From positions 9,469 through 73,468 of the forward strand of contig JBFYNB010000001.1 in assembly GCA_041304605.1 (NCBI GenBank): a stretch of 64,000 nucleotides of DNA, in the 5' to 3' direction. The notes beneath the pieces were generated by a model. It searched no databases. It saw nothing but the letters and a program-made list of their open reading frames with translations, and was not told the DNA's origin. The position numbers and the translations under genes are program-made. Positions 1 through 64,000 of the stretch are shown here, in pieces. Every line of letters begins with the position of its first letter. Position 1 is the stretch's first letter. The stretch comes from Methanomassiliicoccales archaeon. GTDB lineage: Archaea > Thermoplasmatota > Thermoplasmata > Methanomassiliicoccales > UBA472.

Positions 1-915
1 GGGACGTCGGCACCGGCCAAGGTGATATTGCTCGGCGAGCACGCGGTGGTGTTCGGAAAGCCGGCGGTCTCCTTGGCCATAGGTCTTCGCCTCCGCTGCC
101 AGATCAGACCGGCGGCCATCTCGTCATTGAACGGGATGCCGCTCACCCCGCAGAACTACTCATACGTCTCAGCATGTCTGGCCAAGCATGATGCACCTCC
201 GACCGCGGTGCTCACCGACTCCGACTTCCCGTCCGGGTCCGGCCTGGGATCTTCGGCCGCGGTGACCGTGGCTCTACTGGCTGCCCTGAGCGCCTCGAAG
301 GAAGATTTCAGGGAGGACATAGTGGCCAAAGAGGCTTTCGAAGTGGAGTGCGAGGTCCAAGGGCGGGCAAGCCCGATCGACACCTCGACCAGCGCCCACG
401 GGAATGGTATCCTGGTTCAGAGGGAACGCGGTGAGAACTTCCTGTGGGAGATCTCCCGGGACACCCGTCGCTGGTGCGTTCACGATCTCAAGGTACCCAA
501 AATGACCCTGGTGGTCGGCTTCACCGGAAAATCGAAACCGACCGGTCCGCTGGTGGCCAAGGTGAAAAGGTACGTGGACCACAGCACCTTCGCCCGGGAC
601 ATCGTGGACGAGATCGGGGACGTCACCATGGAAGGCGTAAGGCAGATGGCCAAGGGCGACCTGGAGGCCCTCGGAAGGAACATGACCAAGGACCACAAGC
701 TCCTGGCCATACTCGGAGTTTCGTGCCGAGAGCTCGATAAACTGGTGTCCGCAGTTCTCCCCTATTCCTACGGGGCCAAGCTCACCGGGGCCGGGGGCGG
801 CGGCAGCATGGTGGCCTTGACCGACCAGCCGGAAAAGGTCATGGAGGTCATCAGGAAGAAGGGCGGGCAGCCCTTCGCCGCCAAGACCGGGGTCCCCGGA
901 GTGAAAATAGATTAA
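1..915 (+). CDS. mvk: Mevalonate kinase (GHMP kinase), 5' end cut by the window edge
   Basis: Frame 1 is open from nt 1 (GTSAPAKVILLGEHAVVFGKPA). The track ORF is 22..915. GHMP motifs PSGSGLGSSAA and KLTGAGGGGSM are present. Stop TAA at 913-915. Confidence 0.9.
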   Translation, partial: GTSAPAKVILLGEHAVVFGKPAVSLAIGLRLRCQIRPAAISSLNGMPLTPQNYSYVSACLAKHDAPPTAVLTDSDFPSGSGLGSSAAVTVALLAALSASKEDFREDIVAKEAFEVECEVQGRASPIDTSTSAHGNGILVQRERGENFLWEISRDTRRWCVHDLKVPKMTLVVGFTGKSKPTGPLVAKVKRYVDHSTFARDIVDEIGDVTMEGVRQMAKGDLEALGRNMTKDHKLLAILGVSCRELDKLVSAVLPYSYGAKLTGAGGGGSMVALTDQPEKVMEVIRKKGGQPFAAKTGVPGVKID

Positions 916-936
916 AGGGTTTGCGGGAAAGAGGTT

Positions 937-2124
937 TCAGATGAGCTCCTCGAACTCCTTGACCAGCTCGGGGTGCTTCTCCTTGATGGCGATCAGGATG
1001 TTGTGCACCGACATCTGGTCCACGTTGGCGGTGGATAACGTGTCGATCACGCCGTCCAGGGTCTTGTCCGAAAGGGTCAGGAACTTCTCCTTGGCCATCC
1101 AGTTGCGCCACAGGCGGTTCTCCATGGCGTCGCGCCACTTCTTGTCGTAGGGCATCAAAGCCGCTTCGGAGTAATCGTTGGCCTGTGCGCAGTCGCCCAG
1201 CACCTCGCCGGCGAACTTGCCGGCCAGGAGTCCGTTGGCGATCCCGCCTCCGGTTATGGGGTCGATGATGCGCGCGGAGTCCCCTACCAGGATAAGGCCG
1301 TTCATCACCGATCGTTCGACCGGCGGCGATACGGAGACGCCTCCGGCGATGGCCTCCACAGGCTGGCCGCAGCTGAGCCGGGGGTCCTTCTTAATCCAGC
1401 TGTCCAGATACATCTTCACGTCGCCCGGCTTCTTGAGCTTGGAGGCGAGAACGCCGATACCGACGTTGGCGGTGTCGTCGCCCTTGGGGAACACCCAGAT
1501 GTATCCGCCCGGTGCGACCGATCCGATGATGAACTCGCAGTAGTCCGGCTCGGTCTTCAGGTTGACCATGCGGTACTGGTAGCAGGTGGTGATGTCGCCG
1601 GCCTTCAGGGAGGTGTCGATCCCGGCCCAGCGGGCCACCTGGGATTCGAAACCGTCCGCGGCAACGACGCATCCGGCGGTGAGGGTCATGGGCTCGCCCT
1701 CGCGCTTAGCCTTGACCCCGACGACCTTGTCGCCTTCCTTTACCACGTCAACGGCGGCGGTCTTAAGCCAGATCTCGGCGCCAGCACGAGCGGCATCAGC
1801 GGCCATGGCCTTGTCGAAAAGGTGTCTTTCCAAAACCAGTCCGACCTCGGCCCCGGCCTGGCTCTCGTCAATGCGGAAAACGTGCCCGCCCGGCGAGACC
1901 AGCTTGGCCCCGGCGATATCCGCGGAGACCCAGCGCTTGTCGACCGGCACTCCGGCCTTGGCCAGTCCCTTCTTGTTGACGCCCTCGGCGCAACGCAGCG
2001 AGGCGCCGATCTCCTGGCGCTTCTCTATCATCAGGACCCGGGCGCCCTTCTTGGCCGCGTGCTTGGCGGTCATGCTCCCGGAGGGGCCGGCCCCGACCAC
2101 GATCACGTCGTAATCGGTCTTCAT
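937..2124 (-). CDS. Geranylgeranyl (digeranylgeranylglycerophospholipid) reductase, FAD-dependent
   Basis: Track ORF 937..2181, trimmed to ATG at 2124 so the protein begins MKTDYDVIVVGAGPSGS (FAD GxGxxG motif). GGAGGG on the minus strand (2131-2136) lies just upstream. The start overlaps the ferredoxin stop (ATGA). Confidence 0.85.
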   Translation of the reverse strand: MKTDYDVIVVGAGPSGSMTAKHAAKKGARVLMIEKRQEIGASLRCAEGVNKKGLAKAGVPVDKRWVSADIAGAKLVSPGGHVFRIDESQAGAEVGLVLERHLFDKAMAADAARAGAEIWLKTAAVDVVKEGDKVVGVKAKREGEPMTLTAGCVVAADGFESQVARWAGIDTSLKAGDITTCYQYRMVNLKTEPDYCEFIIGSVAPGGYIWVFPKGDDTANVGIGVLASKLKKPGDVKMYLDSWIKKDPRLSCGQPVEAIAGGVSVSPPVERSVMNGLILVGDSARIIDPITGGGIANGLLAGKFAGEVLGDCAQANDYSEAALMPYDKKWRDAMENRLWRNWMAKEKFLTLSDKTLDGVIDTLSTANVDQMSVHNILIAIKEKHPELVKEFEELI

Positions 2125-2294
2125 TTCTTTCCCTCCATCTTCAAGGCGCCGGCAGGGCAGATGCGCACGCAGCGGCCGCACTTGTTGCAGTTATCGTTGA
2201 ACTCCAGCACAATCTCGTTGAGGTAGATGGCGTTCTGGGGGCAGGAGCCCACGCAGGCGCCGCAATGCATGCATTTCTCGATGCTCACGATCAT
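2121..2294 (-). CDS. 2x[4Fe-4S] ferredoxin, 57 aa (absent from the ORF track, below its size cutoff)
   Basis: My own translation of the minus strand gives MIVSIEKCMHCGACVGSCPQNAIYLNEIVLEFNDNCNKCGRCVRICPAGALKMEGKK. It carries two CxxCxxCxxxCP motifs. AGGAGGA lies upstream of the ATG. The stop TGA overlaps the GGR ATG. Confidence 0.8.
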   Translation of the reverse strand: MIVSIEKCMHCGACVGSCPQNAIYLNEIVLEFNDNCNKCGRCVRICPAGALKMEGKK

Positions 2295-2306
2295 TGTAGA
2301 TCCTCC

Positions 2307-3860
2307 TTAGGTGTGCTCCGTTCCCCTGGTCCGTCTCCACTCCTCGATGGGCACGGAGAACTTCTTTTCCACCTGTTCGCGGAACGTCGGTCCGCCATTG
2401 TAGGCGCAGAAGGGAATTATCCTTCCGTCCGGCACCACATAATGGATGGCGCAGCGCTTGACCCTTTCGATATCATAGTTGTACAGGTCCTGGAAGTGCA
2501 TTCCGCCGATGAACATCATCTTCCAGGAGAACTTGGACAGGGACTGCTTGGATTCGTCGCCCATGACCGAGGAGAGCATCTTCAGGAAGGACATGGTGTC
2601 CAATCCCTCCGGCATCTTGTCCTCGTGGATGTACTTCTTCAGCAGGGAGTAGGCCTTCATCTTGGACGGCAGCTTGATCCTGCACCCTTCGGCCTTCTTG
2701 GAGAGCTCATAGAGCTCCTTGAACAGCGGCTCGACGTCCACGAAGTGGGTCAGCGGTATCACATGGTCCTTGTCCTGTACGAAGAGATAGGTGGCCAGTC
2801 CGCAGTGAGGGTGGGTTGTGAAGGCCACCTTGGGCTCGCCTAGTATGGCCGTGGCCAGGGTGGATATCGGCACCACGCTGGGCACCGGGAACCAATCCTC
2901 CTTCTTGATCTGTCCGTTGGTCTGGGCCTCCAGGTCCATGGCCAGGTCGGTAAGGGTGTACCGCTGCTTGGCCAGATCGTCCTTGTTTATCCTTCCGGTG
3001 AAGGCCACCGGCTGGAAGTTCATGCCCCGGATGACATCCGAGTTCTCCAGGGCGAAGCGGAACATGGGGGCGATCTGGTCCTCGTTCAGTCCCTTCACGA
3101 TGACGGGCACCAGGACGATCGACGGACGCATCGCCAGCTTCCGGACGTTCTCCACCACCTTCATCTTCACCTCTAGCATCTTCCGGGCCCTGGTCACCAT
3201 GTATATGTCGTCGTTCATCCCGTCGAACTGCAGGTAGATGGTGTTCAGACCGGCCTCGGCCGCGGCCTTGAGGAATTCGAAATCATTGGCGAACATCAGG
3301 CCGTTAGTGGCGACCTGGATCTGGGCGAAGCCCATCTCCTTGGCCTTCTTGATGACGTCGATGAACTGCGGGTATATCGTCGGTTCGCCGCCCGCGAACT
3401 GTATGGCTGGGCAGGCGACCGGTTTGCTGTCCCTCAGCACCTTCATCATCTTCACGACCTCATCGAAGCTTGGCTCGTAAACATAGCCAGCCTGATTGGC
3501 GTTGGCGAAGCAGATCGGGCACTTCATGTTGCATCGGTTGGTCAGGTCCAGATTGGCCAACGATGTGTGGCTAAGGTGAAGGTTGCAGAGCCCGCAATCG
3601 TCGGGGCAGACCTTGGCGTTCGTGATGAACGGGTTCTCGACCCCTACGCCGTCGAAGGCGAACTGCTCGGACCTGAGGTAAAGCTCCACGTCCGACCAGA
3701 CTATGTCACTGAAATGCCCGTGCTCCGGGCATTCCTTCTCCATGACCACCTTGCCATCCTTCTCCAATATCTTGGCGGTGATGATCTTCCGGCACTCGGG
3801 ACAGAGGGACTGCGTCTCCTTAGGTAATCCTCTGGGTAATGTACTTTCTTTGGCAATCAC
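2307..3860 (-). CDS. tes: Radical SAM enzyme, probable tetraether lipid synthase (Tes / GDGT-MAS family)
   Basis: Track ORF 2307..3989. The start is trimmed to GTG 3860 because the upstream 43 codons run into the AT-rich divergent promoter and the trmB-like gene. Motifs: radical SAM NRCNMKCPICF, rubredoxin-like knuckles CPECRK...CPEHGH, and an auxiliary CPDDCGLC. The family call rests on synteny with the ferredoxin and GGR. The radical SAM call is confident (0.9). The Tes assignment is 0.6. Confidence 0.6.
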   Translation of the reverse strand: MIAKESTLPRGLPKETQSLCPECRKIITAKILEKDGKVVMEKECPEHGHFSDIVWSDVELYLRSEQFAFDGVGVENPFITNAKVCPDDCGLCNLHLSHTSLANLDLTNRCNMKCPICFANANQAGYVYEPSFDEVVKMMKVLRDSKPVACPAIQFAGGEPTIYPQFIDVIKKAKEMGFAQIQVATNGLMFANDFEFLKAAAEAGLNTIYLQFDGMNDDIYMVTRARKMLEVKMKVVENVRKLAMRPSIVLVPVIVKGLNEDQIAPMFRFALENSDVIRGMNFQPVAFTGRINKDDLAKQRYTLTDLAMDLEAQTNGQIKKEDWFPVPSVVPISTLATAILGEPKVAFTTHPHCGLATYLFVQDKDHVIPLTHFVDVEPLFKELYELSKKAEGCRIKLPSKMKAYSLLKKYIHEDKMPEGLDTMSFLKMLSSVMGDESKQSLSKFSWKMMFIGGMHFQDLYNYDIERVKRCAIHYVVPDGRIIPFCAYNGGPTFREQVEKKFSVPIEEWRRTRGTEHT

Positions 3861-3890
3861 TATTGCACCCCGGGCTGATACTTCCGCACG

Positions 3891-3933
3891 ATAATATAAT
3901 ATTATTGTAGCTAGATTAGCTACATGTTGAGCT
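3891..3933. promoter_or_regulatory. Bidirectional AT-rich promoter block (ATAATATAATATTATT, 3891-3906) plus a perfect 17-bp palindrome GTAGCTA-GAT-TAGCTAC (3907-3923) and a third GAGCTA copy (3929-3934)
   Basis: Read directly from the sequence. It lies between the divergent radical-SAM operon (start 3860) and the trmB-like gene (start 3934). The sequence is certain; the function is inferred. Confidence 0.5.
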
Positions 3934-4671
3934 ATGAACATAATTGACGTTCTCAGACTGGATATAGGGGATGTAGAGAAGGAATTCACTCAGATAGCTT
4001 CCGTCCTTGGGAATTTGGGGCTTTCAAATTATGAAGCGAGGTCCTACGTGGCCCTTGTACTTAGGACGCACGGAACGGCCGAGGAGGTCGCCGAGCTGTC
4101 CATGATCCCCCGTACCTCGGCCTACAAATCACTTCAATCCTTGGTGACCAAAGGATTCGCTCAGGAGACGGACGGCCGCCCCGCGATCTACTATCCTCTG
4201 GACATAGAGGAACTGCGCGAGAGGACCATGAACGAGATGAACGGAATGTTCGCCAAGCTGAGCTCGATCAAGGGGCTTCTCTCGGAAAAAGGGACGCCAG
4301 AGCTGGTGTACACCATCTATGGGCGAAAGAAGGTGCTGACGAAGATAGGTGAGATGCTCGATACCGCCCGGACGACATTCATGATATCCTCGCCCAAGAT
4401 GCAGGACATCCGCTCCGAGCTATCCGATCGCTTCAAGGAGGCCCAGGCCAGAGGGGTGAAGATCATCATAATAACCGAACCGGCGGTCAAGGTCCCCTCG
4501 GCCGACGAGGTGTTCCGCAGGAAGGGTCTGATCGCCACGGACGTGATAGTGGACGGAACGTTGGCCATGATAGCCAGCGAGGACATGGACCTGTGCGGTT
4601 TCTCCGACAATCCGCTCATAGCGGCGCATCTTGAGAACTTTCTGCATATGGTGAAAGGCTCCAAAGCGTAA
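3934..4671 (+). CDS. TrmB-family transcriptional regulator (winged helix plus C-terminal effector-like domain)
   Basis: Track ORF, 245 aa. The N-terminal wHTH LGLSNYEARSYVALVLRTHGTAEEVAELSMIPRTSAYKSLQSLVTKGF is typical of TrmB-like proteins. Confidence 0.75.
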   Translation: MNIIDVLRLDIGDVEKEFTQIASVLGNLGLSNYEARSYVALVLRTHGTAEEVAELSMIPRTSAYKSLQSLVTKGFAQETDGRPAIYYPLDIEELRERTMNEMNGMFAKLSSIKGLLSEKGTPELVYTIYGRKKVLTKIGEMLDTARTTFMISSPKMQDIRSELSDRFKEAQARGVKIIIITEPAVKVPSADEVFRRKGLIATDVIVDGTLAMIASEDMDLCGFSDNPLIAAHLENFLHMVKGSKA

Positions 4672-4721
4672 CCTGATTGTAGCTCACCCCCTTTTTATGC
4701 CGCAGGTGATGGTCAGGGGGG
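4672..4721 (+). promoter_or_regulatory. Upstream region of the giant gene: ATTGTAGCT word (4676-4684), identical to 3904-3912, plus TATA-like CTTTTTATG (4690-4698)
   Basis: Direct sequence comparison. The 9-mer is the left arm of the palindrome at the trmB-like promoter. Confidence 0.4.
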
Positions 4722-7700
4722 ATGACCGAAAGAGGCTCGACGCGTGCATTGTCCCGGGACCGCCGGGCGCAGATGCCCTTCTCCCTGATCGCCATAGTTC
4801 TTATCATCGTTTCCAGCCTTTCCGCGGCCTTGATATCCGACCTACGCGACGGGTCTCATGAGGTTAGTCTGACAAGGGAGGAGATCGAGCTCATGGACGA
4901 GGCATCCTCGGAGGCCCAGAGGCAGGTTCAGGGGATGGCCTGGCAGTCATTATTGGCGGCGTGCACCGGTGATTCGCTGAACGAGAGCGCGATCTCCTCG
5001 CGGTTCCAACGCGAACTAGGGCCCATGGTAGCATCCATAAACCCGAGATCCCGGTCCGGCATGGATGTGGAGGTGAACGTTAGCGAAGTTCGACTCTCTT
5101 TCCTGCGCCTTCCCCTGGACCAGGATGTCGCCGGGGGAGAATTCACGGACAAATACGTTCCAGCCTACGTCGGCCTGGCCGGTTCCATTGCCATCAAAAT
5201 ATCCTCCGCCAACGGCAATCTCAGCCGGGATTATCCCGTCGAGGACCAGGGCAAGGTTCCCTGGCCTCTTCTGAACGATCGGATGAATGATTTCGAGGGG
5301 TCGGTCTCTGACGGCCTGGGTGACCTCAGTACCATGGTAAGCTATCTGCTGGAGTCGCTGGCGGCCTACCGCACCGTACAAGGTTGGGGCAGCGGCATTC
5401 TCGGGCAGGAAGGATTGGCCGAAACTGTGGCCAACAGGGACCTCACGAACGCCATCGACCTCGGCCTGATCGTTCTCCAGATGAAGCATTTCCGCCACGC
5501 CACCCCTTGCTACGGCATGAACACGGACGTATTGGACGGTGAGGGTTGCTGGCAGTTCGTCGAGGAGAATCTCAGGGGAGGCGGGACCGTCGATCCGGCG
5601 GACATCTTCCTCGGGCTTTACGGCTATGACCAACTGGATTGGCGCCTGGTGTTCTCCCAGGCCTTGAACTCGGCCATAGAGCGCCTTTCATTGAGATGGA
5701 TGGAGTGCGTCGGCCTGATAAAGCTGTTCGAGATCGCGGAGAAGGCCGGCGAGGAAGTATTCTCTTTCGCCAACGACCTGATTGATCGCACTTTCGACGT
5801 GGACCTGGCAGAGGAACATTTCAAGGATTGGCTGGAGGAGACGTTCGAAGAGGCCGGCGTTCCCGATGTATTATACAGATATCTAGGGGCGGGCGTTCCG
5901 GACGGGTCGATATTTGTTGATGAGGCGGTCATCAACCTGATCGACGCTGATGGGGAATCAACCCCGATATCCGTGGGAGGCCTGGTGGTTCTTGATATCC
6001 CCTTGACCGATGTCCTGGCCTGGGATGGTTGGGGTGATTTCCACGAACAGTACAAGAAGGGCACCCTGGAGATACTGAATGGTATCAGAAGAGAGATCGC
6101 CGTGGTGGCTGAGCAGGTCTCCATGAGCATGTTCCTCCCTCCTGGAGAACTGTCGCTGGACCCTCATGACGGGTTCTCCTTCCTGGAGGAAATGAAGGAT
6201 TCGTTGAACACGGCCCTCGATCAGAAGGACACCTGGATGAGGGCGGCCGTGAGCTCCGCGGGATCCGCCGTGGTGACCGCCGACCCTCTGGCCGAGGCCA
6301 CCAAGGCCGAGTTCCTGGAGAACCGGGAAGCCATCCTGCTCAGGCAGCAGGCGTTGAGTTCCATGGTCTCCAGCACGGCGGAGCAACTTCTGTCGGAAGC
6401 CCTCTCGAGATGCGATAACACGGACATTCCCTGGGACGAAAACCTGAAGGTGCTGGAAGGTCGCATTGTGGGGGATGCCGCCTGGAACGCCAACGAAATG
6501 ATAGAATGGACCTTCGACGAGCACGCTCGGTTCCTCGAGGAACACTTCATGGCCGGACTCAGCGATGGATCATCCTCCGGTACGGTATCGTCCTGGATGG
6601 CCGATGTGATCGCCCGGACCGGCGATCCATACGCAGGCATCTCGGCGGTGCTCAGCGACGATGTCTCCCAAATGTTGTCCGAGATGTCCAACGGCATGCG
6701 CATGCGGGGGGATCGGATGGAGGTAACGCTTCCCGCAACGCCGTACTTTTCCCTCCTAGGTCCAGACGGCCGGGTGCACTCGGAATCCCTGCGGGTGGAG
6801 ACGATATATCCCAACGGGAGCCCTTCGGGTTCCTGGCTCTCATCGTCCATCCTGGACCCCAGTGAGCATCGCGGCTCTCCGGAGTCCGGCGTACAGGTCC
6901 ACGACACTGACGTTCTCGACGCCAAGGCGGCGTCCTATCAATCGGTCTGGAAGGTGGACTTCTCCGGCGAGATATCGATATCGTTGTCACCCGGCGGAGA
7001 GGTCGGCCAGGTGCTCCCACTGCGGCTGGAAAGGCAACTGGGGTTCGAATCCGAACTTGCTGTGGCGGCGCTTACCGGTCACGCTCTGATGGGAGTGAGC
7101 TACGTCAATGTGAACACGTTCGGCCAACAGCTGTCGGAGATCATCGATTCGCTGCTCCGTCCGCTCCAGGAGGGAATGGGAACGCTCACCTCCTATCTGC
7201 GGTCGTTCTACCGGCTCCTACGGGGAGCGATCACCGACCTGGTCGAGATGGGCAGGGATGTCCTGGACACGCTCTCCGCGATGCTCGGGACCATGATCGA
7301 GGAACTACAGGACTTCATCCGCTCGGCCATGGGTTTCGTGGAGTCCAAGGTGGCCAAGCTGTTGCTGGACATCCTGGGCGAGAGATGCGTCACGCTGAGC
7401 TTCCTTGGTGTGGACATGAAGGTGAATTTGAGGCCCAAGGACCTGGACTACCGGGAGGTCGGGGTACCAGCTTCCATCTCCCTTACCTTCAAGACGGAAG
7501 ATTGCCGCATCGACGTGACCACCAGGTTGATCAAGGGCCAAGGAAACCTCAGCCTTCTCACGAACGCCTCCCTGCGGGGCAAGGATTGGGTCGTCTCCGT
7601 GGTGGTCGACCCCTTCATGGACGTGTTCCGGCACATGGTAGAGGTCCGGGGATTGGTGGACGGGGCCTGCGTGGAACTGGTCATGCCCGAGGTGGTTAGC

Positions 7701-8885
7701 TACAGAAAGGTCACGTTCTCCCTGGCCGACATACCGGGGGTGGGGGCGTTGCTGTCCAACATCCCGCTCCCCATACCCGGCCTGAAAGGGGCCGTGAACG
7801 CCGGGGTCTACATCAAGGTTCTGGAGGGCAGGACCGATCAGGTGGTCATAAACGAGTACGAGCTGAATCCCGCGGGCGAGGACGCCGGCAGGGAGTGGGT
7901 GGAGCTTTACAATCCCACCACGGAGGCGGTCGACCTGACCGGGTGGACCATCGAGACCCGGCACGGGGTCCAGGGCCTGGGATCGCTGGGCGGGGTCCTG
8001 CTGCCCCGAACGCGGATGGTGTATCAGTTCTCGGGACAGGCCCTGGACAACATCGGGGAAGGTTTCCCGTTCGAGGAAAGCCTGGTCCTCCGGGACGAGC
8101 GCGGCCGGAGGGTGGACAGCGCCCCTTTCTCCACCGACTGCTGGAACGACGACCGGACCTGGCAGAGGGCCAAGGACGCGGCCGACCGCTGGGAGTTCAA
8201 GAGCGGTTCTAGAGGATCTTCCAACGGGAGGGATATCTTCTCCATCCTGGACCTCGACACCGTCGAGCAGGTGTACTTCGCCGCGGTCACCGAGTCGCTT
8301 TACCAGCTTTCCTCTGGGGACCTGAGCATGGAAGCCCTGGCGGTAACTATGGAAACCGCAATGCTGCGGATGCTGGAAAGGCTCGCCTCCAGCATACTCG
8401 ACAAGGAGGTGGCGGCCGGGCTGTTCGTGGAGGTGGCGGTGACCGAGGCGTCGTCGACCGCGAAGTCAGGGATGCGGATGGAGGTCATCTGGCGCTGCGG
8501 AACCCTGCGGGACGCGCTGCATGAACTGGCCAGTTCGGCCAGGCCGCTGACGCTATCCCTGGGCAACCCCTTCCAGGCCTATCTGGACGGACTGCCCTCC
8601 GCCAGCGGCATCTGGCTGGCCATGTCCGCTTTCGGCGCGGTCGGCGTTCCCAATATGATCCGCGCCCCCGGTTACAGCACGGAGGTAAGATACCAGGCCT
8701 CGGTGGCGGTGGATCTCGGCGTTCTAGCCACGGTCTTCGGCCTCAGGACCTCCGGATGGTCCATGGAGGCGGGGGTCAAGATAACCGGGGTGCCGGCGAC
8801 AGCCGTCCCAATGTTCAAGGCTCCTTACGGAACGACGATGGACATTTGGCTGTGCAAAGTGACCGTTCAGGGGGTATCAGCTTGA
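4722..8885 (+). CDS. Very large (1387 aa) membrane-anchored acidic protein with an internal lamin-tail domain; function unknown
   Basis: Uninterrupted track ORF with native-like GC3 bias. The N-terminus has a basic stretch and one hydrophobic helix (PFSLIAIVLIIVSSLSAALI). I recognise no enzymatic motif. An LTD signature lies near aa 1043-1160. Confidence 0.85.
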   Translation: MTERGSTRALSRDRRAQMPFSLIAIVLIIVSSLSAALISDLRDGSHEVSLTREEIELMDEASSEAQRQVQGMAWQSLLAACTGDSLNESAISSRFQRELGPMVASINPRSRSGMDVEVNVSEVRLSFLRLPLDQDVAGGEFTDKYVPAYVGLAGSIAIKISSANGNLSRDYPVEDQGKVPWPLLNDRMNDFEGSVSDGLGDLSTMVSYLLESLAAYRTVQGWGSGILGQEGLAETVANRDLTNAIDLGLIVLQMKHFRHATPCYGMNTDVLDGEGCWQFVEENLRGGGTVDPADIFLGLYGYDQLDWRLVFSQALNSAIERLSLRWMECVGLIKLFEIAEKAGEEVFSFANDLIDRTFDVDLAEEHFKDWLEETFEEAGVPDVLYRYLGAGVPDGSIFVDEAVINLIDADGESTPISVGGLVVLDIPLTDVLAWDGWGDFHEQYKKGTLEILNGIRREIAVVAEQVSMSMFLPPGELSLDPHDGFSFLEEMKDSLNTALDQKDTWMRAAVSSAGSAVVTADPLAEATKAEFLENREAILLRQQALSSMVSSTAEQLLSEALSRCDNTDIPWDENLKVLEGRIVGDAAWNANEMIEWTFDEHARFLEEHFMAGLSDGSSSGTVSSWMADVIARTGDPYAGISAVLSDDVSQMLSEMSNGMRMRGDRMEVTLPATPYFSLLGPDGRVHSESLRVETIYPNGSPSGSWLSSSILDPSEHRGSPESGVQVHDTDVLDAKAASYQSVWKVDFSGEISISLSPGGEVGQVLPLRLERQLGFESELAVAALTGHALMGVSYVNVNTFGQQLSEIIDSLLRPLQEGMGTLTSYLRSFYRLLRGAITDLVEMGRDVLDTLSAMLGTMIEELQDFIRSAMGFVESKVAKLLLDILGERCVTLSFLGVDMKVNLRPKDLDYREVGVPASISLTFKTEDCRIDVTTRLIKGQGNLSLLTNASLRGKDWVVSVVVDPFMDVFRHMVEVRGLVDGACVELVMPEVVSYRKVTFSLADIPGVGALLSNIPLPIPGLKGAVNAGVYIKVLEGRTDQVVINEYELNPAGEDAGREWVELYNPTTEAVDLTGWTIETRHGVQGLGSLGGVLLPRTRMVYQFSGQALDNIGEGFPFEESLVLRDERGRRVDSAPFSTDCWNDDRTWQRAKDAADRWEFKSGSRGSSNGRDIFSILDLDTVEQVYFAAVTESLYQLSSGDLSMEALAVTMETAMLRMLERLASSILDKEVAAGLFVEVAVTEASSTAKSGMRMEVIWRCGTLRDALHELASSARPLTLSLGNPFQAYLDGLPSASGIWLAMSAFGAVGVPNMIRAPGYSTEVRYQASVAVDLGVLATVFGLRTSGWSMEAGVKITGVPATAVPMFKAPYGTTMDIWLCKVTVQGVSA
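7842..8200 (+). other. Lamin-tail domain (LTD) segment inside the giant protein
   Basis: VVINEYELNPAGEDAGREWVELYNPTTEAVDLTGWTIETRHG...LVLRDERGRRVDSAPF matches the NE..NP.G.D...EW.ELYN......L.GW pattern of LTDs. Confidence 0.7.
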
Positions 8886-8988
8886 CGCGTACCATGGTGG
8901 TGGATAGTGTGGATGATTCCAGATTCGTCGTCCGACAACCCGATGTCTTATCTATAGGCAAAGGATATTGGATGATGAGGTAAAACAC

Positions 8989-9267
8989 ATGGTTAGCCTG
9001 AACGATCTGATCGAGGAGCTCGACTGCACCCTGGAGGACTTTTTAGACCAGGTAACCCTGGCCATCGACCTTCTTGAGGAAGGCGAGCAGGAAGAGGCCG
9101 TTGAGGTATTGAAGGGGCTGGAAGAGGACCTCTTCGACTTCCTTGGATACGAAGAGATGGAAGAGGGAGAGGGCGAGGAAGAGGCCGAGGAAGAGGCCGA
9201 GGAAGAGGAAGAAGTGGTAGAAGAGAAGAAGCCCAAGAAGGCCCCGGCCAAGAAGGGAAAGAAGTAA
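8989..9267 (+). CDS. Small hyper-acidic protein (92 aa) with a lysine-rich C-terminal tail; function unknown
   Basis: Track ORF 8968..9267 (TTG). The ATG at 8989 is preferred because GAGGT (8977-8981) lies 7 nt upstream. Sequence MVSLNDLIEELDCTLEDFL...EEGEGEEEAEEEAEEEEEVVEEKKPKKAPAKKGKK. Good GC3 bias. Confidence 0.65.
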   Translation: MVSLNDLIEELDCTLEDFLDQVTLAIDLLEEGEQEEAVEVLKGLEEDLFDFLGYEEMEEGEGEEEAEEEAEEEEEVVEEKKPKKAPAKKGKK

Positions 9268-9282
9268 GGCCGCCCAGCGGCC
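9268..9282. terminator. GC hairpin GGCCGC-CCA-GCGGCC between convergent genes (acidic protein and serS)
   Basis: Perfect 6-bp inverted repeat read from the sequence, immediately after stop codon 9265-9267. Its role as a terminator is inferred. Confidence 0.4.
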
Positions 9283-9301
9283 CATAAACCGTTTACCTTT
9301 C

Positions 9302-10573
9302 CTATTCTATCAGTTCCTGTCCCTGCATGTAAGGCCTGAGCACCTTGGGTATGCGGATGCGCCCTTCGCGGTCCTGATTGTTCTCCATTATGGAGACCAT
9401 GGTCCTCGGCAGCGCCAGTCCGGAACCGTTCAGGGTGTGCACGAACTCGCTCTTCAGGTGCGGTTCCGGGCGGTACTTGATACGGGCCCGGCGGGCCTGG
9501 AAATCGGTGAAGCAACTGCATGACGAAACCTCAAGCCAGCTCCCGGTGCCAGGGGCATGCGATTCCAGGTCGTAGGTCTTGGCGGAAGCGAAGCCCATGT
9601 CTCCCGTGCACAGCAGGAGAGTACGGAACGGTAGCTCCAGCCCGCGCAGGACATCCTGGGCGTCGTTGAGCAGCGTTTCCAGTTCCTGGAACGAGCCGTC
9701 GGGGAGAACGAACTTCACGAGCTCCACCTTGTTGAACTCGTGCACCCGGATCATCCCTTTCATCTCGGCGTGCCTCCCGGCCTCCCGCCTGAACGAGGGC
9801 AGGTAAGCGGTGTAGTAGATGGGCAGATCTTCCTTGCTCAGTATGTCGTCCTGCAGCAGGTTGGTGACCGGGACCTCTGCCGTCGGGTTGAGCCAGAGGT
9901 CATCCCTTTCGCACCAGTACATGTCGTCCTTCATCTTCGGGTACTGTCCGGTGCCGATCACCGCGGCCCGGTTCACGACGACCGGAGGGAACACTTCGGT
10001 GTAACCCTGCTGGTGATGCAGGTCCAGCATGTAGTTGATCAGAGCCCTTTCCATTCGCGCGCCGTCGCCCTTCAGCACGAAGAAGCCGCTGCCGGCGACC
10101 TTCACTCCGCGCTGGAAGTCGATTATGTCCAGGTCCTCGCCCAGGGCGATGTGGTCCTTGGGCTGGAAGTCGAACTTGGTGACCTTGCCGTGCTCCATGA
10201 CCATGCGGTTCTTCTCATAGCAGTCGCCTATAGGCACGGTGTTATGCGGAACGTTCGGGATCAGCAGAAGGACCTCGTCCCGCTGGGCCTCGAGATCGGC
10301 GACATTGGTCTCCAGGTCGCTTATGCGCGTGGCCACGTTCTTCATCTCCGCCACCGCTTCGGCCTTCTCCTTCCCGCCGAGCTTGGCGATGCGCAGGGAG
10401 GCCTCGTTCCTCTGCTTCCTGAGCCGGTTGCCCTCCTCCACCGCCGCCCGCCAGGCCTGGTCCAGTTCCAGGAACCTGTCCAGCACGTCATCGCTGTAGT
10501 TGCGGTTCCTGAGCATGGTCCGAATCGCTTCGGGGTTGTCCCTGATCACGCTGACGTCCAACACTACGCTCAC
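9302..10573 (-). CDS. serS: Seryl-tRNA synthetase (standard bacterial/archaeal type)
   Basis: Track ORF, 423 aa. N-terminal coiled-coil arm. Class II motifs FRREAGRH and TLNGSGLALPRT. GTG start at 10573 (alternative GTG at 10564). Confidence 0.9.
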   Translation of the reverse strand: MSVVLDVSVIRDNPEAIRTMLRNRNYSDDVLDRFLELDQAWRAAVEEGNRLRKQRNEASLRIAKLGGKEKAEAVAEMKNVATRISDLETNVADLEAQRDEVLLLIPNVPHNTVPIGDCYEKNRMVMEHGKVTKFDFQPKDHIALGEDLDIIDFQRGVKVAGSGFFVLKGDGARMERALINYMLDLHHQQGYTEVFPPVVVNRAAVIGTGQYPKMKDDMYWCERDDLWLNPTAEVPVTNLLQDDILSKEDLPIYYTAYLPSFRREAGRHAEMKGMIRVHEFNKVELVKFVLPDGSFQELETLLNDAQDVLRGLELPFRTLLLCTGDMGFASAKTYDLESHAPGTGSWLEVSSCSCFTDFQARRARIKYRPEPHLKSEFVHTLNGSGLALPRTMVSIMENNQDREGRIRIPKVLRPYMQGQELIE

Positions 10574-10574
10574 C

Positions 10575-10865
10575 TTAGAAATCTATGTCTCCCTTGCCTT
10601 CCAGATATTTCCGGTCGCACAGCAGCACGGTGTGACCCACGACCTCAATAAGTACGGAATTGGAACGCTTGGCCAGGTCTTCGGCCACCAGCTTGCGGTC
10701 ATCCTCCACGCTGGGGAGAAGACGCACCTTCACGACCTTCCTGTTCTTGACCTGCTTGGCTATCTCCTCGATAAGGGTGTCGGTTACCCCTTCCTTGCCC
10801 ACGTGCACGGTGGGTCGCAGGCCATGCCCGACCCTCTTAACGTCCTTCATCGTTCTTGGCGGCAT
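10575..10865 (-). CDS. CRS1/YhbY (CRM) RNA-binding domain protein
   Basis: Track ORF 10575..10919, trimmed to ATG 10865 (AAGGAG-like word upstream). Domain sequence GHGLRPTVHVGKEGVTDTLIEEIAKQVKNRKVVKVRL. It overlaps the rnp4 3' end by 19 nt. Confidence 0.75.
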   Translation of the reverse strand: MPPRTMKDVKRVGHGLRPTVHVGKEGVTDTLIEEIAKQVKNRKVVKVRLLPSVEDDRKLVAEDLAKRSNSVLIEVVGHTVLLCDRKYLEGKGDIDF

Positions 10866-11221
10866 GTCCTTCTCTCCTTGATCTCCATAAGATACGGTGT
10901 CCTTCTGATGCTGTCGCATTCCAGGCAGTGGGTGCCTACGCGGTGGTTCCGCAGGCGCACCCGGCAGTTCAATCCTGGAACGAGCGGCGTCGAGCAGTTC
11001 CGGCAGTACATCGCCCCTCGGGGCATGGGCACCTTGTTCCGTCCGGAGATCCGCCTGGCGATGGTCATGTACCTTTTCGCTCTGGCCATGTTGCCACCCA
11101 GGGCCTCCTTCTCCGACAGCCGGACCAGGATGTCCATCCTCTTGCGGGCGATCCCCCGGACCTGATTGTTCGACACCTTCTTCCTGCTCAAAGGATTCTC
11201 CTTCAGGTGCGATAATGCCAT
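10847..11221 (-). CDS. rnp4: RNase P protein component 4 (Rpp21/Rpr2)
   Basis: Track ORF, 124 aa. Basic helical N-terminus and zinc ribbon CRNC...CLEC. Confidence 0.8.
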   Translation of the reverse strand: MALSHLKENPLSRKKVSNNQVRGIARKRMDILVRLSEKEALGGNMARAKRYMTIARRISGRNKVPMPRGAMYCRNCSTPLVPGLNCRVRLRNHRVGTHCLECDSIRRTPYLMEIKERRTCRQER

Positions 11222-11225
11222 CTCG

Positions 11226-11720
11226 TTAAATAGGTTTGTCCGAGCCTAGCTTTCCGCCAGTCCGTTGAACCTGCTCCAGCTGCACGCTCTTGGGCAGGAA
11301 TCCGAACCGGGCGTAGAATGAATGCACCTCTTCATTGCCCACTATGGCCAGGAGGACCTTGCGTTTCACTCCCAACCCATCCATCCATCGAAGCGCCCCC
11401 TCCATTAAGGAGGTGCCGATCCCCGTTCGCCGGTAGGCGGCGGTGACGAATATGGAGTCCACCTCCCCCGTCATGTCCGACCCCACGCTGGAGACGCAGT
11501 ATCCCACCACCCGCCCATCCTCCTCCCTGGCCAGCTCCACCCTCATCAGTCCGCCGGCCGCCTTTTCCAGAAGCTCCTCCCGGCGTTCCTCGAAGCTCTT
11601 TGCTCCCAAGGAGCTCCTGAAATGGGTCGACCTGGCCCTGTGCATCTGCCTCAGTTCCAGCCATAGCGGGCCGATAAGGTCCAGCCCCTCCTCGGTCATG
11701 ACCTCGTGGAGAACGCTCAT
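11226..11720 (-). CDS. GNAT-family N-acetyltransferase
   Basis: Track ORF 11226..12134. The upstream 138 codons are antisense to rpl10e and its promoter, so the start is set at ATG 11720. Acetyl-CoA motif VTAAYRRTGIGTSLM. Confidence 0.75.
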   Translation of the reverse strand: MSVLHEVMTEEGLDLIGPLWLELRQMHRARSTHFRSSLGAKSFEERREELLEKAAGGLMRVELAREEDGRVVGYCVSSVGSDMTGEVDSIFVTAAYRRTGIGTSLMEGALRWMDGLGVKRKVLLAIVGNEEVHSFYARFGFLPKSVQLEQVQRTGGKLGSDKPI

Positions 11721-11861
11721 CTTTTGACAGATATCCTCATATGCAAGAAGCTTTTTCCCTCTGGTCAGCGAGATATGGCTCACCTTCGCATACATCAGCC
11801 TTATATAGGAAAATATGAATGTAGCCATCCCGTCGCATTGATAGATTACAGGTGATATGAT

Positions 11862-12377
11862 ATGGCCAGAAAGCCGGCAAGGATGTACAGGAGGCTCACG
11901 GGGCAGGCCTACACCCGCAGGGAGTACATGGGTGGAGTTCCAGCCCTGAGGATCAACACTTTCGATCTGGGGACCACCAACGGGGACTTCCCAATTACCA
12001 TCAACATGAAGGTCAAGGAGACCTGCCAGATCAGGCACACCGCCATGGAGGCCGCCCGTATCGCCGCCAACAAGGTGATGTCCAAGACCCCCGGCAGCAA
12101 CTATCACATCAAGTTCAGGATATATCCGCACCACGTGCTAAGGGAGAACAAGCTCGCCACCGGCGCCGGTGCCGACCGTGTCTCCAGCGGAATGAGGAAC
12201 GCTTTCGGCAAGAACATAGGCACCGCCGCCCGCGTTCACGCCGGCCAGGTCGTCCTCACCATCAGGGTACCAGCTGCCAACTTCAAAAGCGCCAAGGAGG
12301 CCCTGTGGAAGGCTTCCCTGAAGCTGCCCACCCCCTGCTTCATCGAAGTGGAGAAGGGCGCTGAGCTTGTGAAGTGA
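11862..12377 (+). CDS. rpl10e: 50S ribosomal protein L10e (uL16)
   Basis: Track ORF, 171 aa. MARKPARMYRRLTGQAYTRREYMGGVP is a typical archaeal L10e N-terminus. A TATA-like TTATATAGG lies upstream. Confidence 0.95.
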   Translation: MARKPARMYRRLTGQAYTRREYMGGVPALRINTFDLGTTNGDFPITINMKVKETCQIRHTAMEAARIAANKVMSKTPGSNYHIKFRIYPHHVLRENKLATGAGADRVSSGMRNAFGKNIGTAARVHAGQVVLTIRVPAANFKSAKEALWKASLKLPTPCFIEVEKGAELVK

Positions 12378-12416
12378 AACCCCACTTCAAAATCCCTTCT
12401 TTTTCTTCACTTTTCT
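12370..12416 (+). terminator. Hairpin TGAAGTG-AAACCC-CACTTCA followed by T-rich tracts (CTTCTTTTTCTTCACTTTTCT)
   Basis: Perfect 7-bp stem spanning the rpl10e stop codon, followed by T5 and T4 runs. Oligo-T tracts are archaeal termination signals. Confidence 0.6.
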
Positions 12417-12461
12417 GCAAGCATTATTTATCCATGACCCTTTTACAAGTCGAGGTGTAGT

Positions 12462-13751
12462 TTGGACGCCGACACTCTGTTCCTGGCCGCCGGTGCCGTC
12501 ATCTTCATGGGTTTCATATCCAACTACCTTTTCCGCCGGTTCAAGGCGCCCGATGTATTGATCCTCATGGTGCTCGGCATAGCCCTCGGACCGGGGGGGA
12601 TCGGGCTTATCAACTCCGAGGCGGCCCTGGGCATCGAGACATTGACGCCTTACGTGGCCGCGGCGGCTCTGGCCATCATAATGTTCCAGGCCGGAATGGA
12701 CCTGGCCATCGGCGATGTCGTCAAATCGTTCAGCAAATCATTGATCCAGACGGTCATCGCCTTCGTGGCCTCCATGCTCATTACCGCTCTAATATTGAGC
12801 TACCTCACCGACTGGGGTCTGGAGACATGCCTCCTGCTAGGGGCGATCGTGGGTGGGACCAGCGGCGCCATAGTCATACCCATAATATCGAGTCTGAAGA
12901 TATCCACCAAGCTCAAGATGGTCCTGACCCTGGAATCGGCCATCACTGACGTTCTGGTGATAGTGGTGGCCACATCCGTGATAGTCTTCATGAGCCAGGA
13001 GAATGCGTCCATCTTGGGGGCGGTGGAGCTACTGGTCAGCTCTTTCATGGTCTCCACCATGATCGGGATAATCTCCGGCATAATATGGACCAAGATCCTG
13101 CAGCGGCTCAGCAGGCAGCCCTACTCCTATATGATCACCATAGCCGCCATGCTGCTGGTGTTCTCCGTGACAAACTTCCTGGTGGATAGGGCCGGCGGCG
13201 GGGCGATCGCCGTACTGGTCTTCGGGCTCACCATCGGCAACTGGGACGAGATCTCCAAGGTGCTGAAGCAGAGGGGGGAGCAGTACGCCCTGGGCGACAA
13301 GGTGAAGCGCTTCCACGACGAGATAGCATTTCTAATCCGCACCATCTTCTTCGTTTACCTGGGGCTGGTGGTCACCACCATACAGTTCACGGCCTGGTAC
13401 ATCCTGCTTGGTCTGATCGTTTTCTTCGGACTGCTCATCGCCCGCTACATATCCCTGTTGCTGGCCAACCGGTACATAGGGCTGGACGCCAGCGATGAGA
13501 TGGGGCTGTTCTACATGATGCCCCGCGGTCTGGCGGCGGCGGTCATGGCCTCCATTCCATTCTCCTATCCCCTGGTGTTCAGCAACGAGACGGCCACGGC
13601 CATTCTCGGTGTGACGGTGGTCGTGGTCCTGTTGTCAACTGTACTGGCGTCGATAGGCGCGTTCTACATGGAGATCCACGCCAAACGCAACGGACGGATC
13701 GCCGTGGCCGAGGTCGACGCACCTACGGAACAGGAAGAAGGCGGGGTGTGA
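12462..13751 (+). CDS. Cation:proton antiporter (CPA1 / NhaP-type Na+/H+ exchanger)
   Basis: Track ORF, 429 aa. Polytopic membrane protein with an exchanger-like helix pattern. TTG start with GAGGTG 5 nt upstream. Confidence 0.75.
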   Translation: MDADTLFLAAGAVIFMGFISNYLFRRFKAPDVLILMVLGIALGPGGIGLINSEAALGIETLTPYVAAAALAIIMFQAGMDLAIGDVVKSFSKSLIQTVIAFVASMLITALILSYLTDWGLETCLLLGAIVGGTSGAIVIPIISSLKISTKLKMVLTLESAITDVLVIVVATSVIVFMSQENASILGAVELLVSSFMVSTMIGIISGIIWTKILQRLSRQPYSYMITIAAMLLVFSVTNFLVDRAGGGAIAVLVFGLTIGNWDEISKVLKQRGEQYALGDKVKRFHDEIAFLIRTIFFVYLGLVVTTIQFTAWYILLGLIVFFGLLIARYISLLLANRYIGLDASDEMGLFYMMPRGLAAAVMASIPFSYPLVFSNETATAILGVTVVVVLLSTVLASIGAFYMEIHAKRNGRIAVAEVDAPTEQEEGGV

Positions 13752-14746
13752 ACATGGACCTTCAGATTGATAGGGCGATATCCGAGGTCCGTTCGAGGGA
13801 GGCCAAGCTCGTTGGTCTGCAGATGCCCGAGGGCCTGAAGACCAAGGCCAGGGACTTCGCCAATGAGCTGGAGGAGGCCACTGGCTGTCAGGTCGTTATA
13901 CTGGGCGATCCCTGCTACGGGGCCTGCGACCTGAGGCCCCTGAAAGGATTGGACCTTCTGGTGCACGTCGGCCACGCTCCCATTCCCGATCTGCGCCCGA
14001 GCATCCCGACGGTCTTCCTGGAGGTCCGTATGGACTTCGATGCCACGGAGGCCTTGCTGATGAACATGGACAGGATCAAGGCCAAGGTGGGGCTGGTGGC
14101 CACTGCCCAGCATGTGCATCTTCTTCCGGTGGTGCAGAGCTTTCTGGTCGCCGAGGGAAGGGCGGTCCACATCGGTAACGGCGATTCCCGGATCGCGCTT
14201 CCAGGCCAGGTTCTGGGATGCAACGTCACCTCCGCGCTCAACGTCATGAAGGACGTGGATCAGTTCATTTTCCTGGGAAGTGGCTACTTCCACCCTCTCG
14301 CCGTCTCGCTTGGAACCGGGCTCCCGGTCCTGTGCATCGACCCTTACCGGGGAGCGGTGGACGATATCTCAGCGGCTAGGGAGAAGGTCATCAGGCAAAG
14401 GTACGCGGCGATGGCTAAGGCCATGGATGCCAAGGATTGGCTGGTGCTGCTGTGCGACAAGCCCGGTCAGAGGAGATACGAGCTGGCGGTTAGATGCCGG
14501 GACGCTCTCCGGAAAAAGGGGATGAGGGCGGACATCGTCCAGCTCAATGAGGTCAGGGCGGAGGCTCTTCTGCCGTACCGGGCGGAAGCGGCGGTGAGCA
14601 CCGCCTGTCCGCGTCTGGCGATCGATGACGGTCCGCATTACCCCATTCCGCTCCTGACCCCCTGGGAGATGGAGATGGTGCTCGGGCTTAGGAACATGGA
14701 CGAGTACCAGTTCGACCAGATACTGTCGGGGGATACTCCCGACTAG
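13748..14746 (+). CDS. dph2: Diphthamide synthesis radical-SAM enzyme Dph2 (2-(3-amino-3-carboxypropyl)histidine synthase)
   Basis: Track ORF, 332 aa. LVGLQMPEGLK...VVILGDPCYGACDL is typical of Dph2. GTG at 13748 overlaps the antiporter stop. An ATG at 13754 is an alternative start. Confidence 0.85.
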   Translation: MNMDLQIDRAISEVRSREAKLVGLQMPEGLKTKARDFANELEEATGCQVVILGDPCYGACDLRPLKGLDLLVHVGHAPIPDLRPSIPTVFLEVRMDFDATEALLMNMDRIKAKVGLVATAQHVHLLPVVQSFLVAEGRAVHIGNGDSRIALPGQVLGCNVTSALNVMKDVDQFIFLGSGYFHPLAVSLGTGLPVLCIDPYRGAVDDISAAREKVIRQRYAAMAKAMDAKDWLVLLCDKPGQRRYELAVRCRDALRKKGMRADIVQLNEVRAEALLPYRAEAAVSTACPRLAIDDGPHYPIPLLTPWEMEMVLGLRNMDEYQFDQILSGDTPD

Positions 14747-14747
14747 G

Positions 14748-14757
14748 TTTTATATAT
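14748..14757 (+). promoter_or_regulatory. TATA-like box TTTTATATAT directly after the dph2 stop
   Basis: Seen in the sequence. It would place a transcription start near 14778, where an in-frame GTG exists. Confidence 0.4.
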
Positions 14758-14762
14758 CCAAT

Positions 14763-16394
14763 TTGTTGAGGAGGGACGTGCGGACATCGCCGAACGAAGC
14801 GTCTACGCTGAAGGGCGAGACCGAGCTTTTCTTATCCAAGGGCCTAGCCGATTTTGAGAGAATGCATCTGGGCCTCTTGAAAAAAGAGGTGGAACGGGCG
14901 AAAGCCTCTCCGGTATACGGTCCCGACCTGCCGGACATCAATTCCTGGGAAGACCTGCAAAAGCTTCCGGCCATCGGCTACGATCGCCTGGACGAGGTTT
15001 TTAACACCCACGGGCTGGAAAGGTCCCTTCTGGTCCCCGCCGACCGTTATTATCACACCTCCGGGTACACCGGGGTGTCCAAGCGCATCTATTACAGCGC
15101 CAAGGACATCGAATGGATGGCCCACAGCTATGCGCTCTTCGGTTATATCGTAGGAGCGCGGCCGGGCATGATCGGCTGGAGCATCGCCGGAGAGGAGCCT
15201 CTGGTATCCGGCCCGACGCTTCACAATGCCAGCAAGGTGCTGGGGGCCGATTTTTTGTCGACGCTCTTAGCCCAGGACACCGACCTGCGCAAGGCGGTTT
15301 CCAAAGCTTCCCGATCCAAGCCGTTCGACATCATGGCCGGTACCCCTCTGCTGTTCTACGTTATTGGGCGCATCGCTCACGAGGAGGGCTATTTCCGGAG
15401 CATGATCGAGAGGGCGGCCCGGAACAACTACCATCTGCCGGGACCGCTGGCCAAGCTTACGGCCAGTATTATGCTGGCCGGAATGGACCTGGACCGGCTC
15501 CGGGAGAACATCAGGGCGGTTAAGCTGGCCATCACCTATGCCGAGCCGCTCAGCCCCTACCTGGACTCTCTCATGGAGCTCTATCCGAACATGAAGGCGT
15601 TCGACGTGCTGGGAAGCACCGAGTGCCCTCTGATCGCCTCACAGTACTCGCCAGGCCAGAAAGGCCTGCAGCTCTTTCTGCCAGGAGTCGTCGCCGAGCT
15701 GGCCGACCCCCGAGATGTGCAGAGGTCCAAGAAGGAGAGGACGCCGCTGAAGGCCGTGCCTTGGTCGCGGTGGAAGGCCGGGATGACCGGGGAGCTGATA
15801 ATCAGCCGTCCCGGGGAATGCCTGCCTTTGCTACGCTACGCCACTGGGGACCAGATCGAGGTCTTGGATCCCATGTGCTCCACGGAGATCAGGATGGAGG
15901 AGGGCGTCCGTCATATCGTTTCACCATCCATCCGGGTCATGGGCCGATCGGTGGACACACTGGACTTCGAGGCACAGGACGAGAGCGGCAACTATCTCGG
16001 GTGCAAGATATACTCCCGCCACATCCAGGAGGCGTTGCAGCGTTCCGACAACGTGCGATGGTGGGAACTGTACGACGTCGGCGGCCGTCCGTCGAGGCTG
16101 GTGTTCCTGATCATTCCGGAGAACCCGGTGGAGGACGAGGAAGCCTTCCGCCGCCTGGTGGAGAAGAAGCTGCTCAACGAGTGCAACGACCTGCTTGGAA
16201 CGCTCAGGATGGGCCGGGACCTGGACCGCCTGCAGATCATCTTGGCCAAGCCTTCCGCGTACGTCCACGTGCAATCCGAGATAGATGAGCGGGCCAAGGC
16301 CGGCCGGTCGCTGGGGCAGCTGAAGCCGAAGCACATCTACCGATACGAGGACGAGGCGAAGTTCCAGGAGCGGCTGAGAGGAAGGATGGCCTGA
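14763..16394 (+). CDS. ANL-superfamily adenylate-forming ligase (PaaK / coenzyme F390 synthetase-like)
   Basis: Track ORF, 543 aa. Motifs HTSGYTGVSKR (A3), LGSTECP (A5) and RYATGDQIEV (A8). The start is uncertain: TTG 14763 or GTG 14778. Confidence 0.7.
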   Translation: MLRRDVRTSPNEASTLKGETELFLSKGLADFERMHLGLLKKEVERAKASPVYGPDLPDINSWEDLQKLPAIGYDRLDEVFNTHGLERSLLVPADRYYHTSGYTGVSKRIYYSAKDIEWMAHSYALFGYIVGARPGMIGWSIAGEEPLVSGPTLHNASKVLGADFLSTLLAQDTDLRKAVSKASRSKPFDIMAGTPLLFYVIGRIAHEEGYFRSMIERAARNNYHLPGPLAKLTASIMLAGMDLDRLRENIRAVKLAITYAEPLSPYLDSLMELYPNMKAFDVLGSTECPLIASQYSPGQKGLQLFLPGVVAELADPRDVQRSKKERTPLKAVPWSRWKAGMTGELIISRPGECLPLLRYATGDQIEVLDPMCSTEIRMEEGVRHIVSPSIRVMGRSVDTLDFEAQDESGNYLGCKIYSRHIQEALQRSDNVRWWELYDVGGRPSRLVFLIIPENPVEDEEAFRRLVEKKLLNECNDLLGTLRMGRDLDRLQIILAKPSAYVHVQSEIDERAKAGRSLGQLKPKHIYRYEDEAKFQERLRGRMA

Positions 16395-16451
16395 CCGCGC
16401 TCGCGATGTTCTGGTGAAGCTAATATATCGGTTGGGGCGAATCACCCTTTC

Positions 16452-17219
16452 ATGCTGACCCCCGAGCACATATTCAAAATGGCCGCGGCCAAGCACGCGA
16501 CGGTAGGCATAGGCCTGGGGGAAGATTCTCGCAAGGTTCTGAAGAGCGTCCGCGACGCGGAGAAGAAGGGATACGCCCGCGTGATGACCTTCGATTCCGC
16601 CGAGGGCATGATCACCGCGCTGCGCCGTGGCGAGGTGGACGCGGTGGTGCGCGGGGACCTCAGCGCGAACAAGGCCATGGCCGAGGTGAAGGCCCAGTTC
16701 TCCCTGGGCCACCTTCTGCGGGCGGCCCTGATGCAGCCCAAGGGCGGTCGCATGTTCTTCCTGGCGCCGGTCGGTGTTGACGAGGGATGGGGCGTGGAGC
16801 AGAAACTGGAGTTCATACGTTACTCCGCCCCTCTGTTCCGCCAGCTGGGCATCGGTATGGAGGCCGGGGTGCTATCCGGCGGCCGTCTGGGCGACATCGG
16901 CAGGAGCGCCGAGGTGGACCGCACCATAAAGGAGGCTATCGAGGTCGAGCGGCTTGCCAAAGGGGAGGGTTTCAACGTGGAGCACTGCCAGATCCTGATC
17001 GAGGAGGCGGTGCGCAAGAAGAACCTGGTCCTCGCTCCGGACGGCATCACCGGCAACATAATATTCCGGACCATGCACCTGGTGGACGGTTGCGTGTCCA
17101 TGGGCGCCCCGATACTGAACCTGGATAAGATTTTCATCGACACATCGAGGGCCAAGAGGTGCTATACCGACTCCATCGCCCTGGCCTCCGCCCTGGCCCG
17201 CAGGGAAAATGATTATTGA
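16452..17219 (+). CDS. Phosphate acyltransferase (PTA/PTB)-fold protein, MtxX / methanogen-marker-4-like
   Basis: Track ORF, 255 aa. APDGITGNIIFRTM resembles the PD..GN motif of the PTA/PTB family. The MtxX-like assignment is from memory and needs an HMM check. Confidence 0.5.
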   Translation: MLTPEHIFKMAAAKHATVGIGLGEDSRKVLKSVRDAEKKGYARVMTFDSAEGMITALRRGEVDAVVRGDLSANKAMAEVKAQFSLGHLLRAALMQPKGGRMFFLAPVGVDEGWGVEQKLEFIRYSAPLFRQLGIGMEAGVLSGGRLGDIGRSAEVDRTIKEAIEVERLAKGEGFNVEHCQILIEEAVRKKNLVLAPDGITGNIIFRTMHLVDGCVSMGAPILNLDKIFIDTSRAKRCYTDSIALASALARRENDY

Positions 17220-17249
17220 GTACCGGGGCAATAGGGAAGGGGAGATAAC

Positions 17250-17732
17250 ATGAGATTAGAGATAGACGGGGAGTTCGCGGGGATCAGATTCTCCGCCTGC
17301 CATTTCATAGCTGGGCACAACAAGTGCGGACGCCTGCACGGGCACACCTACGTGGTCAGCCTGAAGCTGCACGGGGACATGGGGAAGGACGGCATGGTCA
17401 TGGACTTCATTCCCCTGAAGAAGGAGCTGCGGGCCATCGCCGAGGAGCTGGACCACCGCGTCCTCATCCCAGCCAATTCCAAGAAGATCACCGTGGTCCT
17501 GGGCGAGGAGGTCTTCATCAAGGCCGACGGCAAGAAGTACGCCCTGCCCAAGGAGGATGTTGTTCTGTTGCCGACCGAAGAGAGCAGCGCCGAGGAGCTG
17601 TGCCATTTCATTCTCGGTAAGGTCCTGGACAACGTGGACTTCCCATCCAACGTCAAGGAGGTCGAGGTGGGCGTTCACGAGGAGCTGGGACAGAGCGCCT
17701 GGGTGAGCAAGAAGCTGGGGGGAAGGAAATGA
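17250..17732 (+). CDS. queD: 6-carboxy-5,6,7,8-tetrahydropterin synthase (PTPS family)
   Basis: Track ORF, 160 aa. CHFIAGHNKCGRLHGHTY metal/His motif. Overlaps queC by 4 nt. Confidence 0.85.
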   Translation: MRLEIDGEFAGIRFSACHFIAGHNKCGRLHGHTYVVSLKLHGDMGKDGMVMDFIPLKKELRAIAEELDHRVLIPANSKKITVVLGEEVFIKADGKKYALPKEDVVLLPTEESSAEELCHFILGKVLDNVDFPSNVKEVEVGVHEELGQSAWVSKKLGGRK

Positions 17733-18397
17733 AGGCGATCTGCCTGCTCTCCGGAGGGCTGGATTCCACGGTCACTCTGGCCTACGCCCTTCATCAGGGA
17801 TACGAGGTCACCGCCCTAACCATCAATTACGGGCAAAGGCACAAGCGGGAGCTGGACGCTGCCCGTGCCGTCGCCGCCCACTACAAGGTGCCGCACATCG
17901 TGATGGAGTTCCCGCTCACCGGGTTCCGCAGCGCCCTCACCGATGATTCGATCCCCATCCCCGACCGGAGGTCCGAGGAGATCGGGTACGACATACCGGA
18001 GACGTACGTTCCGGCCAGGAACATCGTCTTCCTCAGTCTGGCTGCCGGGCTGGCCGAATCGGTGGACGCCAGCGCGGTCTTCATCGGGGCCAACGCTATC
18101 GATTACAGCGGCTACCCGGACTGTCGTCCGGAGTTCTTCCAATCGTTCGAGAACATGCTGGAGGTCGGGACGAAGAGGGGAGTGCTGGGTCACCCGGTAC
18201 GCATCGAGCACCCCATTCTCAAAAATACCAAGGCGGAGATCGTGAAGATGGGCATCAAGCTGGAAGCTCCGCTTCACCTCACCTGGAGCTGCTACCGCGG
18301 CGGCGAGAAGGCCTGCGGCCACTGCGACTCCTGCGTCCTGCGGCTGAAAGGCTTCAGGGAGGCCGGGGCCAAGGACCCAGTGCCCTACGAGGGCTGA
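17729..18397 (+). CDS. queC: 7-cyano-7-deazaguanine (preQ0) synthase
   Basis: Track ORF, 222 aa. SGGLDS PP-loop and C-terminal Zn site CGHCDSCVLR. Confidence 0.9.
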   Translation: MKAICLLSGGLDSTVTLAYALHQGYEVTALTINYGQRHKRELDAARAVAAHYKVPHIVMEFPLTGFRSALTDDSIPIPDRRSEEIGYDIPETYVPARNIVFLSLAAGLAESVDASAVFIGANAIDYSGYPDCRPEFFQSFENMLEVGTKRGVLGHPVRIEHPILKNTKAEIVKMGIKLEAPLHLTWSCYRGGEKACGHCDSCVLRLKGFREAGAKDPVPYEG

Positions 18398-18399
18398 GG

Positions 18400-19029
18400 A
18401 TGCTCATCAACGAGATGTTCCTCTCCATACAAGGCGAAGGAAGGACCATGGGCCTGCCTACGGTGTTCGTGCGCCTGAGCGGCTGCAATCTCGATTGCCG
18501 CTGGTGCGATACGCGTTACGCCGAGGAGGGCGGGTCGGAGCTATCCGTGGACGAGGTCCTAGCCGGTGTCAACGGCTACCGCACCAGGCATGTGTGCTTG
18601 ACAGGCGGGGAACCGTTATGGCACGAAGAAACGCCCGAGCTCATCTCCCGGCTGCTGGGGGAAGGCAAGCATGTTTCCCTGGAGACCAACGGTTCGCTTC
18701 CCATTGCGGGCCTACCGGACGACCCGCAGCTGATGATCAGCATGGACTACAAGTGCCCCTCCTCCGGCATGGAGGGCCGCATGCTTCTGGAGAACCTCGA
18801 GCATCTGAGGCCCAAGGACCAGCTGAAGTTCGTGGTGGCGGACAAGGAAGATCTGGAAAGGGCCGAGGACGTTCTGCGAAAGTACGAACCGAACTGTCCG
18901 GTGATACTCACCCCGGTGGGCGGTCTTACGCTCGCTCCAGTGGTGGAGTTCGTTCTGAAACGAAGGTTAGAGGTAAGGGTGCTGCCGCAGCTGCACAAGC
19001 TCATCTGGGGCGAGAGGCGCGGCGTTTGA
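18400..19029 (+). CDS. queE: 7-carboxy-7-deazaguanine synthase (radical SAM)
   Basis: Track ORF, 209 aa. FLSIQGEG and cluster motif CNLDCRWCDT. Confidence 0.9.
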   Translation: MLINEMFLSIQGEGRTMGLPTVFVRLSGCNLDCRWCDTRYAEEGGSELSVDEVLAGVNGYRTRHVCLTGGEPLWHEETPELISRLLGEGKHVSLETNGSLPIAGLPDDPQLMISMDYKCPSSGMEGRMLLENLEHLRPKDQLKFVVADKEDLERAEDVLRKYEPNCPVILTPVGGLTLAPVVEFVLKRRLEVRVLPQLHKLIWGERRGV

Positions 19030-19052
19030 GGCGTGTCAGACCTTAGCAATGA

Positions 19053-19063
19053 TTATATAATAT
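19053..19063 (+). promoter_or_regulatory. TATA-like box TTATATAATAT upstream of the leu-operon leader
   Basis: AT-rich block in an otherwise GC-rich intergenic region, about 40 nt before the leader ATG. Confidence 0.5.
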
Positions 19064-19100
19064 GCTTCTAGTTCCCCTCAATCACATACGAGGTATGACG

Positions 19101-19148
19101 ATGAGCATCATCATTATCGTGGACGGACACGGTCTTTTGCGTGCTTAA
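19101..19148 (+). CDS. Candidate leader peptide MSIIIIVDGHGLLRA (15 codons; an in-frame ATG at 19095 would add MT)
   Basis: My own translation. GAGGT (19090-19094) lies 6 nt before the ATG. Four consecutive Ile codons, then Val, and two Leu. It lies 43 nt upstream of leuA/cimA. Confidence 0.4.
   Translation: MSIIIIVDGHGLLRA
19116..19138 (+). promoter_or_regulatory. Candidate attenuator: hairpin ATCGTG-GACGGA-CACGGT followed by CTTTT
   Basis: 6-bp stem (one G-U) whose 5' arm is the last Ile codon plus the Val codon of the leader. T4 run at 19135-19138. Also, CGATGAGC (19099-19106) is perfectly complementary to GCTCATCG (19153-19160). Confidence 0.3.
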
Positions 19149-19190
19149 ATCGGCTCATCGCTGCGACCTTGGATGTGAGAGTTGGTTATC

Positions 19191-20795
19191 ATGACCGAAC
19201 TTCGAACGCCGTACAGTCAGGACTCCAGCGCCCGTAACGGGCAAGAGAAGGACAGGATATTCACCAGTCACTTCAATCGCTTGGCCTTGGACCCCTGCAC
19301 CCCCGATCGCGTGGAGATACTGGACACCACCCTTCGGGACGGGGAGCAGACGCCAGGGGTGGCGCTGTCCATGGACGACAAGGTGCGGATAGCGCAGCTG
19401 CTGGACGACCTTGGCGTGGACGTGATCGAGGCCGGTTTTCCCCGAACTTCCATAGGCGAGCAGGAGGCCATCCGCAAGATCAGCTCTCTGAAGCTGAGGG
19501 CCAAGGTATGCGGTCTCGCCCGCTGCTCCAGGGAGGACATCGATTCAGCGGTCGACAACGGCGTGGATTACGTCCATACGTTCATCGCCACCTCCGAAGG
19601 GCATATGAAGAACAAGCTCAAGATGACCCGGGAGCAGGTGAAGGCCCGGGCGGTGGACGCGGTAGAGTACGCCCGTTCCCGAGGCGTCATCGTCGAGTTC
19701 TCCTGCGAGGACGGCACCCGCACCGAGCTCGACTTCCTGAAGGAGATGCATGTCGCCGTCCAGGAAGCTGGCGTTCACAAGATCAACCTGCCGGACACCG
19801 TGGGAACCATGTCCCCGGCGGCCATGGAGTACCTGGTCTCCGAGGTCATGAAGGTGACCAAGGTCCCGCTGTCGATCCATTGCCACGATGATTTCGGTCT
19901 TGCCGTGGCGAACTCCATGGCCGCGGTGCGCAAGGGCGCCCGCCAGGTCCATGTCTGCGTGAACGGCCTTGGGGAGCGTGCCGGAAACGCCGCGCTGGAG
20001 GAGGTCGTCATGAGCCTGCTGGCCTTCCTCAACGTGCACACCAACGTGGACACCCGGAAGCTGGGAATGACGTCCCGTGCCGTGGCCAGGATGACCGGCG
20101 TACCCGTTCCGGACACCAAGGCCATTGTCGGCAACAACGCCTTCGCCCACGAGTCCGGGATACACGTTCATGGCGTGCTGAAGGACCCCTCGACCTACGA
20201 GGCCTTCTCCCCCGAGCTGGTAGGCATGCAGCGCAACATAGTCATGGGCAAGCACACCGGCGCTCATTCGGTCAAGGAAAAGCTGAGCGAGTACGGGATC
20301 CTCCTGCCGGAGGAGATGCTATCGACCGTGGTCGGCAAGATCAAGACCCTGGCCGAGAGCGGCAAGGAGGTGGACGACGCCGAGCTGGTGGCTCTGGCGA
20401 TGCACATACAGGGCCAGGAGGGCCAGGAGCACCAGCACGTAAAGCTAAAGGAGTTCACGGTGTTCACCGGCATGAACATCACTCCCACGTCGACCGTGGT
20501 CATCGAGGTGGACGGGAAGACGGTGCGCTCGTCGGACGTAGGCATCGGACCGGTGGACGCGGCGCTGAACGCGATACGTACGGCAGTGAGCGAGAACATC
20601 TCGCTGGTCGAGTACCGCCTGAACGCTATAACTGGTGGGAGCGACGCCCTGTGCGAGGTGACCGTGAAGCTGAGGATGAACGGCGACCAAAAGGTGATGT
20701 CGGTGGGCAAGAGCATCGGCTCGGACATAGTGCTCACCAGCGTGAACGCCGCCATGGCCGCCATCGACCGCCTGCTGGGCAGGCAAAGATCATAA
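19191..20795 (+). CDS. leuA: 2-isopropylmalate synthase / (R)-citramalate synthase family enzyme
   Basis: Track ORF 19182..20795 (TTG); the ATG at 19191 is preferred. Motifs LDTTLRDGEQTPGV and HCHDDFGLAVANS, plus a C-terminal LeuA-dimer regulatory domain. LeuA and CimA cannot be told apart by eye. Confidence 0.85.
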   Translation: MTELRTPYSQDSSARNGQEKDRIFTSHFNRLALDPCTPDRVEILDTTLRDGEQTPGVALSMDDKVRIAQLLDDLGVDVIEAGFPRTSIGEQEAIRKISSLKLRAKVCGLARCSREDIDSAVDNGVDYVHTFIATSEGHMKNKLKMTREQVKARAVDAVEYARSRGVIVEFSCEDGTRTELDFLKEMHVAVQEAGVHKINLPDTVGTMSPAAMEYLVSEVMKVTKVPLSIHCHDDFGLAVANSMAAVRKGARQVHVCVNGLGERAGNAALEEVVMSLLAFLNVHTNVDTRKLGMTSRAVARMTGVPVPDTKAIVGNNAFAHESGIHVHGVLKDPSTYEAFSPELVGMQRNIVMGKHTGAHSVKEKLSEYGILLPEEMLSTVVGKIKTLAESGKEVDDAELVALAMHIQGQEGQEHQHVKLKEFTVFTGMNITPTSTVVIEVDGKTVRSSDVGIGPVDAALNAIRTAVSENISLVEYRLNAITGGSDALCEVTVKLRMNGDQKVMSVGKSIGSDIVLTSVNAAMAAIDRLLGRQRS

Positions 20796-20804
20796 GGTGA
20801 ACTG

Positions 20805-22073
20805 ATGAGAACGGACCCCAAGACCATCTCGGAAAAGATACTGTCATTGAAGTCCCGGACGGATGCCAGGGCAGGGGACATCGTCGAAGCGGACGTAGAC
20901 TATGTCATGGTGAACGATGTGACGGGACCATTGGCCTTCCAGGAGTTCGAGGCCCTGGAATGCGAGCCGGTGCGCGACAAGATCGTGCTCATCCCGGACC
21001 ACTTCGTGCCCAACAAGGACGTCGCGTCGGCCAAGCAGGCCAAGGAGATGCGCGACTTCGCCAAGCGCTGGGGCATCAAGAACTACTTCGAGGTCGGGCG
21101 CGGAGGCGTCTGCCACCAGGTAATGCTGGACAACGGCTTCGCCTACCCCGGGGCGCTGGTCGTCGGAGCGGACTCCCACACCTGCACCTACGGAGGAGTG
21201 AACGCCTTCGCCACCGGCGTCGGAAGTTCCGAGGCGGCGGCGGTGTTCGCCACCGGCCAGCTGTGGTTCAAGGTTCCAGGTTCCATAAGGGTCCTGCTCA
21301 AGGGACGGCCGTCCAAGTACGTGGGCGGGAAGGACCTGGTGCTCAAGCTCATAAGCGACATAGGGGTCGACGGGGCCACGTACAAGACCCTGGAGTTCGG
21401 GGGTACTGGAGTTTCGTCATTGACCGTCTCCGACCGTCTGTCGGTATCCAACATGGCCATCGAGGCCGGCGGAAAGGCAGGGATATTTCCCTGCGACGCG
21501 GCCACGGTGGCTTACATGAAGACCGTTCGGAAGGACGGGTTCAATGCCACCCTTCCCGATGACGGCGCATCGTACGAAAGTACCCTGGAATACGATCTGT
21601 CGTCGTTAGAGAGCATGGTGGCCCTGCCGCACCTCCCGTCCAACGGGAAGGCGGCGAGGGACGTCAAGGTCCAGATCGATCAGGCTTACCTAGGCTCGTG
21701 CACCAACGGCCGCATCGAGGACCTTCGCCTGGGGGCGGAGATAATGCGTGGACGGAAGGTGCACAAGGACGTGCGCATGGTGGTCGTACCCGCTTCCGTC
21801 AAGGTGTTCGAGCAGGCCATGGACGAAGGACTTCTTACGGTATTCTCCAAGGCCGGGGCGTTCGTTTCCGGGCCGACGTGCGGAGCATGCCTAGGCGGAC
21901 ACATGGGTATACTCGCCCCGGGCGAGAGATGCGTCAGCAGCACCAATCGCAACTTCATCGGCCGCATGGGACACCGGGATTCCGAGGTGTACCTGGCCGG
22001 GCCGGCCGTGGTGGCCGCATCCGCCGTCACCGGACGCATAACCGACCCCAGGGACCTGGAGGCGGTGCAATGA
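20805..22073 (+). CDS. leuC: 3-isopropylmalate (or citraconate) dehydratase large subunit
   Basis: Track ORF, 422 aa. Aconitase-family cluster ligand contexts GSCTNGRIEDL and GPTCGACLGG. AAGGTGA SD upstream. Confidence 0.9.
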   Translation: MRTDPKTISEKILSLKSRTDARAGDIVEADVDYVMVNDVTGPLAFQEFEALECEPVRDKIVLIPDHFVPNKDVASAKQAKEMRDFAKRWGIKNYFEVGRGGVCHQVMLDNGFAYPGALVVGADSHTCTYGGVNAFATGVGSSEAAAVFATGQLWFKVPGSIRVLLKGRPSKYVGGKDLVLKLISDIGVDGATYKTLEFGGTGVSSLTVSDRLSVSNMAIEAGGKAGIFPCDAATVAYMKTVRKDGFNATLPDDGASYESTLEYDLSSLESMVALPHLPSNGKAARDVKVQIDQAYLGSCTNGRIEDLRLGAEIMRGRKVHKDVRMVVVPASVKVFEQAMDEGLLTVFSKAGAFVSGPTCGACLGGHMGILAPGERCVSSTNRNFIGRMGHRDSEVYLAGPAVVAASAVTGRITDPRDLEAVQ

Positions 22074-22564
22074 AGGACGTAAATGGTAAAGTTTGGAAGT
22101 TCGGCGACCACGTGGACACCGACCAGATAATTCCTGCTGAACGGCTCACCAGCGACAACAACGACAAGCTCGGCACCTTCGCCTTCGAGAAGGTCCGGCC
22201 GGAGATGGTCAAGCTGGTCAGCAAGGGCGATATCATCGTGGCCGGACGCAACTTCGGCTGCGGATCGAGCCGGGAGCACGCGCCCCGGGCGCTGCTGCAG
22301 ATGGGCATATCCTGCGTGGTGGCGGAAAGTTACGCCAGGATATTCTATCGCAACTGCATCAACACCGGGCTCCTGCCCGTCGAGTGCCGCGTGGAGGCCG
22401 ACGATGGCGACGTGCTTTCCGTCGATCTCTCAAAAGGTATCATAATCAACCAGACCAAGGGGAAGGAGTGGAAGTTCGCCCCCTTCCCGAAGTTCGTCCA
22501 GGAGCTCATGGACAAGGGCGGCCTCATGGCCAAGATCAAGGAGGAGAAGAGATGCACAAGATAG
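22070..22564 (+). CDS. leuD: 3-isopropylmalate dehydratase small subunit
   Basis: Internal ATG of track ORF 21698..22564. ATGA overlap with the leuC stop. Sequence KVWKFGDHVDTDQIIP and GRNFGCGSSREHA. Confidence 0.9.
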   Translation: MKDVNGKVWKFGDHVDTDQIIPAERLTSDNNDKLGTFAFEKVRPEMVKLVSKGDIIVAGRNFGCGSSREHAPRALLQMGISCVVAESYARIFYRNCINTGLLPVECRVEADDGDVLSVDLSKGIIINQTKGKEWKFAPFPKFVQELMDKGGLMAKIKEEKRCTR

Positions 22565-23667
22565 CGGTACTGCCAGGGGACGGCATCGGCCCGGAGGTCG
22601 TGGCCGAGGGCCTGAAGGTTCTGAACGCCCTTTCCGAGAACTACTCGGTCAAGTTCGACTTCCAGGAGTTCGGCATCAATTCGGAACGTTACCTGAGCAC
22701 CGGGAAGCTGGTGACCGATGACGATATCGACCAGCTGCGCAAGTTCGACAGCATATTCCTGGGAGCGATCGGCGACGACCGGGTGAAGCCGGGCGTCCTG
22801 GAGAAGGGGATACTTCTCGCGCTCCGATTCAGCTTCGACCAGTACATCAACCACCGGCCGGCGCCCCTGTGGAAACCTTTCGGCCGCCTGAAGAGGGACG
22901 TTGATTTCAACATCGACGTGTTCAGGGAGAACACCGAGGACTATTACATCGGTGCCGGTGGACGGGTGACCGGTGGGAAGGGGTCCATCGACATGAGGGT
23001 CAAGCGCCACCTGTATGATATGAAGGTCAGGCTGGAAGCGAACGCTGACGCTGCCGACGACTACGCCTTCGAGATCGGCATGATGTCCCGCAAGAACATC
23101 GAACGTTTCGCGGACCACGTCATCGATTTCTCGAACCTCATCGGGGAGAACTACATCACCGTGGTGGACAAGGCCAACGTCTGCAGCAACATATACTCCC
23201 TGTGGAGGGAGGTCTGGGACGAGAAGTGCAAGCGGGCGGGCAAGGAGCACGGCTACATGTACGTCGACGCCATGACCATGGCCCTGGTCAAGAACCCGGA
23301 CAAGTTCCGCCTGATCGCCGTGCCGAACATGTTCGGGGACATCATAACCGATCTGCTGGCCGAGGTGACCGGCGGTCTAGGACTGGCTCCGGGCGGCAAC
23401 ATCAACCCCCATGGCATATCCATGTTCGAACCGGTGCACGGCTCCGCTCCCAAGTACAAGGGCATGGACCGCATCAACCCGGTGGCGACGATACTGGCGG
23501 CCAAGATGATGATGGACAACCTGGGCCGCAGGGACCTCGGCGACGTGATCTTCAAGGGGGTCCGCGGGGCCTTTGACAAAGGTGTCTACACCCAGGACCT
23601 AGGCGGCAAGGCCACCACGAAGCAGATGGGCGACGCGGTCGTTGCGGCTATCCAAGCGCTGAAGTGA
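22552..23667 (+). CDS. leuB: 3-isopropylmalate dehydrogenase (isocitrate/isopropylmalate dehydrogenase family)
   Basis: Internal ATG of track ORF 22384..23667. Sequence MHKIAVLPGDGIGPEV and NMFGDIITDL. Overlaps leuD by 13 nt. Confidence 0.85.
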   Translation: MHKIAVLPGDGIGPEVVAEGLKVLNALSENYSVKFDFQEFGINSERYLSTGKLVTDDDIDQLRKFDSIFLGAIGDDRVKPGVLEKGILLALRFSFDQYINHRPAPLWKPFGRLKRDVDFNIDVFRENTEDYYIGAGGRVTGGKGSIDMRVKRHLYDMKVRLEANADAADDYAFEIGMMSRKNIERFADHVIDFSNLIGENYITVVDKANVCSNIYSLWREVWDEKCKRAGKEHGYMYVDAMTMALVKNPDKFRLIAVPNMFGDIITDLLAEVTGGLGLAPGGNINPHGISMFEPVHGSAPKYKGMDRINPVATILAAKMMMDNLGRRDLGDVIFKGVRGAFDKGVYTQDLGGKATTKQMGDAVVAAIQALK

Positions 23668-23727
23668 GCGTCATACCTCTCAAACCGTTTCCCTTATTTT
23701 ATATATTTTGAAAAATATTGCTTTGCC

Positions 23728-24483
23728 ATGGCCAAGACGGGGAGTTGGGCCTACGCGTTGGGCGTGGCCATTCTGGTGATGTCCAGCGGCATGGTGGGGT
23801 ACTGGCTGGCGCCGGGGGAGGCCTCGGCGGATGCGGATAGGGACTCTTACTATCAGGTCTCGACGTACGGTCGCCTGAGCGAGGGAGGGTACCAGGGCAT
23901 GATATCCATAGACAAGCTGCTGGAGCACGGGGACTTCGGCATCGGCACGGTGGAAGGGATAGACGGGGAGATGATGGTGCTGGATGGCGTAGCCTACCGG
24001 GCCGGTACGGACCTGGTCCCGGTGGAGGTCCCCTCCGGGACCATGATACCATTCGCCATGCTGACCTATTTCGATGAGATGGAATCTCAAATCCTGACCG
24101 AAGAACTGAACTACACAACCTTCAAGGACATGCTGGATGACATCCTAAAGGAGAAGATAGTGTACGCCGTCATGATCGAGACGGAGTTCGATTCGATCAT
24201 CATCCGGAGCGTTCCGGGGCAGCAGGAGCCATACCCGCCCCTGGTGGATGTCGTGGCCAACCAGACCACCATGCGCCTGGAGAACGTGCGTGGAACAATG
24301 ATCGGTTACTACATCTCAGAAGGGCTGGGAGACATCAACGTCCCCGGCTTCCACATGCACTTCCTGAGCGAGGACCTGTCTTACGGAGGACACGTGCTGG
24401 ACGTGGAGTTCAGCAATTTCGCGGTACGAATTGATCCCGTGAGCACCTACACCGTGCTGTTCACGGAGAGCGTCATCACCTGA
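23728..24483 (+). CDS. Alpha-acetolactate decarboxylase with an N-terminal signal/anchor helix
   Basis: Track ORF, 251 aa. YQVSTYGRLSEGGYQG...LLEHGDFGIGTVEGIDGEMMVLDG and HMHFLSEDLSYGGHVLD match ALDC hallmarks. The N-terminus WAYALGVAILVMSSGMVGYWLA is hydrophobic. Confidence 0.75.
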   Translation: MAKTGSWAYALGVAILVMSSGMVGYWLAPGEASADADRDSYYQVSTYGRLSEGGYQGMISIDKLLEHGDFGIGTVEGIDGEMMVLDGVAYRAGTDLVPVEVPSGTMIPFAMLTYFDEMESQILTEELNYTTFKDMLDDILKEKIVYAVMIETEFDSIIIRSVPGQQEPYPPLVDVVANQTTMRLENVRGTMIGYYISEGLGDINVPGFHMHFLSEDLSYGGHVLDVEFSNFAVRIDPVSTYTVLFTESVIT

Positions 24484-25546
24484 CGCTAACCAGTTCATCG
24501 TACAGATCGCCGGTGCGCCTGGCCATCTCGTCCCAGCTGAAGGCCTTCATCCTTTGCTTCGCCGCGTTGCCCAGCTGCCCGCGCCTCTCCTCGTCGCTGT
24601 CCAGGGCGTTGATCGCGTCCGCCAGGGCCTTCTCGTCCTGCGGGGGTATAAGGATCCCGGCGTTCCCGACCACCTCCGGCAGACCGCCGGTGTTCGAGGC
24701 TATGACCGGCTTCCCGTAGGACATAGCTTCGGCCGCAACCATGCCGTACGCTTCGTGAACGGAGGGGATGGCGAACATGCGGCACTCGCACAGCATGCGG
24801 TGCTTCTCCTCCTCGCTGATCCAGCCCATGAAGTCTATGCGGTCGGTAAGTCCAAGATGCTGCGCCAGCCTCTCCAGGTTCCTTCGTTCCGGTCCCTCGC
24901 CGCATATGCGCAGCTGACATTTGGTGTGCTGCATAGCTCTTATCAGGGCGTCCAACCCCTTCAGCCGGACCAGCCTTCCCAGGGACAGGATGTAATCGCC
25001 GTCCTGGCAGGGCGCTTCCGGAATATCGACCCCGTTGTAGATCGTCAGCAAACGGTCCTCGGAGAACCCGCGGGCGGCCACATCATTCCTCATGTAATCG
25101 GATACGCACACCACCTTATCGAACTGGTGCAGGTGCCGCAGGAACATGCGGTCGTTCAGCTCGCTGGCGTAATGCGTGAGCCCGACGCCCTCTCCCAGGG
25201 TGTTGTGGCAGGTGTAGACCTTCGGACCTTGGTGACCAAGGACGCCATTGATCAGCGAGCCGGCCCAGCGATAGTGCAGGTCCACCACGTCCGGCCTCAG
25301 TTCGTCTAGGGCCTGTCGGACCTTGGATATGCGAACATAAGGGGGATTGTAGATGTTGAGGTAACGGGAAGGAAGGCGGATGACGGTGTAGTTGTCCATC
25401 TCCTCCCGCTCTTCCGTTCGCGGGAGACGGCTGGTGAGCACGAAGACCTCATGCTCCCTGCCCAGCCTCCGGCAGATGTTATGCAGGCGGTTCTCTATGC
25501 CGCCGATAAAAGGGTAGTGGAAAGCGTTTACCTCGACGATCCGCAA
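24476..25546 (-). CDS. Glycosyltransferase, GT4 family (GT-B fold)
   Basis: Track ORF, 356 aa, TTG start. C-terminal EAYGMVAAEAMSYGKPVIAS motif. Confidence 0.8.
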   Translation of the reverse strand: MRIVEVNAFHYPFIGGIENRLHNICRRLGREHEVFVLTSRLPRTEEREEMDNYTVIRLPSRYLNIYNPPYVRISKVRQALDELRPDVVDLHYRWAGSLINGVLGHQGPKVYTCHNTLGEGVGLTHYASELNDRMFLRHLHQFDKVVCVSDYMRNDVAARGFSEDRLLTIYNGVDIPEAPCQDGDYILSLGRLVRLKGLDALIRAMQHTKCQLRICGEGPERRNLERLAQHLGLTDRIDFMGWISEEEKHRMLCECRMFAIPSVHEAYGMVAAEAMSYGKPVIASNTGGLPEVVGNAGILIPPQDEKALADAINALDSDEERRGQLGNAAKQRMKAFSWDEMARRTGDLYDELVSVR

Positions 25547-25555
25547 CTCACGACC

Positions 25556-27391
25556 TCACATGTCCACGCGCCGGCTGAGCTCGCTCGGCAGGTACATGGG
25601 GCGGAAGGGCATGTCGCCGATCTCGCCGCGCACCCGCTCGATGAGCTGGTCCACGGTCATCTCCACGTTCTTGTTCTGAGAGCGGTCGTAGACCGTAAGA
25701 ACCTCGGAGGTAATCTCCTTGTCACCGATGACAATGGCGTAGCCGACCCAGTCCTGCTTGGCCTCTCTGACCTTCTTCCCGACCGTCTCGGAGCGGTCGT
25801 CCAGTCCCACGCGGATCTGGGCCTTGCGAACCCTGTCCGCCAGCTCCCTGGCCTTTTCCAGGTGGGGCTCGGAGACGTTCATGAAGCGCACCTGCTCTGG
25901 AAGAACCCAGGTCGGCAGCGTACCCAGCTTGCCCTGGGTCTCCATCTGCACCGCGGTGTCGAAGAGCATGTACAGGTACCGTTCCACCGTCCCGATGACG
26001 GCGGTGTGCAGAATGACCGGGAATATCTTCTTACCCGACTCGTCAGTGTAGGTTATTCCGAAGCGCTGGGCGTTGCCCACGTCGATCTGCACCGTGCCGA
26101 TCTCCCTGGCTCGCTTAAGATCGTCCAGGATGTGATATTCTATGTTCACGGTCCAGTAGTAGTTGATCCCTTCGGGGTAGAAGTGCAACAGGGCCGGCTT
26201 GTCGTGCTTGCGCACGATGTCCATGAGCATATCCTTGTGGTTCTGGTAGGCTTCCCAGGAGGAGAAGTTTACCAGCATCTCGTAGTCTCGCCCGAGGTCG
26301 TTGGCCTCCTTGTAGATCCTGGCGTCCAGGCGGGTGAACCAGTCCTCGGATTCCGGAATGTCCTTGCAGACCACGTGCAGGTCGGGCATGTTCATGCGCC
26401 TGGTGCGGAAGCAGAGCATGGTCTCCCCGGACTGCTCCAGACGATACGAATCGGCCACCTCGAAAGCGCCGAACGGTAACGTTTTGTAACTGATGTTCCA
26501 GAGTCGCATCATGGCGAACTGCTGGTGGCAGGCGGCGTACCTCATCACGAAGTCGCGCTTCTCGCCCTTGATCACGTACAGTCGGTCACCGAACAGCTTG
26601 GCGTGCTCGGCGACCGGGCCCTCGTCCAAACTGAACATGTTCGTGCCGCGCACGGTATAAACGGGAAGGGTCATGTCGTTGACAATGCGGGATGAGTAGT
26701 CCGCGACCAGGTCGAACATCAGGGCGCCCTTGGGCGAGAAGCACATGTGGCCCGCGTCGCTCATGGATTCCCAGTTGATGCCGAACTTCTTGCACAGGCG
26801 AGTGTACTTGACCTCGCCGGTGGAGGGCCAATCCTTCTTCAGAGCCTCCTTGGCCATCATTATCTGGAAGCACTCGGTGCCCTTCTTGAAGTCGAGGGGG
26901 TCCACCTCGCTGCCGTCCGGGAGGAGCACTATGAACCTCTCCTCTCCCTTGGGGGCGGCTACCGTCTCCTCGCCCTCGATCTCCCTGGACAGCTCCGACA
27001 AGGGATGTCCTTTGCAGCTGATCTTGAACGCCTTGTACCATCCGAAGGGGGCCCGGTGCACCTGCCATCCGTCCTCGGAGACCAGGCGCTCCATCTCCCT
27101 GAGCATCTTCTTGCCGGTCTCGGCGTCCGACAGTTCCGCGCTGAGGTGAGCGTAGGGATAGAGCATGATGCGCTCGGCGCCGACCTTCTTGGCCGTTTCG
27201 ATGATGTCCGCCGAAGCCTGGGAGGCTACCGCCTCCATCTTGTCCTGGTCGTTCTTCTCTACGGTGATGAAGGCCACCAGCACCTCTTCCATCCTGCCAG
27301 TCTTCTCCTGGTCGGTGATGGCCTCGGCCAACGGGGTGGGCTTCTTAACCTCGAATTCCATGAAATCGGCGTGTATATAGAGCGTCCTCAT
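25556..27391 (-). CDS. thrS: Threonyl-tRNA synthetase, archaeal type with N-terminal editing domain
   Basis: Track ORF 25556..27469, trimmed to ATG 27391 (MRTLYIHADFMEFEVKK, a typical archaeal ThrRS start). Class II core and C-terminal anticodon-binding domain. Confidence 0.9.
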   Translation of the reverse strand: MRTLYIHADFMEFEVKKPTPLAEAITDQEKTGRMEEVLVAFITVEKNDQDKMEAVASQASADIIETAKKVGAERIMLYPYAHLSAELSDAETGKKMLREMERLVSEDGWQVHRAPFGWYKAFKISCKGHPLSELSREIEGEETVAAPKGEERFIVLLPDGSEVDPLDFKKGTECFQIMMAKEALKKDWPSTGEVKYTRLCKKFGINWESMSDAGHMCFSPKGALMFDLVADYSSRIVNDMTLPVYTVRGTNMFSLDEGPVAEHAKLFGDRLYVIKGEKRDFVMRYAACHQQFAMMRLWNISYKTLPFGAFEVADSYRLEQSGETMLCFRTRRMNMPDLHVVCKDIPESEDWFTRLDARIYKEANDLGRDYEMLVNFSSWEAYQNHKDMLMDIVRKHDKPALLHFYPEGINYYWTVNIEYHILDDLKRAREIGTVQIDVGNAQRFGITYTDESGKKIFPVILHTAVIGTVERYLYMLFDTAVQMETQGKLGTLPTWVLPEQVRFMNVSEPHLEKARELADRVRKAQIRVGLDDRSETVGKKVREAKQDWVGYAIVIGDKEITSEVLTVYDRSQNKNVEMTVDQLIERVRGEIGDMPFRPMYLPSELSRRVDM

Positions 27392-27537
27392 CTTATCGCC
27401 TGATAGGGTTGTTTGGTAATGGTCCACGTGTATAAATAAACGATTCCGGAGCATTGGCATGGCCAGCATCCCCTCTCCGGTCCTTTCTCATAAGCAATCT
27501 TTAAATTCAAGAAAAGGTTTGCCTGATTCGCATCTTT

Positions 27538-28425
27538 ATGAGGTCATTCAGGCTATCCAGGGATGTCACGGGGGCCGTGAACGTCCTGCTCATCGTTCTG
27601 ATCGCCGTCCTGATGGTGAGCGCCAGCACGGTCGTTATTTTGATCTACCAGGGGGAACAGTCCGAAGAGGGCTCTGATGACCTGGTCGCCGTAGGGCAGA
27701 CCATCAAGGTGGACTACATCGGCAAGCTGCTGGACGGAAGGGTGTTCGACACCTCCCTGCTCACTGTGGCCAACGATGACGCCGCCTACCCCAAGACCTT
27801 GTCCTTCAACAAGCGCAGTAATTCCTCGTACACGCCGCTAAGCTTCGAGGTCGGCGCCGGAAGGATGATCTCCGGGTTCGACGAAGCCGTTGTGGGGATG
27901 AAGGTCGGAGAGACCAAGACGGTCACCCTGACCCCCGATGAAGCGTACGGCGACATGGACCCCTCCAAGTTGGTCACCTTCTCCCTGAGCGAGAACGTCC
28001 CGCTGCTGCTGACCTTCACCGCCAGCTCGTTCAAGGCCGAGTACGGGGTTGACGCCTCTCAGGGATTGACCGTTGCCGACCCCATGTACGGATGGGACGC
28101 CACGGTGTACGAGTACGACGAGCAGGCCGACCGCGTGACGGTCAAGAACGTGCCCACGCTCAACGCGCTCTACCGCATTTACGGCACAGGCAGTGCGGGC
28201 TGGGACGTCAAGGTCACCAGCATCGACAGCAATGCCAACCTCGTCACCGTCCAGCACCAGCTGGATGAGGGCGACAGCGACATGATCAAGGGATCGGACG
28301 GAACCAACACCTTCTTCATCATCGACGTGGACGAGACGAACGGCACCGCGGTGCGCAACTACAACACCGAGCTGCTGGGCAAGTCCCTGGTGTTCACCAT
28401 TACCATCGTGAGCATCGTCGAGTGA
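27538..28425 (+). CDS. Membrane-anchored FKBP-type peptidyl-prolyl isomerase with an extra C-terminal domain
   Basis: Track ORF, 295 aa. N-terminal TM helix. FKBP core IKVDYIGKLLDGRVFDTS...FEVGAGRMISGFDEAVVGMKVGE. Confidence 0.75.
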   Translation: MRSFRLSRDVTGAVNVLLIVLIAVLMVSASTVVILIYQGEQSEEGSDDLVAVGQTIKVDYIGKLLDGRVFDTSLLTVANDDAAYPKTLSFNKRSNSSYTPLSFEVGAGRMISGFDEAVVGMKVGETKTVTLTPDEAYGDMDPSKLVTFSLSENVPLLLTFTASSFKAEYGVDASQGLTVADPMYGWDATVYEYDEQADRVTVKNVPTLNALYRIYGTGSAGWDVKVTSIDSNANLVTVQHQLDEGDSDMIKGSDGTNTFFIIDVDETNGTAVRNYNTELLGKSLVFTITIVSIVE

Positions 28426-28455
28426 TCCCCAAACCCCAACCCAATACCTTTCTTT

Positions 28456-29079
28456 TCATTGGGTCGACATTTTTCCGCCCTGCTTCTCCGCCTTGCGCTT
28501 GCGATAGCTTGAGGCGATGAAGCTGAGCACGATGATGGCGATCACCATGACCAGGGTGACGTCGGCCGCCATTCCCTTCTCCATGTAGATGAGGAAGTAA
28601 TTGCTGGCGGCCAGGATGAGTCCGTACTTCAAGGTTCCTCCGAGCACCAGGTAGAACAGCGATCTCCTGTACGACCAACCGGACAGCGCCACGAAGGCCC
28701 CGGTGAAGGGGAGTATCGGCGCAATGCGGTTCAGCAGTATCATCCGCTCATCCTGCAGCAGCAGGAAGCGGCGGTAACGGTCTATCACGCTGGATATCTT
28801 GGGCGGAACCTTGAGCCGCTTGACCACCACGTATAGCGTCGTCAACCCGAGCACCTCGGCTATGGCGATGATCAGCACGAAGAGGGACCACAGGGCCCAG
28901 TCGGGCATGGTCCCGTAGCCGGCGATGAAGAACAGGACGACAAAGAGCTCCGGCAGCGTCGGGAACACGATGGCGTCGATGTAGAAAAGCAGGAAGGTGC
29001 AGAGCAGCCAGCCGGCCAGGCCTAAAGGTGAGAACAGGGTGTAAAAGGCCTCGCCGACGGAGAACATCCCATCTCCCAA
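28456..29079 (-). CDS. DedA / VTT (SNARE-associated) family membrane protein
   Basis: Track ORF, 207 aa. Multi-TM, with FPTLPELFVVLF typical of the VTT domain. Confidence 0.65.
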   Translation of the reverse strand: MGDGMFSVGEAFYTLFSPLGLAGWLLCTFLLFYIDAIVFPTLPELFVVLFFIAGYGTMPDWALWSLFVLIIAIAEVLGLTTLYVVVKRLKVPPKISSVIDRYRRFLLLQDERMILLNRIAPILPFTGAFVALSGWSYRRSLFYLVLGGTLKYGLILAASNYFLIYMEKGMAADVTLVMVIAIIVLSFIASSYRKRKAEKQGGKMSTQ

Positions 29080-29082
29080 GCG

Positions 29083-30261
29083 CTAGTGCTTTACAAAAAC
29101 TTTGTTGCTGACCCGTCCAGCCTTGGACTCTATGGCGTACTGGTAGATGTCCAGCAGCCTGGTGGCCCACTGCCCAGCCGAATATTCGCGGGCCTTGGCC
29201 AGAGCTCCCTCCCGGTACTTCTGGGGGTCCTTAAGCAAACGGGTGGTGGCCTGCGACCAGCTGTAAGGGGTCTCCTCGAAAAGCTCCCCGTTCTCCCCCT
29301 CCCGGATGAGCTCGGCCACCGCCCGGTAGCGGATCCCGCTGACCGGCTTCCCGACGGCCATGGCCTCCAGGATCACCAGTCCTTGCGTCTCGAACTTGCT
29401 TGCTAAGGTAAGCACATCGCAGGCGGCGTAGAACTGGGGGAGCTCGGAATCTGGAACGAAACCGGTGAATGTTACCTTATCGGACACTCCCAGGTCCTCG
29501 GTCAGCTTGATCATGTGCTCCTTGGCCGGGCCTTCGCCGACCAGCACCAGGCGGGCATCCAGTTCCTGCTTGGCCAGTATGCAGAAGCCGCGAATGACAA
29601 GTTCGATGTTCTTCTCCCAGGCTATCCGTCCCAGGTGCAGGATGACCCTCTTCCCCTCCAGTCCGTACCGCTTCCGCACCTCGCCCCCGTCCAGTCGAGG
29701 GTTGAAGCGGTCCAGGTCCACCCCGGTGGGAATGACCTCGAAGCGCTTTATGTGCGGGGCGTAGCGCTTTATCTCGTTCTTTATGGCCAGGGTGGGCGCG
29801 ATGACCACCTCGGCCCGGTGCAGGATGACGCGCAGGTAGGTCCACATGCTCAGCTGGATCACCCATTCCGGGAATGGGGTGAAGTTGTAGAACCTGGCCG
29901 CCTCGGTGACCATGGTGTGGAAGGTCAGCACCACCGGCTTCTTCAGACCTCGGCCGGCCAGCATGGCTCGTACCGCCTGGAACATGAGCCCATGCACGTG
30001 AATGACGTCCACATCCAGTTCGGCCAGGATGTGGCACTTGTCGGTCGGGAACATGGGAATGCGATAACCGGAGTACTGCTGGAAACCGATGGAACGGAAG
30101 TAGTGGACCCCATCCTCCCTCTGCGCCGGATCGGCCGGGTCGGGCGCCAGTACGTATACGGTGTGCCCCATCCTTTCCAGCTCCCTCTTGGTCAGCAGAA
30201 GGGAGGTCACCACCCCGTCTCGGGTGGGCAGGTACGAGTCGGTGAACATGGCTATCTTCAA
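29083..30261 (-). CDS. Glycosyltransferase, GT4 family
   Basis: Track ORF, 392 aa. MKIAMFTDSYLPTRDGV N-terminus and ETQGLVILEAMAVGKPV motif. Confidence 0.8.
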   Translation of the reverse strand: MKIAMFTDSYLPTRDGVVTSLLLTKRELERMGHTVYVLAPDPADPAQREDGVHYFRSIGFQQYSGYRIPMFPTDKCHILAELDVDVIHVHGLMFQAVRAMLAGRGLKKPVVLTFHTMVTEAARFYNFTPFPEWVIQLSMWTYLRVILHRAEVVIAPTLAIKNEIKRYAPHIKRFEVIPTGVDLDRFNPRLDGGEVRKRYGLEGKRVILHLGRIAWEKNIELVIRGFCILAKQELDARLVLVGEGPAKEHMIKLTEDLGVSDKVTFTGFVPDSELPQFYAACDVLTLASKFETQGLVILEAMAVGKPVSGIRYRAVAELIREGENGELFEETPYSWSQATTRLLKDPQKYREGALAKAREYSAGQWATRLLDIYQYAIESKAGRVSNKVFVKH

Positions 30262-30265
30262 GGTC

Positions 30266-31582
30266 TCATCCTCGCTTCATGAGCCCGTCGATCTTGCCGA
30301 GGACCTCGTCCGGGTCCCGGCCGAGCACTCTGACCATTGGTTCCTTGCCAACTCCTCCGCGATCGAAGATCACGTCCGGCACATGGCCGCATTCAATTAT
30401 CGCTTGCGAGGTACCCCATTCCATGGAGGACACTCTGTCCGGCTCCTCGGCCCGGTCAAAGCTTCCGATGTCCAGACCGAACGAAACCAGTTCGGCCAGG
30501 GTCTCCTCCGAATACCGCAGGTTCATGCCGCAGCGGACCTCTGGATCGGCGGACGAAGCGGCCATCACCACCCGGGCTATGTGCCGGCTCCCTCCGAAAC
30601 GAACCTCGCCCGCCCGGCGTATGCTTTCACCAACTCGTACCAGCCGACCTTGGACCCCACATATCTCCCGATATCCCTGCGGATACGGCAACGCATAAGC
30701 GAGGTTCATGCCGACCTCTGGGACCAGCTCGGGCGGCATGCGCCGCTCGATGAACTCCACCGCGGAACGCACCTCCTCTATCGTCCTGGCCCGCATGGCT
30801 TCCTTGTACAAGGTGGCCAGGGGGTTGATGGCCAGAAGTCCCTTGCCCACCGGCAGGGCCATGGCTATCGAGTCGTAAATGCGCCGCTTGGCCTCCTGCG
30901 CCGCCTCATGAGGGTCCATGCCCATCCCCAGTCCGGTGGCGATGAACGAGGATAAGGTGCAGCCGGCCCCGTGCACCTTGCGGTCCAGGCGGGGCGAGAC
31001 CATCTCCAGCACCCCCTCGGCGGTGAACAGTAGGTCACGGGCGGTGTTCCCTTCCAGATGGCCGCCTTTAAGCAGAACCGCCTTCGGCCCGAGTTCCAGG
31101 AGGACGTTCCCGACCTCCTCCAGCGATTCTTCGTCAATGATCTTTCGGCCTGAGAGGACCTCCGCCTCTTCCCGGTTCGGGGTCACCACCGTGGCCAGGG
31201 GGAGCAGGTCCTTGGCCAGGGACTCCGCCAGCCCGTCCTTGTGCAGCGCGGCGCCCACGCCGGCGAAGAGCACCGGGTCGACGACCAGAGGCGCGTTCAG
31301 TTCATTGAGCAGGGAGGCCACGGCACGCACGGTGCGCGGGGAGTAAAGCATCCCGGTCTTGACCGCGGATATGCAGGCGTCCTCGGCCACCGCGGTGATC
31401 TGAGCGGTGACCTGCTCCGGCGGCAACGGGAAGATGTCCCGCAATCGGGAAGTGTTCTGGGCCGTGACCGCGGTGAGGGCGACCACGGCGTGGGCTCCCA
31501 TCGAGGAGATGGCCTTTATGTCGGCCTCCACGCCCGCCCCGCCCACAGAATCGGAGCCTGCTATAGTGAGGATGATCGCCAT
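30266..31582 (-). CDS. thiDN: Bifunctional HMP/HMP-P kinase ThiD fused to a ThiN-type thiamine-phosphate synthase
   Basis: Track ORF 30266..31615, trimmed to ATG 31582. Sequence LTIAGSDSVGGAGVEADIKA (ThiD) and a roughly 180-aa C-terminal ThiN-like domain. Confidence 0.8.
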   Translation of the reverse strand: MAIILTIAGSDSVGGAGVEADIKAISSMGAHAVVALTAVTAQNTSRLRDIFPLPPEQVTAQITAVAEDACISAVKTGMLYSPRTVRAVASLLNELNAPLVVDPVLFAGVGAALHKDGLAESLAKDLLPLATVVTPNREEAEVLSGRKIIDEESLEEVGNVLLELGPKAVLLKGGHLEGNTARDLLFTAEGVLEMVSPRLDRKVHGAGCTLSSFIATGLGMGMDPHEAAQEAKRRIYDSIAMALPVGKGLLAINPLATLYKEAMRARTIEEVRSAVEFIERRMPPELVPEVGMNLAYALPYPQGYREICGVQGRLVRVGESIRRAGEVRFGGSRHIARVVMAASSADPEVRCGMNLRYSEETLAELVSFGLDIGSFDRAEEPDRVSSMEWGTSQAIIECGHVPDVIFDRGGVGKEPMVRVLGRDPDEVLGKIDGLMKRG

Positions 31583-31683
31583 GATTGGTGTAAGGTGCCC
31601 CTTCCTAATAATCATAACAGGGAGCGGCCGTAGATGTCAACCAACAAACATTATATATCGAGGGCCGCTGTTCAAAAAATCCG

Positions 31684-32052
31684 ATGAAAGCAAGCAGTGG
31701 GCACTTGGTGCTGAACGACCGCACAGAATACCAGGAGTTGGCAGAGGTCTTCCCCGAGTTGCTCAAGTTATTCTTGGAAGAGACGGACCAGATCCCCGAG
31801 GACCCGGAGATCATGCAGATGTTCATCCACATCAACCAGATGGACCTGGAGGCCAACCGCAAGCCGGAAGGCTACAACCGCAAGGGCCGCATGCGCCTGA
31901 TCTTCCCGACCAACCGCATGGAGTTCTACGTGAAGGGTTCGTCCAAGAGCGGTGAGGTGGTTCGCGTGACGGAGAAGATCAGCAAGCTGCTGACCCGCAA
32001 CGGGTTCGAACACGAATTGGCGTGGAACACCCTCTCCTGCTTAGAGGTCTGA
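31684..32052 (+). CDS. Hypothetical protein, 122 aa
   Basis: Track ORF with strong GC3 coding bias. I recognise no motif. Confidence 0.6.
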   Translation: MKASSGHLVLNDRTEYQELAEVFPELLKLFLEETDQIPEDPEIMQMFIHINQMDLEANRKPEGYNRKGRMRLIFPTNRMEFYVKGSSKSGEVVRVTEKISKLLTRNGFEHELAWNTLSCLEV

Positions 32053-32053
32053 A

Positions 32054-33499
32054 CTACTTCCTGAGATTTTCCCAAACTCCGTCCAGACGAGCTATCTCGC
32101 CGTCGCATTCCGCGCGGTGGGATTCCATTATTGCCCGAGCTGAGACGACCTGCTCGACCACCCTTTCCGGCGCTGTGCCTCCCAACGAAGTGCGACGGCG
32201 CAGGCAGGCGTCCAGGGAGATGAATTTCAGAGAATCCTTATCCAACAGCTCGGAGAACGCCCTCAGCTCCTTAACCGTGAGCGATTCCAGCTTCTTGCCC
32301 TTCTTGACGCAATATTGAACGGCGGCGCCCACCACCTCGTGCGCCTGCCGGAAGGGCATGCCCTTCTGCACCAGATGGTCCGCGAGGTCCGTGGCGTTCA
32401 GGAAACCGTCCGCGCAGGCGTTCGCCATACGTTCCCTGTTGAACGAAAGGTCGCGGTACATCGGCCCCATCATGAAAAGGCAGGAGGTCAGCGTCTCGTA
32501 GCTGGAGAACACCGATCCCTTGTCCTCCTGCATGTCCCGGTTGTAACTTAGCGGCAGCCCCTTCATGACGGTGAGGAGCTGCATCAGGTTGCCGATGGCT
32601 ATGGAGCTCCGCCCGCGCACCAGCTCGGCCACGTCCGGGTTCTTCTTCTGCGGCATTATGGAACTTCCGGTGGCGAAGGCGTCCGGCATCTCCGCGAAGC
32701 GGAACTCCGGGGACGTCCACAGCACCAGCTCCTCGCCCATGCTGCTCAGGTGCACCATGGCCTGGGCGCAATCGTAGGCGAACTCCAAGGCGAAGTCCCG
32801 GTCGCTAACGGTGTCCATGGCGTTGTCCGTGGGACGGTCGAAGCCCAGCAATTCCGAGGTCATCTCGCGGTCCACTGGATGCCCGGTTCCGGCCAGGGCT
32901 CCCGCGCCCAGGGGGCACTGGTTCAGGCGCTTGTAGGCGTCCAGGAACCTTTCGGCGTCCCTCTGCAGGCGGAAGACATGTGCCAGTATATGGAATCCCA
33001 GCGAAACGGGTTGGGCGTGCTGCATGTGGGTGAAACCGGGCATGATGGTCCCGGTCTCCTTTTCCGCCCGGTCTAGAAGTTCGGACTGAACGTCCAGCAG
33101 CAGGGTAACGATCTCCAGCATGGCGTCCCGCACGAACATGCGGAAGTCCGTGGCGACCTGATCGTTGCGGCTCCGGGCGGTGTGAAGGCGCTTTCCGGCA
33201 TCTCCAACCCTTTCGGTCAGGATATGCTCCACGTTGGTGTGCACGTCCTCCAGCTCGGGGGAGAAGTCCAGTCGTCCCGCCTCCAGGTCGATGAGCAGCT
33301 GCTTCAGGCCGTTCGCCAATAGGACGGATTCGTCCCTTTGGATTATTCCGGCCTCGCCCAGCATCCTGGCGTGGGCCATCGAGCCGACGATGTCGTACCA
33401 GGCCAGCCTGGTGTCTACCGACAGGGACGATGTGAACGACAGGGTCATCTCGGACGGACCCTCGGCGAAACGACCGGACCACAGCTGCTTCTCGGCCAT
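32054..33499 (-). CDS. argH: Argininosuccinate lyase
   Basis: Track ORF 32054..33757, trimmed to ATG 33499 (MAEKQLWSGRF). Fumarate-lyase signature GSSIMPQKKNPD. Confidence 0.95.
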   Translation of the reverse strand: MAEKQLWSGRFAEGPSEMTLSFTSSLSVDTRLAWYDIVGSMAHARMLGEAGIIQRDESVLLANGLKQLLIDLEAGRLDFSPELEDVHTNVEHILTERVGDAGKRLHTARSRNDQVATDFRMFVRDAMLEIVTLLLDVQSELLDRAEKETGTIMPGFTHMQHAQPVSLGFHILAHVFRLQRDAERFLDAYKRLNQCPLGAGALAGTGHPVDREMTSELLGFDRPTDNAMDTVSDRDFALEFAYDCAQAMVHLSSMGEELVLWTSPEFRFAEMPDAFATGSSIMPQKKNPDVAELVRGRSSIAIGNLMQLLTVMKGLPLSYNRDMQEDKGSVFSSYETLTSCLFMMGPMYRDLSFNRERMANACADGFLNATDLADHLVQKGMPFRQAHEVVGAAVQYCVKKGKKLESLTVKELRAFSELLDKDSLKFISLDACLRRRTSLGGTAPERVVEQVVSARAIMESHRAECDGEIARLDGVWENLRK

Positions 33500-33504
33500 G
33501 AAGA

Positions 33505-34722
33505 TCACTTCTTCTGGGCCTTCGCCACGCTGCGCAACGGGAGACCCCACACGTAGATGAAGCCCTCCGCGGACTTGTGGTTGAACTGGTCCCCCTCGGC
33601 GTATGTAGCTAGTCCCGTATCGTACAGCGAGTACGGCGAGGAGCGGCCCACTATGGTGGCACTGCCCTTGTAGAGCTTTACCCTTACGGTTCCGTCGATG
33701 TACTCCTGGGTCTTGTCGATGAAGGCGGTGAGCGCTTCCATCAACGGGGAGAACCAAAGCCCATCGTAGGCCAGCTCGGAGAAGCGCTGCTCGATGCCGC
33801 GCTTGTAGCTGAAGACGTCCTTGGTCAGGACCATCTTCTCCAGGTCCTTGTGCGCGTTTATGAGGATCATGGCCGCCGGGGACTCGTAGATCTCGCGGGA
33901 CTTTATGCCGACAAGGCGGTCCTCGATATGATCTATGCGTCCGTATCCATGCTTCCCGCCCAGCTGGTTGAGCTTCTTGACGATGTCGGTCATGGACATC
34001 TTCTTGCTCTTGTTGAGCCCGACCGGCAATCCCTTTTTGAAGTGAATTTCCACGTACTCCGGCTTATCGGGAGCGTCCGCCGGGTCGACGGTCCATTCGT
34101 AGGCGTCCTTCGGCGGCTCTTCCATGGCGTCCTCCAGGATCCCGCACTCGCAGCTGCGCCCCCAGATGTTCTCGTCGGTGCTGTACGGGCACTCCTTCTT
34201 GACCTTGATCGGAACGTCGTTCTTCCGGGCGTACTCGATCTCGTCCTCCCTGGTCATTACCCATTCCCTCATGGGGGCGATGATCTTGATCTCCGGGGCC
34301 AGAGCGGCGATGCTGACGTCAAAGCGCACCTGGTCGTTGCCCTTGGCGGTGCAGCCATGGGCTATGAACTTGGCGCCTTCCTTCTTGGCGATGTCCACCA
34401 TTATCCTGGCTATGAGCGGCCTGGCGATGGACGTTGCCAACGGATAGGTCCCCATGTACAGGGCGTTGGCCTTCAGGGACGGTCCGATGTAATCCTTCAC
34501 GAACTCCTCGGTCGCGTTGAAAGCGTAAGCTTGCACCGCTCCTATCTGTAGCGCGCGGTCGACAGCCTCCTGGAGGTCTCCAGGCTGACCGACGTTGATG
34601 CTGACCGCGATGACGTCCAGATCGTAATTCTGCTGCAACCACCGAATGGCCACGGACGTGTCCAGACCTCCGGAGTACGCCAGCACCACCTTGTCTCGAA
34701 CCTTCTTAGCGCGAGCTGCCAT
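33505..34722 (-). CDS. argG: Argininosuccinate synthase
   Basis: Track ORF 33505..34782, trimmed to ATG 34722. AYSGGLDTS PP-loop. Confidence 0.95.
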   Translation of the reverse strand: MAARAKKVRDKVVLAYSGGLDTSVAIRWLQQNYDLDVIAVSINVGQPGDLQEAVDRALQIGAVQAYAFNATEEFVKDYIGPSLKANALYMGTYPLATSIARPLIARIMVDIAKKEGAKFIAHGCTAKGNDQVRFDVSIAALAPEIKIIAPMREWVMTREDEIEYARKNDVPIKVKKECPYSTDENIWGRSCECGILEDAMEEPPKDAYEWTVDPADAPDKPEYVEIHFKKGLPVGLNKSKKMSMTDIVKKLNQLGGKHGYGRIDHIEDRLVGIKSREIYESPAAMILINAHKDLEKMVLTKDVFSYKRGIEQRFSELAYDGLWFSPLMEALTAFIDKTQEYIDGTVRVKLYKGSATIVGRSSPYSLYDTGLATYAEGDQFNHKSAEGFIYVWGLPLRSVAKAQKK

Positions 34723-34798
34723 GTGAATCTGCGGCGATGAAGCGGCCATGCATATTAATCTAAAGTGGCGGAAGTGGGACAATGTCAGATTCTAGTGT

Positions 34799-36202
34799 TC
34801 AGTATCGGACAGTTCTAGGGACCGAAATGACCAGCACAGCGCTTGCCAGAAGGAGCGCCGAGGTCAGGAATATCGCGGCATTCCAACTTCCCGTGGCGTC
34901 CCTGAGCAAGCCGCATATCACCGGGGACAGCAGCGCTCCGAACTCGGCCACCAGGTTCCACATGCCGAAGGACTGCCCCAACTTATCGGGTGGCGACAGA
35001 TCGGCGGTGAGCGTCATGTGGACGGTCTGCATGGCCGCGAAAGCCATCCCGATCAGGAACAGGAGGATGGCCATGGCCGTCAGGTCCTCGGCCCGGATGG
35101 AAGGTACCATCAGGACGACCAGGACGGCGACCGTCGCGCAAAACAGGGCATACAAACGCTTCCGTCCCGTGATGCTAGACATCCGATCGCTGGCAAGTCC
35201 TCCCAACGGATACCCTATCGCGTTGGCCAGACCGAACAGCCCCGCATACACCGCCGCCCCGCTCAGGCCCAGGCCGGAGGACTCGGATACCACCAGCAGG
35301 GCCCAGAAACCGAAGAACCAAAGGGTGAACAGAATGGGGATCGCCGAGATGTACATGAGCAGGAGCGAGCGGTCGCGAAGGACAGCTGCGCTGGAAGAAC
35401 CTATTCTGCGGTAGATCAGGCCCACCAACACCAAGGCCATCGTAAGTATGAACGCCGTCTGCCAGAGCACGCCCAGGCGCAGGGATAGCGAGAGATGGAA
35501 CATCCCCATTATCGCCACCAGAAAGAAGAGCGAGTACGCCAAAAGGCGTGCAAAGGCCCATCGATACGATCCACCCTCTCCGGCCGGGAGCCTGCGATGC
35601 ATGATCAGCCCCACCAAGACCGTCGGCGGACCGAACAGAAGGAAAGGGAAGGACCATGCTGCCTGCCCCATGAATCCTTCGGCCATTTCGATGAGCAGGG
35701 GGGCGGTCACGGTGGCCGCGGTCAAACCAACGGCCAGACCGACGAAGACCACTCCCATCCCCATCCCCACCTTGTCCGGTGGGGTGACCTGGGCCACCAA
35801 TGCCCGGTCGTTCGAGTAGTAGGCTCCCTCCCCCAGGCCGGTCAGCACCCGGGCGGCGACGAAGGCATTGAGCCCCCGGACCATCCCGCTAAGAATGGTG
35901 GCGGTCCCTGCCCAGACCGTGCTTATCACCAGCATGGTACGTCTGCCGTACCGGTCCCCCAGAAACCCCGCCGGGAACTGGGTGAGCATGTAACCGGCGA
36001 AGAACATGGACCCGACAAGACCTCCGACGGCGTGCGGTTCGTAAACGCCTTCGATGAGCGCCAGGTCATTGGCGATCATCCAAGAGATCACCGGGCCGGT
36101 GATCGCCCGGTCCAGGTAGCACATGGTCCAGGCGATGAACAGAATGAACCAGACAGAATGATGGGCCTTCCAACCCTTCTCAGCTGCTTTGGGGCGGACC
36201 AT
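34799..36202 (-). CDS. MFS transporter
   Basis: Track ORF 34799..36250, trimmed to ATG 36202 (GGGAGGAT SD upstream). 12-TM-like pattern. Confidence 0.8.
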   Translation of the reverse strand: MVRPKAAEKGWKAHHSVWFILFIAWTMCYLDRAITGPVISWMIANDLALIEGVYEPHAVGGLVGSMFFAGYMLTQFPAGFLGDRYGRRTMLVISTVWAGTATILSGMVRGLNAFVAARVLTGLGEGAYYSNDRALVAQVTPPDKVGMGMGVVFVGLAVGLTAATVTAPLLIEMAEGFMGQAAWSFPFLLFGPPTVLVGLIMHRRLPAGEGGSYRWAFARLLAYSLFFLVAIMGMFHLSLSLRLGVLWQTAFILTMALVLVGLIYRRIGSSSAAVLRDRSLLLMYISAIPILFTLWFFGFWALLVVSESSGLGLSGAAVYAGLFGLANAIGYPLGGLASDRMSSITGRKRLYALFCATVAVLVVLMVPSIRAEDLTAMAILLFLIGMAFAAMQTVHMTLTADLSPPDKLGQSFGMWNLVAEFGALLSPVICGLLRDATGSWNAAIFLTSALLLASAVLVISVPRTVRY

Positions 36203-36320
36203 GGGAATTATCCTCCCTTTCCTGGTTGCCCGGGCTGGAAAGTGTAACAATGCCCGACCATTTAGAACGGTACGCGGTTAATAACCATTTCGAGGTCCTT
36301 TTCCGCTCCACAACTGGATT

Positions 36321-36338
36321 GAGGTCGTTTTTGACCTC
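36321..36338. promoter_or_regulatory. Perfect inverted repeat GAGGTC-GTTTTT-GACCTC in the MFS/argC divergent region
   Basis: Read from the sequence. It lies about 90 nt upstream of the argC ATG and about 120 nt upstream of the MFS ATG. Function unknown. Confidence 0.3.
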
Positions 36339-36426
36339 TTCAGAATGAAAATGTCCCATTTGGGGCATAATACTTAATAAACAAACTCTTAATTCGGCAA
36401 ACTCCAATATTGGGCGAGGAAACTGA

Positions 36427-37443
36427 ATGATAAAGGCAGCTGTGGTCGGGGGTTCCGGTTACATCGGCGGGGAGCTGGCGCGCCTGCTCAGCCGTCATCC
36501 TAAGATCTCTCTGGAAGCGATAACCTCCAGGCAGTTGGCCGGACAGCAGGTGGCGGACACCCACCCGTTCCTGCGCGGCTACGTCGACCTCAAGTTCAAC
36601 GAGTCCGTCACCGGCCAGGGATTGGACGTCGTGTTCCTGGCCACCCCGCACGGCGCCTCCATGAAGCTGGCGCCGGAGATCGCCCGCAGCGGGGCCAAGG
36701 TGATCGACCTAAGCGGCGACTACCGGCTCAAGGACCCCGCGTCCTACAAGAAATGGTACGGTCACGATCACGCCGACCTGGATAACCTGGGCAAGGCCGT
36801 CTACGGTCTGAACGAGCTATACTGGGACGAGATCGCCGAGGCCGATTTCATCGCAAATCCGGGATGCTATCCCACCTGCTCCACGCTCGGATTGGCACCT
36901 CTGTTCGCCAATCATCTGGTGGCTGGCGGCGTAATAATTGACGCTAAGAGCGGAACGTCCGGGGCGGGCGCAGAGCCGACCAAGGCCAGTCATCATCCCA
37001 ATTGCGGAGCTAGCGTCAACCCTTACAAGGTCGGAACGCATCGTCACACACCGGAGATCGCTCAAACCCTGACCCGAATTCAGGGCAGGCTGGCCGAGGT
37101 GGTCTTCACTCCTCATCTCATACCCGTGGTGCGCGGGATGCTGTGCACCATGTACCTCAAGCTCAACGACGACCTTACCAAACAGGAACTGCTTGGCATG
37201 TACACCGAGTTCTTCCGTAGGAAGCGCTTCGTGCGCATGACAGAGGTGCCGTGGATGCAGGCCGTGATCGGCTCCAACCATTGCGAGGTGGGATTGGAAG
37301 TGGTTGGCGACAGGAACGTGGTGGTCATGAGCGCGATCGACAACCTGGTAAAGGGAGGGGCCGGACAGGCGGTGCAGAACTGCAACGCGATGTTCGGATG
37401 GCCTGAGGAAACGGGATTGGATTTCCCGGGATTGGGGGTTTAA
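36427..37443 (+). CDS. argC: N-acetyl-gamma-glutamyl-phosphate reductase
   Basis: Track ORF, 338 aa. GGSGYIGGEL Rossmann motif and active-site PGCYPT. Confidence 0.95.
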   Translation: MIKAAVVGGSGYIGGELARLLSRHPKISLEAITSRQLAGQQVADTHPFLRGYVDLKFNESVTGQGLDVVFLATPHGASMKLAPEIARSGAKVIDLSGDYRLKDPASYKKWYGHDHADLDNLGKAVYGLNELYWDEIAEADFIANPGCYPTCSTLGLAPLFANHLVAGGVIIDAKSGTSGAGAEPTKASHHPNCGASVNPYKVGTHRHTPEIAQTLTRIQGRLAEVVFTPHLIPVVRGMLCTMYLKLNDDLTKQELLGMYTEFFRRKRFVRMTEVPWMQAVIGSNHCEVGLEVVGDRNVVVMSAIDNLVKGGAGQAVQNCNAMFGWPEETGLDFPGLGV

Positions 37444-37445
37444 AG

Positions 37446-38672
37446 ATGGAAGTTTTTGAGGGGGGCATAACCTCGCCGAAGGGATTCAAGGCGGCCGGGG
37501 TTCATTGCGGCATAAAGAAGGAGAAGCTCGATCTGGCGGTCATCTACTCCGAGGTGCCGGCAAAATGCGCCATAGCCTACACTCAGAACAAGGTGCGGGC
37601 CGCGCCGATCGAGGTCATGATGAAGAAGGACCCCAAGGCGCTGCAGGCCATGGTGATAAACAGCGGCAATGCCAACGCCATAACCGGGGTGCAGGGTGTA
37701 TACGATTCCAAGCAGATGGTGTTCCTCACCGCCCAGACCCTGGGGATCCGCGACACGCTGGTAGGCGTGGCCTCCACCGGGGTCATCTCCCGCTTCCTGC
37801 CCATGGAGAAGATCTCCGCGGGCATCCCCATGGCCGTTCAGGCGCTGGGAAAAGGACCCGAGTCAGACGACATGGCCGCCCGGGCCATAATGACCACCGA
37901 CACCGTGAAGAAGGAGGCCGCCTGCAAGGTCACCCTCAAGGACGGGACCATGGTGACCATAGCCGGTATCACCAAGGGCAGCGGGATGATCTCCCCGGCC
38001 ATGAAGGTGCTGCACGCCACGACGCTGACGTTCATGGTCACCGACGCCCACCTCTCCAAGAACTTCAATCGCCGCTGGCAGGACATGATGGACGTCAGCT
38101 TCAACGTGATAAGCGTGGACGGGGACCAGAGCACCAACGACATATCTATGCTTCTGGCCAACGGAATGGCCGGCGGCAAGCCGGCGGACGACGACCCGGC
38201 CTTCTGGGAAGGCGTGCGGTACGTCGCCCAGCAGCTGGCCAAGAAGATAGTGATAGACGGTGAGGGCGCTACCAAGCTCATCGAGGTCATGGTTCACGGT
38301 GCCAAGAACCCGGTTCAGGCACGCTCTGCCGCCAGGGCCATCATAGCCTCGTCCCTCGTTAAGACCGCCATATTCGGGGCCGATCCCAACTTCGGACGCA
38401 TTCTGGCAGCGTTAGGCAACTCGGACGCCGAGTTCAACCTGGAGAAGGTTAAATTGGTGCTCCGTTCCAACGGCGATTCCGTCACTCTTTTCGAGGACGG
38501 GGCCCCTATGTTGATAGCCGGGAGCGAGGTCGAGGTCGCCGCCAAGCGGGTTCTCTCGCACAAGAAGATAGTCATAGACCTGGACCTGAACAATGGATAC
38601 TCGTCCGGGGAGGCCTGGGGCTGCGACCTCAGTTACGATTACGTCAAGATCAACGCCATGTACACCACGTGA
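37446..38672 (+). CDS. argJ: Bifunctional ornithine acetyltransferase / N-acetylglutamate synthase
   Basis: Track ORF, 408 aa. Autoprocessing-site context LHATTLTFMVTDA. Confidence 0.95.
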   Translation: MEVFEGGITSPKGFKAAGVHCGIKKEKLDLAVIYSEVPAKCAIAYTQNKVRAAPIEVMMKKDPKALQAMVINSGNANAITGVQGVYDSKQMVFLTAQTLGIRDTLVGVASTGVISRFLPMEKISAGIPMAVQALGKGPESDDMAARAIMTTDTVKKEAACKVTLKDGTMVTIAGITKGSGMISPAMKVLHATTLTFMVTDAHLSKNFNRRWQDMMDVSFNVISVDGDQSTNDISMLLANGMAGGKPADDDPAFWEGVRYVAQQLAKKIVIDGEGATKLIEVMVHGAKNPVQARSAARAIIASSLVKTAIFGADPNFGRILAALGNSDAEFNLEKVKLVLRSNGDSVTLFEDGAPMLIAGSEVEVAAKRVLSHKKIVIDLDLNNGYSSGEAWGCDLSYDYVKINAMYTT

Positions 38673-38676
38673 TCAG

Positions 38677-39531
38677 ATGGCACACAACGTAGGGGCTGGC
38701 ACCCCGCGTCAAGCGGGGAAGGTGGTGGTCAAGTTCGGTGGCTCCTCCATCGGAGGGATGGAGCAGATCGATCTTTTCGCCCGGCAGATCGCCGAGCTCA
38801 GGGAGCGCGGTCTGACGCCTGTCGTCCTGCACGGGGGCGGGCCGGAGATCACCGAGGAGATGAAACGGTGCGGGCTGCCGGTCAAGAAGGTCGCCGGGCT
38901 GCGCATAACGGATGACATCACCCTTCAGATAGCCAAGTCCGTTCTCTCGCGCATAAACGACCGCGTCGTCGTGTCGCTGCGCAACGCCGGGATCAAGGCG
39001 ATCGGCGTGGCCGGAAGCGAGGCCGACACCTTGGTGGCCAAGAAGATGGACCCGGTCAGGCTGGACGGTCCGAACGGAACGGAGTCCGTCGATCTCGGTC
39101 ACGTGGGCGAGGTGGTCAAGGTCGACCCCCGTCTGGTGAACGTCCTGTGCGACAATGGATTCGTTCCGGTCGTCTATTCGATTTGCGCGGACGGATCGGG
39201 TATGTTGATGAACGTCAACGCCGACACCGCCGCGGCCGCTCTGGCGGCCGGCATAGGCGCTTCGGACATGGTGCTGGTGACCGAGGTCCCCGGCGTGCTG
39301 CGGGTGTTCGAGGACCTGGGTTCCACGATACCTGAGATAAGGGAATCGGACCTTGCCCCGCTCACCTCCTCCGGCATCCTGAAGGACGGGATGATCCCCA
39401 AGGTCGAGGCGTGTTTCATCGCCCTGCGGGGTGGCGTAAGGACGGCGCATATAATTTGCGGAACGACCCCGAACTCCATCGTGGACCAGTTGTTCAGCGG
39501 CAGGAATCTAGGAACCAGGTTGACCCTGTGA
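38677..39531 (+). CDS. argB: Acetylglutamate kinase
   Basis: Internal ATG of track ORF 38593..39531, located 4 nt after the argJ stop. VVKFGGSS amino-acid-kinase motif. Confidence 0.9.
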   Translation: MAHNVGAGTPRQAGKVVVKFGGSSIGGMEQIDLFARQIAELRERGLTPVVLHGGGPEITEEMKRCGLPVKKVAGLRITDDITLQIAKSVLSRINDRVVVSLRNAGIKAIGVAGSEADTLVAKKMDPVRLDGPNGTESVDLGHVGEVVKVDPRLVNVLCDNGFVPVVYSICADGSGMLMNVNADTAAAALAAGIGASDMVLVTEVPGVLRVFEDLGSTIPEIRESDLAPLTSSGILKDGMIPKVEACFIALRGGVRTAHIICGTTPNSIVDQLFSGRNLGTRLTL

Positions 39532-39541
39532 GGTTTAAGAC

Positions 39542-40723
39542 ATGGACAGCAAACAGGTTGCGGAACTGAGCTCTTACTATCTATTCCAGAACTACGGACG
39601 AGAGGCGATATGCTTCTCCCACGGCCAGGGCGAGCATCTATGGGACCTGGAAGGGAACCGGTATACGGACTACGTGGCCGGCATAGCCGTCAACTGCCTG
39701 GGCCACGCCCATCCCGAGCTGGTCAAGGCCATATCGGAACAGGCCTCCCGGCTCATCCACGTCTCCAATCTCTATCAGATCAAGGAGCAGGCGGACCTCG
39801 GGGAAGCCTTGGCTTCCATCGTCCCCTCTCCGCTCGGTAAGTCCCTCTTCTGCAACAGCGGAGCGGAGGCGAACGAGGCGGCGCTCAAGCTGGCCGTAAA
39901 GCATACAAACCGCGAGAAGGTGATAGCCTGCCGCAATTCCTTCCACGGAAGGACCTCTGCCACGCTATCGGTCACCGGCCAGGAGAAGTACCAGAAGGGG
40001 TTCGAGCCGTTGCTCTCCAAGAACGTGGAGTTCGTCGGCTACAATTCCATCGAGGAGCTGAAGTCCAAGGTGAACGGGAACACCGCCGCGGTGATACTTG
40101 AGCCGGTACAGGGCGAGGGCGGGGTGCTGCCTGCCAGCCAGGAATACTTCCGTACCGCGCGTGACGTGTGCACCGACGCCGGGGCGCTAATGATCGTGGA
40201 CGAGGTGCAGACCGGCATGGGGCGCACCGGCAAGTGGTTCGGCTTCCAGCACTTCGGCGTGGTGCCTGACGTCATCTCCCTGGCCAAGGCGCTGGGCGGA
40301 GGCGTCCCGATCGGCGCCATCATCACCTCGCCGGAAATAGCGAGGACGTTCACCCCCGGCACCCACGGGACGACGTTCGGCGGGAACCCACTGGCCTGCG
40401 CGGCCGCCAACGCTGTTATCCGCACCATGAAGAGGGATAAGCTGGTGGAAAGGGCGGCCGAGCTGGGCGAGCGCTGGAGGTCCGAGCTGAGGGGCATAGC
40501 TTCCGGACATCCCGAGGTGACGGACGTTCGCGGCCTCGGTCTCATGAACGGTGTGGAGATGGGAGACCTGGCCAAGGAGTTCCAGAGGTTCGCTCTGGGC
40601 AAGAAGCTCCTGGTCAACGTCAGCGCCGGCAAGGTCGTGCGCCTGGTTCCCCCGCTGATCATATCGCAGGGATCCGTCCAGATGCTGAACGCCGCCCTGG
40701 CCTCCTATCTGGGAGGGGACTGA
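39542..40723 (+). CDS. argD: Acetylornithine aminotransferase (class III PLP)
   Basis: Track ORF, 393 aa. DEVQTGMGRTGKWF and PLP-Lys context SLAKALGGG. Confidence 0.9.
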   Translation: MDSKQVAELSSYYLFQNYGREAICFSHGQGEHLWDLEGNRYTDYVAGIAVNCLGHAHPELVKAISEQASRLIHVSNLYQIKEQADLGEALASIVPSPLGKSLFCNSGAEANEAALKLAVKHTNREKVIACRNSFHGRTSATLSVTGQEKYQKGFEPLLSKNVEFVGYNSIEELKSKVNGNTAAVILEPVQGEGGVLPASQEYFRTARDVCTDAGALMIVDEVQTGMGRTGKWFGFQHFGVVPDVISLAKALGGGVPIGAIITSPEIARTFTPGTHGTTFGGNPLACAAANAVIRTMKRDKLVERAAELGERWRSELRGIASGHPEVTDVRGLGLMNGVEMGDLAKEFQRFALGKKLLVNVSAGKVVRLVPPLIISQGSVQMLNAALASYLGGD

Positions 40724-40769
40724 CCGTCATCGCGAAAACCTAATCAACCCCGCAGGGCGTTCCATATGC

Positions 40770-41618
40770 ATGGCCCGCTCGAACATGGTCCCCGCCCTCC
40801 TATCGGCGGCATGCCTCGTACTGGTGATCGCCCTGGTCCTTTCCCTGGCATCCAACGGGGCATTGAGGGACGATATGGAGCAGGGGGAGGAGGAGGCATT
40901 CGCCCACACCACCCTGATCAGGGCGCAGGCCTTACTGGCGGATGAGCTGTGGTCGATCTCCAGCGGGGTCCTGAAGGCCAGCGATGACCTCCGGGGGCAG
41001 GACCTGGGCTCCGCGGAGGCCAACGCGGTGTTGGCCGAGTTGACGGTGATCAGCGGCCACATCGTTAACGCAGTCGCCATGAACTCCACTGGCCATATCG
41101 TGAACGCATATCCCGAGAACTATGGTCACGTGATCGGCGAATACGTGGGGGACCATCAGGCCACCGTCGAGATGACCGAGCTCGGTAAGCCCGTGTTCAG
41201 TGACGTGTTCAGCGCGGTGGAGGGCTTCGAGGCCGCGGTCATCGCCTATCCAGTGTTCGACGGGAACGATCGGATCGTCGGCTCGGTCACCGCCCTGTTC
41301 CGCACCGAGCAAATGATGGGCATAATGTTCCAGGGACTGGTCATCGAGAGTTCCGTGGGCATAATGGTCGAGCAGGTGGACGGGCGGATACTGTACGATG
41401 ACGATCCGAGCCAGGTCGGCAAGTACACCTTCGAGGACCCGCTCTATCAGCAGTCCCCATCGCTGCTGGAGCTAGCGGAGCAGGTGTCTGAGCTCTACTC
41501 GGGACAGGGGGAGTACGATTTTAGCACCGATGCGGGCACGGTGCACAAGAAAGCGATTTGGACCTCGGTCACCCTGCATGAGAGGTCCTGGCGGGTGCTG
41601 GTGTACTGGAACGCCTAA
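40770..41618 (+). CDS. Extracytoplasmic Cache/PDC-like sensor-domain protein with an N-terminal anchor and no output domain
   Basis: Track ORF, 282 aa. One N-terminal TM helix, then a Cache-like pattern (VFSDVFSAVEGFEAAVIAYPVF...GIMVEQVDGRILYDDD). Confidence 0.55.
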   Translation: MARSNMVPALLSAACLVLVIALVLSLASNGALRDDMEQGEEEAFAHTTLIRAQALLADELWSISSGVLKASDDLRGQDLGSAEANAVLAELTVISGHIVNAVAMNSTGHIVNAYPENYGHVIGEYVGDHQATVEMTELGKPVFSDVFSAVEGFEAAVIAYPVFDGNDRIVGSVTALFRTEQMMGIMFQGLVIESSVGIMVEQVDGRILYDDDPSQVGKYTFEDPLYQQSPSLLELAEQVSELYSGQGEYDFSTDAGTVHKKAIWTSVTLHERSWRVLVYWNA

Positions 41619-41700
41619 AGATATCGGCGGACCTTCCTTCGGGGATATTTAAAATGTCCAATATGGAACATTGAAATAGGCAAAAACCAGTACGGGGGCG

Positions 41701-42387
41701 ATGAAGGAGGCCCCTCGAAAGGAGAGCGTGGCCGAGAGGACCCGGGCTTACATAGACGCTCATCCCTCGGTCAAGGACTGCATGGCCAAGGACCTGGTCA
41801 ACTATTCCTCACTGGCCAGACTGATAATGAAGGACCTGGGCATCAAGAACGAGGAGGCGGTCATGATCGCCTGCCGCCGCTATGCCCAGAAGCTCTCCAA
41901 AAGAGATCACGAGGGGGATATCCTGGCAATTCTAGCGGACAGCCGCCTGGAAGTGAAGACGAAGATATGCATCGTCACTGCCAGCAACGATTGGACCGTG
42001 CTGCAGCGTCTGGAACGCCTGTTCACCAAGCTCATCAACCAGAAGGCGCTCATGCAGGTCATACAGGGCGCTCAGGCCATCACCATCATCGCCGACGAGA
42101 AGCTGCGGAACGAGGTCATCAACGACGTCGGAGAGACGAACGTCCTCAAAGTGCGCGAGGACCTGGTCGAGATCACCGTCAAAAGCCCCCAGAAGATCGG
42201 GGAGACCAGCGGCGTATTCTCGTACCTAGCCTCGAACCTCTCGGAGCAGGGGGTGAACATGGTGGAGACCGTATCGTGCTATACCGATACCATATTCATC
42301 GTGCACGAGAAGGACATGATACAGGCGTATTCTCTGCTGTCGAACCTGCTGGAGAGCGCGGAGAAGGCCACCGAAGCGGCGCATTAG
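41701..42387 (+). CDS. ACT-domain-containing protein (predicted amino-acid-binding regulator)
   Basis: Track ORF, 228 aa. N-terminal HTH-like part and two ACT-like repeats (LVEITVKSPQKIGETSGVFSYLASNLSEQGVNMVE). Confidence 0.55.
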   Translation: MKEAPRKESVAERTRAYIDAHPSVKDCMAKDLVNYSSLARLIMKDLGIKNEEAVMIACRRYAQKLSKRDHEGDILAILADSRLEVKTKICIVTASNDWTVLQRLERLFTKLINQKALMQVIQGAQAITIIADEKLRNEVINDVGETNVLKVREDLVEITVKSPQKIGETSGVFSYLASNLSEQGVNMVETVSCYTDTIFIVHEKDMIQAYSLLSNLLESAEKATEAAH

Positions 42388-42408
42388 CGCCACAAAGCCA
42401 TTTATGCG

Positions 42409-43782
42409 GTGAAGCCATATCAAGAACTGATGAAAGGCGATTCTGAAGGGAAGGTGCCCCTGGTCCGGACGGACATTCCAGGCCCGTCGGGAAGGGGCAT
42501 AGTGGATCTGGACGACAGGTATCTGGCCACGGTCACCAAATCGGCTCCGCTGGTCGTGGACCGCGCCCTGGGCGAGAGGGTCTGGGACGTGGACGGGAAC
42601 CTGTTCCTGGACTTTTCGAGCGGCGTCGCCGTTCTCAACATCGGGCATTGCCATCCCTCGGTGGTCAAGGCAGTGCAGGAGCAAGCGGCCAAGGTCATGC
42701 ACTTCGCCGGCACCGATTACTATTACGACGTTCAATCTCGTCTAGCTGAGCGATTGGCGAAGATCGCCCCCGGGCGCGGGGAGAAGAAGGTCTTCCTCAG
42801 CAACAGCGGGGCGGAGAGCATCGAGGCGGCCATGAAGCTGGCCAGATGGTCCACCGGGCGCAAGCAGTTCATCGCCTTCTTCGGAGCCTTCCACGGAAGG
42901 ACGATGGGGGCGCTCTCCCTGAACTGCAGCAAGCGGGTGCACCGCGCCAAGTACTTCCCGACCGTTCCGGGCGTTACGCACATCCCGTTCGCCAACTGCT
43001 ATCGCTGCCCGTACCATCAGGAATACCCATCCTGCGGGCTTTGGTGCGCCAAGATACTCGACGAATTGTATCTGGACGCCCTGCTTCCGCCGGACGAGGT
43101 GGCCGCTCTGTTCTTCGAGCCGGTGCAGGGAGAGGGAGGTTACATCGTCCCCCCGAAGGAGTTCCTGCCTGAGATATCCCGGATATGCAGATCGCACGGC
43201 ATTCTGACGGTCGACGATGAGGTGCAGGCGGGAATGGGCCGCACCGGAAAGATGTGGGCCGCGGAGCATTTCGGCCTGGAGCCGGACGTGACCTGCATGG
43301 CCAAATCCCTGGGATCGGGTATGCCTATCGCCGCCACCGTTTTCCGAAAGGAGCTGGACTGGGGCGTCCCCGGGGCGCATTCCAACACCTTCGGCGGGAA
43401 CTGCGTGGCCTGCGCCAGTTCGCTGGCGACCCTGGACGTGATCGAGAAAGAGAAGGTGGTTCAGCAGGCGGAGCGAAAGGGCGTTCTAATGCAGAAGCGC
43501 CTGGATGAGATCAAGGAACGCTTCGAGAACGTGGGCGACGTGCGTGGACTGGGTATGATGCGGGCGTTGGAGTTCGTGGAGGACCGGAAAACAAAGGTGC
43601 CGGCCGTGAAGATGAGGAACGAGGTCGTGTCCGCGTTGCTGAAGAACGGCGTGATCGCTTTGGGCTGCGGAAAGTCCAGCATACGCCTGATACCCCCGCT
43701 TACCATAGACGATAAGAACCTGGACACCGGAATGCGCCTGCTCGAGGAGAGCATAGCCTCAGTGGAGAGGGACAGGAAATGA
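42409..43782 (+). CDS. Class III aminotransferase (GabT / omega-aminotransferase-like)
   Basis: Track ORF, 457 aa, GTG start. DEVQAGMGRTGKMW and PLP-Lys context CMAKSLGSG. Confidence 0.8.
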   Translation: MKPYQELMKGDSEGKVPLVRTDIPGPSGRGIVDLDDRYLATVTKSAPLVVDRALGERVWDVDGNLFLDFSSGVAVLNIGHCHPSVVKAVQEQAAKVMHFAGTDYYYDVQSRLAERLAKIAPGRGEKKVFLSNSGAESIEAAMKLARWSTGRKQFIAFFGAFHGRTMGALSLNCSKRVHRAKYFPTVPGVTHIPFANCYRCPYHQEYPSCGLWCAKILDELYLDALLPPDEVAALFFEPVQGEGGYIVPPKEFLPEISRICRSHGILTVDDEVQAGMGRTGKMWAAEHFGLEPDVTCMAKSLGSGMPIAATVFRKELDWGVPGAHSNTFGGNCVACASSLATLDVIEKEKVVQQAERKGVLMQKRLDEIKERFENVGDVRGLGMMRALEFVEDRKTKVPAVKMRNEVVSALLKNGVIALGCGKSSIRLIPPLTIDDKNLDTGMRLLEESIASVERDRK

Positions 43783-44135
43783 AACATCTTCCCAGGACCA
43801 ACTACAAGGAGGTCTCCGGGGACGGTTACCTGAAGAGGATAGTCCTGGAGGCGAAGGATATTGGATTAAAGGACACCCTGCTGCAGGAGGTGCAGTTCAC
43901 CGCCGGCGAGAAGGTGGCCTTCCACTTCCACCAGGTCACCAGGGAGATATTCTATTGTCTGGTAGGGCCGGCGCCGTTCGTCATGAACGGGCAGCAGGTG
44001 ATAATGAACGAGGGCGACTGCCTCATCTGCGAGCCGGGCGACGTGCACGGCAACCCGGTCATCGGCAACGACTTCCGCATACTGGTGCTCAAGGTCGGCT
44101 TCAAGGAGCACGACACGGTCTGGTTGGACGGTTGA
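43779..44135 (+). CDS. Cupin-domain protein
   Basis: Track ORF, 118 aa. ATGA overlap with the aminotransferase. Cupin motifs HFHQVTREIFYCLVG and PGDVHG. Confidence 0.7.
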   Translation: MKHLPRTNYKEVSGDGYLKRIVLEAKDIGLKDTLLQEVQFTAGEKVAFHFHQVTREIFYCLVGPAPFVMNGQQVIMNEGDCLICEPGDVHGNPVIGNDFRILVLKVGFKEHDTVWLDG

Positions 44136-44166
44136 TAAAAAACATGCACCCGTCGATCGGGGACGA

Positions 44167-44242
44167 TGGAGCCACTAGGGAGATTTGAACTCCCGGCCTG
44201 CTGATTACAAGTCAGCCGCTCTACCAGCTGAGCTATAGTGGC
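44167..44242 (-). tRNA. tRNA-Thr (anticodon UGU), CCA encoded
   Basis: Reverse complement GCCACTATAGCTCAGCTGGTAGAGCGGCTGACTTGTAATCAGCAGGCCGGGAGTTCAAATCTCCCTAGTGGCTCCA folds as a cloverleaf. 7-bp acceptor stem. Anticodon arm GCTGA/CTTGTAA/TCAGC. T arm GGGAG/TTCAAAT/CTCCC. Confidence 0.9.
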
Positions 44243-44404
44243 CTAACATCTGGAACGGTGTTCTGGATTTAACCGTTTTTATGAATGGCCTTTTATCCAT
44301 CGGCCAATAGATCGTAAATAATCGTTAAATAAGCCTGCGGCATCTGCCAGCAAGGTGCGCCCTTGGACGCCAATCTCAACGACAAGCCGGAAAAAAGAGT
44401 TCTG

Positions 44405-44965
44405 ATGGACATGACCGCCAACCCTGCTCCGCTGGGGCTTCTGGGGTTCGGCATGACCACCGTGATGCTCAATCTGCATAACGCCGACCTGATACCGCTG
44501 GGGAGCGTCATCTTGTCATTGGGGATATTCTACGGCGGACTGGCCCAGTTGATCGTCGGCATAATGGAGTGGAAGAAGGGCAACACCTTCGGAACGGCGG
44601 CGTTCACCTCCTACGGACTGTTCTGGTTGACCCTGGTGGGCATCTGGGCCTTGCCTTTGCTGGGCCTGGGGGAGCCGACCGACAAGGCGACCATGGGCTA
44701 CTTCCTGGCGATCTGGGGCGTATACACCCTTTTCTTCTTCCTGGGGACCATCAAGAGCAACCGGGCCACCCAGTTCATATTCGGCTCGCTCACCGTGCTG
44801 TTCTTCGCCCTGGCCATCGGTGACCTCACCTTGATCAAGGAGATAACCATCGTTGGCGGTTGCATCGGGCTGGTGTGCGGGGCGTCGGCCATATACGCCG
44901 CTCTGGCGATGGTGGTCAACGAGGCCAACGGCCGGACCATGCTCCCTCTGGGCGAACGCAAATAG
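44405..44965 (+). CDS. GPR1/FUN34/YaaH-family acetate/succinate channel (SatP-like)
   Basis: Track ORF 44363..44965 (TTG); the ATG at 44405 is preferred. Family signature NPAPLGLLGFG. Six TM helices. Confidence 0.8.
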   Translation: MDMTANPAPLGLLGFGMTTVMLNLHNADLIPLGSVILSLGIFYGGLAQLIVGIMEWKKGNTFGTAAFTSYGLFWLTLVGIWALPLLGLGEPTDKATMGYFLAIWGVYTLFFFLGTIKSNRATQFIFGSLTVLFFALAIGDLTLIKEITIVGGCIGLVCGASAIYAALAMVVNEANGRTMLPLGERK

Positions 44966-45040
44966 ATTCGAAAAACCACTTCCTTCCCCTTTTTTCCGAA
45001 GGATGGCGACGCTTCTTTATACGCCGAGCTGCGATGAACG

Positions 45041-45058
45041 CCGGTCTCGCCGGTCTCG
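45041..45058. repeat. Perfect tandem 9-mer CCGGTCTCG x2, located 17 nt upstream of the M42 peptidase ATG
   Basis: Read from the sequence. Confidence 0.9.
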
Positions 45059-45075
45059 GCGTTCAGGTGACGTTC

Positions 45076-46194
45076 ATGGACAAGGACTCATGGAAATTCC
45101 TGCAGGAGCTTTGCGATATCCCGGGGCCATCCGGCTTCGAGGCCGAAGCGGCCAAACTGATGAAGAAGTACGCCGAGGGCTGCTGCGATCGGGTTTTCAC
45201 CGACAAGTTGGGAAACACCATGTTCGAGAAGGTGGGCCAGAAGGACGGTCCGACCGTTCTGTTGGCCGGACACATCGATGAATGCGGCTTCATAGTTACC
45301 GGGGTCAACCCCCTGGGATATCTGGCCTTCAGCCAGCTGGGCGGATGGTTCGACCAGGTCCTGCTTGGGCAGCGTGTGCTCGTGCACACCCGAAAGGGCG
45401 TCCTGAACGGTGTTATCGCCTGCAAGCCTCCTCACCTCATGGAACCGGAGGAGGCCAAGAAGGTGGTGACCAAGGACAAGATGTTCATCGACGTCGGGGC
45501 GAGCAACAAGGATGAAGCGCAAGCCATGGGCGTTCGCTTGGGGGACGCCGTCACGCCCGACTCCAAGTTCTTCACCATGGAGAAGCAGGCCTACAAGGAC
45601 GGGAAGCCGGCCGGCAAGCGCACCATCGTGTTCGGGAGGGCATTCGACAACCGTCTGGGGGCGTTCGCGTCCGTGGAGCTGCTGAAGACGCTGGCGAAGA
45701 GAAAGGTCAAGCACCCCAACCGGCTGGTTGCCGCCGCCACGGTGCAGGAGGAGGTCGGATTGCGCGGCGCCAGGACCGTGGCCGCCTCGACCAACCCTGA
45801 CGTGGCCATCGTGCTGGACGTGGACATCGCCGGGGACGTCCCGGGCATAGATCCGCTGCAGGCCCCGGCGCGCATGGGCGAGGGCGTTTCCATAACCGTC
45901 TACGACGGCAGCATGATACCTAACCAGCCGCTAAAGGAACTGGTCATATCGATATGCGAGAGGAAGAAGATCCCGCACCAGCTGGCCTACGTGATAAGAG
46001 GAGGGACCGACGGAGGTTTGATCCACACCTCCCTCACCGGTGTGCCGACCATCGTCATCGGCGTTCCCACTCGCCATATACATTCCCATGTGGGCTTGTT
46101 CGACACGGCCGATCTGGATGCGTGCATGAAACTGGTGGTCGAGCTGGCCAAGGCGCTAGACAGGAAGACCGTGGACTCGCTCACCGCCATCTGA
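45076..46194 (+). CDS. M42-family metallopeptidase (FrvX / glutamyl aminopeptidase-like)
   Basis: Internal ATG of track ORF 44860..46194. Sequence FLQELCDIPGPSGFE and LLAGHIDECGF. Confidence 0.85.
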   Translation: MDKDSWKFLQELCDIPGPSGFEAEAAKLMKKYAEGCCDRVFTDKLGNTMFEKVGQKDGPTVLLAGHIDECGFIVTGVNPLGYLAFSQLGGWFDQVLLGQRVLVHTRKGVLNGVIACKPPHLMEPEEAKKVVTKDKMFIDVGASNKDEAQAMGVRLGDAVTPDSKFFTMEKQAYKDGKPAGKRTIVFGRAFDNRLGAFASVELLKTLAKRKVKHPNRLVAAATVQEEVGLRGARTVAASTNPDVAIVLDVDIAGDVPGIDPLQAPARMGEGVSITVYDGSMIPNQPLKELVISICERKKIPHQLAYVIRGGTDGGLIHTSLTGVPTIVIGVPTRHIHSHVGLFDTADLDACMKLVVELAKALDRKTVDSLTAI

Positions 46195-46227
46195 ACTGAT
46201 CAGGAGCTCCTGGCCGGGCGGTCTTGT

Positions 46228-46899
46228 TCAAGCCCGTCCAGTTCGTTCCCGGCCCCGGCGCCTTCGTTCGGTATTGTCCTCCAGAAGCTCTTTGGTGTAC
46301 CTCATGTGGCACTTCGAGCACAGAGTGCGCAGGTTGGCCGGGTGTTCGGTCCCTCCCCGCGATCTTGGAACGATGTGATGGATCTCGTACGGGACGCGCC
46401 TTCCCTTGACCTCTATGCCGCATTCCGTGCAGCGCCCGCCGTCCCGGCGCTTGATGTACCTCCGGATCCGTCTCCACAACCAGTTGCGCACCTTCACGTA
46501 CAGCTCCGAATCCGGCCCTATCGACAGATAGTCCTCGGTGGTTCCTTCCGGCCTCCAGGCCTTGCTCTCTTTCGAGCGGTACAGCGCCAGGAAGTTGTGC
46601 CAGGACACGCACGTCTGATGCGCCTGCTCTTCCCGATGCTTACGGCCGCATCCCTCGCACTCTATCCAGAAGCTCCTGGCAGGTTCACATTTCAGCTTGG
46701 GCGCCCACTGCCTGAACGGACATATGTCGGCCATCTCGTCATCGCAATGCAGGTGGATATGCAGGTCCAAGCCGCGTATCTGGTCGTCCCGGAACAGAGC
46801 CCGGTGGTCCTGGTACCTATCCCTCGAACCGTTGTGCAGATGCATTAGGTAGCAGGAGGAGGGGCGGTTCCTAACCAGACGGTGATCGCAGAGCTTCAT
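46228..46899 (-). CDS. HNH endonuclease-domain protein with a Cys/His-rich N-terminal region
   Basis: Track ORF, 223 aa. C-terminal RCTECG...YEIHHIVPRSRGGTEHPANLRTLCSKCH (HNH). The N-terminal 150 aa are unassigned. GC3 bias looks native. Confidence 0.75.
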   Translation of the reverse strand: MKLCDHRLVRNRPSSCYLMHLHNGSRDRYQDHRALFRDDQIRGLDLHIHLHCDDEMADICPFRQWAPKLKCEPARSFWIECEGCGRKHREEQAHQTCVSWHNFLALYRSKESKAWRPEGTTEDYLSIGPDSELYVKVRNWLWRRIRRYIKRRDGGRCTECGIEVKGRRVPYEIHHIVPRSRGGTEHPANLRTLCSKCHMRYTKELLEDNTERRRRGRERTGRA

Positions 46900-46905
46900 G
46901 GGATC

Positions 46906-46923
46906 CCAAGCGCGCCAAGCGCG
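46906..46923. repeat. Perfect tandem 9-mer CCAAGCGCG x2, located 6 nt upstream of the HNH start codon
   Basis: Read from the sequence. Confidence 0.9.
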
Positions 46924-47132
46924 TCAGCACCGGAGCGATGCCCTCGCGGTCTTTTACACCTTTTCCCCGCCCCTCTGAAAATGGAACTGCGGTACATGGT
47001 CGGCCCCATTCCAAGCCCATGTTCCTGGACGGCGCGAATGTCCCCTCCCCATACGCTTTCCGGGCGTCCGAAAGATATAAAAAGAGGGAATCAATCAACC
47101 AGTTCGCCTAATTAGCATTACTGGTGAATTTC

Positions 47133-47894
47133 ATGACCAAGGAATCTTCGACCGTAAAGGTCTCCAAGGGTGACATTGTCCACGTTGAATACAACGCCTA
47201 CCTCTCTGAGGGCGGCATGCTCTTCGACACGACCAACGCGGACAAGGCCAAGGAGGCCGAGATCTTCAACGAGAACCTGACCTACAAGCCCCTGCCCCTG
47301 CTGGTCGGAGGCGGAAGGGTATTCCCCGGTCTGGACGAGGCTTTGGCCGAGGCCAAGGTCGGAGAGCTGACCACCGTGGAGATACCCGCGGAGAAGGCCG
47401 CCGGAGCCCGGGACCCCAAGCTGGTCGAGAACATCGCCCTGCGCGAGTTCTTCCGCCAGGAGATCCGCCCGGAGATCGGCATGGAGGTCAACATGAAGAA
47501 CCGCGTGGGCACCGTGGTCGCCGTGACCAACAGGATGGTCCGCGTGGACTTCAACCGCCGCTTCGCCGGCGCCACCCTGAAGTACGAGTTCACCGTCCTT
47601 GACAAGGTCGAGGGAGACGAGGCCAAGGTCATGGCCATCTGCGAGATGGACTACGGCACCGCCGAGGGCTTCCGCGCCACCGTCGCCGAGGGCAAGGTCG
47701 TTCTGTACCTGCCGGACGTCTGCAAGTACGACCAGAAGTGGCTGCTCACCAAGTACAAGATCGTCGCCGATCTGCGCGAAGTGTTCGGAGCGGTCACCGT
47801 GGAGCTGGTGGAGGAGTACCTCAAGAAGGAGGACAAGCCTGCCGAGGAAGCTCCCGCCGCACCTGCCGACGAGAAGGCTCCAGAAGAGCTTTAA
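47133..47894 (+). CDS. Long-type archaeal FKBP peptidyl-prolyl isomerase / chaperone (SlyD/FKBP26-like)
   Basis: Track ORF 47124..47894 (GTG); the ATG at 47133 is preferred. FKBP core VHVEYNAYLSEGGMLFDTT...GGGRVFPGLDEALAEAKVGE with an insert-in-flap region and a C-terminal domain. Confidence 0.85.
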   Translation: MTKESSTVKVSKGDIVHVEYNAYLSEGGMLFDTTNADKAKEAEIFNENLTYKPLPLLVGGGRVFPGLDEALAEAKVGELTTVEIPAEKAAGARDPKLVENIALREFFRQEIRPEIGMEVNMKNRVGTVVAVTNRMVRVDFNRRFAGATLKYEFTVLDKVEGDEAKVMAICEMDYGTAEGFRATVAEGKVVLYLPDVCKYDQKWLLTKYKIVADLREVFGAVTVELVEEYLKKEDKPAEEAPAAPADEKAPEEL

Positions 47895-47913
47895 ACCCCT
47901 TACTTCGGAAACA

Positions 47914-47923
47914 TTTTAAATAT
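47914..47923 (+). promoter_or_regulatory. TATA box TTTTAAATAT for tRNA-Arg
   Basis: Located about 26-35 nt upstream of the tRNA 5' end, the canonical archaeal spacing. Confidence 0.6.
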
Positions 47924-47948
47924 CTTATTTCTAATCAACGGAACGCAC

Positions 47949-48023
47949 GGGCGGGTGGCCTAGTCTGGATATGGCAGCAGCCTCCTAAGCTGCAGGTCGG
48001 GGGTTCGAATCCCTCCCCGCTCG
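47949..48023 (+). tRNA. tRNA-Arg (anticodon CCU), no encoded CCA
   Basis: GGGCGGGTGGCCTAGTCTGGATATGGCAGCAGCCTCCTAAGCTGCAGGTCGGGGGTTCGAATCCCTCCCCGCTCG. Acceptor GGGCGGG/CCCGCTC. Anticodon arm GCAGC/CTCCTAA/GCTGC. T arm GGGGG/TTCGAAT/CCCTC. Confidence 0.9.
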
Positions 48024-48034
48024 CTTTATTTTTC
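48024..48034 (+). terminator. Oligo-T tract CTTTATTTTTC after tRNA-Arg
   Basis: T3 and T5 runs directly after the tRNA 3' end. Confidence 0.6.
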
Positions 48035-48274
48035 ACAATCCTCGCTCGTGAATGCGGCCCCGATCACCATTTCAATCCTGACAAGAGCTAATACGTGCGG
48101 TAGTCCGGAACGGGCCTTGATGTTCGGATCTGGGTCACCGGGTGCTGCCATGTCATGGAAGATCACTACAAGATCATCGAGATGTTGCCGAGAGGGCCTT
48201 TCCGTCTCAAAGCGATGGCCAGGTCCTGTTCCCCTTTTTGCGGTTGTTCGTGATGGTCAGCGGGTGTGATACGC

Positions 48275-49789
48275 TCATTCGCGTTTTAGCCAGACCTGAG
48301 ATCTCGGAACGGCGAACTCCATGTCATTCTCCTTGAAAACGCTCACCAGGTTCCTGCGATACTCCGTCCGTGCCAGGTGACGGTTAGCTACATCATCTAT
48401 CCAGATGAAGATCGTGAGGAGCATCCGGCCGTCCTTGATCTCCGACACGCGTACCACCGGTGCCTGGTTCCCCTGAAGGATCTGAGGGGTGCGTCGGGAG
48501 GCTTCCATCATGAGCTCCTCCACGAGCCTGGGGTTCTGGTCGGAAGGCACTCTCACCTTGACATTGGACTTCCATCTCAGGTCGGGAGCGTTCATGTTGA
48601 TTATGATCTGGCTCTCTATGAGGGCGTTGGGCACTATTATCTCCTCATTGGTGTCAAGGTCCAGGAAGCTCGTGGTGAGCAGACCGACATCCAGCACCTG
48701 GGCGGTGTGCCCGTCGCTCAAAGGCACCCGGTCCCCGGTCTTGAAGGGGCGGTCGAACAAAAGCTGCATTCCGGCGAACATGTTGCTGAGGGTGTTCTGA
48801 GTGGCGTAGCCAATAACCAATCCCAGGAACCCTAATCCAAGTATCATGTTCCCCAGGTTCACTCCCAGAAGCCCGGCGATGACGAATATGGCGGCCACGG
48901 GAATGACCACCTTGCCTACCAGTGAAACAGCGTCCACCAGCAGGTCCTTGGCATCGTCCTTGCCATCATCGCACTTCTCCTTGCCGTAGCAGGCCACGAC
49001 CTTCACCAGTATGCGGTAGGCGACGATGGAGCCGATTATGGTGAGGACGACCTTATAGATCAGCTCCAGGTCGGCTACCATGGAGGACGGCAGTTCCAAA
49101 ATCTGCAGCGAGGATATTGCCCCGTAGGCAATGATGAGCATGGTCAGCGGAAGCCTGAGCACCTCGATGGCGATGTCATCCCACTTGCTCTGCGTCTTTC
49201 GCGTAAGATGATGAACGGTCGGCCCGACCACCTTCATGACCGTTAGCCCTATGATCACCCAGATCAGAAGGCTGAGCCCGAACGCTCCCCAGTGATTATC
49301 GAACGGGGAAGGCAGGAAGTTATCCCAAACCCCCATGATCCGATTCTCCCGGTCCAGATGGCCGTACAGGGATTCGGCCCTCAGGACGATCTGGTGCTCC
49401 ACCTCCTCGGACTCGTAGGTGATCATATCGGTTATCTTGAAAACGATGTCCAGCGGAACCACGTCGGTGTACATGTCGATGCCCGCGGACAAGTTAAGGT
49501 AGAAACTGCAGCCGCTACCGCCCTCGATCACCGCATAGCTCGGTTCCAAGGTCCAGGTTATGCGTTCTGGGATACCAGATAGCAGCTCGGGAATCACGAG
49601 AAGCTGGGCCGTCCCGTTGTTGTAGGCGACCCATTCGAACGATACGCTCGTGCCGGCATCCAAAGTGAGCTCGTCGCTCACCTGAAATACCGAAACGTCG
49701 CCGGGGGCGGACATGGCGGCTGGGCTGATGCATATCAGGAACAGTGCCGCGAGCAGCACCAGGCAACAACCGAAACCCCTGCGTGGCAT
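48275..49789 (-). CDS. Mechanosensitive ion channel (MscS family) with a large N-terminal extracellular domain
   Basis: Track ORF, 504 aa. Signal-like N-terminus, several TM helices, and MscS core LLFDRPFKTGDRVPL. Confidence 0.85.
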   Translation of the reverse strand: MPRRGFGCCLVLLAALFLICISPAAMSAPGDVSVFQVSDELTLDAGTSVSFEWVAYNNGTAQLLVIPELLSGIPERITWTLEPSYAVIEGGSGCSFYLNLSAGIDMYTDVVPLDIVFKITDMITYESEEVEHQIVLRAESLYGHLDRENRIMGVWDNFLPSPFDNHWGAFGLSLLIWVIIGLTVMKVVGPTVHHLTRKTQSKWDDIAIEVLRLPLTMLIIAYGAISSLQILELPSSMVADLELIYKVVLTIIGSIVAYRILVKVVACYGKEKCDDGKDDAKDLLVDAVSLVGKVVIPVAAIFVIAGLLGVNLGNMILGLGFLGLVIGYATQNTLSNMFAGMQLLFDRPFKTGDRVPLSDGHTAQVLDVGLLTTSFLDLDTNEEIIVPNALIESQIIINMNAPDLRWKSNVKVRVPSDQNPRLVEELMMEASRRTPQILQGNQAPVVRVSEIKDGRMLLTIFIWIDDVANRHLARTEYRRNLVSVFKENDMEFAVPRSQVWLKRE

Positions 49790-49830
49790 GGCCGAACCCC
49801 TCCATGTCCCGTGAGGATAAAACTTTTACC

Positions 49831-50508
49831 TCAGAGGACCAGGCGCTCTCCGGGAGCCAACACCTTGAGGGAGAACTCTTGACCACTGGCGGCCGATTCG
49901 AGCACCTCGCGATCCACCGCGATGCTCTTCCAGGTGTCGAAATGCATAGGGACCATGATGCGCGCTCGCAGAAGCCGCATGGCCCTGACCGCATCCTTCA
50001 CCTCCATGGTGTAGATACCGCCCACAGGGAGCAGCGCCACGTCGATATAGGCCTCATCGGCCACCAGGGACAGGTCGCTGAAAAGGGCGGTGTCCCCGGC
50101 ATGGAACACGTTACTTCCACCCATCTCGATCAGGAAAGAGCAAGGTTCCCCTCCGTAACGGCCGTCCTCGAAGGACGAGGAGTGAACCGCTGGGAACATC
50201 TTGACTTTGCAGAATGGGAGACGGATCTCGCCTCCGATGTTGCCCTGCAGCACCTCTGCTCCCCTCTCTTCAAGATGATCATTGATCTCGGAAACGGAGA
50301 GCACCGGGCATCCGAAGCGCTTGGAGAGTTCCAGGGCGTCCCCCAGGTGGTCATGATGGGCGTGTGTGACCAGGATGAGGTCCGGTCTTACCAGGGATGC
50401 CGACGGAGGGGAAACGGGATTGTCCGACAGGAAGGGGTCCACCAGCACCTCCTTCCCCCCGTCTCGGATGGCGAAGGCCGAGTGACCCAAGTATTCTATC
50501 TCTGTCAT
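49831..50508 (-). CDS. Metallo-beta-lactamase-fold hydrolase (UPF0173-like)
   Basis: Track ORF, 225 aa. THAHHDHLGD motif. Confidence 0.8.
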   Translation of the reverse strand: MTEIEYLGHSAFAIRDGGKEVLVDPFLSDNPVSPPSASLVRPDLILVTHAHHDHLGDALELSKRFGCPVLSVSEINDHLEERGAEVLQGNIGGEIRLPFCKVKMFPAVHSSSFEDGRYGGEPCSFLIEMGGSNVFHAGDTALFSDLSLVADEAYIDVALLPVGGIYTMEVKDAVRAMRLLRARIMVPMHFDTWKSIAVDREVLESAASGQEFSLKVLAPGERLVL

Positions 50509-50514
50509 GCTACA

Positions 50515-51204
50515 TCATCTCCCCTGCCGGCTCTTCAATCTTTCCTGGACCGCTCCGCTGCTCAGCTCCCTCAAGGCGTCCGAGGCTATCCATCTCGATG
50601 CCCGGTCGCCCTTGGCCGAGATCCTTTCAGCAGCTTCGGTCGCCATTGCGTTCAAGTGTAGATCCCTCTTTCCTATCTGCCGCAGGGCCCAGTTGACCGC
50701 CTTGCGCACATAGTTGCGGTCGTCAGAGCTCTCCTCGACCACCGCCTCCAGGAGGAGCTTGAATTCCTCGTCCTCAAGATTCTTCCCATGCACGGCCAGG
50801 GCGGCCATGGTGGCGAAGCCCGCCCTCTTCTGGAACTCTTCCTCCCTTCCGGACCATTCCAGCGCTTTCCGCACCGCCATAGGTGAACGGCTGAAGAGAT
50901 TGGAGCAGCACTGGTCGCAGATGTCCCAGGAATCTAGGCCCCCCACCATCTCCTCCATCTGTTCCTCGGTCAGAAGCTTGGGGTCGGCCAGAAGGCTGGC
51001 CATTATCCGAGCTTCGTGTATGCCGGAATGCCAGAGGTCCATCGCCAGGTGATGGTCCCTGCCAATGCCCCTGGCCAGGGCCCTCATCTCCGGCATGCTG
51101 ACGCCTAATGCGTCGTCGACCTTTATTCCATACCTGGACATCCCCTCCAGGCGGGTGCGGTCGGAGATCGAATCCAGGCGAGCGAGGACCTCTTCTGCGT
51201 TCAT
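50515..51204 (-). CDS. DNA alkylation repair protein (AlkD-like HEAT-repeat family)
   Basis: Track ORF 50515..51270, trimmed to ATG 51204. Sequence RLEGMSRYGI...RNYVRKAVNWALRQIGKRD. Confidence 0.75.
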   Translation of the reverse strand: MNAEEVLARLDSISDRTRLEGMSRYGIKVDDALGVSMPEMRALARGIGRDHHLAMDLWHSGIHEARIMASLLADPKLLTEEQMEEMVGGLDSWDICDQCCSNLFSRSPMAVRKALEWSGREEEFQKRAGFATMAALAVHGKNLEDEEFKLLLEAVVEESSDDRNYVRKAVNWALRQIGKRDLHLNAMATEAAERISAKGDRASRWIASDALRELSSGAVQERLKSRQGR

Positions 51205-51220
51205 TGAAAGGGATGAGGGA

Positions 51221-51240
51221 ATAAAAAAGATAAAAAGGGG
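51221..51240 (-). terminator. Oligo-T tracts (minus strand CCCCTTTTTATCTTTTTTAT) after glnK
   Basis: T5 and T6 runs about 20 nt after the glnK stop codon. Confidence 0.6.
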
Positions 51241-51256
51241 AGGTCCTGGGAAAAGA

Positions 51257-51595
51257 TCAGGCCTTACCATTGCTGCTCTCGCCGGTCCTGATCCTGATCA
51301 CCTCCTCCACTGGAGAGACGAATATCTTTCCGTCTCCGATCTCTCCGGTCCTGGCCTTCTCAATAATGGCATCGATCACCTTCCTGGCGTCCTCATCCCT
51401 GACCACGATCTCGATCTTGATCTTGGGGAGCAGGTCCACGCGGTACTTGCCGGTGCGGTGGGTGAACTCCAGACCTTTCTGCTCGCCGCGGCCGAGCACG
51501 TCGGTTATGGTCATGGCGTTCATTCCCAACCTCTCGAGGCCGCACTTGACCGAGTCCAGGGTCTCGGTGCGGATTATCGCTTCGATCTTCTTCAT
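51257..51595 (-). CDS. glnK: Nitrogen regulatory protein P-II
   Basis: Track ORF 51257..51604 (GTG). The ATG at 51595 is preferred (GAGGTGA SD 7 nt upstream). Sequence MKKIEAIIR and T-loop GRGEQKG...TGKY. Confidence 0.95.
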   Translation of the reverse strand: MKKIEAIIRTETLDSVKCGLERLGMNAMTITDVLGRGEQKGLEFTHRTGKYRVDLLPKIKIEIVVRDEDARKVIDAIIEKARTGEIGDGKIFVSPVEEVIRIRTGESSNGKA

Positions 51596-51600
51596 CTTCT

Positions 51601-52926
51601 TCACCTCAGATAGTAGGCGCTCTCTCCGTGCTGGATGATGTCCGCGCCTATCTTCTCCTCATCCTTGGTCATGCGCAGGGGCATGAACTTCGACAGCACC
51701 TTCAGGATCACGTACGTCACACCGAACGCAAAGGCCCAGACCACGGCCACCGAGATCAGCTGAGCGATCAGCAGGTCGGTTCCGCCGCCGTACAGCAGCC
51801 CGTCCTTCCCAGCGGCGTTCACCGCGGTGGTGGCGAACAGTCCGGTAGCGATCGCTCCGAACGTTCCGCCCAGGCCGTGCACGCCCCAGACGTCCAGGGC
51901 GTCATCGAATCCCAGGCGTTTCCGAAGCAGAATGCCTCCGTAGCAGACCACCGCCGCCCCCAGTCCGATGAACAGCGCTCCGGTGGGGTTGACGAACCCC
52001 GCCGCCGGAGTTATGGCCACCAGACCCGCCACTCCACCAGATATCAGGCCAAGCACGCTGACCCGGCCGGTATCCAGCCAGCTGATGAGTCCCCACACCG
52101 CGGCGGCCATCGCGGCCGATATGTGCGTTACCACCAATGCGTTCGCCGCCAGCCCGTTCGCGGCCAGGGCGCTTCCGCCGTTGAAACCGAACCAGCCTAT
52201 CCACAGCAGCGCGCCGCCCAGCACCACCATGGGTATGTTGTGCGGAACCTCCTGGCCTCCCCTGGCCTGGTTGATGCGCTTTCCCAGTACCAGGGCAGCC
52301 GCCAGCACCGACACTCCGGCGGTTATGTGCACCACCGTTCCGCCGGCGAAATCGAGCGCCCCCAGGTCGTAAATCCATCCCCCGCCCCACACCCAGTGGG
52401 CCACCGGGATGTACACCACCGCTGTCCAGATGGACAGGAATATGATCAGCGAGCTGAGCTTCATGCGTTCCGCCACTCCGCCGATGATCAGTGCCACGGT
52501 GATTATGGCGAACATCCCCTGATACATCATGAACAGGATGTGGGGAACGGTGGGCGCCAAGGAGTTAGGTGCAAGGTCAACGCCGTTCAGCATCAGATAT
52601 TCGGCGCCTCCGATCAATCCCCCGTTGTCCGTACCAAAGGTGAGCGAGTAACCGAAGACCACCCATATGATGGTCACCACGCCTATGATCAGTATGCTCT
52701 GTCCCAGCATGGACAGGAAGTTGCTCTTGCGCAGCATCCCCCCGTAGAAGAAGGCCACTGCGGGCGTCATTATGAACACAAGTCCGGTGGAGATCATGAG
52801 CCAAGCGGTGTCCCCGCTGTCCACTTCTCCGTCCGCCGCCGCCACGGGGGAGGAGACCAGGGGAAGCGCCAACAGGGCTAACGCCAAGAATAGCGCGAAC
52901 TTCAAACCGATTCCATGTTTCATCAT
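51601..52926 (-). CDS. amt: Ammonium transporter
   Basis: Track ORF 51601..52932. The third codon ATG (52926) is preferred because AGAGG lies directly upstream of the first ATG. Signature DFAGGTVVHITAG. Confidence 0.95.
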   Translation of the reverse strand: MMKHGIGLKFALFLALALLALPLVSSPVAAADGEVDSGDTAWLMISTGLVFIMTPAVAFFYGGMLRKSNFLSMLGQSILIIGVVTIIWVVFGYSLTFGTDNGGLIGGAEYLMLNGVDLAPNSLAPTVPHILFMMYQGMFAIITVALIIGGVAERMKLSSLIIFLSIWTAVVYIPVAHWVWGGGWIYDLGALDFAGGTVVHITAGVSVLAAALVLGKRINQARGGQEVPHNIPMVVLGGALLWIGWFGFNGGSALAANGLAANALVVTHISAAMAAAVWGLISWLDTGRVSVLGLISGGVAGLVAITPAAGFVNPTGALFIGLGAAVVCYGGILLRKRLGFDDALDVWGVHGLGGTFGAIATGLFATTAVNAAGKDGLLYGGGTDLLIAQLISVAVVWAFAFGVTYVILKVLSKFMPLRMTKDEEKIGADIIQHGESAYYLR

Positions 52927-52948
52927 TTGCATCCTCTTTGTTCTCTTA

Positions 52949-52967
52949 GACCGACATATAATCGGTC
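52949..52967. promoter_or_regulatory. Perfect inverted repeat GACCGA-CATATAA-TCGGTC about 20 nt upstream of amt
   Basis: Read from the sequence. The spacer is TATA-like. This is a candidate operator or 5'-UTR hairpin. Confidence 0.4.
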
Positions 52968-53087
52968 ATTTCTTCGCTTCAATAGATAATTAACTAATAA
53001 ATACTTTCTATTTGCTACAAATGAGTAAGTTTACGATTGAAAAGTGTATGAATGTTTAGTTGGACTCAAAAAATTCTTTACGGAATC

Positions 53088-53111
53088 AAAAATGAAGAAA
53101 AGATGAAAAAA
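53088..53111 (-). terminator. Oligo-T tracts (minus strand CTTTTTTCATCTTTTCTTCATTTTTG) after the DGC-domain gene
   Basis: T6, T4 and T5 runs beginning about 14 nt after stop codon 53125-53127. Confidence 0.6.
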
Positions 53112-53124
53112 GTTCGGAAATATT

Positions 53125-53508
53125 TCAGTTCCTGGGTAAAGCGTCCAGGCAGAGGCGAACCGCGCGTTCCACGTCCTCATTGGAATGGCGGAGATCGTCC
53201 ACCTTCTTCAGCCCCAGGTCGGTGATCAGGACGTGGTGGGTAGGTTTTATCCCCGCCTTCTCCAGGGTCTTGGCTGCGCACTTGACCGGGCACCCGTCCA
53301 CGGCCAGCACCATCTTGGCCTGCTTGGCGCCGGTGACCGGTCCGGGCATGCCTGCGGACACCGCCGCCAGACAGGCCATCTTTCCGGTGCCGCCGGTCGC
53401 CAGTCGGTAGGATGCCGCGTTAGCTATCTGTCCCACGTTGCATCCTCCGGAACAGGAGAAGATCATCAGTTCCTGGCCGCTGCATTGGCAATCCTCGTTC
53501 TCGGGCAT
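53125..53508 (-). CDS. DGC-domain (putative zinc-binding, Cys-rich) protein
   Basis: Track ORF, 127 aa. LAVDGCPVKCAAK (DGC motif) and an N-terminal Cys cluster CQCSG...FSCSGGCNVG. Confidence 0.7.
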   Translation of the reverse strand: MPENEDCQCSGQELMIFSCSGGCNVGQIANAASYRLATGGTGKMACLAAVSAGMPGPVTGAKQAKMVLAVDGCPVKCAAKTLEKAGIKPTHHVLITDLGLKKVDDLRHSNEDVERAVRLCLDALPRN

Positions 53509-53605
53509 CTTGCTCAGTAATGGATTGCAGCTCTGGGAAGATAATCGTTCCGCCTCTGGAACATTATTTTAAATCAGTAGCTCCCTAGGTGGAAAGGGGT
53601 TCAGC

Positions 53606-55003
53606 ATGAAGGAGTACGACCTGATAGTCATCGGTTCCGGCGCAGGGTTGAACGTCGTATCCAAGGCAAGGAGGAAGGGCATGAAGGTCGCCCTGGTGGA
53701 GAACGGCCCCATGGGCGGGACGTGTCTGAACCGGGGATGCATCCCCAGCAAGATACTGGTCACGCCGGCCGAACTAGTGAGGGTCATCGCTGACGCCAAG
53801 CGCATGGGCATTCACGCCAAGGTGGAGAGGACCGACTATGCGCTGGTCCGGGAGAGGATGTGGGCCCTCATCGCCCCGGACCGGGACGGCATACTGGAGA
53901 GCGTGAACAAGGACGAAGGGATCGATCTCTACCAGACCACGGCGTACTTCACCGGGAAGAACACCCTGCAGGCCGGGAACGAGCAGATCACGTCGCCAAG
54001 GATCATCATAGCCGTGGGCACCAGGACCATGGTCCCCGATCTGCCCGGTCTCATCGAGGCGGGCTTCTACACCACCGAGGACTTCTTCGAGATCACCGAG
54101 CTGCCGAAGAGCATGATGATATTAGGTGGCGGTTACAAAGCGTGCGAGCTTGGGATGTTCCTCGCCTCCTTCGGATGCCGGACCAGCATCATCGGAAGGA
54201 ACCCCCGGCTACTGAAGAACGAGGAGCCGGAGATCAGCGACATCGTTCTGCGCAAGTCCAGGGAGTACATGGACGTTCTGGTGAACACCGACGTTACGGC
54301 CGTGCGCGTGGAGAACGGGGAGAAGGTGGCGGTCTGCCGGGACCGTTCCGACGGCAGCGTCCGCGAGGTCCGGGCCGAGGCGATACTGGTGGCCACGGGA
54401 GTGCAGAGCAACGCCGACTGGCTGCGCCCGCAGAGCTCCGGCATCGCCATGACCAAGGACAACTACATCGTGGTCGACAAGTACATGGAGACCAACGTCC
54501 CCGGCATATTCGCCATCGGGGACATCATAGGCCGCACCATGTTCCGCCACACCGCCAATTACCACTCCGAGCTGGTGTGGTACAACATGTTCGGAGGGAA
54601 GCGCGTGGAGCTGGACGAGCACGCCGTGCCGCACGCCGTGTTCGGTTATCCGGAGGTGGGCAGCGTCGGCCTCACCCAGGAGGAATGCAAGAAGCTGGGG
54701 TACAAGCTGCTGGTCGGCTACAGTGAGTACATCGACTGCGCCAAGGGGTACGCCATGGCCGAGGAGGAGGGGCTGGTCAAGGTCATCGTCGATCAGGGAA
54801 CCCGCCGCATACTCGGAGCGCATATCGTCGGTTCGCACGCCGCGATACTGGTCCAGCAGATCGTGTACCTCATGAACGCCGGTGATCAGACCTACATGCC
54901 TCTGGCCCGCAGTCAATGCATACACCCCGCCCTGAGCGAGGCGGTGATGAGGGCCTTCGGGTCGCTAGAGGATCCGGACCACGAGCATCATCACGATCAC
55001 TGA
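53606..55003 (+). CDS. Class I pyridine nucleotide-disulfide oxidoreductase (dihydrolipoamide dehydrogenase / mycothione reductase-like) with a His-rich C-terminal tail
   Basis: Track ORF, 465 aa. YDLIVIGSGAG FAD motif and redox disulfide GGTCLNRGCIPSK. Tail DPDHEHHHDH. Confidence 0.8.
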   Translation: MKEYDLIVIGSGAGLNVVSKARRKGMKVALVENGPMGGTCLNRGCIPSKILVTPAELVRVIADAKRMGIHAKVERTDYALVRERMWALIAPDRDGILESVNKDEGIDLYQTTAYFTGKNTLQAGNEQITSPRIIIAVGTRTMVPDLPGLIEAGFYTTEDFFEITELPKSMMILGGGYKACELGMFLASFGCRTSIIGRNPRLLKNEEPEISDIVLRKSREYMDVLVNTDVTAVRVENGEKVAVCRDRSDGSVREVRAEAILVATGVQSNADWLRPQSSGIAMTKDNYIVVDKYMETNVPGIFAIGDIIGRTMFRHTANYHSELVWYNMFGGKRVELDEHAVPHAVFGYPEVGSVGLTQEECKKLGYKLLVGYSEYIDCAKGYAMAEEEGLVKVIVDQGTRRILGAHIVGSHAAILVQQIVYLMNAGDQTYMPLARSQCIHPALSEAVMRAFGSLEDPDHEHHHDH

Positions 55004-55914
55004 TCGTCCGGCACAGGGAAGCTGTTGTTCCGGTTCAGCCTCTGCATGACCTTCATTCCGGTCACCCCAGTAAGGATGGGTATCGGCGGCATCAGGAAGA
55101 TGGACGATGAGATGAGGGCGAGCAGCTTGTTCTCCCCGCGCATGATGTTGATCTTGTTCAGAAGGGGGTCGTCAGGGTATTCCATCTTCAGAGGTCCGAA
55201 CAGGGACAGGAATATCAGCAGGTCGGTCTTCAGCACCACCTGCACGGTCCATTTGACGCCCATCTGGAGGGTGGAGACCTCGCCTTCCGTGGCCGTCCTT
55301 CTCTCCAGGATGGCCTTCCGGAAGTCCTCTGAGGTCTCCCCTTCGAACATGGTGTAGCAGCAGCCTATCTGCGCCGAGGCGTGAGCGTCGCTTCCCGCCA
55401 GCACCGCCCACTTACCGTTTCCGGCGTATCTCTTGGCGGTCTCGTTGGCGTACCCGTCCACGTGCCCGCCGTTCATAATTTCCAACCCGTCTATGTCCAG
55501 GTCGTCCACCAGCTTGCCGAGCGCGGGCACATGGGCGCTGAAGGGGTGCGGCGCGATGACCAGTCCGCCTTGCGCCCTTATCCGTTCGATGGTCTCCCTG
55601 ACCGGCAGCCCCTTGGGAATGCCTTCCCTGAGGAAGAGGCCGATTATCTCGCCCTCCTTGGCGGTGATCTCCTCTCCCACGACGACCTCGATGTCCGGGA
55701 ACCGTTTGGCGTATTCCCGGGCGCGCAGCGCACCTAGGATGGAATTGTGATCGGTGATGCACAGCACCCGGATTCCTTTCCTGCGTGCTTCGTCAACCAC
55801 GTCCTCCGGACGGCAAATGGATTCCGGAAAGGTTATGGCCTTGTATTGGCCAAAGCCAGAATAACGGGTATGGACGTGCACGTCGGCCTTACTGAGCACG
55901 GAGGAATGAACCAC
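54997..55914 (-). CDS. PHP-domain metal-dependent phosphoesterase with a hydrophobic C-terminus
   Basis: Track ORF, 305 aa, GTG start. ADVHVHTRYSG and ITDHNSILGA PHP motifs. C-terminal LALISSSIFLMPPIPILTGV. Confidence 0.75.
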   Translation of the reverse strand: MVHSSVLSKADVHVHTRYSGFGQYKAITFPESICRPEDVVDEARRKGIRVLCITDHNSILGALRAREYAKRFPDIEVVVGEEITAKEGEIIGLFLREGIPKGLPVRETIERIRAQGGLVIAPHPFSAHVPALGKLVDDLDIDGLEIMNGGHVDGYANETAKRYAGNGKWAVLAGSDAHASAQIGCCYTMFEGETSEDFRKAILERRTATEGEVSTLQMGVKWTVQVVLKTDLLIFLSLFGPLKMEYPDDPLLNKINIMRGENKLLALISSSIFLMPPIPILTGVTGMKVMQRLNRNNSFPVPDDQ

Positions 55915-55972
55915 TCAACACATTTAATTAGTTTCGCACCCAGCAGAAAAAAGGGATAAGTGGGGGAGCGGC

Positions 55973-56092
55973 TCAGCCGCTGACCTTGTTCATGTCCTGG
56001 CCGCAGCACACCAAGGTGCCGTTGCCGGCCTCCACGACCTTGACCTTGTTCCCGCAGATCTCGCACTCGTAAACCTCGTCAACGTTGGTCAT
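55973..56092 (-). CDS. Desulforedoxin (Dx)-type small iron protein, 39 aa (absent from the ORF track)
   Basis: My own translation gives MTNVDEVYECEICGNKVKVVEAGNGTLVCCGQDMNKVSG. It matches the Dx pattern VYKCE.CG..V.V...G.G.LVCCG..M. AGGTG SD 6 nt upstream. Confidence 0.8.
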   Translation of the reverse strand: MTNVDEVYECEICGNKVKVVEAGNGTLVCCGQDMNKVSG

Positions 56093-56121
56093 TTCTTACA
56101 CCTGTTCGGAAGACGCAGCCC

Positions 56122-57294
56122 TCAGTTCTTAATGCTTTTCGCTATGTCCGCGCCGTAGGCGATGCATTTCTCGACGCCCTCCTTCATAGGCGCGAACTTC
56201 ATGTCCAGGTCCGGATAGGGTAGTTCGATGCCCCCGGCCGTCAGGTTCTCCCGGATGGCTTTGGTGGCTCCTCCGCCCCAGCCGTAGCTGCCGAACACCG
56301 CTCCTTTTCGACCCTTGGGCCTCAGCCCCTTCATGTACGTCGTAATGTCAGCGACAGTGGGGAACATCCCGTTGTTCATGGTGCAAGAGCCGACCGCGAT
56401 GACCTTGGAGCGAAGCACCTCCCGCATGACCATCGATCGGTCGGTGTCCGTCAGCCGCATTACCACGACCGGCACGCCCTGGGAGCTTACTCCCTCAGCT
56501 ATGGCCTCGGCCATCTTCTCGGTGGAACCCCACATGGTGTCGTAAATTACGAGCACACGCTCCTCCACCACACCCTCGGCCCATCCCACGTATGCTTCCA
56601 CGATCTCCTTGATGTGCGTTCTCCAGATCAGCCCGTGCGAGGTGGCCAGCATTTTCAGCGGCAGGTCCTTCACCTTCTCGTAGGCCTTCTTCACCTGGTT
56701 CCCGAACGGGAGCACGATGTTGGCGTAGTACGTCGCCGCCTCCTCCATCAGCACGCCGAGGTCCACCTGGTCGTCGAAGCGCTGTGAGCTGCAGTAATGC
56801 TGTCCGAAGGCGTCCATGCTGAACAGTATTTGATCTTCCTTGGCATAGGTGAACATGGATTCCGGCCAGTGGACCATCGGCGTCTCGATGAAGCGCAGGG
56901 TGCGCTTTCCTATCGAAAGCTCCTCGCCGTCCTTGACCTCCCTCATCTTCATCTCACCGTAGTTCGCGCGCAGGGCCTCGACCCCCTTCTTGGAGGCCAA
57001 TATCTCCGCCCCGGTCAGGTGCTGGATCATCGGCAGTCCGCTGGCGTGGTCGCCCTCGGCGTGGTTTGATACTATTAGGTCGATCTCCTTCGGATCGATG
57101 ACGGAGCGAACGCGGGCCATCATCTCCCCCAGGAAGGGGGTCTTGACCCCGTCGATGAGCACGTTCTTCTCGTCGAGGATCAGGTAGGCGTTGTACGAGG
57201 TCCCCCGCAGGGTGGCGAAACCATGAAAGTTGCGACCGTTCCAATCGAGGGCCCCGACCCAATAAATTCCTTCCGCGATCTCTACCGCTTGCAT
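56122..57294 (-). CDS. fprA: Flavodiiron protein (FprA-type O2/NO reductase; F420H2 oxidase in methanogens)
   Basis: Track ORF, 390 aa. Metallo-beta-lactamase-like di-iron site SNHAEGDHASG and a C-terminal flavodoxin domain. Confidence 0.9.
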   Translation of the reverse strand: MQAVEIAEGIYWVGALDWNGRNFHGFATLRGTSYNAYLILDEKNVLIDGVKTPFLGEMMARVRSVIDPKEIDLIVSNHAEGDHASGLPMIQHLTGAEILASKKGVEALRANYGEMKMREVKDGEELSIGKRTLRFIETPMVHWPESMFTYAKEDQILFSMDAFGQHYCSSQRFDDQVDLGVLMEEAATYYANIVLPFGNQVKKAYEKVKDLPLKMLATSHGLIWRTHIKEIVEAYVGWAEGVVEERVLVIYDTMWGSTEKMAEAIAEGVSSQGVPVVVMRLTDTDRSMVMREVLRSKVIAVGSCTMNNGMFPTVADITTYMKGLRPKGRKGAVFGSYGWGGGATKAIRENLTAGGIELPYPDLDMKFAPMKEGVEKCIAYGADIAKSIKN

Positions 57295-57372
57295 AATGGA
57301 ACATCAACGATTGCGCGATGATTTATACATTATCGGCAAAGCTTTTTGTGCCGGTCGAACCGATAACCGGGC

Positions 57373-57612
57373 ATGAGCGAGGCACTGCGCATGATCGTGA
57401 AGGCCCTGCGCAAGACCATGGGTGAAAAGAGGTACACCACCGTGGAGATGGAGCTGCTGCTCATCTCCGTTTACGGTTACCGTTGCCCTGATGAGCTGTC
57501 CCGTTCCTTGAACAAGCTGCGCCAGATGGGGGAGCTGTGCGGAGAGCTTGACCGCGAGGGGGGCTGCATGGTGTGGTGGGCCCCTCCGGAAAAGGGCGAT
57601 CAGCCGGAATAG
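57373..57612 (+). CDS. Hypothetical small protein, 79 aa
   Basis: Track ORF with good GC3 bias. Divergent from fprA. Its 3' end overlaps the ABCE1 3' end by 13 nt. No motif recognised. Confidence 0.55.
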   Translation: MSEALRMIVKALRKTMGEKRYTTVEMELLLISVYGYRCPDELSRSLNKLRQMGELCGELDREGGCMVWWAPPEKGDQPE

Positions 57613-59369
57613 TAGTACTCGCCCCTCTCCTTCTGTTCCCGGTCCAGACGGGAACCGGGCTTGTTTATGCGCGGACGGTTCGTGTCGTTGTCCCTTCTGA
57701 AAGTGACGTCCACGTCGGCGAGGAAGGTGTTCATGCCCTTGCGCATGTCCAACGGGCCCTGGCCCAGGCCTTCCTTGCCCGCGGTCCCGCTGAAGACCAT
57801 GATGGAATCGGAGACCATGTCCAGGAAGTATATGTCGTGGTCGACGACCAGGGCGCTGCGCCCTCTCTTCTCCATGACCCTCCGGACCGTCTTGGCGGCC
57901 TCCATGCGCTGATTGGAATCTAGGTACGCTGAAGGCTCGTCAAGGAGGTAGATGTCAGCCTCGCGGGAGAGACAGGAGGCGATGGCCACTCTCTGCAGCT
58001 CCCCGCCGGAAAGGTTCATGACGTTCTTCTCCAGGAGGTTCTTCAACGACAAAGGCCGGGCGATCTCGCTCTGGAAGAAGCCTGACTCGAAGAAGTCCTT
58101 CACCGTGGCGTCGAACATCTCTCTCACCGTCCCGTCAAAATCGGGGCTGATGTACTGCGGCTTGTAGCTGACCCTGAAGCTGGTGTCTATCTTTCCGACG
58201 GTGGGCTTCTGGACGCCAGCCAGCACCTTTACGAAGGTGGTCTTTCCGATGGCGTTAGGTCCCACGACGCCCACGGTCTCCCCTATCTTGATGGACCCCG
58301 GCTCCACCTTGAGATGGAACGACGGGTACTGGCACTCTATGGTCCCATACTCCAGAAGGTCGAACTGCTCCCAGTTGGAGCGCGGCGGCCGGGACTCGAA
58401 CACGATCTGGGTGTCCCGGAAGCGCATGTTCTCCTCCTTGGCGTAGCCGTCCAGATAAACGTTGATGGCCTGGCGGACCTGCCTTGGTTGCGAGTAGATA
58501 CCGAAGGCGCCCTCGGAACCGAACACCAGATAGACGTTCTCCGCTAGGAAATCCAATATGGCCAGGTCATGCTCGATCACGATGACCTGTTTCTCCCTGG
58601 CCAATTTCTCAATGATGCGGGCGACCCTGAGCCTCTGGTATATGTCCAGGTACGAGGAGGGTTCATCGAAGAAGTAGATGTCGGCGTCCTTCATGATGGT
58701 GGCGGCTATGGCCACTCTCTGCAGCTCGCCGCCGGAGAGCTCGGTCATCTGCCTGCCGATGGCCTCGTCCAGGTCTAGAAGCGAAACCGCTTCGTCCATG
58801 GACATGCGCCCCTCCACCTTCTTCAGCAGGTCGCGAACGCCACCTTTGAAAACGCTGGGCAGCTTGTCCACGTACTGCGGCTTGATGGAGGTCCGGACCT
58901 TCTTGTCGTAAACTCGTTTCAGATGGTCGTGCATCTCAGTTCCGGCGAAGTGGGCGAGCACATCGTCCTTGCTGGGCGGTTTTTCGTAGTTGCCCAGGTT
59001 CGGTATCTCCTCTCCGGAGAGAAGGCGGAACGAAGTGCTCTTTCCGATACCGTTGGGGCCGAGTATCCCGGTGACCAAGCCCTCCTTGGGCACTGGCAGT
59101 CCGTAGAGGCGGAAGGCGTTCAAACCGTACTGGTGCACGATGTCCTGACGTATCTCGTCCGGCAGCTGGATGATCTTCAACGCCTCGAAGGGGCATTTGT
59201 GAACGCAGATCCCGCAGCCGGCGCACAGCTCCTCCGAGATGATCGGGCGGTGGTCCTCTCCGATGACGATGGCCTCCACCCCCGTACGTACTTTGGGACA
59301 GTATCTCAGGCACTCCTGATTGCACTTCTTGAACTGACACCTGTCCCGCAGCAGGACCGCTATGCGCAT
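57600..59369 (-). CDS. abce1: ABCE1 (RNase L inhibitor homologue) ribosome-recycling ATPase
   Basis: Track ORF, 589 aa. N-terminal FeS domain (CPKV..., CAGCGICVHKCP) and two ABC domains (GPNGIGKST, GPNAIGKTT, LSGGELQR x2). Confidence 0.95.
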   Translation of the reverse strand: MRIAVLLRDRCQFKKCNQECLRYCPKVRTGVEAIVIGEDHRPIISEELCAGCGICVHKCPFEALKIIQLPDEIRQDIVHQYGLNAFRLYGLPVPKEGLVTGILGPNGIGKSTSFRLLSGEEIPNLGNYEKPPSKDDVLAHFAGTEMHDHLKRVYDKKVRTSIKPQYVDKLPSVFKGGVRDLLKKVEGRMSMDEAVSLLDLDEAIGRQMTELSGGELQRVAIAATIMKDADIYFFDEPSSYLDIYQRLRVARIIEKLAREKQVIVIEHDLAILDFLAENVYLVFGSEGAFGIYSQPRQVRQAINVYLDGYAKEENMRFRDTQIVFESRPPRSNWEQFDLLEYGTIECQYPSFHLKVEPGSIKIGETVGVVGPNAIGKTTFVKVLAGVQKPTVGKIDTSFRVSYKPQYISPDFDGTVREMFDATVKDFFESGFFQSEIARPLSLKNLLEKNVMNLSGGELQRVAIASCLSREADIYLLDEPSAYLDSNQRMEAAKTVRRVMEKRGRSALVVDHDIYFLDMVSDSIMVFSGTAGKEGLGQGPLDMRKGMNTFLADVDVTFRRDNDTNRPRINKPGSRLDREQKERGEYYYSG

Positions 59370-59438
59370 GACCCCACCTAATGAGAGGGGGCATAAAAAA
59401 TTAATGGACGGACGCCAGCCCCTTTGAGAGGAGGGCGC

Positions 59439-60284
59439 TCATCCGTCCAGGGTGCGGAATAGCTTTCGCACGCCTTCCACGTACGCTCCCTTCGAGCTCA
59501 TGATGCTCGACACGTCCGGCTCGTGTTCCAGGACCGAGGGGTCCAGGGGCAGCTCGTGAACGTGGTCGAACACCGCCTCCGGGATGTATCGCTCGACCTT
59601 CTCCCGGTCCGAGGTACCTTGGAACTTGTTCAGCACCAGGTCCACCCGGCGCATTCCCAGCTCCCGGGAGAGCTTCTCGATCCTCGCCGCCACCTGCAGC
59701 GAGTTGAAGGTCGGCTCCGATACCACCAGCGTTGTTCCGAAACCTTCGGCCACGGTGCGCCCGAACGGTTCCAGCCCGGCCTGGGCGTCCATGACTATGA
59801 GATCATCTTCCCTGGAGTTCAGGAAACGGACCAAGGCTCCCAGCATCGAGTTCTCGGGGCAGAGGCATCCGGTCGACGCCTGCACCACTCCCCCCATCAC
59901 CAGCAGGTGCAGGTTCTCCTTTATCCGAACGCCGAAGCGCTCCGCCACGTCCGACACGTCGGGGTTCAGGCCGATGATACCGCCCCACCCCCCTCCGGGG
60001 CGGGCGCCGACCTTCTCCTCCACGTAATCAAGCTCCTGGGTGATGGGGCGAAGCAGCCCCGCCTTCTCCGGCGGGTATCCCAGCGAGTACGCCAGGTTCT
60101 GCTGGGCGTCCTGATCGACCGCCAGAACCCGGCGTCCGTCCGCCGCCCCCAGCAGACATAGCGCGGCGGAGAGCGTGGTCTTCCCCACGCCCCCCTTCCC
60201 GGCCACCAGGATGCGCTGTCCGCCCTGGTTGCCGGGTCGGCGCCGCAACTGCTTGGCCAGTTCCGACGCCGCTTTCCGGCTCAT
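59439..60284 (-). CDS. cooC: CO dehydrogenase nickel-insertion ATPase
   Basis: Track ORF, 281 aa. P-loop GKGGVGKTT and Ni-binding CxC (TGCLCPE). ATGA overlap with the cooS stop. Confidence 0.85.
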   Translation of the reverse strand: MSRKAASELAKQLRRRPGNQGGQRILVAGKGGVGKTTLSAALCLLGAADGRRVLAVDQDAQQNLAYSLGYPPEKAGLLRPITQELDYVEEKVGARPGGGWGGIIGLNPDVSDVAERFGVRIKENLHLLVMGGVVQASTGCLCPENSMLGALVRFLNSREDDLIVMDAQAGLEPFGRTVAEGFGTTLVVSEPTFNSLQVAARIEKLSRELGMRRVDLVLNKFQGTSDREKVERYIPEAVFDHVHELPLDPSVLEHEPDVSSIMSSKGAYVEGVRKLFRTLDG

Positions 60285-62239
60285 AGGCCCAGGGCCGCCC
60301 TCTTGGTCTCGATGTGGTCGAAGAGTATGGCCGCGGCCTTCTTCGGGTCAGGCTCCACCCAGAACTTGGCCTTCACCGCCCCGTCCAGGTCCTCCGTGAG
60401 CATCTTGATCACGTTGGGCGAACCGCTGATCTTGGGCATGACCCCCAGCGCCACGCTGATGCCGCTTCCAACGAAGTAGGCGCCGATCGACACGGCCTTG
60501 GGCGAGTACCATTCCGGCGCAGCGCCGGCCACTGGCAGCTGGTCTATGCGCACGCCGGCCAGATTGGCAAGCTCGGCCGCCAGGACCAGTATGCGGGTGT
60601 TGTCCACGCAGGAACCCATATGCAGCACCGGCGGAATGCCCAGCGAACGACACACGTTGCCCAGGGACTTTCCGGCCAGGTCGGCCGCCTCCGGCTTCAT
60701 CAGCCCGGCCTCGGCGCAGGCGATGGCAGCGCACCCGGTCTCCACCACTATGATGTTGCGGCGGATCAGTTCCTTGGCCAGGGTTATGTGCCCGTAGTCC
60801 TGCTTGATCTTGGGGTTGTTGCAGCCCACGATGCCCACGCAGCCCCTGATCTTGCCCTCCAATATCAGGTCCAGCAGGGGCTTGAGCGTTCCTCCCAAGG
60901 CGGCCCGCAGGGCCTCCACGGAGAATCCCACCACCGCGTCCACCGGCTTGTTGGGTATGAACACCCGCTCCGGTACCCGGTTCTTGAAGTTGTCCACGGC
61001 TATGGCCACCATGCGCTTGGCCTGCTCGAAGGCGTTCTCCGGGTTTACCTCGAGATAGTATCCACCGGGGATCTTGGCCTTGGGGGAGGTGGTTATCACC
61101 TTGGTGTGGTAGCAGGCCGCGGTGTTGGGCAGGGACGGGAATATGCACTGGTAGTCAACGATCATGACCTCCAACGCTCCGGTGGTTATCACCAGCTCTT
61201 GGCTCAGATGGTTGCCTGCCTGCGGTACGCCCTTGCGCATCAGCAGTTCGTTGCCGGTGCAGCATAGCCCCACCAGGTTGATTCCTTTGGCCCCGGCCTC
61301 CTCGGCCCTCTTCTTCATCTCTGGAAGGGCGGCCGCCTTGACCACCATCTCCGAGAGCACCGGGTTGTGCCCGTGCAGGGAGATGTTCACCTGGTCTTGC
61401 TTGAGCACGCCCAGGTTGACCCGGCTGTTGCGTATGCTCGGCGTCCCGAACAGGATGTCGCTGGCCTCAGTGCCTATCATCGAGCCGCCCCATCCGTCCC
61501 CCAGCGAGGCCCTGACCCCCTGGCCCAGGATGTTCTTGTAATCGGCGCCCACGCCCATGTGCACCATGTGCATGGCCTCCACTATCTCCCGGTCGATGGA
61601 GCGAGGCATCAGACCCGCATCGTCCAGCATTTGGATGGTGCCTTTGGGCATGCGCTTGGCCATGCTAAGTTGGCCCTTGATCGTCCCGTACTCCTCCAGC
61701 ATGGCCAAGGCCAGATGCTCGGCCACCTTCTCCAATGGGCCGTCGGTGCCTATCCCGTACTCTTTGGCCACGGCCAGGAGCTTGTCCTTGTCCGCGATGC
61801 CATACATCGGGGCCTCCCCGCGCGCGGCCAGCAGAAGGGTCTCCGCCACTTCCCGTCCATGGTCGGAGTGCGCCGCCGCTCCGGTGGATATCTGGTCCAG
61901 CAGGTTCCTGGACACGATGAGGTCCGCTCCGGCCCCGCAAACCCCTCTGCTCTTGGTATCTCCTATGATGCGGCAGGGGCCCATGGCGCAGCGCTGGCAG
62001 GAAAGCCCTGATTCGCAGAACTTGCAATGGGGCTGCTGCTTCTCCAAACGGTCCCAGACCGTCTCCACCCCTTCCAGCATGGTCTTGGTCAGGACCTCCT
62101 TCACCGAAGGGTCCATGGCCCTCTCCTCCACCTTGGCCGGGATCTTATCCGGAGTAGTGTGCTCAGGAGGCGTTCGTATGCATTCCACTGTTATTATCTC
62201 CAGCTCTGGATCATCTGACATTGGACCACCTTCCGCCAT
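60281..62239 (-). CDS. cooS: Anaerobic Ni,Fe carbon monoxide dehydrogenase catalytic subunit
   Basis: Track ORF, 652 aa. N-terminal cluster ligands CKFCESGLSCQRCAMGPCRI. CooS/HCP-family architecture. Alternative start at ATG 62221. Confidence 0.9.
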   Translation of the reverse strand: MAEGGPMSDDPELEIITVECIRTPPEHTTPDKIPAKVEERAMDPSVKEVLTKTMLEGVETVWDRLEKQQPHCKFCESGLSCQRCAMGPCRIIGDTKSRGVCGAGADLIVSRNLLDQISTGAAAHSDHGREVAETLLLAARGEAPMYGIADKDKLLAVAKEYGIGTDGPLEKVAEHLALAMLEEYGTIKGQLSMAKRMPKGTIQMLDDAGLMPRSIDREIVEAMHMVHMGVGADYKNILGQGVRASLGDGWGGSMIGTEASDILFGTPSIRNSRVNLGVLKQDQVNISLHGHNPVLSEMVVKAAALPEMKKRAEEAGAKGINLVGLCCTGNELLMRKGVPQAGNHLSQELVITTGALEVMIVDYQCIFPSLPNTAACYHTKVITTSPKAKIPGGYYLEVNPENAFEQAKRMVAIAVDNFKNRVPERVFIPNKPVDAVVGFSVEALRAALGGTLKPLLDLILEGKIRGCVGIVGCNNPKIKQDYGHITLAKELIRRNIIVVETGCAAIACAEAGLMKPEAADLAGKSLGNVCRSLGIPPVLHMGSCVDNTRILVLAAELANLAGVRIDQLPVAGAAPEWYSPKAVSIGAYFVGSGISVALGVMPKISGSPNVIKMLTEDLDGAVKAKFWVEPDPKKAAAILFDHIETKRAALGL

Positions 62240-62341
62240 CCAAACGATGGTTATGCGAAAAACTTGGTTTCCGGCCTATAATAAACTGTCCATTTTTCCT
62301 CTGACGGCAAGGTTATATTGAACGAACCCATTCCACGCCCG

Positions 62342-64000
62342 ATGGAGCGATCCAAGGTATTCATAGGCGTGGCCTGGCCTTACGCCAACAGCGCGATCCA
62401 CCTGGGGCACGTGGCCGGTTCTTTACTTCCCCCCGACATCTTCTCCCGTTATCACAAGATGCGCGGAGACCGCGTGCTCATGGTCTCCGGTTCCGACCAG
62501 CACGGAACGCCGGTCACGGTTCGCGCGGACAAGGAGGGCTCGACCCCGCAGCAGGTGGCCGACCGCTATCACGAGGTGAACAAGAAGGCCATCGAGGACC
62601 TGGGCATCGAGTTCTCCCTCTTTACAAAAACTCACACCGAGAACCACGTTCAGGTGGTCCAGGAGATATTCACCAACCTTCTTAACAAGGGGCACCTGGA
62701 GCAGAGGGAGACCCTGCAGTACTTCTGCCCCACCTGCGACAAGTTCCTGCCCGACCGGTACGTGGAAGGGAGATGCGTCAAATGCGGCAACGAGAACAGC
62801 CGCAGCGACCAATGCGACAGGTGCGGAACAACGTTCGAAGTGGGCGAGATAGCCGATCCGATATGCATCACCTGCAAGAGCCGCCCGGAGATGCGAGAGA
62901 CCAGGCATTACTTCTTCAAGCTCACCGATTTCGAACAGCCGCTCCTATCTTACGTTCAGGGGAGCAAGCACTGGCGTTCCAACGTCCAGCTGTTCACCCA
63001 GAACTGGCTGGAGTCCGGGCTCAAGGACCGCCCCATCACCAGGGACATGTCCTGGGGCGTTCCGGTACCACTTCCCGGATCGGAAGGAAAGGTCATCTAC
63101 GTCTGGTTCGAGGCGGTCATCGGCTACCTCTCGGCAAGCAAGGAATGGGCCAAGGCCACCGGGGACCCGGACGCCTGGAAGGAGTTCTGGACCGATCCCT
63201 CGGTGAAGGGCTACTACTTCCTGGGCAAGGACAACATCCCGTTCCACACCATCATCTGGCCTTCCATCCTGATGGGCTACGGCGGTCTCAATCTTCCGTA
63301 CGACGTCCCGGCCAATGAGTTCCTCACGTTCAAGGGTGAGAAGCTCAGCAAGAGCAAGGGGCCGTCCATCGACATACCGAGCATACTCAAGCAGTTCGAC
63401 GCGGACCAGCTCAGGTACTATCTGGCCACCAACATGCCGGAGGGCAAGGACGCTGACTTCTCCTGGGAGGACTTCGAGACCAAGGTCAACAACGAGCTGG
63501 TCGCCACGCTCGGCAACTACTTCCACCGGGTGCTCAGCTTCACCCATAAGAACTACCGCGAGGTCCCGCCGTCAGCGGACGGGCTGGAGGCCGAGGCGAA
63601 GCAGGTGGAGGAGGCCATCGCCATGGCCGTGGCCGAGGTGGAAACCAACCTCTCGACCTGCCAGTTCAAGAAAGGTCTCAAGGCCATAATGGACCTGGCC
63701 CAGTTCGGGAACCGCTTCTTCGATGCCTGCGCCCCCTGGAGCCTGCTGAAGACCGACCGCGCCAAGTGCGGCGGGGTGCTCCATCTGAACCTGAAGATCG
63801 TGCAGGCCTTGGCCGTGCTCGGGTTCCCCTACCTGCCTTTCACCACCCAGAAGCTGTGGGGATACCTGGCCAACGATGGAGCGCTTGGCGAAGGGTCCTG
63901 GGAGCTTATCGGGAAGGACCTGAACGTCGGCCGGGCGCTTCCCGAGCCGAAACCGCTGTACCGCAAGGTGGAGATCCAGAGGGAGGAATCGGTGTTCTCT
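62342..64000 (+). CDS. metG: Methionyl-tRNA synthetase, 3' end cut by the window edge (not in the ORF track because no stop lies inside the window)
   Basis: My own translation from ATG 62342 gives MERSKVFIGVAWPYANSAIHLGHVAG (HIGH variant). Zinc knuckles CPTC...CVKC...CDRC...CITC. KMSKS variant KLSKSKG. The frame is open to nt 64000. Confidence 0.9.
   Translation, partial: MERSKVFIGVAWPYANSAIHLGHVAGSLLPPDIFSRYHKMRGDRVLMVSGSDQHGTPVTVRADKEGSTPQQVADRYHEVNKKAIEDLGIEFSLFTKTHTENHVQVVQEIFTNLLNKGHLEQRETLQYFCPTCDKFLPDRYVEGRCVKCGNENSRSDQCDRCGTTFEVGEIADPICITCKSRPEMRETRHYFFKLTDFEQPLLSYVQGSKHWRSNVQLFTQNWLESGLKDRPITRDMSWGVPVPLPGSEGKVIYVWFEAVIGYLSASKEWAKATGDPDAWKEFWTDPSVKGYYFLGKDNIPFHTIIWPSILMGYGGLNLPYDVPANEFLTFKGEKLSKSKGPSIDIPSILKQFDADQLRYYLATNMPEGKDADFSWEDFETKVNNELVATLGNYFHRVLSFTHKNYREVPPSADGLEAEAKQVEEAIAMAVAEVETNLSTCQFKKGLKAIMDLAQFGNRFFDACAPWSLLKTDRAKCGGVLHLNLKIVQALAVLGFPYLPFTTQKLWGYLANDGALGEGSWELIGKDLNVGRALPEPKPLYRKVEIQREESVFS

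Follow-up and report, generated by a model that had tools for sequence, protein, structure and literature searches.

The closest described counterpart of the locus analyzed here is the MA_1484-1486 trio of Methanosarcina acetivorans, in which the radical SAM protein MA_1486 adjoins the ferredoxin MA_1485; according to three reports, this ferredoxin is needed to activate the geranylgeranyl reductase (GGR) MA_1484 (PMC8941075, PMC9385802, PMC12042123). The trio helped in the discovery of the tetraether lipid synthase (Tes, or GDGT-MAS), and MA_1486 introduced into M. maripaludis led to the formation of GDGT, GTGT, and macrocyclic archaeol (PMC8941075). The initial annotation of the present DNA gave an accurate account of this literature (i.e., the need of the GGR for its ferredoxin and the adjacent GDGT-making radical SAM gene) (PMC8941075). 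The GDGT-MAS of Methanocaldococcus jannaschii (i.e., MJ0619) provides the structural point of reference. It carries a rubredoxin-like iron motif (C9X2C12X20C33X2H36), an N-terminal auxiliary [4Fe-4S] cluster whose ligands are C73, C77, and C80 together with a conserved His, and a C-terminal auxiliary cluster with a labile Met439; Tyr459 is strictly conserved (PMC9433317). Tes acts on fully saturated substrates and uses two SAM per bond; the domains that hold the rubredoxin site and the N-terminal cluster lie exposed at the surface and were suggested to serve electron transfer (PMC9433317). Operators of TrmB-family regulators are inverted repeats with spacers of 3 to 8 nt, and binding upstream of the BRE/TATA elements leads to activation while binding downstream leads to repression (PMC4158304).

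We analyzed a stretch of 64,000 nt from a Methanomassiliicoccales archaeon (contig JBFYNB010000001.1; hereafter, the window). Read directly from the sequence, tes (2307 to 3860), a ferredoxin gene (2121 to 2294), and ggr (937 to 2124) are tightly packed on the minus strand. A spacer of 12 nt (2295 to 2306, minus strand) separates tes from the ferredoxin gene; it reads GGAGGATCTACA and thus places a Shine-Dalgarno-like GGAGG before the ferredoxin ATG at 2294; the gap measures 11 to 14 nt at the equivalent place in close relatives. The ferredoxin stop codon and the ggr ATG overlap in an ATGA at 2121 to 2124. This packing, with a GGAGG in the 12-nt gap and a ggr start codon that overlaps the preceding stop, makes it probable that one transcript serves for the translation of all three genes. 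The initial annotation had described the same minus-strand trio, gap, and overlap, as well as a convergent mvk, and its coordinates and packing agree with ours (mvk terminates at 915, which leaves 21 nt to the ggr stop).

We consider, with a probability of roughly 85%, that this is a tes-fdx-ggr operon serving the final steps in the making of tetraether membrane lipids in a Methanomassiliicoccales archaeon. The identities of its proteins rest on homology tests, and its lipid products are predicted. Such an operon is a standard archaeal arrangement that has already been published for Methanosarcina: the same three families are adjacent in M. acetivorans, to which we liken the locus by family and gene order. 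The host here belongs to a different order from that of M. acetivorans. The cluster lies between the convergent mvk on one side and, on the other, a divergently oriented TrmB-family gene with a palindrome (our survey covered Thermoplasmatota only). What is new is confined to this conserved palindrome and the adjoining regulator gene, which probably control the operon.

The radical SAM protein (517 aa) is an orthologue of Tes/GDGT-MAS by sequence, and formation of the corresponding products is predicted. Its gene begins with GTG; 517-aa homologues begin with MIAK or MLTK, and a near-identical public contig likewise has a called gene of 517 aa. The protein scored 654.7 bits against the NCBIfam equivalog for Tes (NF045702; cutoff, 450) and 356 bits against the TrsS model, below the cutoff of 490. 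It matched MJ0619 (PDB 7TOL/7TOM) over the full length with 47% identity (E value, 2.4e-153). Using the published structural description (PMC9433317), we mapped the metal ligands onto the window protein. The radical SAM motif (C110-X3-C114-X2-C117; NRCNMKCPICF), the rubredoxin-like site (C20-X2-C23-X20-C44-X2-H47; CPEC and CPEH), whose spacing is identical to that of MJ0619, and the N-terminal auxiliary cluster ligands (C85, C89, and C92 in CPDDCGLC, with H95) are all invariant in the homologue alignment. The same holds for M454 and Y474, which align to Met439 and Tyr459 of MJ0619. C353, C470, and C485 are likewise invariant and available as ligands of the C-terminal auxiliary cluster, a role that we infer for them. 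The three motifs named in the initial annotation were thus all found, and its placement of the protein in the Tes/GDGT-MAS family was borne out by comparisons of the kind that it had proposed: the profile score and the 7TOL match, with every metal ligand of MJ0619 kept, group the protein with Tes and not with an unrelated subfamily. The rubredoxin-like, N-terminal cluster, and radical SAM motifs are shared with MJ0619. The differences are an N-terminal extension of about 11 residues in the window protein and the replacement of MJ0619 Cys438 by Gly, which is also seen in all aligned Thermoplasmatota relatives. In Pfam, the protein matched Radical_SAM (1.2e-24) and Zn_ribbon_HMPTM (9e-21). The latter name, together with the JGI product name "7,8-dihydro-6-hydroxymethylpterin dimethyltransferase" on some homologues, would suggest a pterin methyltransferase; we rejected this reading, as the structural study of MJ0619, which documented lipid binding and tetraether formation, found the annotation to be incorrect (PMC9433317).

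The product of ggr (395 aa) corresponds to an FAD-dependent (di)geranylgeranyl(glycerophospholipid) reductase, in agreement with the initial annotation. It passed TIGR02032 (225 bits; cutoff, 158.8), matched the Thermoplasma acidophilum enzyme (PDB 3OZ2) over the full length (E value, 3.9e-114), and contains the Pfam domains GGR_cat (1.8e-30) and FAD_binding_3 (9e-17). The GxGxxG FAD motif is GAGPSG (residues 11 to 16), and the RCxEG cysteine and PGGYxWxFP are also shared with 3OZ2. Since the score against the Thermoplasmatales-specific equivalog NF041160 (441 bits) lies below its cutoff of 780, we assigned the protein at the subfamily level and by structural homology. Activity with NADH was reported for the T. 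acidophilum reductase (PMC9385802), whereas the window GGR is paired with a ferredoxin gene.

The intervening gene encodes a ferredoxin of 57 aa for two [4Fe-4S] clusters, with two stretches matching Pfam Fer4 (4.4e-15) and with the two CxxCxxCxxxCP motifs that had been noted earlier. This ORF is more than a chance reading frame because its eight Cys and two Pro residues are invariant across 72 orthologous sequences and because substitutions fall mainly at the third codon position (152/141/406 for the three positions). All 80 loci in our set are from Thermoplasmatota, and 73 of them are informative for ferredoxin synteny. The ferredoxin gene directly follows tes in 71 of these 73 and is followed in turn by ggr in 70 of the 71; a small two-motif ferredoxin adjoining ggr is therefore co-conserved in 70 of the 73 loci. 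The two tes loci that lack it are L014, a recent duplicate, and L033. In one clade (L068, L070 to L072, and L074), ggr is displaced by 50 to 773 nt or absent within 3 kb, and the ferredoxin gene still lies 40 to 43 nt from tes. The initial annotation had proposed co-conservation with both neighbors as a check and named poor conservation of the small ORF as grounds for doubt; the ORF proved to be conserved in relatives, where it is also called as a gene. Its description as unannotated and easily missed did not hold, given that exactly this gene is called in an NCBI assembly and in a Logan assembly, and that the gene is called in relatives as well.

On the other side of tes, a divergent gene (3934 to 4671, plus strand) encodes a TrmB-family protein of 245 aa with a winged helix, a long helix, and a PLD-like C-terminal domain. 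It matched Pfam TrmB (PF01978; 8.4e-20; 70.8 bits; cutoff, 25.6) and, distantly, TrmBL2 in the PDB (E value, 2.5e-8); with its AF2 model (pLDDT, 84), Foldseek retrieved TrmBL2 (5BOX; 7e-15) and TrmB (3QPH; 1.3e-9). The winged helix, the long dimerization-type helix, and the PLD-like domain are common to this protein, TrmB/TrmBL1/TrmBL2 of Thermococcales, and TrmB of Halobacterium. The full C-terminal sugar-binding domain of TrmB is missing from the 245 aa (the TrmB equivalog models span 338 to 349 positions); PF11495 matched partially (20.5 bits; cutoff, 22.2), with only the PLD-like subdomain present, and the NCBIfam TrmB and TrmBL equivalogs all scored far below their cutoffs. As a further difference from these regulators, the neighboring genes here are lipid genes and not sugar genes. 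Among the 79 loci whose upstream sequence is long enough to be scored, 40 have the regulator gene next to tes in divergent orientation, and look-ups starting from the regulator found tes in that arrangement in four of five cases. Downstream of the regulator, on the same strand, is a conserved gene of 1,366 to 1,460 aa with an LTD domain.

Between the divergent genes lies a perfect palindrome, TGTAGC-N7-GCTACA (3906 to 3924), which is the only such site in the window at two or fewer mismatches. At 10 or more of 12 half-site matches, it occurs in each of the 40 loci where a divergent TrmB gene adjoins tes, and it precedes the tes start there by 59 to 72 nt; the background is 63 sites in 889 kb. 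The half-sites carry about 1 to 1.9 bits per position and the 7-nt spacer about 0 to 0.2 bits. On the tes strand, the palindrome is immediately followed by an AT-rich TATA-like block (3891 to 3905, minus strand), ATAATATTATATTAT, which lies about 30 to 45 nt from both start codons. The TTAAnT/TTATAT core of this block is conserved, and its spacing to the palindrome is fixed among the loci; we take the block to be a putative promoter. The palindrome is thus upstream of the TATA-like box relative to tes and between this box and the start codon of the regulator gene. It is probably an operator of the tes operon and the probable binding site of the divergent regulator, as judged from its conservation. 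The sequence differs from the known TrmB sites (i.e., TACT-N3-AGTA, TATCAC-N5-GTGATA, and TACT-N7-8-GAGTA). We found no description of the palindrome in the literature, nor any paper that names a tes transcription factor or links TrmB to lipids; a 2014 review of the family does not deal with lipids (PMC4158304).

In the mechanism that we propose, transcription would start at the TATA-like box abutting the palindrome, to which the divergent TrmB-family regulator would bind. The FAD enzyme GGR would saturate the diether's geranylgeranyl chains with electrons from the 57-aa ferredoxin, by analogy with MA_1484/MA_1485; a GGR that requires such a ferredoxin is published for M. acetivorans only. Tes, with its rubredoxin-like iron and three [4Fe-4S] clusters, would then couple the termini of the saturated phytanyl chains, giving macrocyclic archaeol and GDGT. 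Two SAM per C-C bond imply two low-potential electrons per bond, and the ferredoxin would also reduce Tes, a plausible proposal to which we give even odds. A more far-reaching reading (i.e., a dedicated, self-controlling regulator of tetraether synthesis acting through the palindrome, with the ferredoxin as the physiological donor of both Tes and GGR) is tentative, and we place it slightly short of an even chance.

Radical SAM enzymes require a low-potential one-electron donor, which counts against a ferredoxin that serves GGR only. Under that alternative, Tes would draw on the general ferredoxin/flavodoxin pool and would share the operon through the common pathway and regulation. The two surface-exposed extra metal centers on Tes (PMC9433317) and the persistence of the ferredoxin beside Tes at loci with a displaced or missing GGR (L068, L072, and L074) argue for the donor role toward Tes instead. 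The GGR-only role nevertheless has close to an even chance in our estimate: Tes alone, without its own ferredoxin, sufficed for GDGT formation in M. maripaludis (PMC8941075); the sole role given to the M. acetivorans ferredoxin in the three reports cited above is that with GGR; the Tes copies of L014 and L033 lack the ferredoxin; and the synteny of GGR and ferredoxin was reported to be absent in Crenarchaeota (PMC9385802). It is very unlikely that the radical SAM protein is instead a Tes-family paralogue with another or narrower product (e.g., macrocyclic archaeol only, or a role tied to the unusual backbone-modified tetraethers of Methanomassiliicoccales) and not a GDGT synthase. Such a reading could draw on MA_1114, the second Tes homologue of M. 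acetivorans, which gave only trace macrocyclic archaeol (PMC8941075), and on the Tes paralogue that exists within the lineage (L014). Its opponents are a score well above the equivalog cutoff, the retention of every MJ0619 residue that serves in catalysis or as a ligand, the MA_1486-type context with ferredoxin and GGR, and the fact that, among the 80 loci, the Tes copy of this type is the one found in the conserved operon.

The palindrome might alternatively be a promoter or 5'-end element (e.g., a portion of the BRE or a hairpin in the transcript), with the TrmB-family gene regulating something else, such as the LTD-domain gene that follows it on the same strand. We regard this as unlikely. 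The conserved half-sites and free 7-nt spacer fit a dimeric DNA-binding protein, whereas a hairpin needs complementarity only; TrmB-family sites have a like architecture (PMC4158304), and the palindrome accompanies the adjacent regulator without exception. The alternative has in its favor that lineages without an adjacent regulator have also retained the palindrome before tes (at least nine loci). Locus L084 bears on both sides: a close homologue of the regulator is encoded directly upstream of a GGR-family gene there, which counts against the alternative, and no palindrome was found upstream of the gene for this homologue, which counts in its favor.

The Tes-ferredoxin-GGR order of Methanosarcina is nearly universal in Thermoplasmatota, including Methanomassiliicoccales methanogens from gut and sediment, and the operon by itself adds little. 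Since the ferredoxin stays beside Tes where GGR has moved, it is a concrete candidate for the physiological reductant of Tes, and it could raise the GDGT output of engineered hosts. How archaea control their tetraether content matters for membrane adaptation and for palaeoclimate proxies based on GDGTs, and the palindrome together with the TrmB-family gene provides an entry point to this question. If the proposed regulation is true, the regulator would determine, in Methanomassiliicoccales and related Thermoplasmatota, the extent to which diethers are saturated and joined into lipids that span the membrane.

The convergent mvk (1 to 915, plus strand) encodes a mevalonate kinase (TIGR00549; 177.8 bits; cutoff, 163). 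Its frame is open from base 1, the 5' end being cut by the window edge, and the gene product measures 310 aa in a near-identical contig (L081). A convergent mvk just downstream of ggr is also present in the closest relatives (L001 to L013) and in several other Methanomassiliicoccales loci.

Three genes lie head to tail on the minus strand, as read directly from the sequence: tes, a radical SAM gene (2307-3860); fdx, a 57-codon ferredoxin ORF (2121-2294); and ggr, an FAD-enzyme gene (937-2124). The tes stop and the fdx start are separated by 12 nt, and the spacer (GGAGGATCTACA) places a ribosome-binding site 7 nt 5' of the fdx ATG; the fdx stop and the ggr start overlap in ATGA. The mevalonate kinase gene mvk (plus strand) converges on the operon and ends at 915 (i.e., 21 nt from the ggr end), with its 5' end beyond the window edge (310 aa in the near-identical public contig L081). 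The coordinates were confirmed on the sequence, and this layout is the one described in the initial annotation. Since the aligned 517-aa homologues begin with MIAK or MLTK and the called gene of the near-identical contig also encodes 517 aa, the alignment indicates that GTG at 3860 is the correct tes start. A longer ORF reaching back to 3989 was rejected, as it would cross the AT-rich intergenic region and enter the neighboring gene. A scan of 800-4100 for sigma-70 promoters and intrinsic terminators, a method unsuited to archaeal promoters, gave counts not above those of shuffled sequence.

The sequence of the radical SAM protein marks it as a tetraether lipid synthase (Tes/GDGT-MAS), as initially proposed. 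With the NCBIfam equivalog "tetraether lipid synthase Tes", it reached 654.7 bits (cutoff, 450), and the next-best NCBIfam model (i.e., TrsS; 356 bits) remained below its cutoff of 490. The best match among solved structures was the GDGT-MAS MJ0619 of Methanocaldococcus jannaschii (PDB 7TOL/7TOM; E value, 2.4e-153; residues 8 to 511; 47% identity), the metal sites of which are defined in the structural paper (PMC9433317). All of the corresponding residues are kept in the window protein. The rubredoxin-like site of MJ0619 (C9X2C12X20C33X2H36) maps to C20, C23, C44, and H47 with identical spacing, the N-terminal cluster (C73, C77, C80, and a His) to C85, C89, C92, and H95, and the radical SAM motif CX3CX2C to C110, C114, and C117; the labile Met439 of the C-terminal cluster corresponds to M454 and the strictly conserved Tyr459 to Y474. 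The residues mapped from these five MJ0619 sites are all invariant across the Tes alignment, as are C353, C470, and C485, which are candidate ligands for the C-terminal cluster. The pterin-type label attached to this family (Pfam "HMPTM" and some JGI names) was disregarded as a legacy annotation declared incorrect in PMC9433317.

The product of the third gene contains the GGR catalytic domain, passes TIGR02032, and has a full-length match to 3OZ2 from Thermoplasma acidophilum (E value, 3.9e-114), which identifies it by homology as a geranylgeranyl reductase. Because it scored 441 bits against the Thermoplasmatales-specific equivalog, below the cutoff of 780, the assignment is kept at the subfamily level. 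In Methanosarcina acetivorans, the Tes gene MA_1486 adjoins the ferredoxin gene MA_1485, the product of which is needed to activate the GGR MA_1484 (PMC8941075). This neighborhood, also described in the initial annotation, is stated in that report, the study in which Tes was identified, where the adjacency to MA_1485/1484 was one of three reasons for selecting MA_1486 as the Tes candidate; M. maripaludis carrying MA_1486 alone produced GDGT, GTGT, and macrocyclic archaeol (PMC8941075). A 2025 engineering study combined ma1484-1485 with tes in E. coli (PMC12042123). The matching gene set and these published roles indicate that the window locus represents the MA_1484-1486 system in a different archaeal order, the source organism being placed in Methanomassiliicoccales. 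The operon is therefore the known Tes-ferredoxin-GGR system in a further lineage and is of low to moderate interest. The proposal that the locus combines chain saturation with tetraether formation is supported, with the identities of Tes, GGR, and the ferredoxin assigned by homology. GGR would saturate the chains and Tes would couple the saturated chains. Tes substrates are fully saturated, and two SAM are used per C-C bond (PMC9433317); this need for saturated substrates would give the gene order a pathway logic, with GGR first and Tes second.

The small ORF had been proposed to be a genuine ferredoxin gene, and the comparative data bear this out. Its product carries the CxxCxxCxxxCP motif twice, each time complete, and Fer4 matches it in two stretches. 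We located homologs of five window genes in each of the best 80 Tes-relative loci of a genome scan (all from Thermoplasmatota; 53 to 91% identity), and synteny in other phyla was taken from the literature alone. Among these 80 loci, 73 were informative (i.e., with 500 nt or more of sequence beyond tes), and fdx directly follows tes in 71 of them and is absent beside tes in the other two (L014 and L033). The two genes overlap by 5 nt at one extreme and lie 43 nt apart at the other, with L027 as the sole exception; the L027 gap is an artifact, since tes is broken into fragments there (6001-7557; three fragments in different frames, from either a pseudogene or assembly errors). In 70 of the 71 loci with fdx, ggr comes next. 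In one clade, ggr is shifted 50 to 773 nt from fdx (L068, L070, L071, and L074) or not found within 3 kb (L072), and fdx still lies 40 to 43 nt from tes. Eight Cys and two Pro residues are invariant in 72 ferredoxin sequences (47 to 96% identical to the window copy), and the substitutions at codon positions 1, 2, and 3, counted relative to the window copy, number 152, 141, and 406, respectively. The small ORF is thus co-conserved with both neighbors. The further suggestion that annotation misses the gene did not hold: the gene calls of one NCBI assembly and one Logan assembly include this very 57-aa gene, and orthologs are called in other contigs, so standard pipelines have not overlooked it.

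Several loci of this set deviate in other respects. L014 comes from the assembly that also contains L008, and its tes gene is a second copy with 84% identity to the one in the operon of that assembly; it stands alone, with no fdx, ggr, or regulator gene, and represents a recent duplication that brings to mind the MA_1114 paralog of M. acetivorans. In L033 (1314-6179), which has neither fdx nor ggr, tes is flanked upstream by a Ras-family small GTPase gene and downstream, on the opposite strand, by a B12-binding radical SAM gene. The complete operon was also found in contigs labeled Ruminococcus sp. CAG:579 (L055), Firmicutes bacterium CAG:194 (L063), and Dialister hominis (L065). These contigs fall within a clade mostly labeled Methanomethylophilaceae in the Tes distance tree and are probably mis-binned or mislabeled.

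Each radical SAM turnover requires one low-potential electron, and the ferredoxin, which by analogy with M. acetivorans would donate electrons to GGR, may also reduce Tes. We put the odds of such a shared donor at about even. It would be consistent with the persistence of fdx beside tes where ggr has moved off and with the two surface-exposed extra metal centers of Tes, for which an electron transfer role was suggested (PMC9433317). However, Tes is active in M. maripaludis without its cognate ferredoxin (PMC8941075), and the tes copies of L014 and L033 have no adjoining fdx. A search of the Tes structure paper (PMC9433317) for an in vitro reductant returned no term naming one.

The part of the locus most deserving of experiment is a conserved candidate operator together with the adjacent regulator gene. 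Divergent from tes, on the plus strand, lies a TrmB-family gene (3934-4671; PF01978, 8.4e-20; TrmBL2 match, 2.5e-8), the product of which is predicted by an AlphaFold model (pLDDT, 84) to comprise a winged helix, a long helix, and a PLD-like domain; the best structural matches of the model are TrmBL2 and TrmB. Within the 73 nt that separate tes (3860) from this gene (3934) lies a perfect palindrome, TGTAGC-N7-GCTACA (3906-3924), directly abutted by an AT-rich TATA-like block (3891-3905). Among the best 80 loci, the palindrome occurs in all 40 in which the regulator adjoins tes, matching at 10 or more of the 12 half-site positions and lying 59 to 72 nt upstream of the tes start (background, 63 sites in 889 kb). 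No site lies within 200 nt of tes in 30 of the 39 loci without an adjacent regulator, mostly from host-associated Methanomethylophilaceae. The other nine have such a site, and in L048, L051, L054, and L067, also regulator-less, it lies at 221 to 230 nt; in all of these loci, a TATA-like box again follows the site. The palindrome is also retained 63 nt upstream of tes in L033. Information content is approximately 1 to 1.9 bits per position in the half-sites and near zero in the spacer, which is the pattern of a site for a dimeric protein rather than of an RNA hairpin. No known RNA family was found in the intergenic region with Rfam. The palindrome is the sole site in the 64-kb window at up to two mismatches, and no second site was found there. 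A wider regulon was rejected, as the extra weak sites in the loci fall within coding regions and resemble either chance matches or conserved coding sequence.

TrmB-family proteins recognize inverted repeats with spacers of 3 to 8 nt, activating from upstream of BRE/TATA and repressing from downstream (PMC4158304). Relative to tes, the palindrome is located 5' of the TATA-like box, and it separates this box from the start codon of the regulator gene itself; this placement, together with the known behavior of the family, makes control of tes and autoregulation by the regulator plausible; its binding, the promoter position, and the signal sensed are features that we infer. Covariation between the recognition helix (residue 63, Ala/Val/Met) and the half-sites (TGTAGC, ATTAGC, and TGTAGT) was not counted as evidence, since the pattern follows clades, with exceptions. 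Four of the five regulator homologs looked up are divergent from tes-fdx-ggr. The fifth, in the Thermoplasmata assembly locus L084 (3063-4996; 52% identity to the window regulator), immediately precedes a codirectional gene for a GGR-family paralog 30% identical to the window GGR, with no tes, ferredoxin gene, or palindrome at the locus; this arrangement links the regulator family a second time to isoprenoid reductases. A literature search yielded neither a description of the palindrome nor a report connecting tetraether or GGR genes with a member of the TrmB family. The regulator gene is followed at its 3' side by a gene for a 1,387-aa LTD-domain (lamin-tail) protein with an N-terminal hydrophobic segment (4722-8885, plus strand), and this pairing recurs in L081, L087, L088, and L089 and also in L086, where a Na+/H+ exchanger gene intervenes.

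The other window genes are ordinary housekeeping genes, including those for aminoacyl-tRNA synthetases, transporters, glycosyltransferases, and diphthamide, queuosine-precursor, leucine, and arginine biosynthesis, and there are two tRNA genes (tRNA-Thr, 44167-44242; tRNA-Arg, 47949-48024). A pair of successive ORFs (543 and 255 aa; 14763-17219, plus strand), with no Pfam match at an E value of 1e-5, separates a gene for diphthamide synthesis from a queD-queC-queE-like cluster (17250-19029). A lone HNH endonuclease gene (46228-46899, minus strand) between M42 peptidase and FKBP genes, approximately 2 kb or less from tRNA-Thr and 1 kb from tRNA-Arg, may be a mobile-element remnant.

Follow-up and report, generated by a model that had tools for sequence, protein, structure and literature searches.

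A conserved leucine-rich upstream ORF, enclosed by a covarying RNA helix ahead of leuA-leuCDB in Methanomassiliicoccales, resembles bacterial leader-peptide sensors

Leader-peptide attenuation is a textbook consequence of transcription-translation coupling in bacteria, and such coupling has also been seen in archaea. In the enterobacterial leuL, trpL, hisL, and ilvL leaders, the mRNA of a biosynthetic operon carries at its 5′ end a short open reading frame (ORF) led by a Shine-Dalgarno (SD) sequence. Clustered within this ORF are minor codons for the amino acid that the pathway makes (four CUA codons in leuL), and RNA pairing depends on the position of the ribosome. In E. coli tnaC and Salmonella mgtL, which act with Rho, a stalled ribosome hides the entry site of the termination factor. 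In the mycobacterial poly-Cys leaderless upstream ORFs (uORFs) (Canestrari et al., bioRxiv 10.1101/834739) and in ermC/cat, ribosomes that stall on a sensory uORF regulate the gene behind it in a terminator-independent way, and the downstream ribosome-binding site (RBS) is held in RNA structure. The LEU element of Actinobacteria (Seliverstov et al. 2005, PMC1262725) has a uORF ahead of leuA that contains a Leu run.

We found no report of a regulatory use of archaeal coupling in the literature searched. The text of a review on archaeal coupling (PMC8116511) mentions neither attenuation, attenuators, nor leader peptides, and archaeal Ribo-seq papers speak of "potential uORFs" only (PMC11456600, PMC10117724). 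The original prediction for the locus described here had stated that leader-peptide attenuation is not known as an established archaeal mechanism, and we agree: none is described in Rfam or in the literature searched. Here, we describe a conserved Leu-rich uORF within an RNA helix that, judged from comparative sequence analysis, looks like bacterial leader-peptide sensing of amino acids.

The window is the whole 64,000-nt stretch of DNA analyzed, from a Methanomassiliicoccales archaeon; all features given below lie on its forward (+) strand. Between the queE stop (19027-19029) and the leuA ATG (19191) is a gap of 161 nt, best read as the 5′ leader of the mRNA that carries leuA-leuCDB. The presumably regulated operon (19191-23667) comprises leuA (19191-20795), leuC (20805-22073), leuD (about 22070-22564), and leuB (about 22552-23667), with boundaries taken from the gene calls on an identical contig (L032). 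The leuA product scores 647 bits against NCBIfam NF002085 (LeuA; cutoff 517), and the genes after leuA include matches to the LeuC and LeuB families. The first gene had been left as leuA or cimA; it scores as a 2-isopropylmalate synthase, not a citramalate synthase. Every sequence feature of the original prediction is present in the gap, including its TATA-like block TTATATAATAT (19053-19063). The archaeal promoter (19043-19063) consists of a conserved TTAGCAATGA, a putative BRE or factor site, and, after it, the TATA box TTATATAA (19053-19060). This AGCAA-N3-4-TTATATA block is kept in the upstream regions of relatives, and the distance from TATA to the uORF ATG is 49 to 52 nt in nearly all lineages. 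Transcription is predicted to start at about 19083-19086.

We compared about 30 orthologous leuA loci, from Methanomassiliicoccales and two other Thermoplasmata metagenome-assembled genomes (MAGs); all of these sequences are MAGs or metagenome contigs, and the lineages are related, not independent. The leader uORF (19101-19148) encodes MSIIIIVDGHGLLRA followed by a stop. As originally predicted, it is preceded by GAGGT (19090-19094) 6 nt ahead of its ATG and reads ATC ATC ATT ATC GTG and, further on, CTT TTG. Further in-frame ATGs occur at 19095 and 19062; these lack a usable SD spacing or precede the predicted start of transcription. An orthologous uORF is found in 22 of 22 lineages examined, with 13 to 22 codons and, as a rule, an SD of its own. 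The start is ATG in 18 of 20, and an SD-like motif is found in 17 of 20. Examples from relatives are MRHNKMICLLLLLH, MRQSIFIGELLLLH, MVGKNTSRNLLLRLL, MNAERLGLSLLLRLIPAPLL, MDRINLAGILLLIGLVPSP, MLGMSRTNNGLLILPLGLLLLA, and MKLGNLDLLLLLLG; two leaders (L121 and L013) are weak. The uORF is kept as LeuA identity drops to 56% and with differing upstream genes. Among close relatives, TAA, TGA, and TAG are all seen at one stop position, and the sole indel within the uORF of the window's clade is one whole codon.

The spacing of these elements is rigid: TATA, 49 nt, AUG, 30 nt, CUU-UUG, 16 nt, and a CAU box, with about 87 nt from the uORF AUG to the leuA AUG. We find that the uORF, its Leu cluster, the helices, and the spacings persist amid turnover of the intervening sequence. 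As in the leuL/trpL class, the SD-led leader ORF lies near the predicted 5′ end of the transcript and, across lineages, codons for leucine, the end product, are clustered in it. A short, translated-looking ORF rich in the end-product amino acid ahead of leuA-leuCDB, as originally proposed, is thus a feature conserved across Methanomassiliicoccales and beyond. The alignment of orthologous upstream regions that had been suggested as a check bears out the mini-ORF and the pairing of two 8-mers and reveals a conserved Leu cluster; it does not bear out the Ile run.

Among the compared leaders, Leu, not Ile, is the conserved codon signal. Leu accounts for 72 of 307 leader codons (23.5%), compared with 10.1% in the genes of the window (binomial, 1e-11). 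At least three Leu codons in five occur in 14 of 19 lineages, against 2.8% per lineage in dinucleotide shuffles and 10 of 76 distant leuA control loci (at ≤50% LeuA identity, among the metagenome matches listed; Fisher, 6e-7). Leader Leu codons are mostly minor ones, and minor Leu codons are preferred: TTG and CTT make up 74% of them, compared with 20% in the window's genes. In most lineages, CUU-UUG forms codons 11 and 12. TTTTGC starts 31 nt past the ATG in 12 lineages and 34 nt past it in the window, where the pair CTT TTG (19134-19139, with U4 at 19135-19138) is the proposed sensor within the conserved Leu run. The run is kept with other nucleotides in several lineages (CTT CTT CTT in L118, TTG CTA TTC TTG in L122, and also L124 and L020), and the U4 tract, which in most lineages falls on the sensor codons, is lacking in L118 and L122. 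UUUUGCG and CAUYGCU are also conserved as nucleotides, wobble positions included, so that an RNA-level role is inseparable from codon choice. The window's own uORF has two Leu codons only, and a uORF with two adjacent Leu codons arises in about 12% of shuffles (p~0.12).

In the original prediction, the ribosome would stall on the Ile run (ATC ATC ATT ATC), which is followed by Val (19107-19121 with the Val). This run is clade-specific and weakly conserved, and it decays within the window's own clade (IIII, III, IFI, INI, TDI, and IKF; relatives L001-L011). Ile makes up 11% of leader codons versus 5.7% in genes, and the run may add an Ile/Val input.

In two helices, P1 and P2, the transcript 5′ end and the uORF SD and AUG pair with RNA that lies past the uORF and ahead of the leuA SD, so that the uORF sits in an enclosed loop of about 46 nt. 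The 5′ strand of P2, CGATGAGC (19099-19106), includes the uORF ATG (19101-19103) and forms an inverted repeat with GCTCATCG (19153-19160), the "CAUYGCU box", which lies 4 nt past the uORF stop and, in most lineages, 16 nt past the TTG codon. These are the two 8-mers whose perfect complementarity had been pointed out, and they belong to a covarying RNA helix. A second, outer inverted repeat, which had gone unnoticed, is formed by TCACATACGAGGT (19082-19094) and ACCTTGGATGTGA (19166-19178). These are the strands of P1: the 5′ strand lies at the predicted transcript 5′ end and includes the uORF SD, and the 3′ strand runs right up to the hairpin at the leuA SD. Save for the Leu codons, the loop that the strands enclose is unconserved in sequence.

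MAFFT with RNAalifold gave no consensus structure for 22 leaders because helix registers shift between clades. In its place, we tested duplexes free of any alignment and built a covariance model in two rounds. The duplex of 5′ and 3′ strands has z=-4.9 in the window and a mean z=-2.9 over lineages in the alignment-free test. In the covariance-model alignment, which is fitted to the structure and on which all pairing counts rest, 83% of cells are paired, compared with 70.5% when shuffled and 25 to 45% when slid. Compensatory cells number 59 against 23.6 expected, a value reached in 0 of 500 shuffles. P1 (helix 1) has 11 pairs, 8 of them changed on both sides, with 85.5% of cells paired; in P2 (helix 3), 87% of cells are paired and both sides have changed in 3 pairs. 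Paired columns hold 71 G-U and 19 A-C combinations, an excess that places the helix in sense-strand RNA. The sole match of the covariance model in 262 kb is the site upstream of leuA. Since UUGCUUUUGC resembles CAUUGCU, a duplex between the uORF start region and the region of the Leu codons was also tried; it was no better than in shuffles (mean z=+0.5).

Taken alone, the window's leader is only suggestive, because shuffles reproduce some of its features by chance; the weight rests on the relatives. The RNA fold of 19075-19200 has z=-2.97, with 1 of 200 shuffles equally good. The window's intergenic regions hold no other SD-led uORF with an amino acid run, and an Arg leader was looked for at the argCJBD operon and not found.

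Within the uORF, a small hairpin, P3 (ATCGTG...CACGGT, 19116-19133), abuts the U-tract. In about half of the lineages, a hairpin ends 0 to 2 nt ahead of the U-run. The original prediction had a ribosome stalled on the Ile run cover the 5′ arm of this hairpin and so prevent termination at the T4 that follows. Hairpin and CTTTTG are indeed present, and they form the sole terminator-like site in 1 kb, where 0.5 would be expected by chance; conservation of the hairpin is not significant, folding energies over 20 lineages being no different from shuffles (mean z=-0.44). The supposed T4 terminator is the conserved Leu pair CTT-TTG itself. Control of T4 termination by the reading of these Leu codons was ruled out by geometry, because the codons still sit inside the polymerase at that point. 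P3 is also internal to the ORF and would be melted by every translating ribosome, stalled or not. Between the uORF and leuA, we find no terminator-like element or conserved U-tract in the window's clade, and 19149-19190 contains no U-run. In place of a mutually exclusive antiterminator and terminator, the folds give one enclosing helix and an RBS hairpin.

That hairpin, P4 (19179-19202), was absent from the original prediction. It pairs the leuA SD region with codons 2 to 4 and leaves the ATG (19191) in its loop. In P4 (helix 4), 82% of cells are paired, and 6 of the 10 pairs have changes in both strands; about 9 to 10 kcal/mol is needed to open the leuA RBS in all lineages. By covariation, the leuA RBS is predicted to be held in P4, which abuts P1. 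An extended RBS-sequestering hairpin that uses the P1 3′ strand was unsupported (mean z=-0.76). Under constrained folding, the mean unpaired probability of the leuA RBS is 0.36 in the free, stalled, and terminating states, and an ermC-like unmasking of the RBS, tried as a candidate, had no effect in these folds. Masking the 5′ strand raised the mean RBS opening energy by 0.6 to 0.9 kcal/mol over 19 lineages, up in 11 to 12 of the 19 and down in 4, including the window.

We consider it probable, at roughly 65%, that the leader is a leucine-responsive, ribosome-mediated attenuator. The uORF would be loaded only cotranscriptionally, ahead of synthesis of the 3′ strand, and hence by one pioneer ribosome per transcript. 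When charged Leu-tRNA is scarce, this ribosome would stall with CUU and UUG in its P and A sites. Its footprint (about +15 to +46) would fit exactly between the helix strands (+7 and +48), so that P1/P2 could close around it, with the U-rich sensor tract buried and the operon expressed. When Leu is plentiful, the ribosome would reach the stop, cover and unwind the 3′ strand, and depart. The leader would then be closed and its U/C-rich loop naked, with no further translation and with expression attenuated. Once the ribosome is gone, P1/P2 is the minimum-free-energy structure in both conditions; with identical end states in the model, the wiring would have to be kinetic.

For the output, our favored guess, of low confidence, is that FttA/aCPSF1, an archaeal factor dependent on U-tracts, terminates or cleaves the transcript prematurely and that a stalled ribosome would bar it from the U-tract in the manner of tnaC and Rho. 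FttA/aCPSF1 cooperates with U-tracts (PMC8716108), and a coupled ribosome has been proposed to exclude it sterically (PMC11616081). An output via leuA initiation through P4, or via mRNA stability, is nearly as likely. The full proposition that archaea have amino-acid-sensing leader-peptide attenuation, in which CUU-UUG doubles as an FttA/aCPSF1 U-tract that the stalled ribosome hides while the helix closes around it, is tentative and, taken whole, doubtful.

The attenuator reading has to be weighed against accounts in which the uORF senses nothing. The leader might be a structured cis-regulatory RNA, riboswitch-like or protein-binding, with UUUUGCG and CAUYGCU presented on P1/P2 to sense leucine or a regulator and the ORF incidental. 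Nucleotide-level conservation of both motifs down to the wobble positions, covarying helices without a terminator, and a compact, riboswitch-like base stem are all consistent with this. We nevertheless think it unlikely, as the ORF, its frame, start, and SD are kept amid sequence turnover, Leu runs persist with differing nucleotides in L118, L122, L124, and L020, and most of the loop is unconserved and so offers no candidate ligand pocket. Rfam also gives no support: 18000-20500 had no match at E≤10 and 14 related loci had none that reached the gathering score, with Leu_leader and other curated leader models, and aptamer and T-box models, all without a match. A T-box, with UUG as specifier and GGUGGU pairing with the tRNA ACCA end, was rejected on the same lack of an Rfam match and the lack of a Stem-I-like module; GGUGGU is the SD. 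Quite improbable, too, is a uORF that is translated without sensing amino acids, as a constitutive device acting on leuA translation via the helix or as a 5′ protective stem-loop, with Leu a by-product of a need for U/C-rich RNA. The helix does close the mRNA 5′ end, and the leuA RBS is unchanged across the modeled states; yet the enrichment is specific to the operon's end product and its codon position is fixed, the leaders favor minor Leu codons, and independent bacterial leuA leaders are likewise enriched in Leu (PMC1262725, PMC5314783).

We give little credence to the stall on the Ile run with readthrough of P3 and T4. This model can draw on the one terminator-like site of the region, on the approximately twofold Ile enrichment in leaders, and on a possible service of leuCDB in isoleucine synthesis. 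Against it stand the loss of the Ile run even within the clade, the nonsignificant conservation of a hairpin that an unstalled ribosome would also melt, and a T4 that is weak for archaeal intrinsic termination and forms the conserved Leu codons; by the time the polymerase reaches the T-tract, the uORF RBS has barely emerged. Least probable, in our view, is a DNA operator whose inverted repeats bind a transcription factor, for example an Lrp-family regulator. The conserved block does lie downstream of TATA, a frequent position for archaeal repressors, and the conserved AGCAA beside TATA could be a separate factor site. The arms, however, are 46 to 71 nt apart, compensatory changes preserve pairing and not sequence, and we rejected the operator on the G-U to A-C asymmetry, which is expected only of sense-strand RNA.

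As an attenuator, the leader would differ from each of its bacterial counterparts. Compared with the leuL type, it lacks the 3:4 terminator hairpin with its U-run and the four-segment chain, and one long helix encloses the entire uORF together with its own RBS. To our knowledge, archaeal polymerase makes no use of hairpin terminators. In the LEU element, examples of which occur among our control loci (L088 and L108), the base stem pairs the Leu codons with the leuA SD, whereas the archaeal Leu codons stay unpaired in the loop, the base stem joins the 5′ end to the segment after the uORF, and the SD pairs with codons 2 to 4 in per-sequence folds; in L124 alone, the last Leu codons are complementary to the SD by eye. 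In the poly-Cys uORFs and ermC/cat, the stalled ribosome directly blocks the RBS duplex, whereas here stall masking leaves the predicted pairing of the leuA RBS unchanged. With FttA as the output, the leader would share with tnaC and mgtL a stalled ribosome sitting on the factor's sequence, here the U-tract, and an alternative helix sequestering the remaining leader RNA. In place of Rho, the archaeal CPSF73 homologue would act, and the sensed signal would be tRNA charging and not a free amino acid.

Here, we present a uORF with Leu codons and a rigid, ribosome-sized geometry ahead of leuA, which provides a concrete and mutable test system. With it, one could learn whether archaeal ribosomes send signals to RNA polymerase, FttA, or a downstream RBS, and by what route. 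The Leu leader also supports the assignment of this LeuA/CimA-family gene to leucine synthesis, and archaeal genomes are worth scanning for uORFs with runs of cognate codons. If the FttA reading is true, a logic like that of Rho and tnaC would have evolved independently in a third domain.

The 161-nt gap between the queE stop codon (19027-19029) and the leuA ATG (19191) was read directly and contains every element listed in the original prediction: a TATA-like block (TTATATAATAT, 19053-19063), GAGGT (19090-19094), a leader mini-ORF (uORF; MSIIIIVDGHGLLRA) running from an ATG at 19101 to 19148 (ATC ATC ATT ATC GTG ... CTT TTG CGT GCT TAA), and the hairpin ATCGTG/CACGGT (19116-19133) followed by CTTTTG. 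A repeat finder recovered the perfectly complementary 8-mers CGATGAGC and GCTCATCG as claimed, and additional outer inverted arms (TCACATACGAGGT, 19082-19094; ACCTTGGATGTGA, 19166-19178). When 19075-19200 is folded as RNA, both arm pairs merge into one long helix around the uORF, and a second hairpin covers the leuA start (z = -2.97; 1 of 200 shuffles equally good). The hairpin with CTTTTG is the sole terminator-like site in 1 kb by pattern scan, where 0.5 are expected by chance.

Upstream of the leader lie queD, queC and queE; downstream follow a 534-aa protein, leuC, leuD, leuB, and an acetolactate decarboxylase homologue. The original prediction had left the first of these as leuA or cimA. 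The 534-aa protein carries a LeuA_dimer domain and matches the NCBIfam 2-isopropylmalate synthase NF002085 (647 bits versus a cutoff of 517), while it falls short of citramalate synthase (247 versus 450). An identical protein is encoded on a Methanomassiliicoccales metagenome-assembled genome (MAG) contig (GCA_041304565.1). The decarboxylase homologue (23728-24483; TIGR01252, 190 bits, above cutoff) follows leuB directly on the same strand, which is surprising for the leucine operon of an archaeon related to methanogens.

A LeuA scan of the genome collection gave 19 orthologous loci (L001-L019) from Methanomassiliicoccales MAGs, with 58-98% identity. A protein search added 120 homologues, of which the eleven maximally different were included with their encoding contigs. 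At least 80 further loci, from a metagenome scan with an alignment whose conserved motifs fit all LeuA, served as controls only. Close relatives have queE upstream of leuA; in other lineages a PAS histidine kinase, glycosyltransferase, pyrophosphatase or pheA takes this place. Since the upstream gene varies while the leader stays, the leader travels with leuA.

A short ORF occupies the corresponding position in every lineage examined, as the original prediction would have it, but the Ile run to which sensing had been attributed is not conserved. In the window clade (MS-III-V..G-LLRA), this run decays (IIII, III, IFI, INI, TDI, IKF) and CTT TTG is invariant. Three different stop codons share one position. 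The sole indel adds a complete codon, ATC, to the window (19107-19118), giving IIII where all close relatives retrieved other than the identical contig (L032) have III or fewer. Leader peptides of other clades are unrelated apart from a Leu cluster near the C-terminus: MSAIHNSFYCLLRL (L034), MVGKNTSRNLLLRLL (L119), MRHNKMICLLLLLH (L033), MRQSIFIGELLLLH (L035), MRFEISAELELLHEMFHSL (L120), MNAERLGLSLLLRLIPAPLL (L012), MRASSNINDLLLRLLPASLL (L014), MDRINLAGILLLIGLVPSP (L118), MSMISTIGQALPLLLRMF (L036), MSQSMNSDHGQEPLLILRAF (L016), MCVIATKLALILRKY (L015), MWNAIKIELLFLRLYC (L122), MVAIYDISEILLL (L123), MICILISEFRLLIGSDRV (L018), and, from more distant Thermoplasmata MAGs, MLGMSRTNNGLLILPLGLLLLA (L124; LeuA identity 56%) and MKLGNLDLLLLLLG (L020; 60%). 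Two leaders are weak: L013 has at best a GTG start, and L121 (MDHSRAEQRTILRE, 2396-2514), with one Leu, is the weakest. The leuC of L121 is split into two ORFs (229 and 106 aa; 4107-5364), so that either the operon is decaying or the contig is misassembled.

The uORF starts with ATG in 18 of 20 lineages, and 17 of 20 have a Shine-Dalgarno (SD)-like motif 4-16 nt upstream. Leucine accounts for 72 of 307 leader codons (23.5%), compared with 10.1% in window genes (binomial, 1e-11). An ATG uORF with at least three Leu in five codons is present in 14 of 19 lineages, against about 2.8% per lineage expected from dinucleotide shuffling and 10 of the 76 distant loci used as controls (Fisher, 6e-7). These tests count lineages as independent, though they are related; outside the Leu cluster, however, both peptide and nucleotide sequence have fully turned over. 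Several of the ten control loci are evidently genuine bacterial leu leaders. Isoleucine is enriched about twofold (11% versus 5.7%), compatible with a secondary Ile input in some clades.

The supposed terminator T-tract is itself the Leu codon pair. In twelve lineages the ATG and the start of TTTTGC are 31 nt apart, so that CTT and TTG are codons 11 and 12; in the window the distance is 34 nt because of the extra codon. Ribosome-controlled termination at T4 also fails on timing: with the polymerase there, nascent RNA would have emerged only to about +20, when a ribosome would barely have started and could not yet be at the Leu codons. The hairpin at 19116-19133 (P3), lying inside the ORF, would be disrupted by stalled and unstalled ribosomes alike; it is not conserved, being found in about half of lineages with energies indistinguishable from shuffles. 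Together, TTG and CTT account for 74% of the Leu codons in leaders and for 20% of those in window genes, where CTG alone reaches 55%. Minor Leu codons recall E. coli leuL, which uses rare CUA, although selection on the U-run itself would equally be expected to yield the same TTG/CTT excess. Leu runs persist with other nucleotides (CTT CTT CTT in L118, TTG CTA TTC TTG in L122, and other codon combinations in L124 and L020), a pattern in favor of codon-level selection.

MAFFT with RNAalifold found no consensus structure, because helix registers shift between clades. Individual folds show the same architecture nearly everywhere with different sequences, the arms being CAUACGAGGU/ACCUUGGAUG, CCGGGG/CCCCGG, CACCGAG/CUCGGUG, ACAACGGG/CCCGUUGU, AGCCACU/AGUGGCU or GCACUGA/UCAGUGC. 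An alignment-free duplex between uORF positions -24 to +9 and the segment from the Leu run to the leuA SD exceeds dinucleotide shuffles (mean z = -2.9; P < 0.05 in 12 of 19 lineages). A covariance model was built from the close clade on a structure drawn by hand, then rebuilt once; it detects L033, L015, L012, L013, L014, L036 and L118 (E = 8e-7 to 0.05), and in 262 kb has no match apart from the leuA-upstream site. In the resulting 17-sequence alignment, 83% of cells are paired (70.5% with partners shuffled, 25-45% when slid), seventeen pairs have two-sided changes, and compensatory cells number 59 against 23.6 expected (0 of 500 shuffles), all values inflated by an alignment fitted to the structure. 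G-U exceeds A-C in paired columns (71 versus 19), placing the structure in sense RNA rather than in the antisense strand or in DNA. The comparison supports three helices: P1, between the transcript 5' end including the uORF SD and the segment ending at the leuA SD; P2, between the uORF AUG and a CAUYGCU (CAU) box; and P4, between the leuA SD and codons 2-4.

Outside the range of the model, L124 (2375-2525) and L020 (3715-3890) have their own Leu-rich, helix-enclosed uORFs in front of leuA. GGGGUUUUUGG follows the 3' strand of the L124 helix, and the final Leu codons of this leader (CUUCUCC) show complementarity to the leuA SD (GGAGAG). L020 has two overlapping uORFs, the first sharing ATGA with the Leu uORF.

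The spacing of these elements is regular. The uORF ATG follows the TATA box at a distance of 49-52 nt, which would put the transcript start about 17-20 nt upstream of that ATG, at P1's first paired base. The Leu pair is 30-35 nt past the AUG, the CAU box 16 nt after UUG, and the two AUGs are 87±3 nt apart in most lineages. If a footprint is taken to span about -15 to +15 nt relative to the first P-site nucleotide, a ribosome stalled with CUU and UUG in its P and A sites would cover about +15 to +46, between a 5' strand ending at about +7 and a 3' strand beginning at about +48. An initiating ribosome would cover the 5' strand and a terminating one the 3' strand, making the stall the only uORF position predicted to allow a closed helix. 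As P1/P2 sequesters the uORF SD and AUG, the uORF should be loadable only before the 3' strand is transcribed, giving essentially one pioneer ribosome per transcript, whose position (halted at the Leu pair, or advanced as far as the stop) would be the signal. Such a decision would have to be co-transcriptional or kinetically trapped; in equilibrium folds the closed helix is the minimum-free-energy state irrespective of history. Alternatively, a second ribosome might be trapped on the AUG behind the stalled one, since collided ribosomes are also spaced thirty nucleotides, like the AUG and the Leu pair; the wiring would then be reversed.

The folds give no clear route by which a pioneer-ribosome signal would reach leuA. 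Accessibility of the leuA ribosome-binding site is 0.36 in all modelled states, masking the 5' strand changes its opening energy slightly and unevenly (mean +0.6 to +0.9 kcal/mol, with the sign reversed in the window), and an extended hairpin sequestering it is no better than chance. Nor does the uORF start pair with the Leu codon region, and the interval between uORF and leuA has no terminator-like element; a U-run in the SD-AUG spacer, seen by eye in about half of lineage sequences, is absent from the window clade. Our preferred guess is output through the archaeal termination/cleavage factor FttA/aCPSF1, which cooperates with U-tracts (PMC8716108) and whose steric exclusion by a coupled ribosome has been proposed (PMC11616081). 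With a ribosome stalled on CUUUUG, the U-tract would be hidden beneath it and the remaining leader within the helix; unstalled passage would leave the U/C-rich loop naked with no second ribosome able to load, so that the transcript might be cleaved or terminated. This model would account for nucleotide-level conservation of the sensor codons and yields the correct direction of regulation, but L118 and L122 lack the U4 tract.

The archaeal leader matched no Rfam model (18000-20500, even at E ≤ 10). It resembles E. coli leuL in principle, as a leader-peptide attenuator, but lacks the defining terminator/antiterminator. ermC acts by unmasking a ribosome-binding site. So do mycobacterial poly-Cys uORFs (bioRxiv 10.1101/834739), a behavior that folding of the archaeal leader does not reproduce. 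The closest functional relative described is the actinobacterial LEU element, which also precedes leuA and is likewise a Leu-run uORF without a terminator, although its Leu codons pair with the SD (PMC1262725) and those of the archaeal leader do not. Among the metagenome controls, three loci upstream of leuA homologues look like genuine bacterial leu leaders: L088 and L108 are of LEU type (MSFRLDSLALLLLLPPRGE, MTHRRNSLALLLLLLPLRGE; GC 68-70%), in which the Leu run (CUCCUUCUCCUC) complements the SD lying downstream of it, and L092 is a classical attenuator (MRSEMHEKLTDALLRLLGSLLLLRPS, then a hairpin and U-run). L023 (3740-3930; 39% GC contig) has four tandem units of about 33 nt (AAAAAGTTTGCATCAAAACGATTTCGGTGC) directly upstream of a distant leuA homologue. 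Full-text searches of open-access papers yielded no archaeal amino-acid-sensing leader peptide, which is absence of evidence.

Elsewhere in the window (60% G+C), arginine genes lie at 32054-34782 (argH/argG, reverse strand) and 36427-40723 (argC-argJ-argB-argD, forward strand). In the promoter region of argC (36350-36426), a TATA-like box and a short 5' UTR are present but no Arg-rich uORF; thus, leader-peptide control is not general within the window. A block AGCAA-N3-4-TTATATA at the leuA TATA box (19043-19060) is conserved in nearly all leuA leaders, at the same position in L012, L014, L033, L034 and L118-L121, but the argC promoter lacks it; the block may be a variant BRE, or a further transcription factor may act on leuA through it. 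A 1387-aa ORF (4722-8885) has no Pfam match at E ≤ 1e-12.

The observation behind the original prediction holds; its attenuation model was partly right in kind and wrong in its mechanistic details. Comparative sequence evidence points to an order-wide conserved Leu-codon uORF within a covarying helix in front of leuA. This leader is most likely leucine-responsive and ribosome-mediated, with archaeal wiring.
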